DNA of 64,000 nucleotides from Octopus sinensis. Lineage: Eukaryota. The notes under the pieces were generated by a model that was given only the letters and a program-made list of their open reading frames with translations, was not told the origin of the DNA and made no database searches. The stretch spans positions 10,230,001 through 10,294,000 of the forward strand of contig NC_043024.1 of NCBI RefSeq assembly GCF_006345805.1, read 5' to 3'. This document shows positions 1 through 64,000 of this stretch, in pieces. The position numbers were made by a program, and so were the translations under genes. Every line of letters begins with the position of its first letter. Position 1 is the first letter of the stretch.

Positions 1-422
1 TCAGAAACCACATTTAAGGAGGCGAGTGTAGGTTCCATCCAACCGCCTCTCAAGCTTCTTTGATAACGTCCAGGTTTCTGAGCCATATAGTAGAATTGGT
101 TCGACTGTGGCTTTGAAGATTTCAAGTTTGAAGTCTCTACTTAGATTTGATGACCAGATCTTATGCATGTCATTACAGGCTGACCAGGCCATACCCTTTC
201 TAGTTAGAAAGTCTTTTCCAGATGATGATATGTATGACTCAAGATATTTATAATCAGAAACCACATTTAAGGAGGCGAGTGTAGGTTCCATCCAACCGCC
301 TCTCAAGCTTCTTTGATAACGTCCAGGTTTCTGAGCCATATAGTAGAATTGGTTCGACTGTGGCTTTGAAGATTTCAAGTTTGAAGTCTCTACTTAGATT
401 TGATGACCAGATCTTATGCATA
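1..422 (-). mobile_element. Non-LTR retrotransposon RT C-terminal fragment (RTE-like) with internal 253-bp-period duplication
   Basis: Minus frame gives IFKATVEPILLYGSETWTL...RRLDGTYTRLL. Bases 1-169 recur at 254-422. Confidence 0.7.
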
Positions 423-519
423 TCATCTTATGCATGACTGACCACAGCATGGGCCACACAGTGACCACTGACAACTACTAAAGCAAAACCTGTTGTTACA
501 AACAGAATTAAGCTATGAA

Positions 520-790
520 TAGGCATATTCCAAGGTGACAGTTTATCTGTAATGTTGTTTATGCAGTCAGTGAACCCCTTGTGGGCCTTGTTGACAAAAT
601 GCCGTGGCTACATGTTGGGAGATGCAGAAAGGAATAAAATTAATGTCACCCACACATTGATGACCTAAAGTTATATTCTGATTAATTGATCGACATTAAG
701 GGACAATTGGAACTAGTCACAACATTCTCGCGAGATATAGGAATGGAGTTTGGGAAGGATAAATGCTCATACTTGATGGTCAATCGAGGA
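520..790 (+). mobile_element. Degenerate R4/Dong-type (RLE clade) RT fragment
   Basis: Translates as GIFQGDSLS..., DDLKLYS and FSRDIGMEFGKDKC, with frameshifts. Confidence 0.7.
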
Positions 791-825
791 AAGACCAGAC
801 AGAGATGGACATCAATGGTTTATTT

Positions 826-1058
826 ATCTCTTTACTCTTTACTCTTGTACTTTTTTCAGTCATTTGACTGCGGCCATGCTGGAGCACCGCCTTTAGTCGA
901 GCATACCGACCCCAGGACTTATTCTTTGTAAGTCTAGTACTTATTCTATTGGTCTCTTTTGCCGAACCGCTAAGTTACGGGGGCGTAAACACACCAGCAT
1001 CGGTTGTCAAGCGATGTTGGGGGGACAAGCACAGACACAGAAACACACACACACATGC

Positions 1059-1106
<48 letters not shown>

Positions 1107-1390
1107 CCGGAGTAAACCAGAAATGTGAAACAAGGTGGAAAAAAGAGTACTCAAATACGAGGGGTAGAGTAATATCGGTTCTATCTTAAGAAAACTGTCC
1201 GACGAACGGGAACGTGAAACTCCGAGTAACAGATTTTGTTGAATTTCTGCTGCTTCTAAATAAAGTATATATATATATACATATATACGACGGGCTTCTT
1301 TCAGTTTCCGTCTACCAAATCCACTCACAAGGCTTTGGTCAGCTCGAGGCTATAGCAGAAGACACTCGCCCAAGGTGCCACGCAGTGGAG
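826..1390 (-). mobile_element. tRNA-derived SINE family A (dominant repeat; about 20 further copies or fragments in the window)
   Basis: Same head (ggagtggctgtgtggtaagtagc...ggttcagtccc), internal (TA)n(GT)n tract and tail (cagtcaaatgactgaaacaagtaaaagag) as copies at 11672-12115, 13650-14075, 38560-38965, 39285-39675, 41780-42135, 48625-49045, 50378-50790, 54890-55295 and 58800-59220. Confidence 0.85.
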
Positions 1391-1742
1391 CCAGGCTAGT
1401 TTAATCAAGATTTGAACAATTTAGTAAGAGACTTAGCATTGTCAAAGGAGAGGGTAGAAGTTTTGGAATCCAAACGGATGGACAGACAGACAGATAGACA
1501 GGTAGATACAATAATGCCGCGTTTATCGCGGGCGTTATGTTTCAAAACACCCCGCGATAGGTGAAAATCCGCGAAGTAAAAACAGTACTGTACTCTATTT
1601 TTTATTATTTTTATAATTCCTATATACTTATTTTATTATAAATGCAAACCAACACCACGGAGGAACCGATGTAAGCTTGAATAATAAACCGCGATAAGTG
1701 AACCGCGGTAGGTGAACCGTGATATTGAGAGGGCTTACTGTC

Positions 1743-1776
<34 letters not shown>

Positions 1777-1818
1777 CGGATGGACGGACGGATTGACGGA
1801 CGAAAAGATAGATAAACA

Positions 1819-1853
<35 letters not shown>

Positions 1854-1949
1854 GTGTGTGTGTGTATGTATGTGTGTGTGTGTGTGTGTGTCTACTCGTC
1901 AATTAAAACTTCCTGTTCTATATCTAATTGCATCAATGAGTTGCTTCAC

Positions 1950-2765
1950 ACACACACACACCACCACCACCACCATCACCACCACCACCATCACCACCAC
2001 CACCATCACTATCACCACCACCACCGCAACCACCACCACCACTACCTCCTCCTTCACCACTACCACCACCAGCAACACCATCACCACCACCATCACCACC
2101 ATCACCACCACCACCACCACCACCACCACCACCACCACCAGCAACACCATCACCACCACACATCACCACCATCACCACCATCACCACCATCACAACCACC
2201 ATCACCACCACCACCACCATCACCACCACCACCATCACTATCACCACCACCACCGCAACCACCACCACCACTACCTCCCCTCCTTCACCACCACCACCAC
2301 CACCACCAACACCAACACCACCACTACCATCACCACTACCTCCTCCTCCTCCTCCTCCTTCATCAACATCACCACTACCACCACAACCACCACCGCCACC
2401 ACCACCACCACCACCACCACCACTACCTCCTTCTCCTGCACCACCACGACCACCACCGCCACCACCACCACCACCACCACCACCATCACCACTACCTCCT
2501 TCTCCTGCACCACCACAACCACCACCGCCACCACCACCACCACCACCACCACCACTACCTCCTTCTCCTGCACCACCACGACCACCACCACCATCACCAC
2601 TACCACCTCCTCCTCCTCCTCCTTCACCACCATCACCATCACCACCACCACCACTACCACCACCACCACCATCATCACCACCACCACCACCACCACCATC
2701 ACCACCACCACCACTACTTCCTCCTCCTCCTCTTCCTCCTTCACCACCACGACCACCACCCACCA
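1950..2765. repeat. Compound (CAC/ACC)n microsatellite with about 60-bp higher-order units
   Basis: Directly visible; the unit cactacctccttctcctgcaccaccac recurs three times. Confidence 0.95.
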
Positions 2766-2994
2766 ATGGACGTTCGCTCCTGGGGATGTTTTAAGACTTG
2801 TTTTCAAATTCTTTGATAATTCGATAATGAATGATTAATTCGGCGGTGAACATCAAAGGAAAAGCTCAAATGAGGGGTCGTTGACCTTTCACCTGTGTAA
2901 AATAAGGGTCCAATAAGGATGAAAGCAACTTATTTATTCCGTTGGCTTCTTCTTGCCTCGTCCATTTGTATAAATATAACTGACAATCATTGCC

Positions 2995-2997
2995 GAT

Positions 2998-3031
<34 letters not shown>

Positions 3032-3184
3032 CCATCATCACCATCATCATCATCATCATCATCATCGTCGTCGTCATCATCATCATCATCATCATCGTCA
3101 TCGTCATCGTCATCATCATCATCATCACCATCATCAACGTCATCACCATCATCATCATCATCATCATCGTCATCATCATCATCG

Positions 3185-3226
<42 letters not shown>

Positions 3227-3236
3227 ACGTCATCAC

Positions 3237-3269
<33 letters not shown>

Positions 3270-3860
3270 CAGTACTATCATCGTTATCATCATCATCATT
3301 ATCATCATTATCTTTATTGTCAACTACCCATCCCCTCTTTCTCTCTCCTTCCTATCAATTTATCTATCAGTTTGTTTCTACCTGCATTGTGCGTGTGTGT
3401 CTATGTGTGTGTGTCTATGTGTGTGTGTCTATGTGCGTGTGTCTATGTGCGTGTGTCTATGTGTGTGTGTCTATGTGCGTGTGTCTATGCGTGTGTGTCT
3501 ATGTGCGTGTGTCTATGCGTGTGTGTCTATGTGTGTGTCTATGTGTGTGTGTCTATGTGTGTGTGTCTATGTGTGTGTGTCTATGTGCGTGTGTCTATGT
3601 GCGTGTGTCTATGTGTGTGTGTCTATGTGCGTGTGTGTATGTGTGTGTGTCTATGTGTGTGCGTCTATGTGTGTGTGTCTATGTGCGTGTGTCTATGCGT
3701 GTGTGTCTATGTGTGTGTGTCTATGTGTGTGTGTCTATGTGCGTGTGTGTATGTGTGTGTGTCTATGTGTGTGCGTCTATGTGTGTGTGTCTATGTGCGT
3801 GTGTCTATGCGTGTGTGTCTATGTGTGTGTGTCTATGTGTGTGTGTCTATGTGTGTGTGT
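2995..3860. repeat. (CAT)n array followed by (GT)n-CTAT minisatellite
   Basis: Directly visible. Confidence 0.95.
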
Positions 3861-4005
3861 TCCTCATGTAAATGCAATTTCGTTCTTACATAACTGAAAT
3901 AACTTTAAGATATATTGATTTTATAAATTACAATATTACTACTCTTATAATAACTTTCTCATACCTCTGTTTATATTTTATCTAAAATGAATAATATAAA
4001 GCATC

Positions 4006-4057
<52 letters not shown>

Positions 4058-4610
4058 CAAATAGGCCAGACATCATATTGAAAGACTTCAAACAAAGAAC
4101 ATGCCTCCTCATTGATATGACTGTCCCAATCGATATAAACGTATCTGTCAGGACCTACCAAAAACTGAGCAAATATAAAGATCTTGAAATAGAAATCAGC
4201 AAAATGTGGAAGCTGAAGACTAAAACAATACTGTTGTCATAGGTGCCCTGGGAATGATAGCAAAAGGTCTGATAGCTACCTAACTCAGATACCAGGAAAC
4301 CCAAAAATGGCAGAAGTTCAAAAGATAGTGCTCATGGGACTGCTCATATCCTACGCAAAATACTCTCTATGTAACCTCAAGGTTTAAAACAACCATAATT
4401 TTCGGTTTAAAAAAAAAAAAAAAAAAAAACTTTTTTTTTTTTAGACATTCATTAGTACAACATCCCCACCCCCCAAATATATGGCACACTAGGCATAACA
4501 ACAACATGAACTTCCAACCCTGTTGTCTCTTGAGGTCTCTGGGTGAGACTTGGAGCCAACTTGTACAAATATAAAGCAAAAGTCAAACATAGAATAATAA
4601 TAATAATAAT
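4058..4610 (+). mobile_element. 5'-truncated R4/Dong-type LINE 3' end inside a (TAA)n microsatellite
   Basis: RLE motifs RPDII...LIDMTVP...KLSKYKDL, ending ILRKILSM*. 3' UTR ends in (AAT)n and the 5' flank is about 17 TAA units. The 3' UTR recurs on the minus strand at 16260-16450. Confidence 0.8.
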
Positions 4611-4719
4611 TGATGTACATTTAAGTGTAGGTGTATGTATGTATGTATATGTATATGTATAAGTATGTATATATGTGTGAGTGTTTATATTTATAACTTA
4701 ACCTATTGTACTTTCCAAA

Positions 4720-4843
4720 ATCTCTGACGAAGCCTACAGAGACACCCAAGTACCTCAATTTCATCTACTAATTACTTCAGTCTACTGGAGGGATAAAGGT
4801 TAAATGAGGTATTTTTACCTCTTGGCTGAAACAGCTGTAAGAT
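4720..4843 (+). ncRNA. Type I hammerhead ribozyme motif (Penelope-type) with long helix II insertion
   Basis: ATCT-CTGACGA(4724-30)-AGCC...GGCT-GAAA(4828-31)-CagctG-TA^AGAT. Confidence 0.6.
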
Positions 4844-5051
4844 ATGTTCCCAAATTCTATTCCTGTATGTTATATATTTTAATAATTACTGGTATCTTTA
4901 TATATCAATATATTTTATATGTAAAGCAAATGTTCAAATGTTATACATGTATGTATATTCTTGTAATTGTCATTTTAATAAATAAATAAATTGACGTAAT
5001 ATAATGTCTAAAAGTTGATGAACCACCTATTGATCCCCTCTATTTCTTGTT

Positions 5052-5083
<32 letters not shown>

Positions 5084-5090
5084 ATATATA

Positions 5091-5684
<594 letters not shown>

Positions 5685-7133
5685 TACAAATTATAAAAAT
5701 AATTAAAGGAATATACAGTACAGTATTGTTTATAATTCGCAGATTTTTTACCTATCGTGGTGGGTTTTTGGAACGTAATACCAGCGATAGTCGCTAGATG
5801 ACTGTATTCGATTAAAGAGAAACACGGACATGGAAAATGCAAGAATGTTTATTGGTCACTGCAATTGTTTCATCTCAACAAGCATCGATCCCTCAGGTAG
5901 GGATACTGGACATCTGGTTTAGGTGTATCCGTCTGTGTAGATGTATCTCCTCGGGTGATTCCAAAGGGTATCTCAATTTTGCACATTAAGGTACACAGCT
6001 TCCCACTTATAGAAGATCCATAGCAAATACGTGTGTGTGTGTGTGTGCGTGTTTGTTTGTTTGTGCGTGTGTGTGTTTGAGTGTGTACGTGCGTGTTTGT
6101 GTGTGTGTGAGTGTGTACGTGCGTTTGTTTGTGTGTGTGTGTGTGAGTGTGTGTGTGCATAGATAGGTAGACACATAGATAGACAGACAGACGAATAGAG
6201 TTCATACACACATACACATATTTATTTCTTTATTGCACACAAGGGGCTAAACATAGTGGGGACAAACAAGGACAGACAGAGGGATTAAATCGATTACCTC
6301 GACCCCAGTGCGTAACTGGTACTTCATTAATCGACCCCGAAAGGACGAAAAGCAACTAAAAATATAAAAATTGTGAAATGAGAGAAGGGAGTGAACTCTT
6401 GTAACCAGTTCTCTCCCTTGTTCCATTTCACAATTTTTATATATTGAGGTTCTTAACTCGCAAATTTCACCTTTGACCAGAAAATAGATTGAATTACTTT
6501 CTCTGTAATTTTTGTCACAACAACAAATGACGTCATGGAAACTGAACGTGCACACCAACACATACTGATAAAAAACCGATCATAACCACGTGTATACATA
6601 CATACACACATACATACATATATGTGTGTGTGTGTGTATGAGTATATGTATACAGACTCACACACACAAACACGCATACACATGTATATACAAATACATA
6701 TATATCGATATATTATATACATGCATGAATACATATACATACACAGACACATACATACATATATGCATGTGTCTGTGTATGTATGAGTATATGTATGTAT
6801 ACAGACACACACACACATATATTTATATACAAATATATATATATACAAATATATATATAGAGAGAGATATATTACATACATACTTAAATACATACATACA
6901 TACATACATACATAATACATACATACATACATACATACGAATACACACATATATGCGATTGTGTACGTGTACGTATGTGTATGTGTGCGTGCATGTGTGT
7001 GTGTATGTATGTCAAATTCTTTATTTTTCGCCAAAAGTTTCGAGATGGTGTGACTCAAAGCAGTCTATACCTCGGGTGGGCTCTTGAAGAGGGGGACAAG
7101 AGACCAACAGTTGTCAGGCAGAAATGGAACACC

Positions 7134-7194
<61 letters not shown>

Positions 7195-7410
7195 GTAATA
7201 ATAGTAATAATAATAATAATAATAGTAATAATAGTAATAATAATAATAATAATAATAGTAATAATAATAATAATAACAGCAACAACAACAGAGACAAAAT
7301 TGAAACTACAAAAAGCGATTCTCTGAAACAGAAGTCATGGATTTTGGAACAGCATTCTCATATTTGATTACGAAACTAGTAATCATTGGTACGTATTTGG
7401 GCCCCACCCC

Positions 7411-7470
<60 letters not shown>

Positions 7471-8190
7471 GTGTACACATACCCAACATACATATATACG
7501 TACACATGCACTCGCTCGCATGTACACACACAGATACATACATGCATGTACACACACAGATATTGACACATACACAAATACACCCCCGTGCGCACGCGCA
7601 GAGTTTGAATCCTTTGATGTGTATGTGTGTGTGCATAAATGGGAAGAACACTATTTGGACAATTTGCTCTTGGATGGCCACGGCTGCACACAGACAGCAC
7701 ACAGCCTGATCTTTCTTGGTCTGGCCGTTGTCCATGCAACATCGATATTCCTTCATCTGTCAGGGAAAACTTGTATCCCTGCCGTAAGGCTTCATTCCCA
7801 CACACGCCAGCTAAATTCAATTCGTCCTTAGTCGAAAGACACCTGTTGTTATGTCCTGCTATCATTATTATTATTGTATTGATATTTGTGTAACTTTGTC
7901 CGTTTTTTCCGTCCTTGGTTTTGTATACATTCGTTGCTTTCTTCCAAGGAATCTAATGCTCTTAGCTTAGTTTTTCCTTGGGGCTGGCCAGATTGGAGCA
8001 ATCTCAAGAATAATCAGCCGAAATTGCGAGGATAATCTGGTGCTTGACTGAGGAAAGAAAATTTCGAATGACCCGTCCTTGTTTTCTTTGTATCGACTAT
8101 CTGGATGTTTTGTTGTCCCTTTTTGTATCACCTAGCTCTCCGGGTGTTTTGCGGTGTAATGTCATTAATATTTATTTTTTATTTTCGCAG

Positions 8191-8262
8191 ATGAAATAAA
8201 CGAATTCATAAATTTATGTACACAGAAAGTTCAAGCATCGAAATTAGCACATATGTTTGAAG
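8191..8262 (+). CDS. Candidate 72-nt internal exon of an uncharacterised membrane-protein gene
   Basis: tttattttcgcag acceptor and ag|gtatgt donor; open phase-1/phase-1 frame EINEFINLCTQKVQASKLAHMFE. Confidence 0.55.
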
Positions 8263-9905
8263 GTATGTTTATAGACACAAACATGCACACACACACACAC
8301 ACGGGCACATATACACACACGTCTACACACACATACTTCAGATACAAAAGCACTGCCGGTTTCATCCTTGCATTCTTGTTCTTTTATTCTGTTATTATTT
8401 TATTCGTTTCAGTCATTTGACTGCAGCCATGCTGGAGCACCGCCTTTTGTCGAGCAAATCGATCCCAGGACTCATTCTTTGGAAACCTAGTACTTATTCT
8501 ATCGGTCTATTTTGCCGAACCGCTATGGTTCCGGGTTCAGTCCTACTGCATGGCTCCTTGGGCAAGTATCTTCTACTATAGCCTCAGGCCAACCAAAGCC
8601 TTGTGAGTGGTTTTGGTAGAAGGAAACTGAAAGAAGCCTGTCGTATATATGTGTGTGTGTGTGTGTGTGCGTGTGTCTGTTTGTCCCCCACTAGTATTTG
8701 ACAACCCTGGTTCCAGGTTCAGTCCCATTGCGTGGCACCTTGGGCAAGTATCTTCTACTGTAGCCTCGGCCGACCAAAGCCTTGTGAGTGGATTTGGTAG
8801 ACGGAAACTGAAAGAAGCCCGTCATTATATATATGTATGTGTGTGTATATGTTTGTGTGTTTGTGTTTGATAACCGATGCTGGTGTGTTTACGTCCCCGT
8901 AACATAGCGGTTCGGCAAAAGGGGCCGATAGAATAAGTACTAGGCTTCCAAAGAATATGTCCTGGGGTCGATTTGCTCGACTAAAGGTGGTGCTCCAGCA
9001 TGGCCGCAGTCAAATGATTGAAACAAGTATATATTTTTACCGTTATTGTTTTTACGTTTTTGTATTCTTATTGGTGTCACGTATTCTGTATTTTTGTTTA
9101 TGTACTTCGTTCGTTTTCCGTCCTCGCGTTGTATACATTCGAAGCTTTCTTCCAGGGGATCTAATGCGCTTGGCTTAGATTTCCCTTGGCGGGCTGGCCA
9201 TATCGGAGCAATCTCAAGATTAATCAGCCGAAATTGCTAGATGATCTGGTTCTTGACTGATGACTGAGGGCTTCGAATGTCCCGTCCTGTGGTTCTTGTG
9301 TCGTCTCTGTGGTTTTCATGTTCTTATCCATGTCTGTAATTATTTTTACTGTTTACCTATATATATATATATATATATGGTTGGGGAGATAAATTATTTG
9401 AGCTATTTTAAATATAGAGTTCGCTCCCTTCGTTTTATTTATAACTACAAAAAAAACAACTCCACCATATCGCCTAAATATGACAGTACAAGTAATTAGA
9501 TATATAAATAGTTGTATAGATATTTTTAAGTACTAAATGACTAAGGAGTTTATTGATTAAGTGACTTAACAATATTACATGGAATCTTGCATTTTAGGCA
9601 TTTGGCAGATGGAGTCTTCATTTGAAACAATTTGTCAGATATAATAAACCCTATAATAACCCCAGATATAATCAGACAATAACCCCTTCCCCATGGACAA
9701 CTAGCCCTGAAGACAACAGATGATGATTTAAAACTGCCTAATATGTTGGAGAGGGGGCAATTAACCAAGCGGGGTAATTGCCTCGAGGTGTAATTGTCCT
9801 GATACGATATAAATGTACCGTAAATCCTCGAGTATAGTCCGCCCTTGAGTATAATACGCAGGGGATTTTTAGAGGGCTGTACCTCTGAAGAACCTAAACC
9901 TTGTG

Positions 9906-10127
9906 GGATCTTTTCCTTTTGAACGGCAGTTTTCAACACAATTTCTAGTTAACTAAACACTTTTAAACTTCGTATACTGGTAGAATGTGTCAAAATAAAA
10001 CATTTTTCCTCAAGAAAACCAAGAGAAAAAAATGTTTTATTTTGACATTCTACCAGTATACGAAGTTTAAAAGTGTTTAGTTAACTAGAAATTATGTTGA
10101 AAACTGCCGTTCAAAAGGAAAAGATCC
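9906..10127. mobile_element. Palindromic MITE, GGATC...GATCC termini, 8-bp TSD
   Basis: Near-perfect fold-back; TSD accttgtg at 9898-9905 and 10128-10135. Confidence 0.9.
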
Positions 10128-10470
10128 ACCTTGTGTATAATACGCACCCATTCTCTAACTTGAGTCAAGGAGATCTATATAACATCCTTGGTTTGTAAAA
10201 ATGTATACGGTAACGTCCTTTATTATTATTGTATAAATAACATAATGCAAATGTGTAGCTTTTTTGTGCATTTTGTTTGCAGAAAATAAAGAAATAACAG
10301 TAATAACGTTTAATAAATGTTGCTTATTGCAAGTTATGGATGATTCTTTTATGACTTCATTGCTTTCAGGCTTAGCTTAAGGTATTTTCGCGCCCGACAT
10401 CACAAAATGCGTCTGAATAAACATTGCCGGACAGCAAATAGAGACTCGGACATTGCTTAGAAAATAATTT

Positions 10471-10900
10471 GGATCTTTTCGATTTGAACGGCAGTTTTTT
10501 CTAGCGGTGTCATATGAAATTGTCACTCATAATTATGACCCTAGTATCGATCTATTGCATTTCAATCTGTTTTAGGGTTAGGGTTAGTTAGGGTTAGGGG
10601 TGGGGGAAAAGGTATCTTTTTTTCTTCACAAATGTAAATAAATCCAATCTGTTTCTTAAACGAGGGACATATTCATACGACACAGAATGTTTTTTTTACC
10701 TCAATAGACGTCATTGATTGGTTGAAATTGCAGAAATTGAAGAAAAAAAAACAACAAATATCTTACAAACTATAGAATTTTCTCAATAAAACCAAGAGAA
10801 AAAGATGTTTTATAAACACATTCCACCAGTATACGAAGTTTAAAATTTTTTAGTTGCCTAGAAATTATGTTAAAAACTGCCGTTCAAACCGAAAAGATCC
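10471..10900. mobile_element. Longer member of the GGATC MITE family, 8-bp TSD
   Basis: TIRs ggatcttttcg...cgaaaagatcc; TSD aataattt/aatagttt. Partial copies near 12868, 14407 and 23458. Confidence 0.8.
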
Positions 10901-11030
10901 AATAGTTTTCATTTCTAACCTCGTATATAGTACGCACTAGGGATTTTGACCTTTAAATTTTTGGGGGGAAATGCGGATTATACTCGAGGATTTACGGTAA
11001 ACATCTTTGTATTTTTTGCAGACGACACGA

Positions 11031-11200
11031 AAGATGTTGCATTTCAAACCATTTTCAAAGAAAACACCGCACTCATCGCTACGGTGGCACTAATCCTGAT
11101 AGTCATATCATTTTACCTGGGATGTGTCTGCGCACAAAGTGAAGAAAGGGAAAAGCAGGAAAAACCAAGCAAACCAGACACAGAAGTGGCTGCGAGTTAA
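11031..11200 (+). CDS. Candidate transmembrane-helix (possibly terminal) exon
   Basis: ctttgtattttttgcag acceptor in phase 1; encodes TALIATVALILIVISFYLGCVCA followed by a charged tail. The stop lies in a SINE head, so the 3' boundary is uncertain. Confidence 0.45.
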
Positions 11201-11373
11201 GTAGCTTGCTTACCAACCACATGGTTCTGGGTTCAGTCCCACTGCGTGCGTGGCACCTTAGGTAAGTGTCTTCTACTATAGCCTCGGGCCGACCAAAACC
11301 TTGTGAGTGGATTTGGTAGACGGAAACTGAAAGAAGCCCGTCGTATATATGTATATGTACATATATAATGTAC

Positions 11374-11477
<104 letters not shown>

Positions 11478-11829
11478 CTTTACTGCCCACAAGGGGCTAA
11501 ACATAGAGGGGACAAACAAAGACAGACAAAGAGATTAAGTTGATTACATCAACCCCAGTGCGTAACTGGTACTTAATTTATCGACCCCGAAAGGATGAAA
11601 GGCAAAGTCGACCTCGGCGGAATTTGAACTCAGAACATAACGACAGACGAAATACCGCTAAGCATTTCGCAGGAATGGCTGTGTGGTAAGTAGCTTGCTT
11701 ACGAACCACATGGTTTCGGGTTCAGTCCTACTGCGTGGCACCTTGGGCAAGTGTCTTCTGCTATAGCCTCGGGCCGACCAAAGCCTTGTGAGTGGATTTT
11801 TGTAGATGGAAACTGAAAGAAGCCCGTCG

Positions 11830-11903
<74 letters not shown>

Positions 11904-12200
11904 TGTGTCTGTGTTTGTCCCCCTAGCATTGCTTGACAACCGATGCTGGTGTGTTTAAGTCGCCGTAACTTAGCGGTTCGGCAAAAGACAACCGATAGAA
12001 TAAGTACTGGGCTTACAAAGAATAAGTCCTGGGGTTGAGTTGCTCGACTTAAAGGCGGTGCTCCAGCATGGTCGCAGTCAAATGACTGAAACAAGTAAAA
12101 GAGTAAAGAGAGAGCAAAGAGTATAAAACGAAGTCGGAATCATTTACAAAACAAACAAGAATATAGGAATACAGAATAATAGAATGAGACACTCAGTTTC

Positions 12201-12230
12201 TGACGTGGCACTCATAATTCCATGACGTCA
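12201..12230 (+). promoter_or_regulatory. TGACGTGG (UPRE-like) and TGACGTCA (CRE) motifs upstream of TMCO1
   Basis: Exact motifs at 12201-12208 and 12223-12230, 130-160 nt before the ATG. Confidence 0.4.
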
Positions 12231-12360
12231 GTAGGACAACAAGAGTTATCCCGTTTCTAACGTCGTGGGACGAATAAAATTTCCTTCACGCCTGTAAATA
12301 TTATATATATAGAAATATATATACAGAATATATATAGTCTTATTATATATACAGTTAAAT

Positions 12361-12437
12361 ATGTTGGTGGATTGCCTTCTTATCGTGTTTATATCAATTT
12401 GTACGGCGCTACTCGGTGAAGGTAGGTAAAGTAGACC

Positions 12438-12468
<31 letters not shown>

Positions 12469-12484
12469 ATGTATAATGTGAGAG

Positions 12485-12520
<36 letters not shown>

Positions 12521-12621
12521 ATGTGAGTATATATATATATATATATAATTTATAAATGAATTATATTATTACATATACACAAATTTACATATCTATCTAC
12601 CAACGCACCCTATATATATTA

Positions 12622-12674
<53 letters not shown>

Positions 12675-13318
12675 ATATATATATATACATACACACATGC
12701 ATATATATGCATAAATATATATGTATGTTTATATATATACATACATACATATATATATATACCTGTACATCATCTCCAAACCTTCCGATATATATATATA
12801 ATATATATATATACATACATACATGTATATATATATATATGTATGTGTATATATATATATATACATAGGATCATTTCACTTTGACCGGCAGATTTTTAAA
12901 ATAATTTCTTTGTAACTAAACACATATGTATGTATATATATATATATATATACACACACATAGATATATCTATGTATATGTGGTAGTATATATATATATA
13001 TATATGTACGTATGTATGTATAATATTTTATAAATGAATTATATAAATATACACGAATTTACATATCTATCTACCAACGCATATTTGTATCTCTCTTTCT
13101 ATATATATATATATACATTCATATTCAGACACACCTACATTATATAGGTACTACTTAAAAAGAGTGGTCCCGGTGCGCGCACTCGCGCATCCGTGCTAGC
13201 TAGTCGTGACTTGTGTTTTATTTACTTTGCTAGATAGTCGTAGGATCGACTAGTCACGACTAGCTAACTCGAGTACGCGCACCGGTTCCACTCTCCTTAA
13301 GTAGTACCCATATATATA

Positions 13319-13370
<52 letters not shown>

Positions 13371-16300
13371 TATATACGCGCGCGTGCACACACACATATA
13401 CAAAACGAAAGATTGCCTATATATGTATCTACACACCTTAAAAATTGCTGATTTACTATCACCAGTCCACACTCATTTGCCCCTACAAGTGATCCATCAA
13501 ACCTTTAAGCAACGACAAAAAAGAAAAAGAAAAGAGATTTGTTTAAAAAATGCAATTTGATTCATTTTATTTGCAAGAAGATCGAACTTACAAAAAAAAA
13601 AAACTTAGAGTAGGCACAGCATCGATCGATAGAATGAACACCCTTTCGTATACTCTTTTACTTGTTTCAGTCATTTGACTGCGGCCATGCTGGAGCACCG
13701 CCTTTAGTCGAGCAACTCGACCCCGGGACTTATTCTTTTGTAAGCCCAGTACTTATTCTATCGGTCTCTTTTTGCCGAACCGCTAAGTAACGGGGACGTA
13801 AACACACCAGCATCGGTTGTCAAGCAATGCTAGGGAGACAAACACAGACACACAAACATACACGCACACACATATATATATATATATATTATATATATAT
13901 ATACACATATATACGACGGGCTTCTTTCAGTTTCCGTCTACCAAATCCACTCACAAGGCTTTGGTCGGCCCAAGGCTATAGTAGAAGACGCTTGCCCAAG
14001 ATGTCACGCAGTGGGACTGAACCCGGAACCATGTGGTTGGTAGGCAAGCTACTTACCACACAGCCACTCCTGCGCCATCCTTTTGTCCATTCAAACGGAT
14101 GTATATAATTTAATTTTTAATTTACGTGACGTGTGACTTTTTTATTTCCCACAAGGGAACAACATAGATAAGGGACAATACAATCCGATTGGGGTCAGAT
14201 GGACGGATGGATATAACACAAAGATGACATTAAAAATTCACAAAAATATAAATAATTCGAATGGTAGGACAGACCTGAAGACATTACGGATGGAGTGGGA
14301 AGGCAGGTTTGATCCGGACCCCACGGGGCCCCGCCCCACCACTGATACCTAAGATACGTCCTGTGACGCATTCATGGGGTTACATTCACTCGCAACGTCC
14401 GTGTTAGGATCTTTTCGGTTTGACCGGCAGTTTTTTAAAATAATTTCTTTGTAACTAAACACTTTTAAACTTCGTATACTGAAAGAATGTGTTTAGAAAA
14501 CATCTTTTTCTCTTGGCTTTATTGAGAAAATTCTATAGTTTGTAAGATATTTGTTGTTTTTTTTCTTCAATTTCTGCAATTTCAACCAATCAATGATGTC
14601 TATTGAGGTAAAAAAAAACATTCTGTGCTATATGAATATGTCCCTCGTTTAAGAAATAGATTGGGTTTATTTACATTTCTGAAGAAAAAAAGATAATGAT
14701 TGTGGTAATTAAGGGTTTTTTTGTTTTGTTTCTGTTTGTTACAGGTTTAACATGGCTAATGGTTTACAGAACAGATAAATACAAGAAATTGAAATCTGAA
14801 GTAGAAAAACAAAGTAAAAAATGTAAGTAGGAGTTATCATCATCATCGTTTAACGTCTGTTTTCCCTGCTGGAGCACCACCTTTAGTCGAGCAAATCGAC
14901 CCCAGGTCTTATTCTTTGTAAGCCCATTACTTATTCTATCGATCTCTTTTACCGAACCACTAAGTTACGGGGACGTAATCACACCAACATCGGTTGTCAA
15001 GCGATGTTGGGGGACAAACACAGACAGCAGCAGTCACGGTAACATCAACACCATTTTTCTCTGCTGTAAGGCTCAATTCCTAACACGCTGGCTGAATTCA
15101 ATTCGTCTCCAGTCGAAAGACGCCTGTTGTGATGTCCTGTTATTATTATTATTTTTGTATTTATATTCGTGTAACATCATCTATTTTTCCGTCTTTGCTT
15201 TGTATACATTCAAAGCTTTTTTCCAAAGAATCTAATGCTCTTTGCTTAGTTTTTCCTTGGGGCTGGCCAGATTAGAGCAATCTCAAGATTAATCAGCCAA
15301 AATTGCAAGGATGATCTGGTTCTTGACTGAAGATTAAAGGCTTCGAATGACCCATCCGTGTTTTTTTGTATCGTCTATCTGGATGTTTTGCGTTCTTGTC
15401 CGATTTTGTATTTTTCTATATATATATATATATATACACACACACGTACATGTGTATATACATATATACGATGGGCTTTTTTCAGTTTCCATCTACCAAA
15501 TCTACTCACAAGGCTTTGGTCAGCCCAAGGCTATAGAAGAAGACACTTGCCCAAGGTGCTACGCAGTGGGAATGAACCTGGAACCATGTGATTCGTTAGC
15601 AAGCTACTTACCACACAGCCACTCCTGCGCCTCCAGTGTATATATATATACACACACATACATGTATATATACGATGGGCTTCTTTCAGTTTCCGTCTAC
15701 CAAATCCACTCGCAAGGCTTTGGTCAGCCCAAGGCTATAGAAGAAGACACTTGCCCAAGGTACTACGCAGTGGGAATGAACCTGGAACCATGTGGTTGGT
15801 AAGCAAGCTACTTACCACACAGCCACTCCTACACCAATATTATTATTTGTTTGTTGTTGTTTTTTTTCAGTGGAGAAGCAAAGAGAAGCTGGAATGGACG
15901 TAGCTGATCGAAACCAGAAGAAAAAGTTAGGTAAGTCTGGGACGAGTCCTACCGTTTTTCTTTGTGGGAGAATGAGTAAAGCAACTGCCAAAAAGTGATT
16001 TGTGATTCTGAGTTATTTGCCCTTACATTGCGAGTTCAATCCCAGCAGGTATTACCTCAACTTTTCATCAGTCCTGTTTCAATTAAACAGAATACCAATT
16101 AAGGCAACCGTATCCCTCCCTTCAAAATTTGTAGCTTTTGTGAATGCCTTAAAAATCATTATCATTAGCAAGGTCCCTAGGGAGCAGAAACATTAGTAAT
16201 GTCATCAACATAACTCCTAACCCCAAAATTGCTAGACTTGAGCTAAAATTTGAAACCTTTATTATTATTACTATTATTATTATTATTATTATTATTCTAT

Positions 16301-17622
16301 GTTTGACTTTTGCTTTATATTTGTACAAGTTGGCTCCAAGTCTCACCCAGAGACCTCAAGAGACAACAGGTTAGAAGTTCATGTTGGTGTTATGCCTAGG
16401 GTGCCATATATTTGGTTTTGTACATAGTGTTGTACTAGTGAATGTTTAACAAACCATTATTAATATTGTTATTATTATCAATATGAGTAAAATGCTTAGA
16501 GCTATTTCATCCAGCTATTTCACATTTTGAGTTCCAATTCCACTGGAATTGCCTGTCATCCTTTTGGGGTTGGTAAATTAAGTACCTGTGACACACTGGG
16601 GTCAGTGTAATTGACTAGTCCCCTCCCACCAAATTTCAGGCCTTGTGCCTATAGTAGAAAGAATTATTATTATTATTATTATTATTATTGAGTGAGAGAG
16701 CAGTGCATGCCATCAAAGTGACACTGGGGTAAAATATACAAAGCCCAGTATACCCATCATGACTACCCGTCTGATAAGGGTACACCAGGCACATGCATCA
16801 CAACCATATGTGCGCGACATGGTGATCTCGTGTCAAGATAAACAGCGCTTGACCTTGCAGGTGGGGCCCAGTTAGAATTTTCTTCTGGTTGAGTAACCCA
16901 TCCCGCTTAAAAGGTCCCTGTTTAAGGATGTTGAAAGAACCACCCATGTTTCCAGAGGTGAATTATTCAAACCTCTAAGAATTCCTCTCAACACATGGCT
17001 ATGATGCTCCCCCACTACTTCTGCTCATGATCAGAGATGCACATATCGTCAGCCACTAAGGGACATGCTCAACTGGTTAAGGTCAAACAACTGACAAACA
17101 AATCTGTGGTATTGAGCAGAATATTTGCTGTAGCCCATCTTTTATACCAAGACAAAACAATGTACATGATAACACTTCCAATCAGTTAAGATCAGAAGCC
17201 ACGAGAGCCACTGCCTGGTACTGCATCAGGGTATTGAGCCACTGCCTGGTACTACATCAGGGCATTTATTATCATTATTATTATTAGTAGTAGTAGTAGT
17301 ATGTATAAGGATAAGTTGGAACAATTATTAAAATCTCTTGAGATTCATTTGACTTTCTTGGGAAAGTTATCGTCTCGATTGATCTGCATGGTGTAAAACG
17401 TGTCATGATGCTTCAAAACGATTTTGAGTTGAAGAAACGGAACCATAAAAGAATTGTCTCCTGCACTCAACAGACCATATTTGTCCAGTCTCCCACTCAC
17501 ACTCTTCCTCATAATCTGTTTCTTCCTTTCTCTCTCAGAACGCCAAGAAGAGAAACTGAAAAACAACAGTCGAGATTTATCATTGGTGAGTCTATTGATT
17601 ACTTTATAAATACATATATATA

Positions 17623-17676
<54 letters not shown>

Positions 17677-20600
17677 CATATATATATATACATATATACA
17701 TATATATACATACATATATATATGACTGAAGAAGGGGAATTTTCCTTGTTTTGTATGTTCTGTACTCTATTTTTTCATTGTTTAAGAAAAATGTCCATTT
17801 CCTTGGTTTTGTGTTTATGTTTTCGTTTCTCATTGTGTTCGACGTCCTTTTGATGTCCTGTACCCATATATGCGTGTATATATACACGTAGAGGTAGGTA
17901 CGTACATGTATGTATGTATATATGCATATGTTTTATTTCATTTATTAATTTATTATATATAAATACATATATATACAATTGCAGTGTGGAAGGTGTTTAT
18001 AAGCCATTTAAGAAACACAAAAAACGTTAAATTCACTTTAACATTTAAGTTTAATTTGTCAAAATATTTTCGTCGCTTTGAGACCACGATGACCTGTTCA
18101 CTGACAAAATTCGACAAATTAAATTTAAATGTTGAAGTGAATCGAACAGTTTTTGTGTGTTTCTTAAATGGCCTATAAACACCTTCCACCAGGCTGCAAT
18201 TGCTTTCGTTCCAGCACACGATCTCAGATCAGGTCACTTGCTATGCAAGTACATCTCCGTAATATATATATTGTGTTGTCTGGAAAGTTTGTGCTGATTT
18301 ATAGTAGCTTACCTTTCGACTTAGTTTAGAACATGTTTGAGTCCATAAAATAGGATTTGACTACACCTCCATTTAGAGAAAAGTGGAAGAAGGTTTATGT
18401 TTCTATAACCTGTGTTAATTCTGTAACCTTTTAAAATGGAAGACAAGAAAGTTCATTTTCGGCACTTGATGCTTTTCTTTTTTCCATAAAGGGAAAAATG
18501 TCTCACAACCAACCAAAGAAATATGCGCAGTTTGCGGTGATGTTTCTTTATCCGAAAGAACTGTACGGAAGTGGTTCGCAAGGTTCCGAGCTGGAGATTG
18601 TAGCCATATTGATAAAGAGCGATCAGGCAGACCATCCACTACAGATGATGACCAAATCAAGTCATTAATTGAGAATAACCCAAGAATTGGCAGAAAGCCT
18701 CAGCCTATCAAAATCCGTCATTCATAAGCACCTGGTAAAGCTTGGGTACACAAATCACTACGATGTTTGGGTACCACATGAGTTGAGTGAGAAGAACCTT
18801 TTGGATCGCATTTCCATCTGTGATTTGCTTTATAAATGGAATGAAAACAGATACACAAACACACACATACATATATACAATGGGCTTCTTTCAGTTTCCA
18901 TCTACCAAATCCACTCACAAGGCTTTGGTTGGCCCGAGGCTATAGTAGAAGACATTGCCCAAGGTGCCATGCAGTGGGACTGAACCCAGAACCATGTGGT
19001 TTGTAAGCAAGCTACTTAGCACACAGCCATCTTGATAAACATTACAAAAATTTTGCTGTAAAATTCCAGTGAAATAATCCCAGTAGAAAGAACTGACTTA
19101 TCCAAATTTCCAGAAAAGCACCCAAATTTCTATTTATTTATTTGTTTATTTATTACAGGTTAAAATGAAATCCATGTTTGCAATTGGTTTTGCTTTCACT
19201 GCACTTCTGAGTATGTTCAATTCCATGTAAGTATTTTGGATATTTCTGTCTATTTGTGGCCTACGCCAAGGGTGTAACCCAGCCACTTATGCGTGCCCTT
19301 CCTTCATTAGACACTAAACTCTGCTTGCGAAGACTTGTTGAGGCAAGTGAAATCGAAATCGAATTCAATGACTGGCATCTGTGCTAGTTGAGCGCTAAGA
19401 GTACCATACAAGTGAGATCGGGGCCAGAGCAACAAGCTGGCCTCCGAGCCGATTGCATGTAAAGAACACCATTCGAGCAAGGTTGTTGCCAGTGCCGCTG
19501 GACTGGCTCCTGTGCAGGTCGCACATAAAAAGCACCATTTGTGCGTGGCCGTTGCCAGTACTGCCTGACTGGCTTTCATGCCGGTGGCACGTAAAAGCAC
19601 CCACTACATTCTTGGCGTGGTTGGTGTTAGGAATGGCATCCAGCTGTAGAAACTCTGCCAGATCAGATTGGAGTCTGGTGCAGCCATCTGGTTTGCCAGC
19701 CCTCAGTCAAATCATCCAACCCATGCTAGCATGGAAAGCAGACGTTAAATGATGATGATGATGTGGAGGGATCCTAACTGCCCCCCACGTGACCAAAAGT
19801 GTACTGACACATCAATAAAATAAAATAACTGTGTGAACTATCGGCAGTTGACAGCGTTGATCGTTCATATTGGATTATTGTGTTAGCTTAATATCATACT
19901 TACGTTTGGTGTAGTACAGAGTATTTTCTGCGTAAACATATTAATTCTGCTAATGGTTATTCTAGATAAACATATCCAAATATTTATTTCTTCGCCCTTG
20001 TGCACACCCCAACATCATCATGACATTATTGGCGATGAGATAAGACAGAACATATATATATATTATAATATTAGGGAGTATAGCTCCAAACTTACAGGGA
20101 AAAATTCAATTTAATATTAGATCAAATTTCTCAATATAATATATATAAATTAGAGAAAAACCACTATTATGCAATTCAAACAATGATAGACATGAACCAA
20201 ATCATAAATAAAAAATAAAATATATTTTTATAAAACATATAACTAGATCGCAAAAAGTACAAAAATGAATAAACAATATATAAAAAGTAAAAAGATTATG
20301 TACGTTTCATGGCTATAATTTAAATTCGAATTACAATTGAATTTGAATTTAATCGAAAAACAATTCAAATTAAAATTATAGTCACTCCTCAGGTCAACAA
20401 TAATAACAATGTTTAAAGGGTTAATAATGTTACGACTGTTCATTTGTTCATGGCTGTTAATTTTTATTGTTTTTTTTTCTTTTCTTGTCTTTTCTTTTTA
20501 TTCTTACCCAATGAAAACAATCTAGTTTCGATGGCCGAGTGGTTGCTAAGTTACCATTTACTCCAATTTCACTGATGCAAGGTCTTTCACATCGAAATCT

Positions 20601-23600
20601 AGCCGGAGACGATTACACTCATTGCTCGTTATCTTCCTCTACATTCTATGTACAATGTCTATACGCCAGGTAAGAACTCTTTCATCTTCACACATTTGCC
20701 ATCATCATCATCATCATTTATTAGCGATTGAGGGAACTGCCCCACGCTAGCGGTTGAGGGAACCTGTGGAAGAGGTAGACCCAGGAAGACCTCGGAGGAG
20801 GTGGTGAAGCATGACCTTTGAACATTGGGCCTCACCGAGGCAATGACCAGGACCTTTGGAACTATGCTGTGCTTGAGAAGACTCGGCAAGCTCAAGTGAG
20901 ACCATAACCTCGTGGCCTATGCCAGGGGTGTAACCAGCCCACTTGTGCATACCTTTCCTTCATTGGACACTAAACTCTGCTTGTGAAGACCTGTTGAGGC
21001 AAGTGAAATCGAAATCAGATTCGATGACTGACATCCGTGCTAGTGGAGCGCTAAGATTACCATACGAGTGTGATTGTTGACAGAGCAACAAGCTGGCCTC
21101 CAAGCCAATGGCACATTAAAAAACACTATTTGAGCGTGATCGTTACCTGTGTTGCCTTACTGATACTTATGCTGGTGGCACGTGAAAAAACATTTTAGCA
21201 AGGACATTGCCAGTGCCGCTGGACTGGCTCCTGTGCAGGTGGCACATAAAAGGCACCATTTGAGCGTGGCCATTGCCAGTACCGCCCGACTGGCCCTCGT
21301 GCCGGTGGCATGTAAAAGCACCCACTACATTCTTGGCGTGGTTGGTGTTAGGAATGGCATCCAGCTGTAGAAACTCTGCCAGATCAGATTGGAGTCTGGT
21401 GCAGCCATCTGGTTTGCCAGCCCTCAGTCAAATCATCCAACCCATGCTAGCATGGAAAGCAGACGTTAAATGATGATGATGATGTGGAGGGATCCTAACT
21501 GCCCCCCACGTGACCAAAAGTGTACTGACACATCAATAAAATAAAATAACTGTGTGAACTATCGGCAGTTGACAGCGTTGATCGTTCATATTGGATTATT
21601 GTGTTAGCTTAATATCATACTTACGTTTGGTGTAGTACAGAGTATTTTCTGCGTAAACATATTAATTCTGCTAATGGTTATTCTAGATAAACATATCCAA
21701 ATATTTATTTCTTCGCCCTTGTGCACACCCCAACATCATCATGACATTATTGGCGATGAGATAAGACAGAACATATATATATATTATAATATTAGGGAGT
21801 ATAGCTCCAAACTTACAGGGAAAAATTCAATTTAATATTAGATCAAATTTCTCAATATAATATATATAAATTAGAGAAAAACCACTATTATGCAATTCAA
21901 ACAATGATAGACATGAACCAAATCATAAATAAAAAATAAAATATATTTTTATAAAACATATAACTAGATCGCAAAAAGTACAAAAATGAATAAACAATAT
22001 ATAAAAAGTAAAAGATTATGTACGTTTCATGGCTATAATTTAAATTCGAATTACAATTGAATTGAATTTAATCGAAAAACAATTCAATTAAAATTATAGT
22101 CACTCCTCAGGTCAACAATAATAACAATGTTTAAAGGGTTAATAATGTTACGACTGTTCATTTGTTCATGGCTGTTAATTTTTATTGTTTTTTTTTCTTT
22201 TCTTGTCTTTTCTTTTTATTCTTACCCAATGAAAACAATCTAGTTTCGATGGCCGAGTGGTTGCTAAGTTACCATTTACTCCAATTTCACTGATGCAAGG
22301 TCTTTCACATCGAAATCTAGCCGGAGACGATTACACTCATTGCTCGTTTATCTTCCTCTACATTCTATGTACAATGTCTATACGCCAGGTAAGAACTCTT
22401 TCATCTTCACACATTTGCCATCATCATCATCATCATTTATTAGCGATTGAGGGAACTGCCCCACGCTAGCGGTTGAGGGAACCTGTGGAAGAGGTAGACC
22501 CAGGAAGACCTCGGAGGAGGTGGTGAAGCATGACCTTTGAACATTGGGCCTCACCGAGGCAATGACCAGGACCTTTGGAACTATGCTGTGCTTGAGAAGA
22601 CTCGGCAAGCTCAAGTGAGACCATAACCTCGTGGCCTATGCCAGGGGTGTAACCAGCCCACTTGTGCATACCTTTCCTTCATTGGACACTAAACTCTGCT
22701 TGTGAAGACCTGTTGAGGCAAGTGAAATCGAAATCAGATTCGATGACTGACATCCGTGCTAGTGGAGCGCTAAGATTACCATACGAGTGTGATTGTTGAC
22801 AGAGCAACAAGCTGGCCTCCAAGCCAATGGCACATTAAAAAACACTATTTGAGCGTGATCGTTACCTGTGTTGCCTTACTGATACTTATGCTGGTGGCAC
22901 GTGAAAAAACATTTTAGCAAGGACATTGCCAGTGCCGCTGGACTGGCTCCTGTGCAGGTGGCACATAAAAGGCACCATTTGAGCGTGGCCATTGCCAGTA
23001 CCGCCCGACTGGCCCTCGTGCCGGTGGCATGTAAAAGCACCCACTACACTCTCAGAGTGGTTGGCGTTAGGAAGGCCATCCAGCTGTAGAAACTCTGCCA
23101 GATCAGATTGGAGTCTGGTGCAGCCATCTGGTTCGCCAGCCCTCAGTCAAATCGTCCAACCCATGCTAGCATGGCAAGCAGACGTTAAACGATGATGATC
23201 ATCATCATCATTTATAATCCACTTTTCCATGCTTGCCTGAGTCAGACAGTTTTATTTGAGTCATGTTTTCTACAGCCAGATGCCCCATCTGTGGTCAGCC
23301 CTTGCCTGTTTCCGATCTCAGTTTATATTTCCCTATACCCAGACATGTTTTTGCAGAGCATTGGAAGTGAATGACACTGTTTATATGACAGAGACACTTG
23401 TTTACAAATACCATTGTCATGTCAAGACACAAACATACTCATACACATTTGAAATCTGGGATCTTTACCTTTTGACCGACAGATTAAAAAATAATTCCTT
23501 GTAACTAAACACTTTCAAACTTCAGACACTGGTCGAAAGTGTCATATAAAATATCTTTTACTCTTAGCATTTTTGAGAAAAACTTATATTTACTTAGTTA

Positions 23601-24115
23601 TTTCACCTTAAAGTTCTCGTATTTTGGTAATTTCAACCAATCAATGACGTGTATTCAGCTGAATAAAATACACACACACGCACACATATAGACAACAGGC
23701 TTCTTTCAGTTTCTGTCTACCAAATCCAAACAAGGCATTGGTCGGCCCGAGGCTACAGTAGAAGACACATGCCTAAGGTGCCACGCAGTGGAACTGAACC
23801 CGGAACCATGTGATTGGGAAGCAAGCTTCTTACCATAACCCACTCCTGCAGTTACGTTAGCACCCATTTCACTGTTCGTTTTCATGCCACAAGGCGTCCC
23901 TGAGCATTTACCCCCTTCCCTTCACCACCACCATTTTCTATGTATTTTTTTTTCTTTTTGTTGTTACTTTTTGTTTCATTTTAATATTCGTTGTTATTTC
24001 TAATTACTGTTGTTAATTACAGAACATCCAAAAGCTACTTGGTTTGGCCCCTTCAAGAGTTGCTAACAAACAAGGAGTCGGATTCTTCTCACCCCCACCT
24101 CAATTTGTTAAATGA
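12361..24115 (+). CDS. TMCO1: TMCO1 (transmembrane and coiled-coil domains 1; ER GEL/translocon component), 7 coding exons, 183 aa
   Basis: Exons 12361-12421, 14745-14822, 15871-15930, 17539-17585, 19159-19226, 22244-22388 and 24023-24115 all have GT-AG borders and join in frame (552 nt): [50 protein letters not shown]...[27 protein letters not shown]...[13 protein letters not shown]...[28 protein letters not shown]...*. AATAAA at 24149. Confidence 0.96.
13147..13308. mobile_element. Internally deleted MULE-like MITE
   Basis: TIRs ggtactac...gtagtacc, same family as 36300-36608. Confidence 0.7.
16691..17265 (-). mobile_element. Unclassified insertion flanked by (AAT)n on both sides, probably a LINE 3' UTR
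   Basis: (ATT)n at about 16663-16690 and 17266-17285; no protein motif recognised. Confidence 0.45.
17976..18202. mobile_element. Fold-back MITE-like element
   Basis: caattgcagtgtggaaggtgtttata... is matched by ...tataaacaccttccaccaggctgcaattg. Confidence 0.65.
18269..18846 (+). mobile_element. Mariner relic, left TIR and transposase N-terminus
   Basis: TIR ttgtgttgtctggaaag; [16 protein letters not shown] and WVPHEL motifs, frameshifted. Confidence 0.85.
19262..19762 (+). mobile_element. RTE-type LINE 3' end (3' UTR with (GAT)n tail)
   Basis: Homologous to the 3' UTR following the RT ORF at 44568-45830. Further copies at 20738-21483, 22457-23200, 25362-25665, 49730-50050 and 50805-51230. 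Confidence 0.75.
19591..23048. repeat. Tandem duplication, about 1.72-kb unit (19591-21329 approximately equals 21312-23048)
   Basis: Offset of 1721 decreasing to 1719; I saw only four differences, all 1-nt indels. Confidence 0.95.
20526..20669 (+). other. TMCO1: Duplicate TMCO1 exon 6 (144 nt, 1-nt deletion)
   Basis: Same splice sites as 22244-22388; reads tcgttatc instead of tcgtttatc. Confidence 0.9.
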
Positions 24116-24445
24116 TAAACTTGTAAAAATATTAAAAAATATATTAAAAATAAATACTTCATAAATAAACAAAATCTCACATTAACGAGTTTTTGCTTTT
24201 GTTGGGGTTTTTGTTTCAATTTTTGTTTTTTAACCACAGGTCAATTGTGGTTAAGCAGACCTTTGATGACGGGTGATCAAAGGTGATCCTGTTGTTTGCA
24301 AGATTGATGTGTTGGTCATTTAGATTATACTTAATCTTTGAAAAATAGAGAGAAAGTAGGAGGAGGATTTGGGTTAAGAGATAATCCTAATCCTCAATTT
24401 ATGTCATGTAATCTATTTATCTATCGCTAGCAACAGACACAGTGT

Positions 24446-26050
24446 TGTGGAAGGATTCCGACCATCTCCACATGATTAAAAGTCATTTGACTGTGGCCAT
24501 GCTGGAGCACCGCCTTTAGTCGAGCAAATCGACCTCAGGACTTATTCTTTGTAAGCCTAGTACTTATTCTATCGGTCTTTTTTTGCCGAACTGTTAAGTT
24601 ACGGGGACATAAACACACCAGCATCGGTTGTCAAGCGATGTTGGGAGGACAAACATATACACACACACATACATACATATACTCTTTTACTTGTTTCAGT
24701 CATTTGACTACGGCCATGCTGGAGCACCGCCTTTAGTCGAGCAAATCGGCCCCGGGACTTATTCTTTGTAAGCTCAGTACTTATTCTATGGGTCTCTTTT
24801 GCTGAACCGCTAAGTGATGGGGACGTAAACACACCAGCATCAGTTGTCAAGCAATGCTAGGGGGACAAACAGACACACACACACATACATATATACGACA
24901 GGCTTCTTTCGGTTTCTGTCTACCAAATCCACTCACAAGGCTTTGATCAGCCCGAGGCTATAGTAGAAGACACTTGCCCAAGGTGCCATGCAGTGGGACT
25001 GAACCCGGAACCATGTGGTTGGTAAGCAAGCTACTTACCACACAGCCACACCTCAACATTAAGAATCTTTTTTTTTGTAAAAAACCAAAGTAAAAATCGT
25101 TTTAACATGGAAGGCTTATTGGCCTCCGTGGCACACTTGCAACAGCAGGAATAACAACAACTACAACAGTTACTGGAATTAATGTTTAAGTCTGAAAATA
25201 CATCAGGTTTGTTCTTGCCAGACAGCATAACAAACTCAATTGAAGAATTCAGTTATAATCCAGAAGGCTTTACTTTCTCTACATATTTTTGAAGATCCAA
25301 AGAAAGCTGAGAGAATGGTGTAATTATTAAACAAATAAGATTCAGATAGCGCTTTTTACGTGCGAAATTGAACCTGGCACGTAAAAAACACCATCCGAAT
25401 CGTGGCCGATGCCAGTGCCGCCTCGACTGGCTTCCGTGCCTGAGGCACGTAAAATGCACCAATCCGATCGTGGCCGGTGTCAGCCTCACCCAGCACCTGT
25501 GACGGTGGCACGTAAAGACAACCCGCTACACTCACAGAGTGGTTGGCATTAGGAAGGGCATCCAGCTGTAGAAACACTGCCAGATCAGACTGGAGCCTGG
25601 CGCAGCCTTCTGGCTTCCCAGATCCCCAGTCGAACCGTCCAACCCATGCTAGTATGATGATGATGAAAGAATGATATTCCTGGTAAAAAGAAAAAATATC
25701 GAACATAAAAGACATAACCAACTTTAAAAAAACAGTCATGAGAAGTGGAATCCCCATGGAAGTATTGTACGACACGTTTGAGGTACCAACAGCCAAACAA
25801 TTTGAAACTACATTGGAATTGAATCCTAAGTATAAGAGATATTAAAGCTCTGAGCGGAGTTTAATTCTCAAAAGGGAAGAAGTTAGAAGAGACTAATTCT
25901 AAAAAGGGGAGATGTGGAAGGATTCCGACCACCCTCGTCACTAAAAGTGGACTGACACATTTCTATAAAACAAATGTGAGCAATCAACAGGGAGCAGTTC
26001 ACTGTGAGCCATTGAATGGGAGTGTTGAGTCTTGTAATAGTAATTGTATT
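24446..26050 (+). mobile_element. Degenerate LTR (Ty3/Gypsy-like) remnant interrupted by SINEs and an RTE 3' end
   Basis: TGTGGAAGGATTCCGACCA occurs at 24446 and 25913; the second copy follows a polypurine tract (aaaaaggggaga, 25901-25912). Gag-like SITNSIEEFSYNPEGFTFSTYF lies near 25225-25290. The right boundary is approximate. Confidence 0.5.
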
Positions 26051-26054
26051 GCGG

Positions 26055-26250
26055 CAAGCTGGCAGAAACGTTAGCACGCCGGGTAAAATGCTTAGCAGTA
26101 TTTCGTCTGCCGTCATGTTCTGAGTTCAAATTCTGCCTTTCATCCTTTCGGGGTCAATAAATTAAGTACCAGTTACACACTGGGGTTGATGTAATCGACT
26201 TAATTCGTTTGTCTGTCCCCTCTATGTTTAGCCCCTTGTGGGTAGTAAAG
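26055..26250 (+). mobile_element. tRNA-derived SINE family B
   Basis: ggcggcgagctggcagaaacgttagc...gagttcaaattcc...gggtagtaaagaa type sequence; copies at 6225, 11480, 36900, 37255, 37945 and 42760-43310. Confidence 0.8.
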
Positions 26251-27128
26251 AACTGAATAAACTAAATAAATTCATCAGAACAATCTGTGTTTTATTTCAA
26301 TATAAAAATAGTTTTTGTTTTCCAAAATATGACATTTTTTTTTCAAGAAAGCAACATGGTATTGGTGATTGTTTGTGTGTGAGAGTGCCAATGTATATGT
26401 GTGTGTATATATACATGCATATATGAGCATCTTTGTGAGTATATGAGTGTATATGCTTATGTGTATTGGTGCATGTGAAAGTGTTTGTGTGTATATATAC
26501 GTAAACACACGTGTATACATATATATATATATATAATTTAGAAAAAAAACACCTTTTATCAATTCAATAATGAAAAATTAAATTATACCATTTAGAAAAA
26601 TTACATATTCTAGAAAGATTAAATATAATTTTTCTAAATGGTATTTAATTTTTCATTAGTGAATTGTTAAAAGGTGGGTTTTTTTCTAATTTATATATTA
26701 TATTTTGTGAAATTTGATTTAGTATTTCTAAATTGAATTTTTCCCTGTAAGTTTGGAATATTCCCTCATATTATTATTATTTGATATATATATATATATG
26801 TATATATATATACATACACATGTCTGTATTTGTGAATGTTAGTATGTGCTCACTGAACATGTATATGTATACAGGTGTGTGTATATAAGTCTGTGTGTAT
26901 GTCTGCATGTGCTTGTTGAGTTTATCTATTTGTATGGGGTTTATGTATATACATGTATACAAAACAGAAAGGAATTTTTTTTTTATACAAGTCCTGTTTT
27001 TTGGTATGGAACAGTCCATTATGCAGTGGAAGATCTCATTACTTTTGTTCAGGAATTCCATTCATGAAAAAATTTCACTTTTGCAATTAGTGGGAAGGCG
27101 AATAATTTGGGCAGAACCAGATTTTTTT

Positions 27129-30100
27129 CTACAAGTACGGGGCCCATCCAATGTACATCTGGCACAAGAGTTTTTCATTTGTTGCCTCATGAATTAAATA
27201 GTTGACCTGACCCTCAACAGATAAGGGCAGGCCCCTTGGTTTGGTTTTTGATGCGTGGATTCCTCTCATGCGATGCTCAATCATCTGGACATGGGTCATT
27301 GCTTGCTCGTTGGTAATCTCACCAGAACTGACTTGATGTGATCTTTGGCCCTTAGTCAGTTTCTGCCACTCCACAAGAGGGTCATAAATAAATGGTTTTA
27401 GGACACTCATCAGAGGGTCCATTTGGTTCCGTAGTACTTTAAGGGTCACTTCACACGCCTGTCGGAAAATGCCTTCATATCCCATTGGTCCCATAGCTTT
27501 GACCATGTTGTTGGTCAAGCGGAACGGTACGCGCTCAGGCCACTCGAACGTCTCCCCTTTATTGAAGAGACAATTGAAATCGACATGGAGGCAGTCACCG
27601 GTTGTGGAGTCCATCAGTATGTTCTCGCCGTGTCTGTCCCCAAGTCCGAGGATATATCCGACCATGTCCATCACAGCAGAGGTTCGGGCGTATGCCAGTC
27701 TGGAATTGTACCAAGCTGTCGGGTCCGGAAATGTCCGCAGGAACCATTCGTAGAACACACTAGGGTGAAGATGAAGGAGCATTTTGAACAGTTCTAGTTT
27801 CCTATCAAGCGGGGCCTGAAGAGCTGGGATGTGATTCTTCAACTCCCGGTTACTGATTTGTAACCCCTTTTCGCGGTACAATTTGCGTAATATATACTGC
27901 AGACCACTCGTGTTGTTCACCCATTCTATGATGCCACATTCTTCATTCAGTGGAATCACGGTGTATGTGCGTATATGAAGCTGCCGCTTTCTGGCCTCGG
28001 GGTCTTTGCGTAGGAACTTGTTGACAATCGTAGTGAACTCCATCAAACGACAGTCCTTTCTCAAATCGTCCTTTGGTTTACACATCATTACATACAGGTG
28101 ACCATCGCTACCCTTTATCGTTATCTTTTTGGGTTTCTGTAACGAAGGTAAGATCTCAATTGTATCTTCAAAACTGCTGATATAAACGGTGTCGCCCGGG
28201 AAAGGATCGTGGTCGACTTTGTTATCAGTTTTCGTCATGGGCAATGTAACCGTCATCGAAGATTGCAAGGGGACGATTATGTTGCTGAAATTATGGTCGT
28301 CAAGGAGACGTTTAAGTGACTTGAAGTGCTGGGACAAACTCAAAGGCTGAGTGTCTGGGCAGTGGCGCTCAGACAATTCCAGCAGACGTTCTGTAAGTTT
28401 ATTGGCATCAAGTAAAAATTTGCCGAGTTCTTCCTTCATCAGTTTCGCTTGGTTGAATATCTCTTGGCATCTCTTTACCCGTTTTGGATATGACGATTTC
28501 GAGACAGCCATCAGCATCCAAACAGCTTGAGCAGGGAACGTGTACAGCAGTTTTGCAATTATTTTCACCAGGTGACGAAACACGTCCGAGTTTGCATGAC
28601 AGATGCGAGAGATGAGCTGTGAAAAAGCCGTGAAGAGTTGGTACGGCGCCAGTTTGCGACTTAGCTGTTCGATCACTTTGTTCAAATTCTGCAGAATGGT
28701 TTTCTGAGACTGCAGTTTTTGCATGTGCGATGCTTGATTCGACGTCTGGTCACGGAGCTCTGACTGAACGACAGTGGAACCATAATCCAGCCACAGACTA
28801 AGGAGCCTTGGAAGCGATTGGTAAATGTATTGGTTTCCGTACTGCAGTGATGTCCCGTAATTCTTCACAACAAATATATTGAACTCTCCTTGCTTCACTG
28901 AGTTTTCGTTGTCATCTATCAAGTTGTTCTTCATCTTGTCGTAGTATTTAGCAAGGAAGAAGTAGCCATCTTCCCATTCCGAACACGAGTCCGTGACATC
29001 ACGGTACTGCTTCAAAACGGTGTTGCTATCCGTGTTGGAAGTCTCATCGCAGTAATGCGTGTACAACAACTGCGCCTGAGCATAGGTGAACAGTTTTTTT
29101 TTGGCGCTCTTTGACATGTCCCTTTTCAGTTGATTCAGATTAGGGAAGTGCTCAGCCATGCCCTTCTCGAGGCAGGAGAGCGCTTGATCATTCTGACCCT
29201 TTTCCCAGAACCATTTGGCTTTCTCCAGGCAATATTCCGGCAGATTGGAGGAAGCTGCTTGAATGAGGGAGCCGTATGCCGTTTGGAGGTAACCGGCTTC
29301 GCGGGCAGCCGTCGCCGTATCAAGGAGCCATTTCCCTATCTGCGGGGAACAATTGGAACAGCTTTCCAGTGTGATGAGAGTACGTCGTAAAGTGAGTACA
29401 GGTTCCTGAATGCGAAAAGGAGACTGCATCAGCTTCGAACGTGCATCCCACTGCAATAGAAGCTCGTCAAGACTCACAGAATCAGATGAAATTTGTTGCT
29501 TGCTTTTGCTCCATTTGAGCTGAGTCTTGGAGTCGAATATAATTTTTTTCGCCTGCTCAATCTCATTGAGCATATGTAGTCGTACAATGTTTTCATAACC
29601 ACGAAGATATGAGAAGCTTTCCATGCTAGCTGCCGATAAGGGCCCCATTATTTCTATACGTGCGCTATTCAAATGCTTCTGATAGCTCTCTTCCTGTCGG
29701 TCCTTGATGGCCAAAAGAATTTTCCCCAAGCTCACGACCCAGTCGTTGCTTTCCTTCTCCAACTTCACATAAGATTCCAGTTTGGTCCAATCTCCGAGTT
29801 TCGACGTGGCCTCAATACGATAGGTGTTCAGTTGTGTGCTCCATGAAGGATGGTTAGCAATGACGCCGTCAGCATGAAGGAGGGCCTTGTTCAGCTGACC
29901 CAATTCCATCAAACTCCGCAGCCAACCATGATGATGAGAGATCTCTTCAGGCTCTAACTGCACAGCTCTTTCGTAACAAGCCTCCGCATCCTGGTACTGG
30001 CCAATGCTTTGGTGGGCCAAAATCTGTTGCACAAGGGTCGGCTGTGCTTGCCGAATGGCTGCAACCCCTGCTACACCATCATGTTCGTCTAACGCAACAT

Positions 30101-33100
30101 AGATGCGTTGCAACAGATCGAGGTGTTGTTGGATATTGCAATCGTTGTTTCTGATGAAATGTTCAAAGTGCATCAATGCACGTGTGAATGCATTGCAGTT
30201 GAAGCAAGCTTCTGCAAGGACGTCTTGCGGGATGTGATTCAGGAATGCGTTTACTGTTCTGTAACTGGAGTCTTTGAGATACACCGGTTCCTTAGACACA
30301 GGCATTTCGGCTACCTTAAGCTGTGCCCGGTTTGTCCTCCATTTCAATAAATAATCAAGAACAGAGAAAATGGTTTGGGCACACATGTGGCGCATATCAG
30401 TCACACTACCCTGTCGAGTATCCGACTTCCTTATCTGGTGTAACACTTCCATGATCTCATTGTGGATGTCTTGGATGTCCCCTTCGGTGCCATCTAGCAA
30501 GACTTGGGTGACGACATGTGGCAGTATATATAAAGCGATTGAAGGATCGTACCGTGTTATAGGACTGCATACTTGAAACACACGTAAGGGGTGGTTCTGT
30601 TGGACCCTAGAAGACAAATAAGTGGTCCAGATACATATCCATTCCTTGTACTTGCTGCCCTTCATGCTGCCATAAATCGGTTTCTGAAGATGATCCCAGC
30701 TGAAAGACGATGATGAAATATACTTGGAATTAAGCAGAGGTTGTAATATTTCTTGGACATGCTCCGGAAAACGATTCCAAAGTCTCCGTTCGGAACCATG
30801 TTCGTTATTTTCTTCGGGTTTGTCGCTTATTCTATAAATCTGCAAAAGATCCTGCAGCGCTAGAGATGCACAATCCTGCACCCGAGTTTCAGTAGCTGCA
30901 AGGAAAGCACGGATTATTTCATTTATAATTCCAATAGCAAAATTATCGTCTTCAGTACTTGCTTGGAATTTGGCCATTTCTTCTTTTGGATTATTCGATG
31001 TCAACTCGAGGCGTCCGGGATCGATAGCGCCGATCTCTCCAAGACAATCTCCAATCAGACATCGAACCCTGTGATCCGGAACCTTGCAAATGGATAAAAG
31101 CACGGAGATCAGCTGCGATACTATCGGATCCGCAGTTTCGTTGTCAAGCATGTACTGATGCAGCTGTCTTTGACTGCTATGAAGCAAATTCCTCAAATTT
31201 GACAAGGCATGGATTTGGACATCCAAGCTTTCGTGTGTCACACCACGTAACGTATGAGTGATCTTTGTTCTTAAATCCGATTGGCTGGAGAGGCTACTGG
31301 AGTATTGCTTCAAAACGTAATTCACATTGGACAGTTCTGGAATGTCGGGTAAAAAATATATTTCTTGGAAGTGACCACACAAAGCATCTTTGTTCTCAAT
31401 GATGAGGTAGTTGAAGATCTCAGCACACTGTGCAGGAAGCTGCTGAATCAACGGTAAAAGAGTGGCAGATATCGGTGACAACATGTCACCCAGAGCTGGC
31501 AATTCCACGCTTCGGATGAATGAGTTCCACGCTTGACAAGCAATTGCCAGGAAATCTTTCTCATCAAATCGTAGACTAATTCGGAGAGTATTCATAATTT
31601 TGTATCTCACAAACGTGATGTGTTTTGCTCCCATTAGCTGGATGATGGAATTTAAACTATCCAACGTGAGCTTTTTCTCTTCAATTGGAATGCTAGAAAT
31701 CAATAATTGAGAATCGAAGAAAGCCAAAATTCCAAGTAATCGAGGCTGGAGATAGTTGGCCATATCTTCTGTCGTGGTTATCTGTCCAGGATAGAAATCA
31801 TCGTAGGAGCAGAGACGCTGTAAACCTTTGAAGACTTCGGCGTAATTAGTACTCAAGTAGAGCAAGAGTTCGTTATGGACTCGTTGGAAGTCAATACGAA
31901 GCAGGTAAGTTAGTTCAATTTCAGTCTCGGCAAAATGGAACTGGAGGGCTTTTGCAATTTCCTGTTCGTTGTGATGTCGAATCAGATAAGAAAAAATGTA
32001 TTTCGTGGAAGAAATTAGAAGCTTCTTGCGACTTGGCACTTGTAAAAGAGTAGCAAGAAGCTTTATTAGAGATGATGCCGTCTGGGAAGCCATGGCAACC
32101 AATTGGGGAAGTAGGAATCGCTCGGTGCTATGTATGAAGGTTCTGATATCCACGTAATCAAACACATTGCTGACCTCTTTCAGTTTCTGTTCAGCTGTTT
32201 TGCCAATGTTTAATTTACAGGATTCATCCATTGTCTTGACCAGGAACATACAGACGGGTTGTTGGTAATTCATAAATATATTAAAGGGTTTCTCTCCTGC
32301 TTTTTTGGCTCTTGAAATGCCCTGAAGTTGCATGTAGGCCACAGCGCTGGAAACAGGAACATCAGAAACTATGTTTTCCAAAAGGAACAGAGTGACGTCC
32401 AACAGAAGAGGTCCACTTGAATATTTACCAAGCAGACCAACGGTCATCAGGATCGATTTCTGTAGCTTCACACTTTTCGTGTCTTTTAAATGTGCCAAAG
32501 AATTCTTCAGTTTCTCAAAGACAATATTTGCAACATCAAGACCAGAGACTTTGAGCAGATTCCAACAGCAGTTGCTGAACAAAATGCAAATATCGTAATC
32601 AGGATCGTTAATTAATTGCAGTGAGTAATTTAGCAAATTAAGAGCCCACTGTTCAGTGAGTTTTATCTCTACGTGGTTATAGACACGAAGCAGGCTGCGT
32701 GCCAGGGCCCTCCGATATGTTGCATCATTCATGTCTCTGTTACCAGAAAAACAAAGAAACATCTCCTGTATGATCGGTAACTTGGTCTGACTGACCAACT
32801 TCTTATGATTTGTCTTAGCATCGTCACACTGCTTGCATTTCAACTTGAAAAGTTCAAAGATGTTCACTTCACCCCCGTTCGAATCAAACGAATTACTCTG
32901 GCATATTTCAGTCTCTCCCGACAGAACGCAAACAAGTTCACCAAACACCGATGCCAAACTGTTGTCCACAGTGGAATTCTTCATGTTAAATAATGGCAAG
33001 AGCAACTCTGTCACGAGGTAAGCAAAGTTGTCTCCAAGAGTATGTAATAACACAACAGAGGAGCGAATTCCCTGCAGAATCAATGGAAGGCTTAAATTAT

Positions 33101-35108
33101 TGGCTAAAACTGATTTGTAGACGTGACAACGCCACTGACCAGCGATATATTTGGGGATCCAGCACAAAACTTCCATACAGATTTGACATGTGAGGTCATC
33201 TAAGAGAGGAGACAATTGGCCACTTATTTCCAACATCGGTTTGAGGTCAGCTGAATGTAGATCAAGCCAAGAAGCATTGTTGGCAAGCCATGGTAAAGAA
33301 AGTAGCACAACAAACTCACTTACCAATTCCGGCACTGCGGCGCTGAAATCGTTCACAATCAACAAAGCAGCAACAGATTTTGCCACAACCGGAAGACTGC
33401 AATTCAAAAGTTCCTTGGCCTTAGATTCATCAACGTTCTGAAGACTTGTACAAAGAGAAAACAAATTCTTCCATAGATAAGAGATTTCTGTTAATTCGTC
33501 TTTAGAGAGCCATTCGGTGAATTTCTGGTCAGTACTGTAAACTTTTGGTTGACCGTCCTTAGTATTCTTCTGTGAAGGATTGTCTTTGAAAGAATGGAAC
33601 AACACTACGGATACTTCCACAATAACCTGTACGCCAGTTAACATACATAACACCCCGTTGCTGTCATTGTACGACTTGCTTTTAAACGTTTCTAACTTTC
33701 GCTTAATTTCCGTGAATAGTTTCGATTTATCTTCTGGAGTTATTTTTTTTCTGCTATTGTTGCTGGTTTTGCTTTTTAAATGAGGGAGATATGGCAGTTT
33801 AGCTTTTTTGGGCGGATGTTCTTCAGTTTCCTTAGACAAATCATTCTCATTGAGACAGGAGGATTCCATTTCCCAAGACACCAACAGACATAAGTTCTGC
33901 ACCAGAAACTCTTTGTTGTAAACCCTGCCAACCAAATGACACAGCTTCTCCTTTAAAACATTAATAACTGGGCTGTAAACTGAATCAAATATATTCTGAA
34001 TTTGCTTTAACTTGATCAAAATATGGTTGAGAAATGAGCTGACGGCACTACACATGTCGGCAGATGGTTCTTGCTGCAACTTCTGAAGCCAGCCATAAAG
34101 ACTCATAAATTCTATAAACTTGTTCAACATGAGGTCCAAATTAGCTATGTCTAAATGATTACCAATACCAGAAGAATCAGCTTTGAGGAGAGCATTCAGG
34201 GTCTTAACATAGGCTGTCTCCATTTGAGACAATTCTTTTGATGTTAGTTCTGCCTGGTCTCCATACATCATCGGTGGAATCGCTACCAGAACAGCTACGA
34301 GATACTCAAGCAGCTCAAATTCCGGCACGCCATGAAGAAGCAGTAACTGTTCAATAACTTGTAACGAAGCAGCTTTCAATGGGACGTCTCCGAATTCGAC
34401 CTGGGCCAAAAGACTGGGACACAAAACAGACAGTAGTCGAGTATTCCACCCGCCGTTGAAGTATCGAACCTGTTGCGAGAACACCAACGTCAAATTGCTT
34501 TGCAGGATCTCACACGACTCGCAACCCAGTTTGATAACAGCTTGGCGTATTTCTGTGTTCTGTTCAGACGGAGGTAGGAAATTAGAAATCAGACGTAAAT
34601 CTACGTTAAAAAGATTCAAAACAATCGATCTGTTTTCATCGATAGATTCCAATCCAGAAGACTGAGTGACTGCGAGTTCACTAAGACAACAGGCCAGTTT
34701 TTCAAGGATTTTATGATACAGGTAAGGTTCGTTTATCTTCAAACTATTAAGAAACTGGACGATCAAGGCAACGCATTTCGGGTGGAGCTGGTGGCAGCCG
34801 GGGTGAGTGAAGAGGCTGAGAAGCTGCGATGTGAACCAGTACATAAATGCTTCGCATTCGTCGGGTGAGTCCTGGCTGGGTTGCTGGTTCTTGGTGAATT
34901 TAAACTCGTCTAAGATGTCCGAGGTAATTTTCAGCAAGAAGTGACACATAGATGCTGTGGGGCCAGCGAGTTTTTTGGCCACCGAGTCGAGGTCATAGAG
35001 AGACTGACCAATGTGTAACATGGCATATGTCAATTGACTCGTGTCGCTGGTCGTCTTGTATTTCTTGAGTAATTCTAGCAACAGATTGAAATCCATTGTC
35101 GATGCCAT
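27129..35108 (-). CDS. ATR: Serine/threonine kinase ATR (PIKK family), single-exon CDS, 2659 aa
   Basis: Uninterrupted ORF; ATG at 35108 in good context (gtgATGG; the ORF-track start is an upstream GTG). HEAT/FAT region, kinase motifs KPKDDLRKDCRLMEF, GLGDRHGENIL and HVDFNCLFNKG, and ATR-type FATC LPLSVEGQV...LCQMYIGWAPYL*. Confidence 0.97.
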   Translation of the reverse strand: MASTMDFNLLLELLKKYKTTSDTSQLTYAMLHIGQSLYDLDSVAKKLAGPTASMCHFLLKITSDILDEFKFTKNQQPSQDSPDECEAFMYWFTSQLLSLFTHPGCHQLHPKCVALIVQFLNSLKINEPYLYHKILEKLACCLSELAVTQSSGLESIDENRSIVLNLFNVDLRLISNFLPPSEQNTEIRQAVIKLGCESCEILQSNLTLVFSQQVRYFNGGWNTRLLSVLCPSLLAQVEFGDVPLKAASLQVIEQLLLLHGVPEFELLEYLVAVLVAIPPMMYGDQAELTSKELSQMETAYVKTLNALLKADSSGIGNHLDIANLDLMLNKFIEFMSLYGWLQKLQQEPSADMCSAVSSFLNHILIKLKQIQNIFDSVYSPVINVLKEKLCHLVGRVYNKEFLVQNLCLLVSWEMESSCLNENDLSKETEEHPPKKAKLPYLPHLKSKTSNNSRKKITPEDKSKLFTEIKRKLETFKSKSYNDSNGVLCMLTGVQVIVEVSVVLFHSFKDNPSQKNTKDGQPKVYSTDQKFTEWLSKDELTEISYLWKNLFSLCTSLQNVDESKAKELLNCSLPVVAKSVAALLIVNDFSAAVPELVSEFVVLLSLPWLANNASWLDLHSADLKPMLEISGQLSPLLDDLTCQICMEVLCWIPKYIAGQWRCHVYKSVLANNLSLPLILQGIRSSVVLLHTLGDNFAYLVTELLLPLFNMKNSTVDNSLASVFGELVCVLSGETEICQSNSFDSNGGEVNIFELFKLKCKQCDDAKTNHKKLVSQTKLPIIQEMFLCFSGNRDMNDATYRRALARSLLRVYNHVEIKLTEQWALNLLNYSLQLINDPDYDICILFSNCCWNLLKVSGLDVANIVFEKLKNSLAHLKDTKSVKLQKSILMTVGLLGKYSSGPLLLDVTLFLLENIVSDVPVSSAVAYMQLQGISRAKKAGEKPFNIFMNYQQPVCMFLVKTMDESCKLNIGKTAEQKLKEVSNVFDYVDIRTFIHSTERFLLPQLVAMASQTASSLIKLLATLLQVPSRKKLLISSTKYIFSYLIRHHNEQEIAKALQFHFAETEIELTYLLRIDFQRVHNELLLYLSTNYAEVFKGLQRLCSYDDFYPGQITTTEDMANYLQPRLLGILAFFDSQLLISSIPIEEKKLTLDSLNSIIQLMGAKHITFVRYKIMNTLRISLRFDEKDFLAIACQAWNSFIRSVELPALGDMLSPISATLLPLIQQLPAQCAEIFNYLIIENKDALCGHFQEIYFLPDIPELSNVNYVLKQYSSSLSSQSDLRTKITHTLRGVTHESLDVQIHALSNLRNLLHSSQRQLHQYMLDNETADPIVSQLISVLLSICKVPDHRVRCLIGDCLGEIGAIDPGRLELTSNNPKEEMAKFQASTEDDNFAIGIINEIIRAFLAATETRVQDCASLALQDLLQIYRISDKPEENNEHGSERRLWNRFPEHVQEILQPLLNSKYISSSSFSWDHLQKPIYGSMKGSKYKEWICIWTTYLSSRVQQNHPLRVFQVCSPITRYDPSIALYILPHVVTQVLLDGTEGDIQDIHNEIMEVLHQIRKSDTRQGSVTDMRHMCAQTIFSVLDYLLKWRTNRAQLKVAEMPVSKEPVYLKDSSYRTVNAFLNHIPQDVLAEACFNCNAFTRALMHFEHFIRNNDCNIQQHLDLLQRIYVALDEHDGVAGVAAIRQAQPTLVQQILAHQSIGQYQDAEACYERAVQLEPEEISHHHGWLRSLMELGQLNKALLHADGVIANHPSWSTQLNTYRIEATSKLGDWTKLESYVKLEKESNDWVVSLGKILLAIKDRQEESYQKHLNSARIEIMGPLSAASMESFSYLRGYENIVRLHMLNEIEQAKKIIFDSKTQLKWSKSKQQISSDSVSLDELLLQWDARSKLMQSPFRIQEPVLTLRRTLITLESCSNCSPQIGKWLLDTATAAREAGYLQTAYGSLIQAASSNLPEYCLEKAKWFWEKGQNDQALSCLEKGMAEHFPNLNQLKRDMSKSAKKKLFTYAQAQLLYTHYCDETSNTDSNTVLKQYRDVTDSCSEWEDGYFFLAKYYDKMKNNLIDDNENSVKQGEFNIFVVKNYGTSLQYGNQYIYQSLPRLLSLWLDYGSTVVQSELRDQTSNQASHMQKLQSQKTILQNLNKVIEQLSRKLAPYQLFTAFSQLISRICHANSDVFRHLVKIIAKLLYTFPAQAVWMLMAVSKSSYPKRVKRCQEIFNQAKLMKEELGKFLLDANKLTERLLELSERHCPDTQPLSLSQHFKSLKRLLDDHNFSNIIVPLQSSMTVTLPMTKTDNKVDHDPFPGDTVYISSFEDTIEILPSLQKPKKITIKGSDGHLYVMMCKPKDDLRKDCRLMEFTTIVNKFLRKDPEARKRQLHIRTYTVIPLNEECGIIEWVNNTSGLQYILRKLYREKGLQISNRELKNHIPALQAPLDRKLELFKMLLHLHPSVFYEWFLRTFPDPTAWYNSRLAYARTSAVMDMVGYILGLGDRHGENILMDSTTGDCLHVDFNCLFNKGETFEWPERVPFRLTNNMVKAMGPMGYEGIFRQACEVTLKVLRNQMDPLMSVLKPFIYDPLVEWQKLTKGQRSHQVSSGEITNEQAMTHVQMIEHRMRGIHASKTKPRGLPLSVEGQVNYLIHEATNEKLLCQMYIGWAPYL

Positions 35109-35183
35109 CACAATTAGAATGAAAAATATGACACTTTCCGTTGAGTGTGTACGAATTAATTATTATATCACTTTCTCAAAAGA

Positions 35184-35490
35184 CTACAGAGAAGAATTAA
35201 TCAAGAACTGTTCATTTTTACTCCATCGATAATTAAAAAACAATCAATTTAAAGCTACATCACATCATTAAGGAAAGATGCTTAATTGAACAAAGACGAT
35301 ACGGGACAAAAGAAATCAATTAAATAAAAGCAAGGTGCGTCTTCCTAGTGAAAGGTACTCGGCTGTGGTTTTCGCCGATGTCCCCTACATTACGATCGTG
35401 TTTATAGAAAGGGGTTTAGTTCATATTAACTCGGTGTTTACCTGGGGTTTTGCCGGAGCCACGAGGCCGAGATGACATTTGCCGCCATTT
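35184..35490 (-). promoter_or_regulatory. Putative ATR 5' UTR intron and first exon / promoter
   Basis: Acceptor ttcttctctgtag ends at 35184, donor cag|gtaaac at 35441, and a YY1-like AAATGGCGGC at 35481-35490. Confidence 0.45.
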
Positions 35491-35664
35491 CCGCATTCAA
35501 TACATAAACAATTTAGAGTCACCTCCCTTGCTTTTGGTCCGTTTTCGTTTTTCTTCTTCTCAGAGCCAAGGAGTTCGCGGGTTCGAATTCCAGCATTTCG
35601 AAATAAAATTAAATGAATGGGAGAAGAAAAAAACAGCATATTAATTTGTAATGATTCAAGTATG

Positions 35665-36096
35665 GGCAATCTTTCGTCTCTAGTAGACCTTTCCGTCGAT
35701 TTCCGTAAAAAAAAAAACTTCTTTTTTATTTTTACATATGGGCTTGCGGGAACTTTTGAAGTAATGAGAGCGAAAGAGACTAAGAGAAAGCGATTGTATG
35801 ACGAGGGAAGTTCTTTTGAAGTTACCGTGCATGGGAAGCATTGATGTACATGTGTGTGTGTGTTTGATGGGGTGTGGGAGACAGACAGTATGTTGTGTAA
35901 GTGAAGTGCTTCTGTTAGTGTGTGTGAAGAGACAGAGTAATGTGTGAAAGAAAGAGATAACTGAAATTTTTTACTCGGTGTATGTGTATATATATATATA
36001 TGTATATTACTTCAAAAGTTCCCGCAAGCCCATATGTAAAAAAAAATTTTTTTTACGGAAATCGACGGAAAGGTCTACTAGAGACGAAAGATCGCC
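35665..36096. mobile_element. MITE with about 100-bp TIRs, GG...CC termini, 8-bp TSD
   Basis: caagtatg at 35657-35664 and 36097-36104; arms 35665-35765 and 36005-36096. Confidence 0.8.
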
Positions 36097-36299
36097 CAAG
36101 TATGATATGACTTCAGCTTGGTTTGATACCGATTTTATTTCGGTGTAACTTTCTGAAAAAAAAACATGATTTTTTTTTTAATCCGCTGTGAAGGATTTCT
36201 GGTCGAATGAATCGACCCCTGTACTTTTTTTAAAGCCTGGTACTTATTCTATCGGTCTCTTTTTGCTGAATGGCTAAGTTGCAGAATGTAAACAAATCA

Positions 36300-36608
36300 G
36301 GTACTACTAGCGAACAGTGGTCCCGGTGCACGCACTCGAGCATCCGCGCTAGCTAGTCGTAAGTAGTCGATCCTACAACGACTTTTTAACCCTAACCTTT
36401 GTTTGTTTATAAAAATAATTTATTTACTTAGTTTAAAAAATTATTTACTTTGCGTTTTATTTACTTTGTTCGAAAAATATTATTTAATTTTCTTTGATAT
36501 GTATTCAGCCTTGAAATACAAACATAAGCGCAAGTCGTTGTAGGATCGACTACTTACGACTAGCTAGCGCGAGTACGCGCACCGGGACTACTGTTCGCTA
36601 GTAGTACC
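36300..36608. mobile_element. MULE-like MITE, long TIRs, 9-bp TSD
   Basis: TSD aacaaatca at 36291-36299 and 36609-36617; TIRs of about 85 bp beginning GG. Confidence 0.8.
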
Positions 36609-38992
36609 AACAAATCAATAACGTTTGTCAAGCAGTACTGAAAGACAAACACAAATACACACTCATACGTGTGTGTGTGTGTGTGTCCGAGCTAAATTTG
36701 ATAGTTTACATAAAAGGAAAAGAAAACACAATATTCCATCCAAAAATGAAAGTATTTTTTAAAAAATATCAATTAGATTATGGCTAGGAGATATAGTATA
36801 CTCAGAGTAGCTTCCCTCTGGTTCCACCATAGCCTCGAGCTGGCCCCAAAACCTGGCACCTGCATTCTTCACTGTGCTCCCCGAGAAGATCTTCCAATAC
36901 CTATTTCTTTACTACCCACAAGGGGCAAAACACAGAGAGGACAAACAAGGACAGATAAACGGATTAAGTTGATTATATCGACCCCAGTGCGTAACTGGTA
37001 CTTAATTTATCGACCCCGAAAGGATGAAAGGCAAAGGAATTTGAACTCAGAACGTAGCGGCAGACGAAATACTGGAAAGCATTTCGCCCTGCATGCTAAC
37101 GTTTCTGCCAGCTCACCGCCTTAAGATTTTCCAATATCGCCTTGATCTTGACCACCAGTTCGGCCTTAGTGCTGCAGGCAGAGTGGTCAGTGTCTTTCTC
37201 GACCACATATCACACAGTAATCCATGGGACTATAATTAGGGGAATTAAGGAAAGGCGGCGAGCTGGCAGAAACGTTAGCATGCCAGGCAAAATGCTTAGC
37301 GGTATTTCGTCTGCTGCTACGTTCTGAGTTCAAATTCCGCCGAGGTCGACTTTGCCTTTCATCCTTTCGGGGTCAATAAATTAAGTACCAGTTACGCACT
37401 GGGGTCAATATAATCAACTTAATCTGTTCGTCTGTCCTTGAGTGACATGAATATGACCACAGTATTCCATACAAGGATGATTTGTGAACTTGTAAAGATA
37501 CAATATGGCCCCAGGTGTAAGGTAGTCCTTTGACCTATACAATGTCCCAACCTTTTGGGAAGCAGATCTACCAATTGGCTGTATGTAAGAGCTCCAAGAA
37601 AGGTCAGGTGACCAAGCAATTTCAAAGAATTAATGCATAAGTGGCTGAATATTCCACAGATATATGTATTTTACTTTTGATGCAATTCTCAATTAAGACT
37701 CAATGTGATTCAGTATGTGACAAGACTGGATCTTAGAATTACAGGTTCAATTCTTGCCAAAGGCTTCTGCACAATTTCACTTACAAAACATGAACCAACC
37801 TGAAGTTGAAGTAAAAGACTGCATGAATTGATTATGTTGCACCATGAGAAGGGCCATGGGCCCATGGGGAAACACTTACAGAGTCCCTTTCTCCAAAGAT
37901 AGAGAATGGTCTAGAAGTCTCTTCTCGCAGTAAAACTGATATTATTTCTTTATTGCCCGCAAGGGGCTAAACATAGAGGGGACAAATAAGGACAGACACT
38001 TGGATTAAGTTGATTACATCGACCCCAGGGCATAACTGGTGCTTAATTTACCGACCCCGAAAGGATGAAAGGCAAAGTCGACCTCGACAGAATTTGAACT
38101 CAGAATGTAACGGCAGACGAACTACTGCTAAGCGTTTCGTCCGGCGTGCTAACCATTCTGCCAGTTTGCTGCCTTAGAACTGATTTGGTACTGGAACCAC
38201 CCAATAGTTAGTAAAAACAGCAGAATAAAAGTTAAGAAGAATGAATAATTCACAGATTCTGAGACAAGTTTACGATTTTCATTGAAGTCTTTATTCCTTA
38301 AATCTACAAAAATGTTAAACACAGAGCAAAGTTTTACAAAGCAATTCACATTCAACAAGCGAAGCCCAGGATGGACTGTAATAAAGTCAGGAACTACTTT
38401 TAAAAGAAAAAATGGCTCTGTTTATATGGTTTTCTTTCACAGACACTTCGGAGAAAAATGAGGAGTGTGTTGCATCAGATTTATAAACATCTACAAGCTA
38501 TGTCATAAAAAGTTAGAAACTTCAAGAGAACGTGAAATAATTCATTTATTAACAGTAGTATAGGCGCAGGAGTGGCTGTGTGGTAAGTAGCTTGCTTACG
38601 AATTTCATGGTTCTGGGTTCAGTCCCACTGCGTAGCACCTTGGTCAAGTGTCTTCTGTTATAACTTTGAGCTGACCAAAGCCTTGTGAGTGGATTTGGTA
38701 GAAGGAAACTGAAAGAAGCCTGTCATATATATGTATGTATAAATATGTGTTTGTGTGTCTGTGTTTGTTCCCCCCACCCAACATCGCTTGGCAACCGATG
38801 CTGGTGTGTCTATGTCCCCGTAACTTAGCGGTTTGGCAAAAAGAGACTGATAGAATAAGTACTAGGCTTCCGAAGAATATGTCCTGAGGTCGATTTTCTT
38901 GACTAAAGGCAGTGCTCCAGCATGGCCACAGTGAAATGACTGAAACAAGTAAAAGAGTAAAAGATATATATATATATATATATATACACATA

Positions 38993-39178
38993 ACAGGATA
39001 TCTGACTCCTAGAAAGAGTAGTTAAACTACAAACCACTAATAGTGGTATTTCGAAAGGGAGTGAAAAATAAAAATTCAAACATTTACCCTTGTTTTTATT
39101 TTTCATTCCCTTTCGAAATTACCACTATTAGTGGTTTGTAGCTTAACTACTCTTTCTAGCGAGTCAGATGTCCTGATA
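38993..39178. mobile_element. Fold-back MITE-like element
   Basis: caggatatctgactcctagaaagagtag... is matched by ...ctactctttctagcgagtcagatgtcctg. Confidence 0.7.
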
Positions 39179-39194
39179 TAGCCATCTCTTATGT

Positions 39195-39263
<69 letters not shown>

Positions 39264-39705
39264 ATGTATATTCTTTTTTTCTTTTCTTTTACTCTTTTAC
39301 TTGTTTCAGTCATTTGACTGCGGCCATGCTGGAGCACCGCCTTTAATCGAGCAACTCGACCCCGGGACTTATTCTTTTGTAAGCCCCAGTACTTATTCTA
39401 TCAGTCTCTTTTGCCGAACCGCTAAGTAACGGGGACGTAAACACAACAGTATCGGTTGTCAAGCAATGCTAAGAGGACAAACACAGACACAAACACACAC
39501 ACATACATATATACGACGGGCTTCTTTCAGTTTCCGTCTACCAAATCCACTCACAAGGCTTTGGTCGGCCCGAGGATATAGTAGAAGACACTTGCCCAAG
39601 GTGCCACACAGTGAGACTGAACCCAGAACCATGTGGTTGGTAGCAAGCTACTTACCACACAGCCACTCCTGCGCCTATATATATATATATATATACATAC
39701 ACATA

Positions 39706-39782
<77 letters not shown>

Positions 39783-39805
39783 ATATATATATATGTATAT
39801 ATATG

Positions 39806-39858
<53 letters not shown>

Positions 39859-40427
39859 AAATGTATATATATATATATATATATATAATTCTTTCTAGCA
39901 TAAGCAAAAGACCTGAAATTTTGAAGGAGGCGGGGGGCTAGTTGTCAATTACATCAACCCTAGTTCTCAGCTGGTACTTATTTTATCAATCCCAGAACCA
40001 AAAATCCAGAAGAGATGCCATTAAGGAAGGAGCAGGTTAGTCATCGATTCCATCAACTCCAGTGCTTGTCAGGTATTTATTTCACCAACCCCAATAGGAT
40101 GAAAGACAAAGTCGGCCTCAGCAGAACTTGAACCCAGAACATAAAGAACTAGGATGAAATACAGCCGAGCATTTTGGCTGAACCACTAGCAATTCCACCA
40201 TCTCAGCATTTCAGATAAAACTATAAATAAAAGCATGAAAAATATTTTATTTGGAAAAAAAATGTTGAAGGCAACCTAAAACTTTTTGTATCCAAATGGA
40301 GAATTATTTCTAACCTAAATTTACAAACCACATAGCTTTATCTGCTTCAAATTCCACTGTTAAAAACAAACTTCCACTATATTTTAATCATAATTTTCAT
40401 TATAGCAACATTCAAAATTACTAATTA

Positions 40428-40672
40428 CTAATTTCCATTGTAGTCAATTAGTCTATAACCATATGTAAATGAATATTTATTCGGCTGACCGGCACCCAGA
40501 ACATCTGCGAATAAGTGACATTCGTTTTTCTCTTTAACAAAACTGGTGCACATTCGATTCTCAAAGCAAATGCTTGCACAACCCTGGAGACTGGAAACTC
40601 CAGTTGGAGAAGGAAGAGATTTCCTGGGAGCATTCTTCCAAGGAAATTTCTGGAACTTCATCTTTCTGCTAG
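40428..40672 (-). CDS. Terminal exon, PAN/Apple-like domain, of the lectin-TSP1-PAN gene
   Basis: tttctttttcag acceptor in phase 1; SLQGCASICFENRMCTSFVKEKNECHLF; stop at 40428; AATAAA at 40246-40251. Confidence 0.8.
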
Positions 40673-40862
40673 CTGAAAAAGAAAAGGAAAGAGAAAATAG
40701 CACAAGGATTTCTTTTATTTACTGATGTATATGATCAAAATCTAGTTAAGAAGCTTAATTTGCAACCTTGTGGTTCGGGTTTCAATCCCATTGCACAGTA
40801 CAGCACCGTGGGCAAGTATCTTCTGCTATAGTCCCAGAGGGGATGGTTAAATAATAAATATA

Positions 40863-41427
40863 TTGTGTTGTCCGGAAAGTTTGTGCCGATTTATAGTAGC
40901 TTACCTTTTGACTTACTTTAGAACATGGTTGAGTCCATAAAATAGGATTTGACTACACCTCCATTTAGAGCACAGTTTAAGCTATCTTTTCGTGGAAGAA
41001 GGTTTATGTTCCTATAACCTGTGTTAATTCTGTAACCTTTAAAAGGGAAGATAAGAAAGTTCATTTTTGGCACTCGATGCTTTGGGAACCAGGCAAAAAT
41101 TGTTGCAGCTCGGCTGGGATGTGTTACCCCACCCTCCAAATTCACCAGATATTGCTCCTTCGGATTTCCACTTATTCAAGTCTCTGCAGAATAGTCTTAA
41201 TGGTAAAAATTTCAATTCCTTGGATGACGTAAAAAGATACCTTGATGAATTCTTTGCCATGAAACCACCTCAATTCTGGGAAGAGGGTATTTTCAAGTTA
41301 AAGGAAAGATGGAGACGCATTGTGCAACAAAATGGTTCATATTTGGTTGATTAACAATGTAATGGCAAGTATTTATTGACATTTTACTTTCTTTTAAAAA
41401 TCAGCACGAACATTCCAGACAACCCAA
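40863..41427 (+). mobile_element. Internally deleted mariner with both TIRs and TA TSD
   Basis: TIRs ttgtgttgtccggaaag / cattccagacaacccaa; C-terminal HPPNSPDIAPSDFHLF motif. Confidence 0.9.
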
Positions 41428-41549
41428 TATATCGATATAGTATAAGATAAAGTGATGTGCTGAGTATTTGATGAATAATAATCAAATTCCATAGAAAGAG
41501 TTAATATATAGATATATTTTAAAATTTTTTAATTCTTTTCTCTTATAAA

Positions 41550-41581
<32 letters not shown>

Positions 41582-42540
41582 TACATTATATATGAATTAT
41601 TTTGTGTACTCAGCATACTTATGTGCACCCACTACTCCATAAATAAAATTTCTTTCTTATCTTTACAATGCACAATATCATTATATTACTTAAACACTCA
41701 ATACTTACATAATATTACGATATTCTTTCCTCTCACTTTATGCCAAGCTAGTTTATTAACTCACATTTTTATTTATAATAGGAGTGGCTGTGTGGTAAGT
41801 AGCTTGCTTACCAACCACATGGTTCCGGGTTCAGTCCCACTGTGTGGCACCTTGGGCAAGTGTCTTCTACTATAGCCTTGGGTTAACCAAAGCCTTGTGA
41901 GCAGATTTGGTAGACGGAAACTGTAAGAAGCCTGTCGTATAAATGTATATGTATATAAATGTGTGTCTGGTGTGTTTACGTCCCCGTAACTTAGGGGTTC
42001 GGCAAAAGTGACCGATAGAATAAGTACTAGGCTTACAAAGAATAAGTCCTGGGGTCGATTTGTTCGACTAAAGGCAGTGCTCCAGCATGGCCGCAGTCAA
42101 ATGACTGAAACGAGTAAAAGAGTAAAAGAGAGAGTATAGTCGACCTGCTAAATATCAATAATTATAATTTAAAAATTTTTACCATCATATTCCTCTCTGT
42201 ATTATCTCCCCTACATTGTTAATTTTTAAGTTTTACATCTATTCTGCCTCTGAAGGTTTTTTCGTAATATTTATATCCACAGCAAGTATTTACAATCTAA
42301 ATTCTGTACCGTTAACAACTAACTTCCTATTTTTTTTATTTTCTTACCTTATAAATAATACACACAAACGAATATAATCAGAAATATTAAATTTCTAAAT
42401 ATCTCATAGAGATATGTACGGTGGTGGGGCGAAATTTAATATTTCTGATTTTGGTGATCAGTGAATATACTTCACTGAAAATTAGATACATATACTTACG
42501 AAGTCTAGACAGATATCTTTAGCTAGCAAGCCTCTGCTAC

Positions 42541-42587
42541 TCTAGACCGATGATGGGCAAAGACCCTGAAACATGCGTGTCTCTAGA
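42541..42587 (+). ncRNA. Hammerhead ribozyme copy 1 (core CCGATGA, probably impaired)
   Basis: Same fold as copy 2 with a U-to-C change in the CUGA turn. Confidence 0.55.
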
Positions 42588-42663
42588 TGCAGGCCTCGCT
42601 GCTGGGGGTGTTTGTCTCCCCTTCGTAAATATATAAGGACACTCTAGAGACATGCCTTGCTAC

Positions 42664-42709
42664 TCTAGACTGATGATGGGCCAGACCCTGAAACATGCGT
42701 GTCTCTAGA
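42664..42709 (+). ncRNA. Hammerhead ribozyme copy 2 (type I, intact core, GUC site)
   Basis: TCTAGA-CTGATGA-tGGGccagaCCCt-GAAA-CAtgcgTG-TC^TCTAGA. Confidence 0.75.
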
Positions 42710-42759
42710 TGCAGGCCTCGCTGCTGGGGGTGTTTGTCTCCCCTTTGTAAATATATAAG

Positions 42760-43310
42760 TATTTCTTTACTACCCACAAGGGGCTAAACACAGAGGGGAC
42801 AAACAAGGACAGACAAAGGGATTAAGTCGATTATATCGACCCCAGTGCGTAACTGGTACTTAATTTATCGACCCCGAAAGGATGAAAGGCAAAGTCGACC
42901 TCGGCGGAATTTAAACTCAGAACGTAGCGGCAGACGAAATGCCTATTTCTTTATTACCCACAAGGGGCTAAACACAGAGAAGACAAACAAGGACAGACAA
43001 ACGGATTAAGTCGATTACATCGATCCCAGTGCGTAACTGGTACTTAATTTATCGACCCCAAAAGGATGAAAGGCAAAGTCGACCTCGGCGGAATTTAAAC
43101 TCAGAACGTTGCGGCAGACGAAATACCTATTTCTTTACTACCCACAAGGGGCTAAACATAGAGGGGACAAACAAGGACAGACAAACGGATTAAGTCAATT
43201 ACATCGACCCCAGTGCGTAACTGGTACTTAATTTATCGACCCCGAAAGGATGAAAGGCAAAGTCGACCTACGCATTTCGCCCAGCTTGCTAACGTTTCTG
43301 CCAGCTCACA
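42760..43310 (-). mobile_element. Three head-to-tail SINE B copies
   Basis: Unit of about 185 bp starting near 42760, 42944 and 43128. Confidence 0.9.
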
Positions 43311-43743
43311 GTAAGTGTGTCAAAGCCGACAGGAGGCGTCGATGCTTCCTAGGGCTAAACAGCGGTGATGTAATCCCTTCTGTCACGTTAAGTTGACAGT
43401 ATACAAGCATTATAAACGAATATAAGTTCTTACCCTAACACACTTCCATTATTTGTAGCTCTTTAAGCATTTCTTTACCTGAGTCTTGTTCTCGTTGCAG
43501 TCCCTTCATCAAGTCTTCTGTTTTTTTGTTTTGTTTATAATTCTTGTACTGAGGTGAACAGTGATATGTAATTGATTTAATTTGATCAAAATAATTTAAT
43601 TATTCTACCATGAATTTACATTTTAATATCGCTGTTTGAAATGATCATATGCATGTATTAGAATTCTTTCGAATTTGAATGTTTTCTCTTCTTTGTTTTT
43701 AACAAATTTGTTGAGTTCAATGGAATACATACATACATATATA

Positions 43744-43790
<47 letters not shown>

Positions 43791-44567
43791 TGATAGATCG
43801 TTAGCCACTACACACATTTTTTTCTCTCCTTGTTATTTCTGTGTACCTTTCTGTAGAAGAGCGTAGGCTCGAAACGTAAAAGACTTTCTCTATTCCTGAG
43901 CGTTATACTAATACATCTGTTTGCTTTGTACACCACCTGTCTTCGTCTTTTGTTGTTTTCGTAAACTCTCCCTATATATAAAGTTAATCCAAACATGAAA
44001 ACACAAAGAGAAAACACAACAACGCAAGGATGTGGAACAAGTATAGTGTTATTGGATGCTCAGGAAAGGAAAGAAAGAAGGAGGATTTAACGATTCGAGC
44101 GGAGCTCTTTGTCAGAAACATAGAAAAAGAAAGATCCAAGGAAGGGAAGACTGAGGGAAAAAAATCGCCAACGATACACACGCGGTCACATTTTGAATGA
44201 CTGGAAGGGAATGGGTGAAGAAAAAGTTCTTTCAAAGAGGAGACAATGACAATGATGATGATGATGAATGTGTGTATCTGTGTTTCTTCCATTTGACAAT
44301 TAGTGTTGGTTTGTTTACATCCTTGTAACTTAGCATTTCTGAAAAAAGATTTGTGGAATAAGGACCAAATTTTAAAAATTAAAACAAACATAAGGTGCAG
44401 GAGTGGCTGTGTGGTAAGTAGCTTGCTTACCAACCACATGGTTCTGGGTTCAGTCCCACTGTGTAGCACCTTGGGCAAGTGTTTTCTGCTGTAGCCTTGG
44501 GCCAACCAAAGCCTTGTGAGTGGATTTGGTAGATGGGAACTGAAAGAAGCCTGTTGTATATATATAT

Positions 44568-45830
44568 TATCATCATCATCATCATCGTTTAACGTCCGTT
44601 TTCCGCGCTAGCACGGGTTGGATGGTTCGACAGTTCGGCCGGGGTCTGGGAAGCCAGGGGCTTCTCCAGGCTCCAGTCTGATCTGGCAGAGTTTCTACGG
44701 CTGGATGCCCTTCCTAACGCCAACCACTCCGCGAGTGTAGTGGGTGCTTTTTACGTGCCACCTGCACAGGTGCCAGGGGGGGTCCGGCATCGTCCACGAT
44801 CGGTTGGAGCTTTTAACGTGCCAGCGACACGGAAGCCAGCCAAGGCGGCGCTGGCAACGTTCGGATGGTGCTTTTTATGTGCCACCGGCACAGGCATCAC
44901 AACTACTATTTCCATTGATATTTATTTCGACGTTCATGTTCATGTACTTGACTCAACAGGTCTCCTCAAGCACAGCGGGACGTTCCGGGATCCAGGGTAC
45001 TTTGAATGGGCAGGGCCTATGCGGAACTGATGCAGGAAGCAGCCCGGGTCTTTGCAGTCACAGCATATCTCCAGAGATCTCGGTCCTTCGCCATTGCCTC
45101 AGTGAGGCCCAACGCTCTGAGGTCATGCTTGACTACCTCATCCCATGTCTTCCTGGGTCTACCTCTCCCCCTGATACCTTCAACTGTTTGGGAGTGGCAC
45201 TTCTTCACACATCTCTCCTCATCCATCCGCAGTACATGACCATACCATCGCAAGCGTCGCTCTTGCACACCACATCTGATGCTTCTTATATCCAGCATTT
45301 CTCTCAGGGTGCTTACACTCTGTCGTGCGTGCACACTGACACTAAACATCCAGCGGATCATGTTAGCTTCATTTCTTTCAAGTCTACGCATGTCCTCTGC
45401 AGTCACAGCCCATGTTTCACTACCGTGAAGCATTGCAGTTCACACACATGCATCATACAATCTACCTTTCACTCTGAGGGAGAGACCCTTTGTCGCCAGT
45501 AGGGGTAGGAGCTTTCTGAACTTTGCCCAGGCTATTCGTATTCTAGTGGTGACACTATCCGAGCATCCACCTCCACTACTAACTTGGTCACCCAGGTAGC
45601 GGAAACTATCAACTACTTCTAGTTTCTTCCCCTGGAGTGTGATGGAATCTGTTTTCTGAGTATTTGTGGTGTCTATTGTCCCTGTGCATCTGCCGCACAT
45701 GAAAGCTATCTTATCAGTTAATTTCCCTTTAATGTTGCTGCACCTCTTATGAGTCCATAGCTTACATTGGGTGCATCTTATGGAGTTTCTACTTACACCT
45801 TTCCTACAGATCGAGCAGGGCCACCTGCCC
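44568..45830 (-). mobile_element. RTE/RTEX-type LINE 3' fragment with PHD-like finger
   Basis: WPCSICRKGVSRNSIRCTQCKLWTHKRC...MCGRC, FRYLG, LHGSETW, RRLRWYGHVLRM and GRGRPRKTW motifs; (GAT)n tail. Confidence 0.88.
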
Positions 45831-45876
45831 GAGGGTGTGTGTGCTGAGTTTGCCTTTCTGCTTACTACAACTTTGG

Positions 45877-45916
<40 letters not shown>

Positions 45917-46899
45917 GTGTGTGTGTGTTTACGATTGTGTGTCTGCGTTTGTCCCCCCAACATCGCTTGACAACCATGGTGTGTTTATGGCCCCCGTAAC
46001 TTAGCAGTTCAACAAAAGAGACCAATAGAATAAGTACTAGGCTTACAAAGAATAAGTCCTGGGGTCGTTTTCCACAACAAAAGGCGGTGCTCCAGCATGG
46101 CCGCAGTCAAATGACTGAAACAAGTAAAAACGCAAAAGAGTATAACTACTGAGGTCGACTTGCTCCAACATGGCCACAGTCCAATAACTACTTGAACAAC
46201 TACTACTACTACCATCACTAACGCCACCGCCACTACCACTACTATTACTACTTCAACAACTATTACTACCCCCACCACACACACACACACACACACCACC
46301 ACCACCATTATCACCACTACTACTACTGTCGTTGTTGTTGGTGTTGTTGTTATTGATAATCAATATCCTATCTTCATTGAAACAAGCTAAGTAACCCTCA
46401 AGTTTATGTTAAACAATACAAAGATACATCAAGAAATATCAACCTGTCTTTTATTAGTTGTTCTTGTTGTTGATGAAGTCGTTTCATAAAGCTCCCAGGT
46501 TAGTTCCGTAGCGAGCCAACAGATGGCAGCACACGGTTGCGTGGGCAGTGGGAGCTAGCAATGACCTTCACAAGGCAGTGTGCCTCCTGAGTTTCCTCGC
46601 CAAAAGCAACATGGTTCCGCGTCCTCGTCCGCCCCCTATTTGCCAGATTTAGCCCACGCTTTTATTCTCTTTTACTTGTTTCAGTCATTTGACTGTGGCC
46701 ATGCTGGAGCACCGCCTTTTGGTCGAGCAAATCGACCCCCCAGGACTTATTATTCTTTGTAAGCCTAGTACTTATTCTATCGGTCTCTTTTTGCCAAATC
46801 GGTTGTCAAGCGATGTTGCGGGGACAAACACAGGCACACAAACATATATACACACACATACATACATATATAAATCCTTAAAATCCTTAAAAATGTTTT

Positions 46900-47310
46900 A
46901 GCCCGAAGGTCGCGGCCATGCTGGGGCACCACCGCTGAATGAGCTACACTAATATGTGAATCCACCTCTGATACGTGGCACTTGATCAACAAGGGAGTTC
47001 GATGCTGCTGCCCGCATCTGCGTCTCCTGTCATGAGGTAGGTTCATCTGGGATCCCCGACAAGAAGAGATCCAGTTTAGTTTTAAAGAAACCCACATCCA
47101 CACCATGTAAGTCTCTCAGGCATTTAGGGAGGATGTTAAAGAGCTGTGGTCTTCTGAAACCCAAGCTGTTGCAGTATCTGGACCTGTATTTTGATGGTGA
47201 TGTTGGAATCTTTGGCACCATGCAGTGGCGTCCCGTTCTGCGGTTGAGGTAACTTTGAATGCCAAAGTTTGGGACAAGACCCTCCAGGATTTTCCAGATG
47301 TATATCACCG
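46900..47310 (-). mobile_element. CR1-group LINE 3' fragment
   Basis: IYIWKILEGLVPN...GFRRPQLFNILP...FKTKLDLFL resembles an RT C-terminal tail. Confidence 0.65.
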
Positions 47311-47417
47311 CATATATACATATATACATATATAAAATTTAATAAGGGTAGAAATTGATATTAATCAATTAAAACCAGTGGCCTAGCATATTAAAAAAAT
47401 CCAAAGATTAAAATATT

Positions 47418-47827
47418 TTTACACACAAAATTTAAAGGACTGACCACTAAAAGTGGACAGTCAACACGCTAGATATAGATGTCAAAGCGCTATTTTCCAC
47501 GAAGAGTGTGTTCTCAAATAAAAATCCAGCACAAAACCAAACCATTAGAAATAAGCAAGACAAATATGAAAATATAGGAAATAAAAATGATTACCTATGT
47601 ACCGATCAGTTTCGATTGTTATTATCCAATCGAAACTGATCGGTACATGGGTAATCATTTTTATTTCCTATATTTTCATATTTGTCTTGCTTATTTCTAA
47701 TGGTTTGGTTTTGTGCTGGATTTGTATTTGAGAACACATTCTTTGTGGAAAATAGCGCTTTGACATCTATATCTAGCGTGTTGACTGTCCACTTTTAGTG
47801 GTCAGTCCTTTAAATTTTGTATGTAAA
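47418..47827. repeat. Near-perfect 410-bp palindrome (arms of about 200 bp, 8-nt loop)
   Basis: Centre gattg-ttattatc-caatc at 47614-47631; only a few mismatches between arms. Confidence 0.95.
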
Positions 47828-47936
47828 TATATATATATATATAAAATATTATTAGAGACAAAACCACTATTTTGCAAAACAAACAAGGAAAGACTTAATC
47901 AATACATAAAATTTTAATAAAAAGTCAAAAAAACCG

Positions 47937-47979
47937 CCACTACAATTGTTTCTTGTCCTGATCGACAATCTTCAGGTGG
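47937..47979 (-). ncRNA. Minimal type I hammerhead ribozyme motif
   Basis: CCAC-CTGAAGA-TTGTCgatcagGACAA-GAAA-CaattG-TA^GTGG. Confidence 0.7.
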
Positions 47980-47999
47980 ACTTCCAATTCCTACGTCCT

Positions 48000-48340
48000 G
48001 GTTTTGTTTTTATCCTTACCATTATTGTTTTTACGTTTTTGTATTCTTATTCGTGCTTTCCTTATTGTTTTTACGTATTTTTGTATTTTTATTCGTGTAA
48101 CATCGTCCGTTTTCCGTCCCTGTGTTGTATACATTCGAAGCTTTCTTCCAAGGAATCTAATGCGCTTGGCTTAGATTTCTCTTGGTGGCTGCCCAGGTCG
48201 GAGCAATCTCAAGATTAATCAGCCAAAATTGCGAAGATGATCCGGTTCTTGACTGATGACTGAGGGCTTCGAATGTCCCGTCCTGTGGTTCTTGTGTCGT
48301 CTTCTAGGTGTTTCACGTTCTTGTCCCAGTTTGTATATAT
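48000..48340. mobile_element. Unclassified interspersed repeat
   Basis: Homologous copies at about 7800-8130, 9050-9330 and 15090-15400. Confidence 0.7.
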
Positions 48341-48351
48341 TTTTTACTTTT

Positions 48352-48403
<52 letters not shown>

Positions 48404-49044
48404 AATATATATATATAGACTGGCGTCTGTGCTAGCGGGGTGCAAAGAGCACCATACAAGCGTGATCATTAATAGTGTGGCTAACTGGCTTCCGTGCCAG
48501 TGGTACTTAAAAGGCACCATTCGAGTGTGATTGTTATCAGCGCTGGGGTCTATGTTTTCAACTAAAATCCTTCAAGGCAGTGCCCCAGCATGGCCACAGT
48601 CAAATAACAGAAAAAAAGTACTAGGTGCAGGAGTGGCTGTGTGGTAAGTGGCTTGCTTACCAACCACATGGTTCCGGGTTCAGTGCCACTGCGTGGAATC
48701 TTGGGCAAGTGTCTTCTGCTATAGCCCCGGGCCGACCAATGCCTTGTGAGTGGATTGGTAGACGGAAACTGAAAGAAGCCCGTCGTATATATGTATATAT
48801 ATATATGTATATATATATATATGTGTGTGTGTATGTGTGTGTGTTTGTGTGTTTGTCCCCCTAGCATTGCTTGACAACCGATGCTGGTGTGTTTACGTCC
48901 CCGTCATTTAGCGGTTCGGCAAAAGAGACTGATAGAATAAGTACTGGGCTTACAAAGAATAAGTCCTGGGGTCGATTTGCTCAACTAAAGGTGGTGCTCC
49001 AGCATGGCCGCAGTCAAATGACTGAAACAAGTAAAAGAGAGAGA

Positions 49045-49098
<54 letters not shown>

Positions 49099-50048
49099 GT
49101 ATATATATGTATATATAGACTGGTGTCCGTGCTAGCGGGGTGCAAAGAGCACCATGCGAGTGTGATCATTGACAGAGTGGCTAACCAGCTTCCGTGCCAG
49201 TGGTACTTAAAAGGCACCATTCGAGCGTGATCGTTACCAGCGCTGGGGTCTATGTTTTCAACTAAAACCCCTCAAGGCAGTGCCCCAGCATGGCCACAGT
49301 CAAATAACAGAAAAAAAGTACTAGGTAAAAGAAAAACCTAAAAAAGTTTTTTAAATTAGTGAAAACTCTTCATTGACCTTCGTGTGATTTGAACTCACGA
49401 CCTAGCAAATTATAACTAAACACCACAAAGCACTTTGTCCTCCCACACTCTTCTAACACTTCCAATAATCATGAATTATCGGAATCACCAATGACTTTCT
49501 TTAAGTTTGCCGAGCTAACGTTGGATTAATATAAATCTATATGGTGGATGGAAGGAGGGAGGCGTGGCTGGACTCACTTCCTGTCTATTGTCCAAGTCAA
49601 ATTGTTGGAGTGTTGAACAAACAGTGGGAATTTCTCAAAGACATGTCTAGACCAATACAGAATGAAAGTCGACTGATTTGATAAATGACTGCCTGTCTTG
49701 GTGTGTGTAAATATATATATACATATCATCATCATCATCATCATCATTGTTTAGCGTCCGTTTTCCATGCTAGCATGGGTTGGACGGTTCTACTGGGGTC
49801 TGTGGAGCCAGAAGGCTTCATCAGGCCCAGTCAAATCTGGCAGTGTTTCTACAGCTGGATGCCCTTCCTAACGCCAACCACTCCATGAGTGTAGTGGGTG
49901 CTTTTTACGTGCCACCCGCACAGGTGCCAGACAGGGCTGGCAAACGGCCACGAACGGATGGTGCTTTTTATGTGCCACCGGCACGAGGGCCAGGCGAGGC
50001 TGGCAACGGACACGAACGGATGGTGCTTTTTACGTGCCACTGGCACGA

Positions 50049-50090
<42 letters not shown>

Positions 50091-50104
50091 ATATATTATT
50101 TATA

Positions 50105-50146
<42 letters not shown>

Positions 50147-50204
50147 ATATATTATATATATATATTATATATATATTATATATATATATATATATATATT
50201 TATA

Positions 50205-50257
<53 letters not shown>

Positions 50258-50346
50258 ATATCTATATATATATATATAGATATATATATATATTATATAT
50301 ATTATATCTATATCTATATATATATATATATATATATATATAGATA

Positions 50347-50377
<31 letters not shown>

Positions 50378-51435
50378 GGCGCAGGAGTGGCTGTGAGGTA
50401 AGTAGCTTGTTTACCAACCACATGGTTCCAGGTTCAGTCCCACTGCGGGGCACCTTGGGCAAGTGTCTTCTACTATAGCCTCGGGCCGACCAAAGCCTTG
50501 TGAGTGGATTTGGTAGACGGAAACTGAAAGAAGCCCGTCATATATATGTATATATATTATATGTGTGTGTGTGTTTGTGTGTCTGTGTTTGTTCCCCTAG
50601 CATTGCTTGACAACCGATGCTGGTGTGTTTATGTCCCCGTTACTTAGCAGTTTGGCAAAATAAACCGATAGAATAAGTACTGGGCTTACAAAAAGAGTAA
50701 GTCCCGGGGTCGAGTTGCTTGATTAAAGGCTGTGCTCCAGCATGGCCGCAGTCAAATGACTGAAACAAGTAAAAGAGTAAAAGAGAGAGTATATATATGT
50801 ATATATCATCATCATCATCATCATCGTCGTTTAATGTCCGCTCTCCGTGCTAGCATGGGTTGGACGATTTTGACTGAGGTCTGGCAAATCAGATGGCTCC
50901 ACCAGGCTCCAATCTTGATCTAGCAGAGTTTCTACAGCTGGATGCCCTTCCTAATGCCGACCACTCCAAGAGTGTAGTGGGTGCTTTTTATGTGCCACCG
51001 GCACGGGGGCCAGTCAGGCGGTACTGGCAATGACCTTGCTCGAATCTTTTTACACATGCCACCGACACAGGTGCCAGTAAGGCGATGCTGGTAACAATAA
51101 CGCTCGAATGGTGACTTTTACATGCCACCAGCACGGAAGCCAGTTAGCCACTCTGGCAACGATCACACTCGGATGGTGCTCTTGGCACCCTACTTGCACG
51201 GGCCCAATTGCCAGTAAGGCGATACCAGTGCCAGAGACTCCAATATGAACATTTCGGAGTGTTTGGGTCGACTTTGCTTTTCATCCTTTTGGGGGTCGTT
51301 AAACTAAGTACCAGTTATGCACTGGGGTTGATGTAATTGACTTAATCCCTTTGTCTATCCCCTCTATGTTTAGCCCCTTGTGGGCAATAAAGAAATAAGA
51401 AACTGAAAGAAGCCCGTCATATATATATATATGTG

Positions 51436-51755
51436 AGGGCGCGTGGCTTAGTGGTTAAGGCATTCGGCTCATGATCGTAAGGTTGTGAGTTCGATTCCCG
51501 GCGACGCGTTGTGTCCTTGAGCAAGACACTTTATTTCACGTTGCTCCAGTCCACTCAGCTGGCAAAAATGAGTTGTACTTGTATTTCAAAGGGTCAGCCT
51601 TGTCACTCTCTGTGTCACGCTGATTATCCCCGAGAACTACGTTAAGGGTACGCGTGTCTGTGGAATGCTCAGCCATTTGCACGTTAATTTCACGAGCAAG
51701 CTGTTCTGTTGATCGTATCAGCTGGGACCCTCGTCGTCGTAACCGGCGGAGTCTT
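51436..51755 (+). mobile_element. tRNA-derived SINE family C
   Basis: A box tggcttagtggtt, B box gagttcgattcc, then ccttgagcaagacactt core. Related minus copies at 51770-52050, 52225-52460 and 58390-58740; related head at 53660. Confidence 0.75.
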
Positions 51756-52188
51756 TATATATATATATATGACCCACTTCGGTCATGACTGACCGTGGGA
51801 TTGCACCTAGAAAGTTCCTATCCAGGCACAAGTCCGAGCAAGGTTGTTTATGGAAGACCAGCAGTCGCCCATGCATACCAGCCTCCCCTCTCCACAACAC
51901 CAGTGTTATCCAAGGGAAAGGCAAAGGGGCCGATACAGCTTGGCACCAGTGACGTCGCAACTCATTTCTACAGCTGAGTGAACTGGAGCAACGTGAAATA
52001 AAGTGTCTTGCTCAAGGACACAACACGCAGCCCGGTCCGGGATTCGAACTCACAACTTCATGAATGTGTGAATAATGTATGTATATATATAAATCAACAT
52101 CATCATCAACATCATCATCATCATCAACATCATCATCGCTGTCGTCACCATCATCATCATCATCATCATCATCATTATCATCATCATT

Positions 52189-52219
<31 letters not shown>

Positions 52220-52639
52220 CCATCATGCATACCAGCCTCCCCTCTCCACACCACTGATGTTATCCAAGGGAAAGGCAAAAGGGGTCGATACAGCTTGGCA
52301 CCTGTGACGTCACAACTCATTTCTACAGTTGAGGGAACTGGAGCAACGTGAAATAAAGTGTCTTGCTCAAGAACACAACACGCAGCCCAGTCCCGGAAAC
52401 GAACTCACTACCTCACAATTGTGAGCCCAATACTCTAACCACTGGGCCATGCACCTTCACAGAATAGGTACCAGGCTTAAAAAGAAATAATTACTGGGGT
52501 CAATTTGTTTGACCAAAACCCCACCATGGGGTCACAATGCTACAGAGTAGGACTGAACCTGGAACCATGCAATTGGCAACCAAGCGTTTTATCCCAGCCA
52601 TGCTGCACCTAAGAATATTTTGATTCTGGTAACCGACCA

Positions 52640-53395
52640 CCTGTGCTGCTAGAAACTCCGATGTCTGGCAGCTGACTTGGCAGACACCCATAAAAGTATT
52701 AACCATCTTACAAACAATAACTCTGAGCACCTTTTCAAACTCCACCTGCCTAACACCCAGCTATCTATCTGCGGCTTTATATAGCTATGGTAAGACCTCA
52801 CCTGGAATTTGCATCACCGGTCTGGAACCCCTATCTTGCCCAGGATATCAATCGTCTGGAAGCCGTTCAGCGACGTGCAACCAAAGGAATACCCTCAATC
52901 AGGCATTTGCCATATTCTTAACGCCTTACTTCCCTGGGCATGGACACATTGAAACTCCGACGTCTGGCAGCTAACTTGGCAGACACCCATAAAATTATCA
53001 ACCATCGTACAAACAATAACTCTGAACACCTTTTCAAAATCCACCCATCTAACATCCGTGGACATGTTTACAAAGTCAGAAAGCAGCACAGCTTCCATGA
53101 CTTCAGGAAACATTTTTGTCTCACTGAGAGTTGCTGAAGCATGGAACAAACTGCCGGCATCAGTTGTTAGTTGTCGGAGCACTGCATCCTTCAAAACTTC
53201 CATGCTTCCCGAGATTCGCCAACACTACACCTGATCTTTCTCCCCTCCATACACACGCAAGCATCTATCTGACTCATACATTGTTCGCTTTCCAGACATT
53301 TCTACATTACTGCATGTACTTTATATGCACTTTCTGACAAGTTGTGGTGCACCTGAGCACCGTATACAATAATTTCATTATATATTATTATAAAT
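52640..53395 (+). mobile_element. CR1-group LINE 3' fragment
   Basis: MVRPHLEFASPVWNP...LEAVQRRATK...WNKLP motifs with stops; about 100 bp duplicated at its 5' junction. Confidence 0.8.
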
Positions 53396-53424
53396 ATAGA
53401 ACTAGGTTTCTTGGAATTACTTAC

Positions 53425-53574
53425 AACATTCGCAGCCCTTCACTTCCGATGTGGTGTGACCATTACAGGTGTTGCATCTGGAGAGATTTGGAATCGATCG
53501 ACAGGTCCTTGACCGCTGTGCTGTGTTGGTACGGCAATCGCAGGCAGACCAAGGGGTCCATTTTGACCAGCCGT
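53425..53574 (-). CDS. Thrombospondin type-1 (TSP1) exon
   Basis: tctcttatttag acceptor and t|gtaagt donor; 150 nt, phase 1/1; GWSKWTPWSACDCRTNTAQRSRTC...C. Confidence 0.88.
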
Positions 53575-53591
53575 CTAAATAAGAGAAAGAA

Positions 53592-53634
<43 letters not shown>

Positions 53635-53975
53635 AATATATATATATACACACACACGCGTGGAGGCGCAATGGCCTAGTGGTTAGGGCAGTGGACTCGC
53701 GGTCGTAGGATCGTGGTTTCGATTCCCAAACCGGGTGTTGTGAGCGAAAACACCTAAAAAAGCTCCACGAAGCTCCGGCAGGAGGTGGTGATCCCTGCTG
53801 TACTCTTTCACCACTCTTTCTCTCACTCTTTCTTCAGTTGGCCTGCTCGGTTAGCCAGCGGGGTGGCATCATTCGAAGGCTAAAACAATGCGAACGCATT
53901 GTGACCAGCGATGTGTAGCAACATCTGATGGTCTGGTCGGTCATGTGATCATGTGATATATATACACACACACAC

Positions 53976-54011
<36 letters not shown>

Positions 54012-54588
54012 TAATGAATAAAATAGAACATATGCATATATATAAACATATATGTACGTACCTACCTCTACATGTACATATACACGCATATATGAGTACA
54101 GGACACCAAAAGGACGTCGAACACAATGAGAAACGAAAACATAGACACAAACCAAAGGAACTGGACATTTTTTTAAAAACAGCAAAAAAATAGAATACAG
54201 GACAATTAACACAAAGAAAAAACCCCTTCTTCAGTCGCTAAGGTTTCATCTACTCTACGTTTCGAAGGATAATATATATATAAATTAATTTACAAAGGTG
54301 TCATTAATTCAATTATTATCCAATGTAACTATTTTAAAAATGATAATAACAGAATCAATGACACAGGAGGAGGAGGAGGGGGAGAAGAAGAAGACGGAGA
54401 AGAAGAAGAAGAAGAAGAAGAAGAAGAAGAAACGAAGAAGAAGAAACGAAGAAGAAGGAGAAGAAGAAGAAGAAGAAGAAGAAGAAACGAAGACGAATAA
54501 TAATAATAAGAAGAAGAAGAAGGAGGAGGAGGAGCGCCACAACCACCTCCACCATACAATGAAAAATAAACAAAGTAACCCCACTCAC

Positions 54589-54815
54589 GGTTCTCCGCAA
54601 CACAGACAACCGATGACCTTTCCACGCATTTTTTCGACATCCATCTGGACCCCGATTCCATGTAGGCACAGTAATGGTAGTTCAAGACATTGGGATGATA
54701 CTTCCTGCTCCAGAAACTGAAGCTCAAAGGAGTTCCGTCTTCCCATTCCCAATGTTGGCCCTTTCCTCTGGAGGAACTTTGTAATCCGATCCAGTGATCG
54801 GAATGCTTGAAGTGT
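54589..54815 (-). CDS. C-type lectin domain, C-terminal exon
   Basis: tacag acceptor and c|gtgagt donor; 227 nt, phase 2/1; HWIGL...WEWEDGT...FW...CAYM...WMSKKC...VC. Confidence 0.88.
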
Positions 54816-55529
54816 CTGTAATAATAATGATGGTAGCGTTTAATAAAATGGTACACACACACACACACAAACACATCAACACACATAGGCATAGGAGTGG
54901 CTGTGTGGTAAGTAGCTTGCTTACCAACCACATGGTTCCAGGTTCAGTCCTACTGCGTGGCACCTTGGGCAAGTGTTTTCTACTATAGCTTCAGGCTGAC
55001 CAAAGCTTTGTGAGTGGATTTGGTAGACGGAAACTGAGAGAAGCCTGTCGTATAGATGTATATATATGTGTGTGTGTATATGTCTGTGTGTCTGTGTTTG
55101 TCCTCCCAATATCGCATGACAACCGATGCTGGTGTGTTTACATCCCTGTAACTTAGCGGTTCGGTAAAAGAGACCGAAAGAATAAGTACTAGGCTTACAA
55201 AGAATAAGTCCTGGGGGTTCGATTTGCTCGACTAAAGGCGGTGCTCCAGCATGGCCACAGTCACATGACTGAAACAAGTAAAAAAAAGTAAAAAGTACAC
55301 ACACATGCACGCACACACACACACACACACACACATACAGGCATATGTGTACTGACACGCATACACATGCAATCATACATGCACACACACATACAGACAT
55401 ATGCATACACACACATACATGCACAAACTCACACACATAGACATATACATGCACACACATACGCATACACATATATCTATCTACCTGTCTGTCTATTTAG
55501 TTAGTTTGTTAATTTTTTGGCTCAAAAAG

Positions 55530-56750
55530 CAAAAAGCAAGGCCATGTAGGGGCACATGGAGTTATGTACAGGGTGGTGTTCATGTAAAGAGTTCAGGCCA
55601 CTTGAGGTCAAGGGAGACTTTGAACAAAGCGGTCGTCGGCATCTTCACCATCTCGTCTGGTAGCTTGTTCCACGGATCCGCAACCCGGACGGAGAAAGCC
55701 CCTCTCCTTCGATTGAGATGAAATCGTCACAGATAGAGCTTTTCGGAATGACCCCGCAGCCGACGCTCTGGAGCAGGAGTGAAGAACAGCTCTTTCGAGA
55801 GGTTACACTTTCCGCTTATGCTGTTGTGAGGCCATGTAGGGGGACATGGAGTTATGTACAGGGTGGTGTTCATGCAAAGAGTTCAGGCCACTTGAGGTCA
55901 AGGGAGACTTTGAACAAAGCGGTCGTCGGCATCTTCACCATCTCGTCCGGCAGCTTATTCCACGGATCCGCAACCCGGACGGAGAAAGCCCCTCTCCTTC
56001 GATTGAGATGAAATTGTCGTAGATAGAGCTTTTCGGAATGACCCCGCAGCCGACGCTCTGTAGCAGGAGTGAAGAACAGCTCTTTCGAGAGGTTACACTT
56101 TCCGCTTATGATGTTGTGAGCGAGAATGAGATCACCACAGCGTCGTCGTTTTTCTAGAGAATAAAGGTCGAGCGTCTTCAGCCTTTCTTCATAAGACAAA
56201 TTCTTGAGACCAAGAACCATGCGGGTAGCCAGCTTCTGTACTCTTTCAAGATGCTGTATGTCTTTGAGGAGATCAGGAGAAGAGGCTTGAATCCCATACT
56301 CCAATATGGGTCTCACCAGCGTGACATAGAGCGGTAGGAATATGGCTGCTGTGAGCATTCCGAATGACCGTCGAATCAAGAACAGAATTTCGCGTGCTTT
56401 GTTGGCAGCATGGCCGCACTGGGCCGAAGGCGAAAAGGAGGAATCCACCAAGATACCCAGGTCCTTTACCTGATCGGTCCTCTCCAGCAGCAGACGACCC
56501 GGCTCGAAATCAAGTTGAGTTGCAGGAGGAGAGCCAACAGGCAGATGACAGCACTTTGACACGTTCAGAAACAGATCCCATTCGTTAGACCATCTCCAAA
56601 TTTGGTGGAGGCATCGACGAAGATCCTCTATATCACCGCCAGGAGCGACCAGTTTGACATCGTCGGCAAATAGAAGGGTGTGTTGCATGAGGTCGTCGGG
56701 CAAGTCATTTATGAAGACTAAGAACAATAAGGGCCGAAGCACATTTATCA
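55530..56750 (-). mobile_element. CR1-group LINE RT fragment with 290-bp 3' tandem duplication
   Basis: PLLFLVFINDLP, LFADDVKL, KDLGILVD and LVRPILEY motifs; 55540-55820 repeats at 55830-56110. Confidence 0.88.
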
Positions 56751-56759
56751 ATATATATA

Positions 56760-57136
56760 CACTTGCGTCAGAAATTAATTAGCACTTCTCAAATTTCTAC
56801 ATTAAATAGGTTAAATCAATTAACCTATGAGCTGTTCAAAACGTCTTACGCGATGAGAAAACTTAGTATGGTGTGATTTCAGTCCTTGCGAGGCGCTACC
56901 TATATCTATTAAACAAAGGAAGATTTGTCTGCATCCGCACTCCAAGTTGTTGCACTGCTATGTCAACATCATAAGGCTGTAGACTCTCAAACTGCTCTGC
57001 AAACAAAGTTACGTCATCGTTCTGTGCAACAGTGAACTCGCAACAAAGCAATAGTTCGAGATATGGCCACTAGGTGACAGCACATACCTTGAGTGAAGAG
57101 TAAATCAAGGGTGCTAATTAATTTCTGACGGTAGTG
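56760..57136. mobile_element. Tc1-like MITE, TA TSD
   Basis: TIRs cacttgcgtcagaaattaattagcac / gtgctaattaatttctgacggtagtg. Confidence 0.8.
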
Positions 57137-57382
57137 TACATCCGATGTGTATAGTATTATATATCCATCATGGCCAATCCTACCAATTGGCTTTGTGTTA
57201 GAGGTACAACAAAGTGTCAGGTAAAAATCTGATTAGATAACCCTATGCTCCTTAACCGATATGCTCAGCTACCTCTGATGAGTATAGGGTTGTATGATCA
57301 GATTGTTACCTAACACTCCATTGTACTCCTAGCACAAAACCAATTGGTACGATTGGCCGAGGTGGATATACAATACTGTACA
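57137..57382. mobile_element. Imperfect fold-back element
   Basis: ggccaatcctaccaattgg... is matched by ...ccaattggtacgattggcc. Confidence 0.6.
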
Positions 57383-57994
57383 CTTCAGACAATTATACCC
57401 ACTTTATTGACAGATATACAAGTGCACCCTTTTCCTGACTGATGGACTTTTCTATATATATATATACATATAAATGAATGACTGAATTATCCTTTGTTTA
57501 CCGTTAACATGGAAAATTCAATAAACAGTTACCAGGGTAGCAACCTATTCAAATGATAGAAACTCCAGTCTAATGTGCAGTAATTTGTATAGTATAAGTA
57601 AATAAATGGAGTTGAACACAGATGTTATTCAAATTCTTTTACTTTCGACATATGTTTCAAACACAACATTGATTTTGTTCCAAAGGAATGAACAGTGTAA
57701 AATAATGCAATCTTCTCATCAGGAAAGAAAGAGAACCTATCTCAACAAAAAGACATTATAACAACTTTGATGACTGCATAAATGATAAACAGAACGTTAT
57801 TAAGTATTTAAAAAAGCCGTTAGTAGATTTGACGTCAAAGGCAGATACTAGGAAGAGAAGGGTTAAAGAAATAATAAGTAGAGAACAAATAAAGAGGGAT
57901 ATATTGGTTGAAAAAATGTTCAAAGGCTTGGAAGTAGATTTCTCAATTGAAGTAAAGTGCAAGTTGAACTAAATGTTCAAACTATAAAGACTGG

Positions 57995-58793
57995 TAAAAA
58001 TCCCAGCCAAGCTGCAGCAATTTTTTTCTGGTTCACAAAGAAACGTACGATCTTGCATTATCATGTTGGAAAAAAACACCCTTCGTGTTGGCCAATTCTG
58101 GACGTTTCTCTTGAATTGCTGCTTTTAACTCGTCCACTTGTGTGCAGTATTTCTCAGAATTAATTGTCTGGTTACTTGGGAGAAGCTCATAGTACAGAAT
58201 TCCTTTCCAATTCCACCAGACACAAAGTAAGACTTTTTTAAGGTGAAGTGTCAAAAATGAACTTTCTTATCTTCCATTTTAAAGGGTTACAGAATTAACA
58301 CAGGTTATAGGAACATAAACCTTCTTCCACAAAAAGATAGCTTAAACTGTGCTCTAAATGGAGGTGTAGCCAAATGCTACAGCCGAAAGGTATTGTGTGA
58401 CCCCCTTCGGTCAGACACTGACCATGGGTTGGCACCTAGAGAGTTACCCTCTGAGGCACAAGTCTGGGCAAGGTTGGTTTTTTTGGGGGTTTTTTTTTAT
58501 GGAAGACCAGCAGTCGCCCATGCATACCGGCCTCCCCTCTCCACGCCACCAGTGTTATCCAAGGGAAAGACAAAGGTCGATACAGCTTGGCACCAGTGAC
58601 GTCGCAACTCATTTCTACAGCTGAGTGAACTGGAGCAACGTGAAAATAAAGTGTGTTGCTCAAGAACACAACACGCAGCCCGGTTCGGGATTCGAGCTCA
58701 CAACCTCACGATCGTAAGCTCGACGCTCTAACCACTGAGCCAAGTCAAAAGGTAAGCTGCTATAAATCAGCACAAACTTTCCGGACGACCCAA
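57995..58793 (-). mobile_element. Mariner relic (catalytic-core fragment) interrupted by a SINE
   Basis: KVLLCVWWNWKGILYYELL and FQHDNAR motifs; TIR at about 58765-58793 followed by TA. Confidence 0.85.
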
Positions 58794-59282
58794 TATATAC
58801 TCTTTTATTCTTTTACTTGTTTCAGTCATTTGACTGCGGCCATGCTGCAGCACCACCTTTAGTCGAGCAAATCGACCCCGGGACTTATTCTTTGTAAGCC
58901 CAGTACTTATTCTATCGGTCTGTTTTGCCGAACCGCTAAGTGACGGGGACGTAAACACTCCAGCATATGTTGTCAAGCAATGCTAGGGGGACAAACACAG
59001 ACACACAAACATATACACACATACATATATATATATATAATATATATATATACATATATACGACAGGCTTCTTTCAGTTTCCGTCTACCAAATCCACTCA
59101 CAAGGCATTGGTCGGCCCGGGGCTATAGCAGAAGACACTTGCCCAAGATGCCACGCAGTGGGACTGAACCCGGAACCATGTGGTTGGTAAGCAAGCTACT
59201 TACCACACAGCCACTCCAGTATATATATACATACAGGTATATATATACATATATACATGTATATATACATACAAATTCTTAC

Positions 59283-59457
59283 CGTATTCTTGTTTGGTGG
59301 AATGCTTTTCCAATTGCTTTCACTGATTCCATGTCTTTGAGGTAAGGCAGTTGGCTATGGTATTTTTTGCAAAATTTTGAAGCTGAATACCATATCATTT
59401 TCGTATTCCAGAAGGTGTACAGCATGTTCTGCTGCTCTTGGCATTTGACATCCAGGT
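59283..59457 (-). CDS. C-type lectin domain, N-terminal exon
   Basis: tttctttccgattag acceptor and cg|gtaaga donor; 175 nt, phase 1/2; MLYTFWNTKMIWYSASKFCKKYHSQLPYL. Joins 54815 in frame. Confidence 0.85.
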
Positions 59458-59519
59458 CTAATCGGAAAGAAAAAGAGGGAAACCAACAGAATAACTGTTG
59501 TGTTAACTTTACACTGTGA

Positions 59520-59521
59520 TG

Positions 59522-59558
<37 letters not shown>

Positions 59559-59601
59559 TAATAATAATAATAATAACAATAATAATAATAATAATAATAA
59601 C

Positions 59602-59654
<53 letters not shown>

Positions 59655-59680
59655 TAATAATAATAATAATAATAATAATT
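59520..59680. repeat. (AAT)n microsatellite with periodic AAC
   Basis: Directly visible. Other large arrays: (AAT)n 7133-7290, (TA)n 50055-50377, (GAA)n 54365-54535. Confidence 0.95.
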
Positions 59681-60099
59681 TAAAAAATGATGATGCTATG
59701 ATTCTCCCTTGTCGAACACAACTTCCCTATTCACAAACAATACAGAACAGCCCTTCCTTAATTTTTCTTAAGCCTAATAGTAGTAAACATCTGAACTTTT
59801 TTTGAGGGATAGGACCGCACCTAAAGAAAAAAAAAAAAAAAAAAGACAGTCAGCCAGCCAACCACCAAGCCAGCCAACGAGACAGACAGACACTACTGTG
59901 ATGGTGATAATGATAAAAAAAACCAAAAATAACAATAATAAGATACTGATCATTGATGATGATGGTGGTGATGATGATAATGATGATGGTAATGGTGGTG
60001 ATAATGATGATAGTGATGGTAATGGTGAAGATAACAATAAGAAGCCGACTACGGCTGCTATAATGGTACGATTATAATTGTAATGGCAATGATGGCCGT

Positions 60100-63000
60100 C
60101 TCCCCACGAGCCAATCAAAGCTAAAAAATGATAACATTATCGTAGCACGAAAATGTTTTTGGAAACTAAAAGGAAAACTAAATCAGTATACCAAATTGCT
60201 TGTCCTATGGTTAATCTGGAAGCGCGTCCCCCAGGGAAGAGCCAGCCTGGGATCGAAAAGTCATCAACTGGCACAAACTCTTCTCCGAATACGGACATGG
60301 ATGGTCACTTGAACGGGAAGTCCCCCAACTCGAGCCCTCCAAGTTCACCACCACAACCACCACAGAAAGAAAAATGTAAGCGGAACAAATGGACCCGAGA
60401 AGAGTATAAAGAAGTAATATACGCTTATTACTATGCATTAGGTAGGCCATCTCAAGAGAGACACACCGCAAACTCTTACAGTATATGGAGAACACGGAAT
60501 CAAGACAGTAGGCCCTATTTGGACGAGAACAAATTAGCAAATGTGAGGAGAGGGATATCTTTAGAAATAACAGACTCACAGACAGTGAAATAAGCGCGAT
60601 CAAGCACGCAACGGAAAATGACATAAATATAAGACACAAAGGAAATGAAGAATCAGATGAACAGTATAGCCCGCCACGAGGCTTAATTGAAAGACTGCCA
60701 TCTGACCAAAGTACGCAAAGGCCTGAAGATACAAGAAATTCTATTGTACCTGTTAAAGATAGCCAGGAAAACGAAAAAACAACAGTAACTGAAGATCTCG
60801 CATTTGCTGAAGAACACAGAGAGTCTATAGCAGAAATGAGGCAGAAAATCCTGAATACGCTTGAAGTTGTAAGACATACAAGTATGAATGATAGAGAACC
60901 GCTTCATAAACTCTCAAATACAAACCAAAATAAAAAACAAATCCAAATTGGCAACTATGTAACAAATGAAATAATACGAGAATTAAAACCTGATTTTACT
61001 GAGTTAAATGAAATTATTTACGCTTCTGCTAGGGCAATTGAAACCAGCTGTATGCCCCCGAAAAAACAAAGAAAACAAAACCTGGGAAGAAATCAAACCT
61101 GGAGAAGTAAAATTGAAAAAGAGATTGAATTTATGAGAGGGGAAATATCAATATTAAATGAACTAATATGTGGAAATGATGTAAGATCCAGAACAGGAAG
61201 AAAGATGAAGAGAAAATTGGATCCTCACCAAGAGAAGAACTGATATCAATAAAAGAAATGCTGAAACAAAAGTCCAAGCAAAAGCCCAAAGAATACGAAG
61301 ATTTGAGAAGAGAAACAAGTTTTACAAGCAAAATAAGCTGTTCACATCCAATGCCAAAAAATTCTACAGAGAAATAGGGAAGGAGAAAGTAACCATTAAA
61401 GACCCCCCTCCCATGGAAGAAGTTCAAAACTTTTGGAAAAGGATTTGGAGTGACAAGAAGACGTACAACATAAATGCAGACTGGATTATACAAACTGAAG
61501 GATCCTACCAAAATTTACAACAACAAGCATGGGAAGACATCACAATAGCAGACCTAAGAAAGGCACTCACGAAGGCCCATAATTGGAAATCCCCCGGTAA
61601 AGATAGGGTGCCGAATTTCTGGCTCGCATCGCTCCGTGCGCACACGGTAAGCTAGTTCAGCTGCTCAATGGAATTATGAGAGACCCAAAGAAAACACCTG
61701 AATGGTTAGCAAGTGGCATTACTTACCTACTCCCAAAGAATAACGAAACCAACCTTCCAAAAAACTATCGGCCTATAACCTGTCTATCCACCACGTATAA
61801 AATCCTAACATCTATCCTGGCGGAGAAAACATATGCATTCATGGAGAAGAACGATATTTTCCCCATTGAACAAAAAGGGTGCCGCCGAGGCTCTTACAGA
61901 TGCAAAGATCAACTGCTAATCAATCGTATGATCCTTGAGAACTGTCACAACAAGCGCAGAAATCAGCACACCGCATGGATTGACTATAAAAAGGCCTTCG
62001 ACAGTATACCGCATCCATGGATCTTGAGATCGCTGGACATCTTCAAAATTTCCCCTGTGATTTCAAACTTCCTGAAGCACAATATGTCGTTGTGGAATAC
62101 GAATCTCCAATTATACCACTCTAATGGAGTACTTGCCTCAGAAAATATAAACATCAACTGTGGAATTTTTCAAGGTGACTCACTTTCACCTTTAATATTC
62201 TGCATAGCCCTAATACCCCTTACAAGTGAATTAAACAGAACAGGGTATGGGTATAAAATTGCCAATAAAAAAATAAGCCATCTATTTTATATGGATGACT
62301 TAAAACTTTATGGTAAAAACAATAATCATTCAGCGATGACATCGGGATGGAGTTTGGACTTGAGAAGTGTACCAAGGCCACTTTCCAGAAAGGGAAAGTG
62401 AAGACCACAAATTCAGTCGTGTTAGATGTTGACACAGTCATAAGAGAGCTTGAGCAAGAACAAACATACAAATATTTAGGGATAAATGAAGGCTCTGGTA
62501 TTCAGCATGCCAGCATGAAAGAAAAATCAGGAAGGAATGTTATAGGAGAGTTCGTGCAGTCCTGAAATCTGAACTAAATGCATAAACAAGGTGTTAGCTA
62601 TAAATTCCCTAGCAGTTCCAGTTGTTACTTATAGCTACAATGTGTTGAACTGGAATATGAGTGAAGTAAAGAATATAGATAGAAAAATACGCAAGCTGCT
62701 GAGTTGTAATAGGATGCACCACCCAAAGCAGACGTAGATCACCTTTACCTTCCCAGAGCCCAAGGAGGTCGAGGCCTGATCCAATTTGAACTAGCTTACA
62801 AAACAACCACAATTGGACTGGCCAAATATCTCGAATATCGAATGACTGGATGCTAAAGCTCGTGGAAAATCACGAGAGACGAAAGAAGCTTCATTCTATC
62901 ATCAAGGAAAGCAAAAAATTTGCTATTGATCTCGTGCAGGATACCCAAACTGAACAACCCGAGGGAAGTACGGCAACTATTGTTGCAAAGAAGGTGAAAA

Positions 63001-64000
63001 TGATGGCAATGAAGAAAGCGCACGAGCAATTGGCTGATAGGTGGGAGGAGAAACCTCTGCACGGCAAATATGTGACCCGCAGCAAACAAGCTGATGTTGA
63101 CCAGAAGCAAACCCATCAGTGGCTACGGAGCTCAGGGCTAAAAGCAGACAGCGAAGGTTTCATCCTGGCTGCTCAAGATCAAAGCCTATTAACCCGGAAC
63201 TACCAGGCCAATGTGATGAAAAATTGAGCAGACCCAAAATGCCGATTCTGCAACGACATGATTGAAACAGTGGACCACCTAATCTCTGGATGTAAAGTCT
63301 TAGCACCAGTGGAGTATAAATTAAGACATGACAGAGTTGGCCAATATCTCCACTGGCTAATAAGTCGGCATTACAATATCAAAACTGCCGACAAGTGGTA
63401 TAATCACCACCCTGAGGCTGTAACTGAAGGAGAAAATGTAACCATTCTGTGGGACTTTCCAGTACATACAGACCGAACCATCAAGGCCAATAAACCAGAT
63501 ATTGTTGTGAAAGACCAAAACAATAAAGTTTGCTTATTGATCGACATGAGCATCCCCTGTGATCATAATATCTCAGCGAAAGAGTTTGACAAGCTCAGAA
63601 AATATAAAGACCTACTCATTGAAATTGAGAAAATGTGGCATCTCAAGGCGGTTACAATACCAGTGATCGTAGGAGCACTAGGAATGATCAAGAAGGGAAC
63701 CGAAAATTATATGAGAATGATCCCTGGCTTACCATCCCTGCAAGAAGTGCAAAAGATTGTCTTAACTGGTACATCACACGTATTGAGAAGAGCATTGTCG
63801 ATGTGAGAACTGTTGCTGCTCATGTATTTTAATTTAACTTTAAAAAAAAAAAAAAAAAAATTAACGAACTACTGAGTTTGGTTTAATGGCCTACCAATAT
63901 ACACTATGAGTTTCTTTGCCCTAGGAGTCGGGAAGACACACGGCAAGAAATGGAAGAAATTTGAAAGAAGAAAAAAAAAAAATAATAACAATAATAATAA
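60100..64000 (+). mobile_element. Near-full-length R4/Dong-clade (RLE) non-LTR retrotransposon, disrupted ORF
   Basis: N-terminal RNKWTREE; RT motifs NYRPITCL, IDYKKAFDS, GIFQGDSLSP and YMDDLKLY; CCHC finger CRFCNDMIETVDHLISGC; RLE motifs RHD, KPDIVV, LIDMSIP and KYKDL; (AAT)n tail at the window end. Several frameshifts and stops; the 5' end is approximate. Confidence 0.9.

What the first reader, a model, noticed from the sequence alone, without database searches (positions are those of the whole stretch)
20526..22388. Duplicated TMCO1 exon 6 made frame-neutral by a 1-nt deletion
The native exon is 145 nt. The upstream duplicate is 144 nt, keeps both splice sites and has no stop, so including both gives an in-frame 231-aa isoform. 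That isoform repeats [13 protein letters not shown]...DDYTHCS and adds [14 protein letters not shown] in place of the hydrophobic segment. Skipping the duplicate gives the normal protein. However, all four inter-copy differences I saw are 1-nt indels, which is typical of long-read error.
Basis: partly seen in the sequence, partly recalled or inferred. Interest (0 to 1): 0.72.

Follow-up and report, generated by a model that had tools for sequence, protein, structure and literature searches.

The report
Octopus TMCO1 exon 6 tandem duplicate
The Octopus sinensis reference assembly carries a very young 1.72-kb tandem duplication of TMCO1 exon 6, formed by recombination between two flanking SINE-like repeats, but the 1-nt deletion that seems to keep it in frame is almost certainly an uncorrected long-read error, so this is an ordinary structural variant or assembly quirk and not a new protein isoform.

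Summary
TMCO1 exon 6 occurs twice, at 20526-20669 (144 nt) and 22244-22388 (145 nt), with identical splice sites. Splicing in both copies gives an open 231-aa frame. The exon lies in a tandem duplication (19591-21329 and 21312-23048). The copies differ at four positions, all 1-nt homopolymer length differences, with no substitutions in about 1,736 nt. The junction repeat is a clean chimera of the two SINE-like repeats that flank the unit, which is the signature of unequal recombination. O. bimaculoides has one 145-nt exon and neither repeat. The window is Octopus sinensis GCA_006345805.1, a PacBio assembly. All four differences are derived deletions spread over both copies. The neighbouring 8-kb ATR reading frame has no frameshift, where 8-9 would be expected at the same rate. 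The TT is therefore most likely a consensus error left where short reads multi-map. With two 145-nt copies, using either copy alone gives normal TMCO1. Using both gives a stop after 160 aa. RefSeq isoform X1 (XP_029652633.1, 199 aa) is exactly the 144-nt copy joined to exon 7 out of frame, so it is probably spurious. I could not test whether the duplication exists in the animal (about 0.65) or is a false exon gain. Interest is low.

The parts
12361..12421 (+). TMCO1 coding exon 1 (ATG at 12361)
   Evidence: tblastn to human TMCO1; splice model and translation; the product equals P0121
14745..14822 (+). TMCO1 exon 2
15871..15930 (+). TMCO1 exon 3
17539..17585 (+). TMCO1 exon 4
19159..19226 (+). 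TMCO1 exon 5 (ends in phase 2)
19256..19764 (+). rep1: full-length copy of a ~508-bp SINE-like interspersed repeat in intron 5, absent at the orthologous site of O. bimaculoides
   Evidence: at least 7,195 candidate copies genome-wide, with the 40 scored at 82-89% identity
19591..21329 (+). Tandem duplication, copy 1 (1739 nt)
   Evidence: k-mer offsets; global alignment with 4 indels and 0 substitutions
20052..20410 (+). AT-rich ~360-bp interspersed repeat inside the duplicated unit (second copy about 21773-22128); it holds three of the four indel sites
20526..20669 (+). Duplicate exon 6' (144 nt; TT at 20628-20629 where the ancestral run is three bases long)
20912..21485 (+). rep2: chimeric junction repeat, 5' part identical to rep3 and 3' part identical to rep1
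   Evidence: three-way alignment
21312..21329 (+). Crossover interval: 18 nt (GTAAAAGCACCCACTACA) shared by rep1 and rep3, where the switch occurs
   Evidence: the 50-mer over it (21296-21345) is unique in the 2.72-Gb assembly
21312..23048 (+). Tandem duplication, copy 2 (1737 nt)
22244..22388 (+). Native-length exon 6 (145 nt), encoding IFDGRVV…[16 protein letters not shown] including the third hydrophobic segment
22631..23204 (+). rep3: SINE-like repeat in intron 6, part of a ~750-bp insertion absent in O. bimaculoides and flanked by the TSD-like CATCATCATCATTTAT(T/A)A
24023..24115 (+). TMCO1 exon 7, coding part through the TGA stop

Best explanation
TMCO1 is the ER-membrane protein of the EMC3/TMCO1 family, named a calcium load-activated calcium channel. 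In the Octopus sinensis lineage its exon 6 became flanked by two same-orientation SINE-like retroposon copies, one in intron 5 and one in intron 6. Unequal recombination between them, with the crossover inside an 18-nt identical stretch, produced a 1.72-kb head-to-tail duplication carrying exon 6 with about 935 nt of upstream and 660 nt of downstream intron. The event is very recent: no substitutions, which puts it at roughly 0.6 My or less. It is most likely a structural variant carried by the sequenced animal. The four 1-nt differences between the copies, including the TT that shortens the upstream exon to 144 nt, are uncorrected long-read consensus deletions. They persist because short-read polishing cannot place reads in a near-identical duplicate. 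In reality both exon copies are therefore 145 nt. Splicing exon 5 to either copy and then to exon 7 gives the same normal 183-aa mRNA. Including both copies shifts the frame and stops 8 codons into the second copy, giving 160 aa with the stop 121 nt before the last junction, so that transcript is a predicted NMD substrate. The allele is at best neutral and more likely hypomorphic, not a source of a new isoform. Shown here: the anatomy, the chimeric junction, the single-copy outgroup state, the polarity of the indels and the identity of RefSeq X1. Inferred: that the indels are errors, that the duplication exists in the animal, and the splicing outcome.
For: The duplication has 4 indel differences and 0 substitutions. 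rep2 matches rep3 on its 5' side, including a 65-nt block that rep1 lacks, and matches rep1 on its 3' side, with a single clean switch. O. bimaculoides (GCA_001194135.2) has one 145-nt exon 6 and lacks both repeats at the orthologous sites. All four differences are derived 1-nt deletions, three in copy 2 and one in copy 1. Older tandem repeats in the window differ by substitutions only. The neighbouring 8,031-nt ATR ORF has 0 frameshifts against 8-9 expected. The assembly is PacBio-based O. sinensis GCA_006345805.1. No N-gap lies within 146 kb, and this is the only such duplicate in 264 kb. RefSeq models use one copy each: X1 is 5-6'-7 and is frameshifted, the other is the normal 183-aa protein. 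No model with both copies is on record.
Against: No reads could be examined, so neither the copy number nor TT versus TTT was tested directly. This assembly has 5.2% duplicated BUSCOs against 0.4-0.5% in sister assemblies, which suggests it is prone to false duplication. A frame-restoring deletion would be favoured by selection if both copies are normally included, so the exonic indel is somewhat more likely to be real than a random one. Gene conversion could hide an older age.
Confidence: 0.62

Rival explanations
1. False exon gain. The animal has a single exon 6, and the assembler unrolled the rep1-unit-rep3 segment twice through a false overlap between the two SINE-like repeats. The four indels are independent consensus errors in two half-coverage copies.
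For: The copies differ only by error-type indels. This matches the 'homotype' false duplications and false exon gains described in PMC9516828. The assembly has ten-fold more duplicated BUSCOs than its sister assemblies. No transcript model joins 6' to 6.
Against: There is no gap between the copies, and the nearest N run is 146 kb away. Gaps between the copies are a listed hallmark of false duplication. The junction is one clean switch inside 18 identical bases, with 100% identity to one parent repeat on each side. That is what recombination gives. A pile-up of reads from two 88%-identical repeats would be expected to give a mosaic consensus instead. It is not a pervasive artefact: one case in 264 kb. 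Spanning long reads of a single-copy locus would outcompete a 500-bp false overlap (inference).
Confidence: 0.3
2. The duplication is real and the upstream copy has truly lost one T, so inclusion of both copies yields an in-frame 231-aa TMCO1. That protein would carry a 48-residue insertion between the second and third hydrophobic segments.
For: The frame is open and both splice-site pairs are intact. Three hydrophobic segments are retained in the 231-aa product, and Pfam EMC3_TMCO1 still matches. Identical splicing context makes double inclusion the default, so a frame-restoring deletion would be selectively favoured (inference).
Against: It requires a real indel in a duplicate too young to hold a single substitution, next to three further indels of the same error type. 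A rough odds estimate uses the error density of the other three sites against the real indels expected in a duplicate with no substitutions, and gives about 25:1 for error. The 231-aa sequence is absent from the protein collection, while X1 and the normal form are present. The segment [16 protein letters not shown] is invariant in all orthologues aligned.
Confidence: 0.05

Closest known systems
Repeat-mediated (Alu-Alu-type, NAHR) intragenic tandem exon duplications, as known from human disease genes (my own knowledge, not checked in a paper here)
   Same: Two same-orientation interspersed repeats flank the exon. A chimeric repeat sits at the duplication junction, with the crossover in a short stretch of identity. 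An out-of-frame exon (145 nt) is duplicated, so double inclusion creates a premature stop.
   Different: The repeats are a ~508-bp octopus SINE-like family only about 88% identical to each other. The host is a cephalopod. Presence in the animal's DNA is not verified.
Tandem-duplicated exons used in a mutually exclusive way (PMC9013439, PMC9741552, PMC8373072)
   Same: Adjacent homologous exons have the same splice phase. The two RefSeq models each use exactly one copy. A length that is not a multiple of 3 means that frameshift plus NMD would enforce one-of-two usage.
   Different: Known cases are mostly ancient, and their copies have diverged to give distinct isoforms. Here the copies are essentially identical, so the choice makes no protein difference, and no regulated exclusivity mechanism is evident.
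False exon gains from assembly duplication errors (Ko et al. 2022, PMC9516828)
   Same: A near-identical exon duplicate lies on one scaffold of a non-phased long-read assembly. The differences look like sequencing error. It has already caused a mis-annotated isoform.
   Different: There is no gap between the copies. The junction has a recombination-type chimeric repeat. Read-depth criteria could not be tested.

Membership tests
TMCO1 / EMC3_TMCO1 (PF01956) gene | Significant match to the family profile and orthology to named TMCO1 proteins | tested here: met
   PF01956 matches at E=1.5e-44, 152 bits against a cut-off of 27.1. The protein is 100% identical to O. bimaculoides XP_014769959.1 and 77-87% identical to the mollusc and vertebrate proteins listed.
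NAHR / repeat-mediated tandem duplication | Two homologous repeats in direct orientation flank the ancestral single-copy segment | tested here: met
   rep1 (19256-19764) and rep3 (22631-23204) are both on the + strand and 85-90% identical.
NAHR / repeat-mediated tandem duplication | The junction repeat is a chimera, distal-repeat 5' part plus proximal-repeat 3' part, with one switch point | tested here: met
   rep2 equals rep3 up to 21311 and equals rep1 from 21330. The switch lies inside 18 identical nt.
NAHR / repeat-mediated tandem duplication | Single-copy ancestral state in an outgroup | tested here: met
   O. bimaculoides locus L009 has one exon 6, at 12177-12493.
NAHR / repeat-mediated tandem duplication | Two copies present in the organism's DNA (read depth, spanning reads, PCR) | not testable with these tools
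   No read data are available. Only the assembly was searched.
Mutually exclusive tandem-duplicated exons | Homologous adjacent exons of equal length and phase | tested here: inconclusive
   The assembly gives 144 versus 145 nt. The lengths are equal only if the TT is an error.
Mutually exclusive tandem-duplicated exons | Copies diverged so that the two choices encode different protein segments | tested here: not met
   There are no substitutions between the copies.
Mutually exclusive tandem-duplicated exons | Transcripts contain one and only one of the copies | not testable with these tools
   Only the RefSeq models X1 and normal each use one copy, and reads map ambiguously to identical exons.
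False exon gain (assembly false duplication, PMC9516828) | Gap between the duplicated pair on the same scaffold | tested here: not met
   The nearest N runs are at positions 169832 and 250508 of the 264-kb stretch.
False exon gain (assembly false duplication, PMC9516828) | Half or low read depth on the copies, and haplotype-specific k-mers | not testable with these tools
   No reads are available. The absence of substitutions argues against the haplotype ('heterotype') kind but is compatible with the 'homotype' kind.

The most novel reading that the evidence does not exclude
The duplication is real and the upstream copy truly lost one T soon after the event. A duplicate that would otherwise be frame-breaking then becomes an in-frame 48-residue insertion in the TM2-TM3 loop of TMCO1. 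That would be a caught-in-the-act example of compensatory rescue giving a new isoform of a highly conserved ER membrane protein.
Probability: 0.05. Interest if true: 0.55.

Novelty: new member of a known kind. Interest (0 to 1): 0.15.

Why it matters
The main value is for curation. The O. sinensis reference has also been used as the basis of an O. vulgaris genome annotation. It carries a doubled TMCO1 exon 6 with a 1-nt error that has already produced a spurious RefSeq isoform: XP_029652633.1 has a frameshifted C-terminus and lacks the third hydrophobic segment. If reads confirm the duplication, it is a clean and very young example of SINE-mediated exon duplication in a cephalopod. It would probably be a hypomorphic TMCO1 allele segregating in the species. 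It does not open a new biological question.

Tried and rejected
P0106 was not on record because the window's own genome is left out.
- The exact 231-aa and 160-aa products are not in the protein collection. This is weak evidence, because no Logan transcript of an Octopus species was present even for the normal protein. For that reason I ran no further search on the frameshifted tail.
- Rfam found no tRNA, 7SL or 5S head in the repeats at E<=0.1, so 'SINE-like' rests on size, copy number, defined ends and TSD-like flanks only.
- I considered and rejected haplotype concatenation (a 'heterotype' false duplication), because the copies have no substitutions.
- I considered and rejected a false duplication next to a gap, because no N run lies within 146 kb.
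- I considered and rejected a second TMCO1 locus or haplotig. There is only one locus, plus an unrelated 41% hit on C13496.
Full report
**What is in the sequence**

The window is G000:C28:10230001-10294000 of a 2,719,151,902-bp assembly in 13,516 scaffolds.

A seven-coding-exon TMCO1 gene lies on the + strand. Its exons are 12361-12421, 14745-14822, 15871-15930, 17539-17585, 19159-19226, 22244-22388 and 24023-24115, all with GT-AG introns. The 183-aa product matches Pfam EMC3_TMCO1 at E=1.5e-44. It is letter-for-letter XP_014769959.1 (O. bimaculoides) and XP_029652634.1.

**Check of the observation**

An extra copy of exon 6 sits at 20526-20669. It is 144 nt against 145 nt for the native exon, with identical acceptor and donor contexts.
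- Including both copies gives an open 231-aa frame (…[26 protein letters not shown]…).
- Skipping the upstream copy gives the normal protein.
- Using only the upstream copy gives a frameshifted 199-aa product.

**The larger structure**

The exon is a passenger in a 1.72-kb head-to-tail duplication, 19591-21329 versus 21312-23048. A global alignment shows four differences and no substitutions:
- 20289, A5 versus A4
- 20342, T3 versus T2
- 20367, A3 versus A2
- 20628/22347, T2 versus T3

The unit is bounded by copies of a ~508-bp interspersed repeat. rep1 (19256-19764) is a full-length member of a family with at least 7,195 candidate copies in the genome. rep3 (22631-23204) lies downstream.

The middle copy, rep2 (20912-21485), is identical to rep3 on its 5' side, including a 65-nt block that rep1 lacks. 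It is identical to rep1 on its 3' side. There is a single switch, inside an 18-nt stretch (21312-21329) that the two parent repeats share. This is the textbook product of unequal crossing-over, or homology-guided template switching, between two direct repeats.

**Ancestral state**

The orthologous O. bimaculoides locus (L009, GCA_001194135.2 CM046627.1) has one exon 6 of 145 nt. It lacks both repeats at the orthologous positions. The upstream site reads straight through. The downstream ~750-bp insertion in O. sinensis is flanked by the TSD-like CATCATCATCATTTAT(T/A)A.

The order of events is therefore: two retroposon insertions after the split from O. bimaculoides, which was about 34 Mya according to PMC10700109, and then the duplication.

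Orthologous intron blocks are about 88-93% identical. Zero substitutions in about 1,736 nt bounds the copy divergence at roughly 0.17% or less. That corresponds to an age of about 0.6 My or less. This is a rough inference that ignores gene conversion. It places the event later than the 2.5-My O. vulgaris/O. sinensis split.

**Are the four differences real?**

Several lines say they are not.
- Six other genomic copies of the AT-rich repeat that holds the three intronic sites all keep the longer state, so copy 2 carries three derived 1-nt deletions.
- O. bimaculoides keeps 145 nt, so copy 1 carries the fourth deletion.
- Four 1-nt deletions in runs of 3-5 bases, scattered over both copies and accompanied by no substitution, is the error profile of a long-read consensus and not a mutational spectrum.
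- Older tandem repeats in the same window differ by 16 and 10 substitutions with no gaps.
- The adjacent ATR gene is one uninterrupted 2,676-codon frame (27129-35159, minus strand). At the duplicate's per-homopolymer-run indel rate, 8-9 frameshifts would be expected there and none is seen, P about 2e-4.

Unique sequence here is therefore clean, and the errors are confined to the near-identical duplicate. The ordinary reason is that polishing reads cannot be placed uniquely in a duplicate (inference).

I put the chance that the exonic TT is real at about 5%.

**Consequences for the gene**

If both copies are 145 nt, exon 5 joined to either copy and then to exon 7 gives the same normal mRNA.

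Double inclusion reads …SIRQFRWPSGC* and gives 160 aa. The stop ends 24 nt into the second copy, 121 nt upstream of the last exon junction. That transcript is a predicted NMD substrate, by the EJC rule as established in vertebrates; its application to octopus is an inference.

The two copies share all sequence for about 935 nt upstream and 660 nt downstream, and they are separated by a 1,574-nt intron. Nothing visible would prevent double inclusion. A real duplication allele is therefore more likely hypomorphic than innovative.

The 231-aa product would keep three hydrophobic segments, because the first copy's [15 protein letters not shown] (mean hydropathy 1.70) becomes [15 protein letters not shown] (0.76). 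This matters only if the TT is real.

**Annotation consequence**

RefSeq 'isoform X1' XP_029652633.1 (P0106, 199 aa) is exactly the exon 5 - 6'(144 nt) - exon 7 splice, read out of frame to …KILKNILKINTS. It lacks the third hydrophobic segment, which is invariant in every orthologue aligned. It is best regarded as an artefact of the 1-nt error. No model that includes both copies is on record.

**Is the duplication itself real?**

This could not be tested without reads.

For a real duplication:
- The junction is a clean, single-switch chimera.
- The duplicate sits in the interior of a contig, with the nearest N runs 146 kb away. Gaps between copies are a stated hallmark of false duplications (PMC9516828).
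- It is the only such duplicate in 264 kb.

For an artefact:
- The differences between the copies are of error type only.
- This assembly has 5.2% duplicated BUSCOs against 0.4-0.5% in related assemblies.
- False exon gains are a documented class.

I estimate about 0.65 that it is real and about 0.3 that it is a false exon gain. The 50-mer spanning the junction (window 21296-21345) is unique in the assembly, so it is a ready diagnostic for raw reads.

**Verdict**

The attractive reading, a frame-neutralised duplicate giving a new isoform, is very probably wrong. What remains is either an ordinary, very young repeat-mediated exon duplication or an assembly duplication, plus one spurious database isoform. 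Interest is low.

Noticed in passing
window 27129-35159 (- strand): The ATR kinase orthologue is a single uninterrupted 2,676-codon open frame, 4 kb downstream of TMCO1 and convergent with it. The O. bimaculoides neighbour is called as a 2,659-aa product with ATR HEAT/UME/FAT/PI3K/FATC domains. ATR has many exons in most animals (my own knowledge), so an intronless copy suggests a retrogene-type origin in octopods.
   Followed up: partly
G000:C13496:294208-294420 (- strand), unplaced scaffold: There is a 104-aa open frame with 41% identity to TMCO1 residues 83-153 (E about 1e-9). It could be a divergent paralogue, or a contaminant or foreign sequence on an unplaced scaffold.
   Followed up: no
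window 20052-20410 and 21773-22128: An AT-rich ~360-bp interspersed repeat has thousands of candidate copies (6,917 in the first look). Several genomic hits occur as adjacent inverted pairs, for example C9:33086327-33086576(+) with 33086681-33087029(-), which suggests a MITE-like or foldback element.
   Followed up: partly
window 42760-43269 and 55539-56120; positions 85339-86312 of the 264-kb stretch (L012): Older local tandem repeats occur here: 184-nt and 290-nt units at 95-97% identity that differ only by substitutions, and a 67-nt minisatellite. I used them only as a contrast to the indel-only duplicate.
   Followed up: partly
window 55870-56778 (-) and 61607-62401 (+): Long ORFs look like fragments of retrotransposon reverse transcriptase (motifs such as FADD and YMDD in the translations). 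This is consistent with LINE-type elements that could mobilise the SINE-like repeats.
   Followed up: no

What the first reader, a model, noticed from the sequence alone, without database searches (positions are those of the whole stretch)
27129..35108. Intronless full-length ATR in an intron-rich genome
The 2659 codons have no intron, stop or repeat insertion. Vertebrate ATR has more than 40 exons, and the neighbouring TMCO1 keeps 6 introns in 552 nt. This implies retroposition of an 8-kb mRNA or wholesale cDNA-mediated intron loss in an essential checkpoint kinase. I see no poly(A) tail or TSD, so the event would be old, and the intact ORF suggests it is functional.
Basis: partly seen in the sequence, partly recalled or inferred. 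Interest (0 to 1): 0.8.

Follow-up and report, generated by a model that had tools for sequence, protein, structure and literature searches.

The report
Intronless ATR gene shared by coleoid cephalopods
Octopus, argonaut and cuttlefish genomes all carry their only detected copy of the DNA-damage checkpoint kinase ATR as one uninterrupted 8-kb coding exon, whereas abalone and scallop split it into 60-odd exons, so an ancestor of these cephalopods most likely replaced the gene with a reverse-transcribed mRNA copy.

Summary
Window 27129-35108 (- strand) is one open frame of 2659 codons that encodes a complete ATR kinase. The window is Octopus sinensis CM016886.1. TMCO1, 3 kb away, has 7 coding exons.

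The intronless state is not specific to octopus. The ATR coding sequence is also uninterrupted in genomic DNA of O. bimaculoides, Argonauta hians, the cuttlefish Acanthosepion pharaonis and an unnamed decapodiform contig. Outgroups are intron-rich: Haliotis rufescens ATR has at least 63 coding blocks over 72.7 kb, and Pecten maximus ATR spans 134.6 kb.

The gene is under strong purifying selection (dN/dS 0.05-0.08). I found no second cephalopod ATR. Cuttlefish contigs that look like transcripts are colinear with the genome from end to end.

Best reading: one RNA-mediated event removed all introns before octopods and decapodiforms split. Retrogene replacement is more likely than in-situ conversion by cDNA, but the two cannot be separated here. 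ATR-TMCO1 linkage is absent in Haliotis and apparently in Pecten, but that test has low power. Nautilus could not be tested.

This is a new and unusually long member of a known kind. I found no published report of it. Interest is moderate.

The parts
27129..35108 (-). ATR coding sequence as a single exon: 2659 codons plus a TAG stop. The ATG is at 35108-35106.
   Evidence: ORF and translation; Pfam domain set; human ATR match; single one-frame tblastn hit; exact match to the NCBI protein.
33486..35000 (-). N-HEAT_ATR region (aa 37-541).
   Evidence: Pfam PF25032, E=1.2e-23.
31449..31754 (-). UME domain (aa 1119-1220).
   Evidence: Pfam PF08064, E=9e-16.
30015..30680 (-). M-HEAT_ATR region (aa 1477-1698).
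   Evidence: Pfam PF25030, E=8e-39.
28797..29813 (-). FAT domain (aa 1766-2104).
   Evidence: Pfam PF02259, E=6e-40.
27363..28094 (-). PI3/PI4-kinase catalytic domain (aa 2339-2582). It includes the catalytic loop DRHGEN (27638-27621) and DFNCLF (27581-27564).
   Evidence: Pfam PF00454, E=8e-63; motif positions.
27132..27227 (-). FATC domain (aa 2628-2659), ending in ...GWAPYL.
   Evidence: Pfam PF02260, E=2e-16.
35109..35570 (-). Upstream region, probably 5' UTR and core promoter. It is colinear with Logan contigs from another octopodid and with O. bimaculoides genomic DNA.
   Evidence: L003 166-8842 aligns to window 35570-26939 as one HSP. L017 9434-18319 aligns to window 35664-26784 at 92.8%. 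That this region is transcribed is an inference.
35482..35488 (-). AAATGGCGGC motif, which resembles a YY1-type site, 380 nt upstream of the ATG. It occurs once, in the same orientation, upstream of ATR in three octopodid sequences, decapodiform L002 and two Sepia-type sequences.
   Evidence: Motif scan: -380, -393 and -383 (Octopus), -385 (L002), -537 and -531 (cuttlefish); absent from 1.5 kb upstream in Argonauta and 3 kb upstream in Haliotis. The YY1 reading comes from general knowledge and was not tested.
26939..27128 (-). Downstream region, probably 3' UTR. It is colinear with L003 and L004 up to a (CA)n microsatellite. It has no poly(A) relic.
12361..24115 (+). Neighbouring gene TMCO1 (context only): 7 coding exons and 6 introns, tail-to-tail with ATR and 3 kb away.
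   Evidence: tblastn with human TMCO1, whose sequence I wrote from memory, plus splice-site inspection of six of the seven exons. NCBI gene call in O. sinensis and O. bimaculoides.

Best explanation
This is the only detected, functional ATR ortholog of Octopus sinensis. It encodes a standard full-length ATR checkpoint kinase: a HEAT-repeat N-terminus, UME, FAT, the PIKK catalytic domain and FATC. Its unusual feature is its gene structure. All of the roughly 60 or more ancestral coding introns are absent. The most likely history is as follows. In the stem lineage of coleoid cephalopods, before octopods and decapodiforms diverged, a full-length ATR mRNA of about 9 kb was reverse-transcribed and became the germline gene. 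This probably happened by insertion at a new locus, followed by loss of the multi-exon parent (retrogene replacement, also called an orphan retrogene). The copy is transcribed from a housekeeping-type promoter about 400-650 nt upstream of the ATG and has been kept under strong purifying selection since.

Shown here: the intronless coding sequence in five cephalopod genome sequences, the intron-rich outgroups, purifying selection, and no second copy detected.

Inferred: a single origin, an RNA intermediate, a new locus rather than in-situ conversion, and transcription of the flanks.
For: The coding sequence is uninterrupted in genomic DNA of several cephalopods: O. sinensis, O. bimaculoides L017 10001-17980, Argonauta hians L001 9875-17884, 2669 codons, Acanthosepion pharaonis L018 6995-14911, one frame at 98.3% to P0004, and the decapodiform contig L002 10001-17938.

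Outgroups are intron-rich. Haliotis rufescens has at least 63 coding blocks in 72.7 kb. The Pecten maximus gene range is 134.6 kb.

Purifying selection is strong. dN/dS is 0.054 (O. sinensis against O. bimaculoides), 0.058 and 0.080, and every 300-codon window is at or below 0.143. The rate of protein evolution is normal relative to outgroups.

No second ATR-type protein appears. The word-indexed search returned one ATR cluster each for Octopus and Argonauta and two closely related decapodiform clusters (88% identical to each other), with no divergent second ATR. The exhaustive HMMER search of 50%-identity representatives returned one coleoid cluster, and the 20 other hits I looked up were non-cephalopod or closest to non-cephalopods. 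There are no ATR fragments in any of the flanks fetched.

Five nested cuttlefish Logan contigs with staggered ends look like transcripts. The longest, at 9479 nt, is colinear from end to end with A. pharaonis genomic DNA, which also argues against UTR introns.

ATR and its octopus neighbour TMCO1 lie on different chromosomes in Haliotis rufescens. In Pecten maximus they lie on records of different length.

A shared AAATGGCGG motif upstream of ATR in octopods and decapodiforms suggests a homologous promoter or 5' UTR, and so a single origin.

There is precedent. Retrotransposition-derived intronless SP6-9 paralogs date to the early cephalopod lineage (PMC7661307). Retrogene replacement is documented for amphioxus SYCP1 (PMC5803294).
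Against: No poly(A) relic or target-site duplication is visible. This is expected after more than 200 million years, but it means no direct retroposition hallmark is left.

The synteny argument is weak. ATR's immediate neighbours also differ between Haliotis (Peptidase_M54 and ASC) and Pecten (TENA_THI-4). They also differ among Octopus (Lectin_C and TMCO1), Argonauta (a WD40 gene) and Sepia (no gene within 10 kb). Local gene order therefore turns over quickly, and a new locus is not demonstrated.

No shared flanking gene links the octopod and decapodiform loci, so a single origin rests on parsimony and one short motif. The motif is missing in Argonauta.

LINE-type retrocopies of 9 kb without 5' truncation are rare.

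The RNA origin of the Logan contigs is inferred, not documented (one search found no paper naming the runs).

Nautilus was not found in any accessible collection, so the age of the event is bounded only on one side.
Confidence: 0.55

Rival explanations
1. In-situ loss of all introns. A full-length ATR cDNA recombined with the resident multi-exon gene by gene conversion or homologous recombination. This erased every coding intron at the original locus and kept the original promoter. The gene did not move, and no parental copy was ever lost.
For: No poly(A) tract or target-site duplication. A housekeeping-type motif lies upstream and is shared by octopods and decapodiforms, as expected if the native promoter was kept. 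There is a single copy and no trace of a parent. The protein's evolutionary rate is normal, with no post-relocation acceleration.
Against: By established knowledge, documented cDNA-mediated intron losses usually remove a few adjacent introns and are biased towards the 3' end. Here all 62 or more are gone, including the 5'-most. No ancestral neighbour of ATR from Haliotis or Pecten lies next to cephalopod ATR, and TMCO1 is on another chromosome in Haliotis. That test has low power. The motif is absent from the 3 kb upstream of the Haliotis coding start, although the Haliotis transcription start may lie further upstream.
Confidence: 0.3
2. Piecemeal loss. The introns were deleted one or a few at a time, in many independent events along the long stem lineage leading to coleoids.
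For: The stem lineage is long, and Nautilus, which could show an intermediate state, was not available.
Against: At least 62 independent exact deletions would be needed in one gene. Meanwhile neighbouring genes keep their introns: TMCO1 has 6 in 552 nt, and the lectin gene is multi-exon. No sampled coleoid keeps even one coding intron.
Confidence: 0.07
3. Independent retropositions of ATR in Octopodiformes and Decapodiformes, each followed by loss of the parent.
For: No flanking gene is shared between the octopod and decapodiform loci within 10 kb. An unidentified animal contig (L019) also carries an uninterrupted ATR ORF, so this may happen more than once in animals.
Against: It needs two rare events plus two parental losses. 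The AAATGGCGG motif sits at a similar distance upstream in both groups. Flanks also differ within octopods (Octopus against Argonauta), so differing flanks say little.
Confidence: 0.06
4. Artefact: cDNA contamination or mis-assembly produced an apparently intronless gene.
For: None found.
Against: Five separate genome sequences from different species and assemblers each show the uninterrupted ORF embedded in their own, differing, repeat-rich flanks. These are O. sinensis, O. bimaculoides, A. hians, A. pharaonis and an ENA contig. O. sinensis and O. bimaculoides are colinear across 35 kb that includes ATR.
Confidence: 0.01

Closest known systems
Retrogene replacement / orphan retrogenes, for example amphioxus SYCP1 (Garstang & Ferrier 2018, PMC5803294) and tetrapod Sowah
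   Same: An ancestrally multi-exon, single-copy gene is now present only as a single coding exon across a whole clade. No parental copy remains. The gene is under selection and probably expressed. It is flanked by genes unrelated to the ortholog's neighbours in outgroups.
   Different: The coding exon is about 8.0 kb, against about 3.2 kb for AmphiSYCP1. About 60 introns were erased. Relocation is not demonstrated here, and no co-opted bidirectional promoter was shown. Argonauta does have a head-to-head WD40 gene 1.6 kb upstream.
Intronless SP6-9b/c paralogs of cephalopods, attributed to early retrotransposition (PMC7661307)
   Same: [quoted passage not shown]
   Different: Those are extra paralogs, and the intron-bearing parent (SP6-9a) survives. 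They are short transcription-factor genes. ATR is a replacement with no surviving parent.
Reverse-transcriptase-mediated intron loss by cDNA recombination, known from yeast and from intron-poor lineages (general knowledge)
   Same: Exact removal of introns without disturbing the reading frame. No poly(A) tract or target-site duplication is expected.
   Different: Typical cases remove a few adjacent introns, biased towards the 3' end, or act genome-wide. Here a single gene lost every coding intron in an otherwise intron-rich genome.
ATR / Mec1 / Rad3 PIKK checkpoint kinases (human ATR structures, for example PDB 23ew and 9l4d)
   Same: Full domain architecture and colinearity over residues 39-2659. 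Catalytic DRHGEN and DFN motifs and the FATC end are present.
   Different: Nothing at the protein level. Only the gene structure differs from the intron-rich ATR genes examined here. Human ATR has 47 exons, from general knowledge, and Haliotis has at least 63 coding blocks.

Membership tests
ATR (PIKK family checkpoint kinase) | Ordered domain set: N-HEAT, UME, M-HEAT, FAT, kinase-proximal HEAT, PI3/PI4 kinase, FATC | tested here: met
   All seven Pfam families are above their curated cut-offs and in the right order.
ATR (PIKK family checkpoint kinase) | Full-length colinearity with experimentally characterised ATR, scoring better than ATM, mTOR, SMG1 or DNA-PKcs | tested here: met
   Human ATR scores 1868 bits over residues 39-2659. 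Mec1 scores 436 bits. ATM and mTOR score about 220-240 bits, over the kinase end only.
ATR (PIKK family checkpoint kinase) | Catalytic loop DRHxxN and the Mg-binding DFx motif intact; C-terminal FATC retained | tested here: met
   DRHGEN at aa 2491, DFNCLF at aa 2510, and ...GWAPYL at the C-terminus.
ATR (PIKK family checkpoint kinase) | Kinase activity and checkpoint function (ATRIP binding, Chk1 phosphorylation) | not testable with these tools
   This needs biochemistry or genetics. Here it is inferred only from conservation and dN/dS of 0.05-0.08.
Processed retrogene with parental loss (retrogene replacement) | Lacks all introns that the ancestral gene had in its coding region | tested here: met
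   Single ORF in five cephalopod genome sequences. At least 63 coding blocks in Haliotis and a 134.6-kb gene in Pecten.
Processed retrogene with parental loss (retrogene replacement) | No multi-exon parental copy remains in the genome | tested here: inconclusive
   Protein collections show no second cephalopod ATR, and the fetched flanks hold no ATR fragments. Whole cephalopod genomes could not be searched at the DNA level.
Processed retrogene with parental loss (retrogene replacement) | Lies at a locus different from that of the ancestral gene | tested here: inconclusive
   Octopus ATR lies next to TMCO1 and a lectin gene. Haliotis ATR lies between Peptidase_M54 and ASC genes, with TMCO1 on another chromosome. 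Micro-synteny also differs between Haliotis and Pecten and among cephalopods, so the test has low power.
Processed retrogene with parental loss (retrogene replacement) | 3' poly(A) tract and flanking target-site duplications | tested here: not met
   The longest A run in the 1 kb after the stop is 10 nt, and no duplication is evident. These marks are expected to decay over this time span, so their absence is weak evidence.
Processed retrogene with parental loss (retrogene replacement) | Transcribed and under purifying selection (a gene, not a pseudogene) | tested here: met
   dN/dS is 0.054-0.080. Transcript-like contigs cover the whole gene in cuttlefish and an octopodid. Their RNA origin is inferred.
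In-situ cDNA-mediated intron loss | Gene remains among its ancestral neighbours | tested here: inconclusive
   No ancestral neighbour was found beside cephalopod ATR, but the test has low power for the reasons given above.

The most novel reading that the evidence does not exclude
A single retroposition of a full-length ATR mRNA of about 9 kb in the coleoid, or possibly the cephalopod, stem lineage replaced an essential checkpoint kinase gene of 60 or more exons. This would be one of the longest functional retrogene replacements known. It would also be a rare genomic change that marks the clade. The copy may have been expressible on arrival because a promoter element that works from within the transcribed region (the AAATGGCGGC, YY1-like site about 100 nt inside the putative cuttlefish transcript) was carried in the 5' UTR of the mRNA.
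Probability: 0.2. Interest if true: 0.6.

Novelty: new member of a known kind. Interest (0 to 1): 0.4.

Why it matters
ATR is an essential single-copy genome-integrity kinase, and its gene is very large and intron-rich in the outgroups examined here. If all sampled coleoid cephalopods run on a processed copy, three things follow.

- Retrogene replacement is possible even for an mRNA of about 9 kb from an indispensable gene.
- The intronless state is a discrete, effectively irreversible character for dating events on the cephalopod stem. Nautilus would decide whether it marks Cephalopoda or Coleoidea.
- It is a natural test of how an orphan retrogene acquires housekeeping expression.

It also has a practical use for annotators. 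The ATR models for A. hians and A. pharaonis are truncated at internal methionines, although the ORFs run on to 2669 and 2639 codons.

It does not change what is known about ATR biochemistry.

Tried and rejected
- **Nautilus.** No Nautilus ATR could be identified. The exhaustive HMMER search with ATR residues 1-1200 gave one coleoid cluster. I looked up 20 of the other hits. The named ones were non-cephalopods: horseshoe crab, sea cucumber, sea urchin, fishes, lamprey, acorn worm, scorpion, tick and gastropods. Among the unnamed ones, the six I compared by BLAST (P0060, P0066, P0071, P0073, P0145, P0164) were no closer to cephalopods than to other animals.
- **Micro-synteny.** tblastx of the Argonauta and L002 flanks against the window gave only dispersed repeats. 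TMCO1 is not within 10 kb of ATR in Argonauta, L002 or A. pharaonis. The conserved upstream neighbour of Haliotis TMCO1 gave no match in the window.
- **RNA or DNA origin of the Logan contigs.** No paper names the SRA runs. Mismatch spectra between contigs were too sparse to show A-to-I editing.
- **Long ORFs elsewhere in the window.** Those at 1818-3893 are microsatellite artefacts. Others are reverse-transcriptase or lectin fragments. None is a second ATR.
- **Literature.** Searches for intronless or retrogene ATR in cephalopods found nothing relevant. PMC6408891 was not relevant.
- **Artefact from cDNA contamination.** Rejected, because five assemblies each have their own flanks.
Full report
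**Observation.** The window holds one very long ORF at 27129..35111 on the - strand. From the ATG at 35108 it is 2659 codons and ends in TAG at 27131-27129. Given the local base composition, 2660 stop-free codons have a chance probability of about 1e-75.

The product has the complete ATR domain series above Pfam's curated thresholds: N-HEAT_ATR, UME, M-HEAT_ATR, FAT, HEAT_ATR, PI3_PI4_kinase and FATC. It aligns with human ATR over residues 39-2659 at 1868 bits, far better than with Mec1, ATM, mTOR, SMG1 or DNA-PKcs. The catalytic DRHGEN and DFN motifs and the FATC terminus are intact.

The neighbour claim is also right. TMCO1 lies on the + strand at 12361-24115. It has seven coding exons, six introns and a 183-aa product. 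Six of the seven exons were read with their flanks and have GT/AG-type boundaries. TMCO1 and ATR are tail to tail, 3 kb apart.

**Source.** The exact protein is in NCBI on a 20,263,137-bp record. A locus fetched through the O. sinensis TMCO1 protein (GCA_006345805.1, CM016886.1) matches window 2361-34164 at 100%. The window is therefore Octopus sinensis, at about 10.23-10.29 Mb of that record.

**How widespread is the intronless state?** It is not octopus-specific.
- In O. bimaculoides the ATR gene range is exactly 7980 nt and translates to the 2659-aa protein. A C-type lectin gene lies upstream and TMCO1 downstream. The two Octopus genomes are colinear across about 35 kb around ATR.
- In Argonauta hians the annotated range is 7884 nt for 2627 aa. 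The ORF in fact opens at an ATG 126 nt further upstream, giving 2669 codons.
- In the cuttlefish Acanthosepion pharaonis, a 2639-aa cuttlefish ATR aligns to genomic DNA 6995-14911 in one frame at 98.3% without gaps. The deposited annotation covers only the last 1637 codons.
- A 58-kb ENA contig from an unnamed decapodiform, 88% identical in protein to the cuttlefish, has a 2645-codon ORF flanked by a LINE.
- tblastn of octopus or abalone ATR against every one of these loci gives a single colinear hit and no extra fragments.

**Polarity.** The abalone Haliotis rufescens ATR spans 72.7 kb. It resolves into at least 63 separate coding blocks, which cover 2465 of 2649 residues. The scallop Pecten maximus ATR spans 134.6 kb. 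From general knowledge, human ATR has 47 exons. The ancestral molluscan gene was therefore intron-rich, and the coleoid gene lost every coding intron.

**Is it the functional gene?**
- dN/dS is 0.054 for O. sinensis against O. bimaculoides. No 300-codon window exceeds 0.143. It is 0.058 for a second octopodid pair and 0.080 for the two decapodiforms.
- Identity to outgroups is only slightly below that of abalone, oyster or scallop ATR, so there has been no strong acceleration.
- The word-indexed search found one ATR cluster each for Octopus and Argonauta and two closely related decapodiform clusters, 88% identical to each other, with no divergent second ATR.
- An exhaustive HMMER search with the ATR-specific N-terminal 1200 residues found one coleoid cluster. 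The 20 other hits I looked up were non-cephalopods or closest to non-cephalopods.
- Five cuttlefish Logan contigs of 8.6-9.5 kb are nested in one another with staggered ends, which is the pattern expected of RNA-seq assemblies. Full-length scallop ATR also sits on Logan contigs of about 8.3 kb although the Pecten maximus gene spans 134.6 kb, so such contigs can only come from RNA.
- The longest cuttlefish contig, 9479 nt with 636 nt of 5' and 923 nt of 3' flank, is colinear from end to end with A. pharaonis genomic DNA at 96.5%. If it is a transcript, the gene has no UTR introns either.
- The RNA origin of these contigs is an inference. No paper names the runs.

**Mechanism.** Exact removal of 62 or more introns from one gene, while neighbouring genes keep theirs, points to a reverse-transcribed full-length mRNA. 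Two routes are possible.

*(a) Retroposition to a new locus followed by loss of the parent* (retrogene replacement, as for amphioxus SYCP1; PMC5803294).

*(b) Recombination of a cDNA with the resident gene.*

The evidence bearing on the choice is thin.
- ATR's octopus neighbour TMCO1 is on a different chromosome in Haliotis rufescens: JALGQA010000008.1 against JALGQA010000001.1. In Pecten it is on a record of different length.
- The Haliotis neighbours of ATR (Peptidase_M54, ASC) and the Pecten neighbour (TENA_THI-4) are not next to cephalopod ATR.
- However, neighbours also differ between Haliotis and Pecten. They differ among Octopus (lectin, TMCO1), Argonauta (a head-to-head WD40 gene) and Sepia (none within 10 kb). 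The synteny test therefore has little power.
- No poly(A) relic or target-site duplication remains, as expected for an event older than the coleoid radiation.

I favour (a) at about 0.55 against 0.30 for (b). My reason is that complete loss, including the 5'-most introns, is the usual signature of a retrogene, whereas in-situ conversion usually removes a few 3'-biased introns. That contrast rests on general knowledge.

Piecemeal loss, independent events in the two coleoid superorders, and artefact are minor alternatives. The artefact reading is excluded by five assemblies that each have their own flanks.

**Single origin.** This rests on parsimony plus one small observation. An AAATGGCGG(C/T)AA motif, which resembles a YY1-type site, occurs once and in the same orientation 380-393 nt upstream of the ATG in three octopodid sequences. 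It lies at -385 in the unnamed decapodiform and at -531/-537 in cuttlefish. It is absent from Argonauta and from the 3 kb upstream of the Haliotis coding start. In cuttlefish it sits about 105-120 nt inside the longest putative transcript. It may therefore have travelled with the mRNA, but this is speculation.

**Comparison with what is known.** At the protein level this is an ordinary ATR. At the gene level it fits the known category of retrogene replacement, or orphan retrogenes. There is precedent for early cephalopod retrotransposition in the SP6-9b/c paralogs (PMC7661307). It differs in scale: an 8.0-kb coding exon against about 3.2 kb for AmphiSYCP1, about 60 introns erased, and an essential checkpoint kinase. 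Four literature searches found no report of it.

**Verdict.** It is refined in one respect: the feature is shared by all coleoids sampled and arose before they diverged. It is a new, unusually long member of a known kind. Interest is moderate at 0.4. The open questions are the state in Nautilus and the choice between relocation and in-situ conversion.

Noticed in passing
window 19470-21480 and 21191-23199: A tandem duplication of about 2 kb at 98.5% identity inside TMCO1 duplicates coding exon 6 (20521-20669 and 22239-22388) together with its intron flanks. The first copy has a 1-nt deletion that breaks the frame. Only one copy of the exon is seen in O. bimaculoides. NCBI's O. sinensis 'isoform X1' is 199 aa rather than 183 aa. 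The duplication could be recent or an assembly artefact.
   Followed up: partly
window 35663-36098: A 436-bp foldback, MITE-like element with arms of about 100 nt at 98% complementarity sits about 175 nt upstream of the AAATGGCGGC motif of ATR. The alignment with O. bimaculoides breaks exactly at its edge, so it is probably a lineage-specific insertion next to the ATR promoter.
   Followed up: partly
L019 (ENA ERZ27247848, k141_318378), 2692-10758: A 14.2-kb metagenome contig from an unidentified animal carries an uninterrupted 2688-codon ATR ORF, with 2.7 kb and 3.4 kb of non-coding flank and no poly(A). Its best match is Haliotis ATR at 42%. This may be an independent case of an intronless ATR.
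   Followed up: partly
L001 9875-10000; L018 6995-10000: The deposited ATR annotations of Argonauta hians (2627 aa) and Acanthosepion pharaonis (1637 aa) start at internal methionines. The open frames continue upstream to give 2669 and 2639 codons.
   Followed up: yes
window 1819-3860: A block of microsatellites, (TG)n, (CAC)n, (ATC)n and a 14-nt unit, with strong GC skew. It creates the overlapping 150-340-aa 'ORFs' on both strands listed at 1818-3897. These are not genes.
   Followed up: yes
window, e.g. 11668-12105, 13650-14076, 24679-25072, 38556-38959, 48622-49039, 50373-50779, 54867-55283, 58806-59217: A dispersed repeat of about 400 nt, SINE- or MITE-like, is present in at least 10 copies in the window, including inside TMCO1 introns. 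A core of about 95 nt is also present in the Argonauta locus.
   Followed up: no
window 54329-54931 (-), 55870-56751 (-), 61676-62401 (+): An ORF with a C-type lectin domain lies upstream of ATR, and O. bimaculoides also has a lectin gene upstream of ATR. Two reverse-transcriptase fragments of retroelements are also present. The 60-64 kb stretch is strongly A-rich on the + strand.
   Followed up: partly
L001 1-8253 (-) and 9875 (+): In Argonauta, ATR is head to head with a WD40-repeat gene only about 1.6 kb away, which suggests a possible shared bidirectional promoter. This gene is not found in the 29 kb upstream of ATR in O. sinensis.
   Followed up: partly
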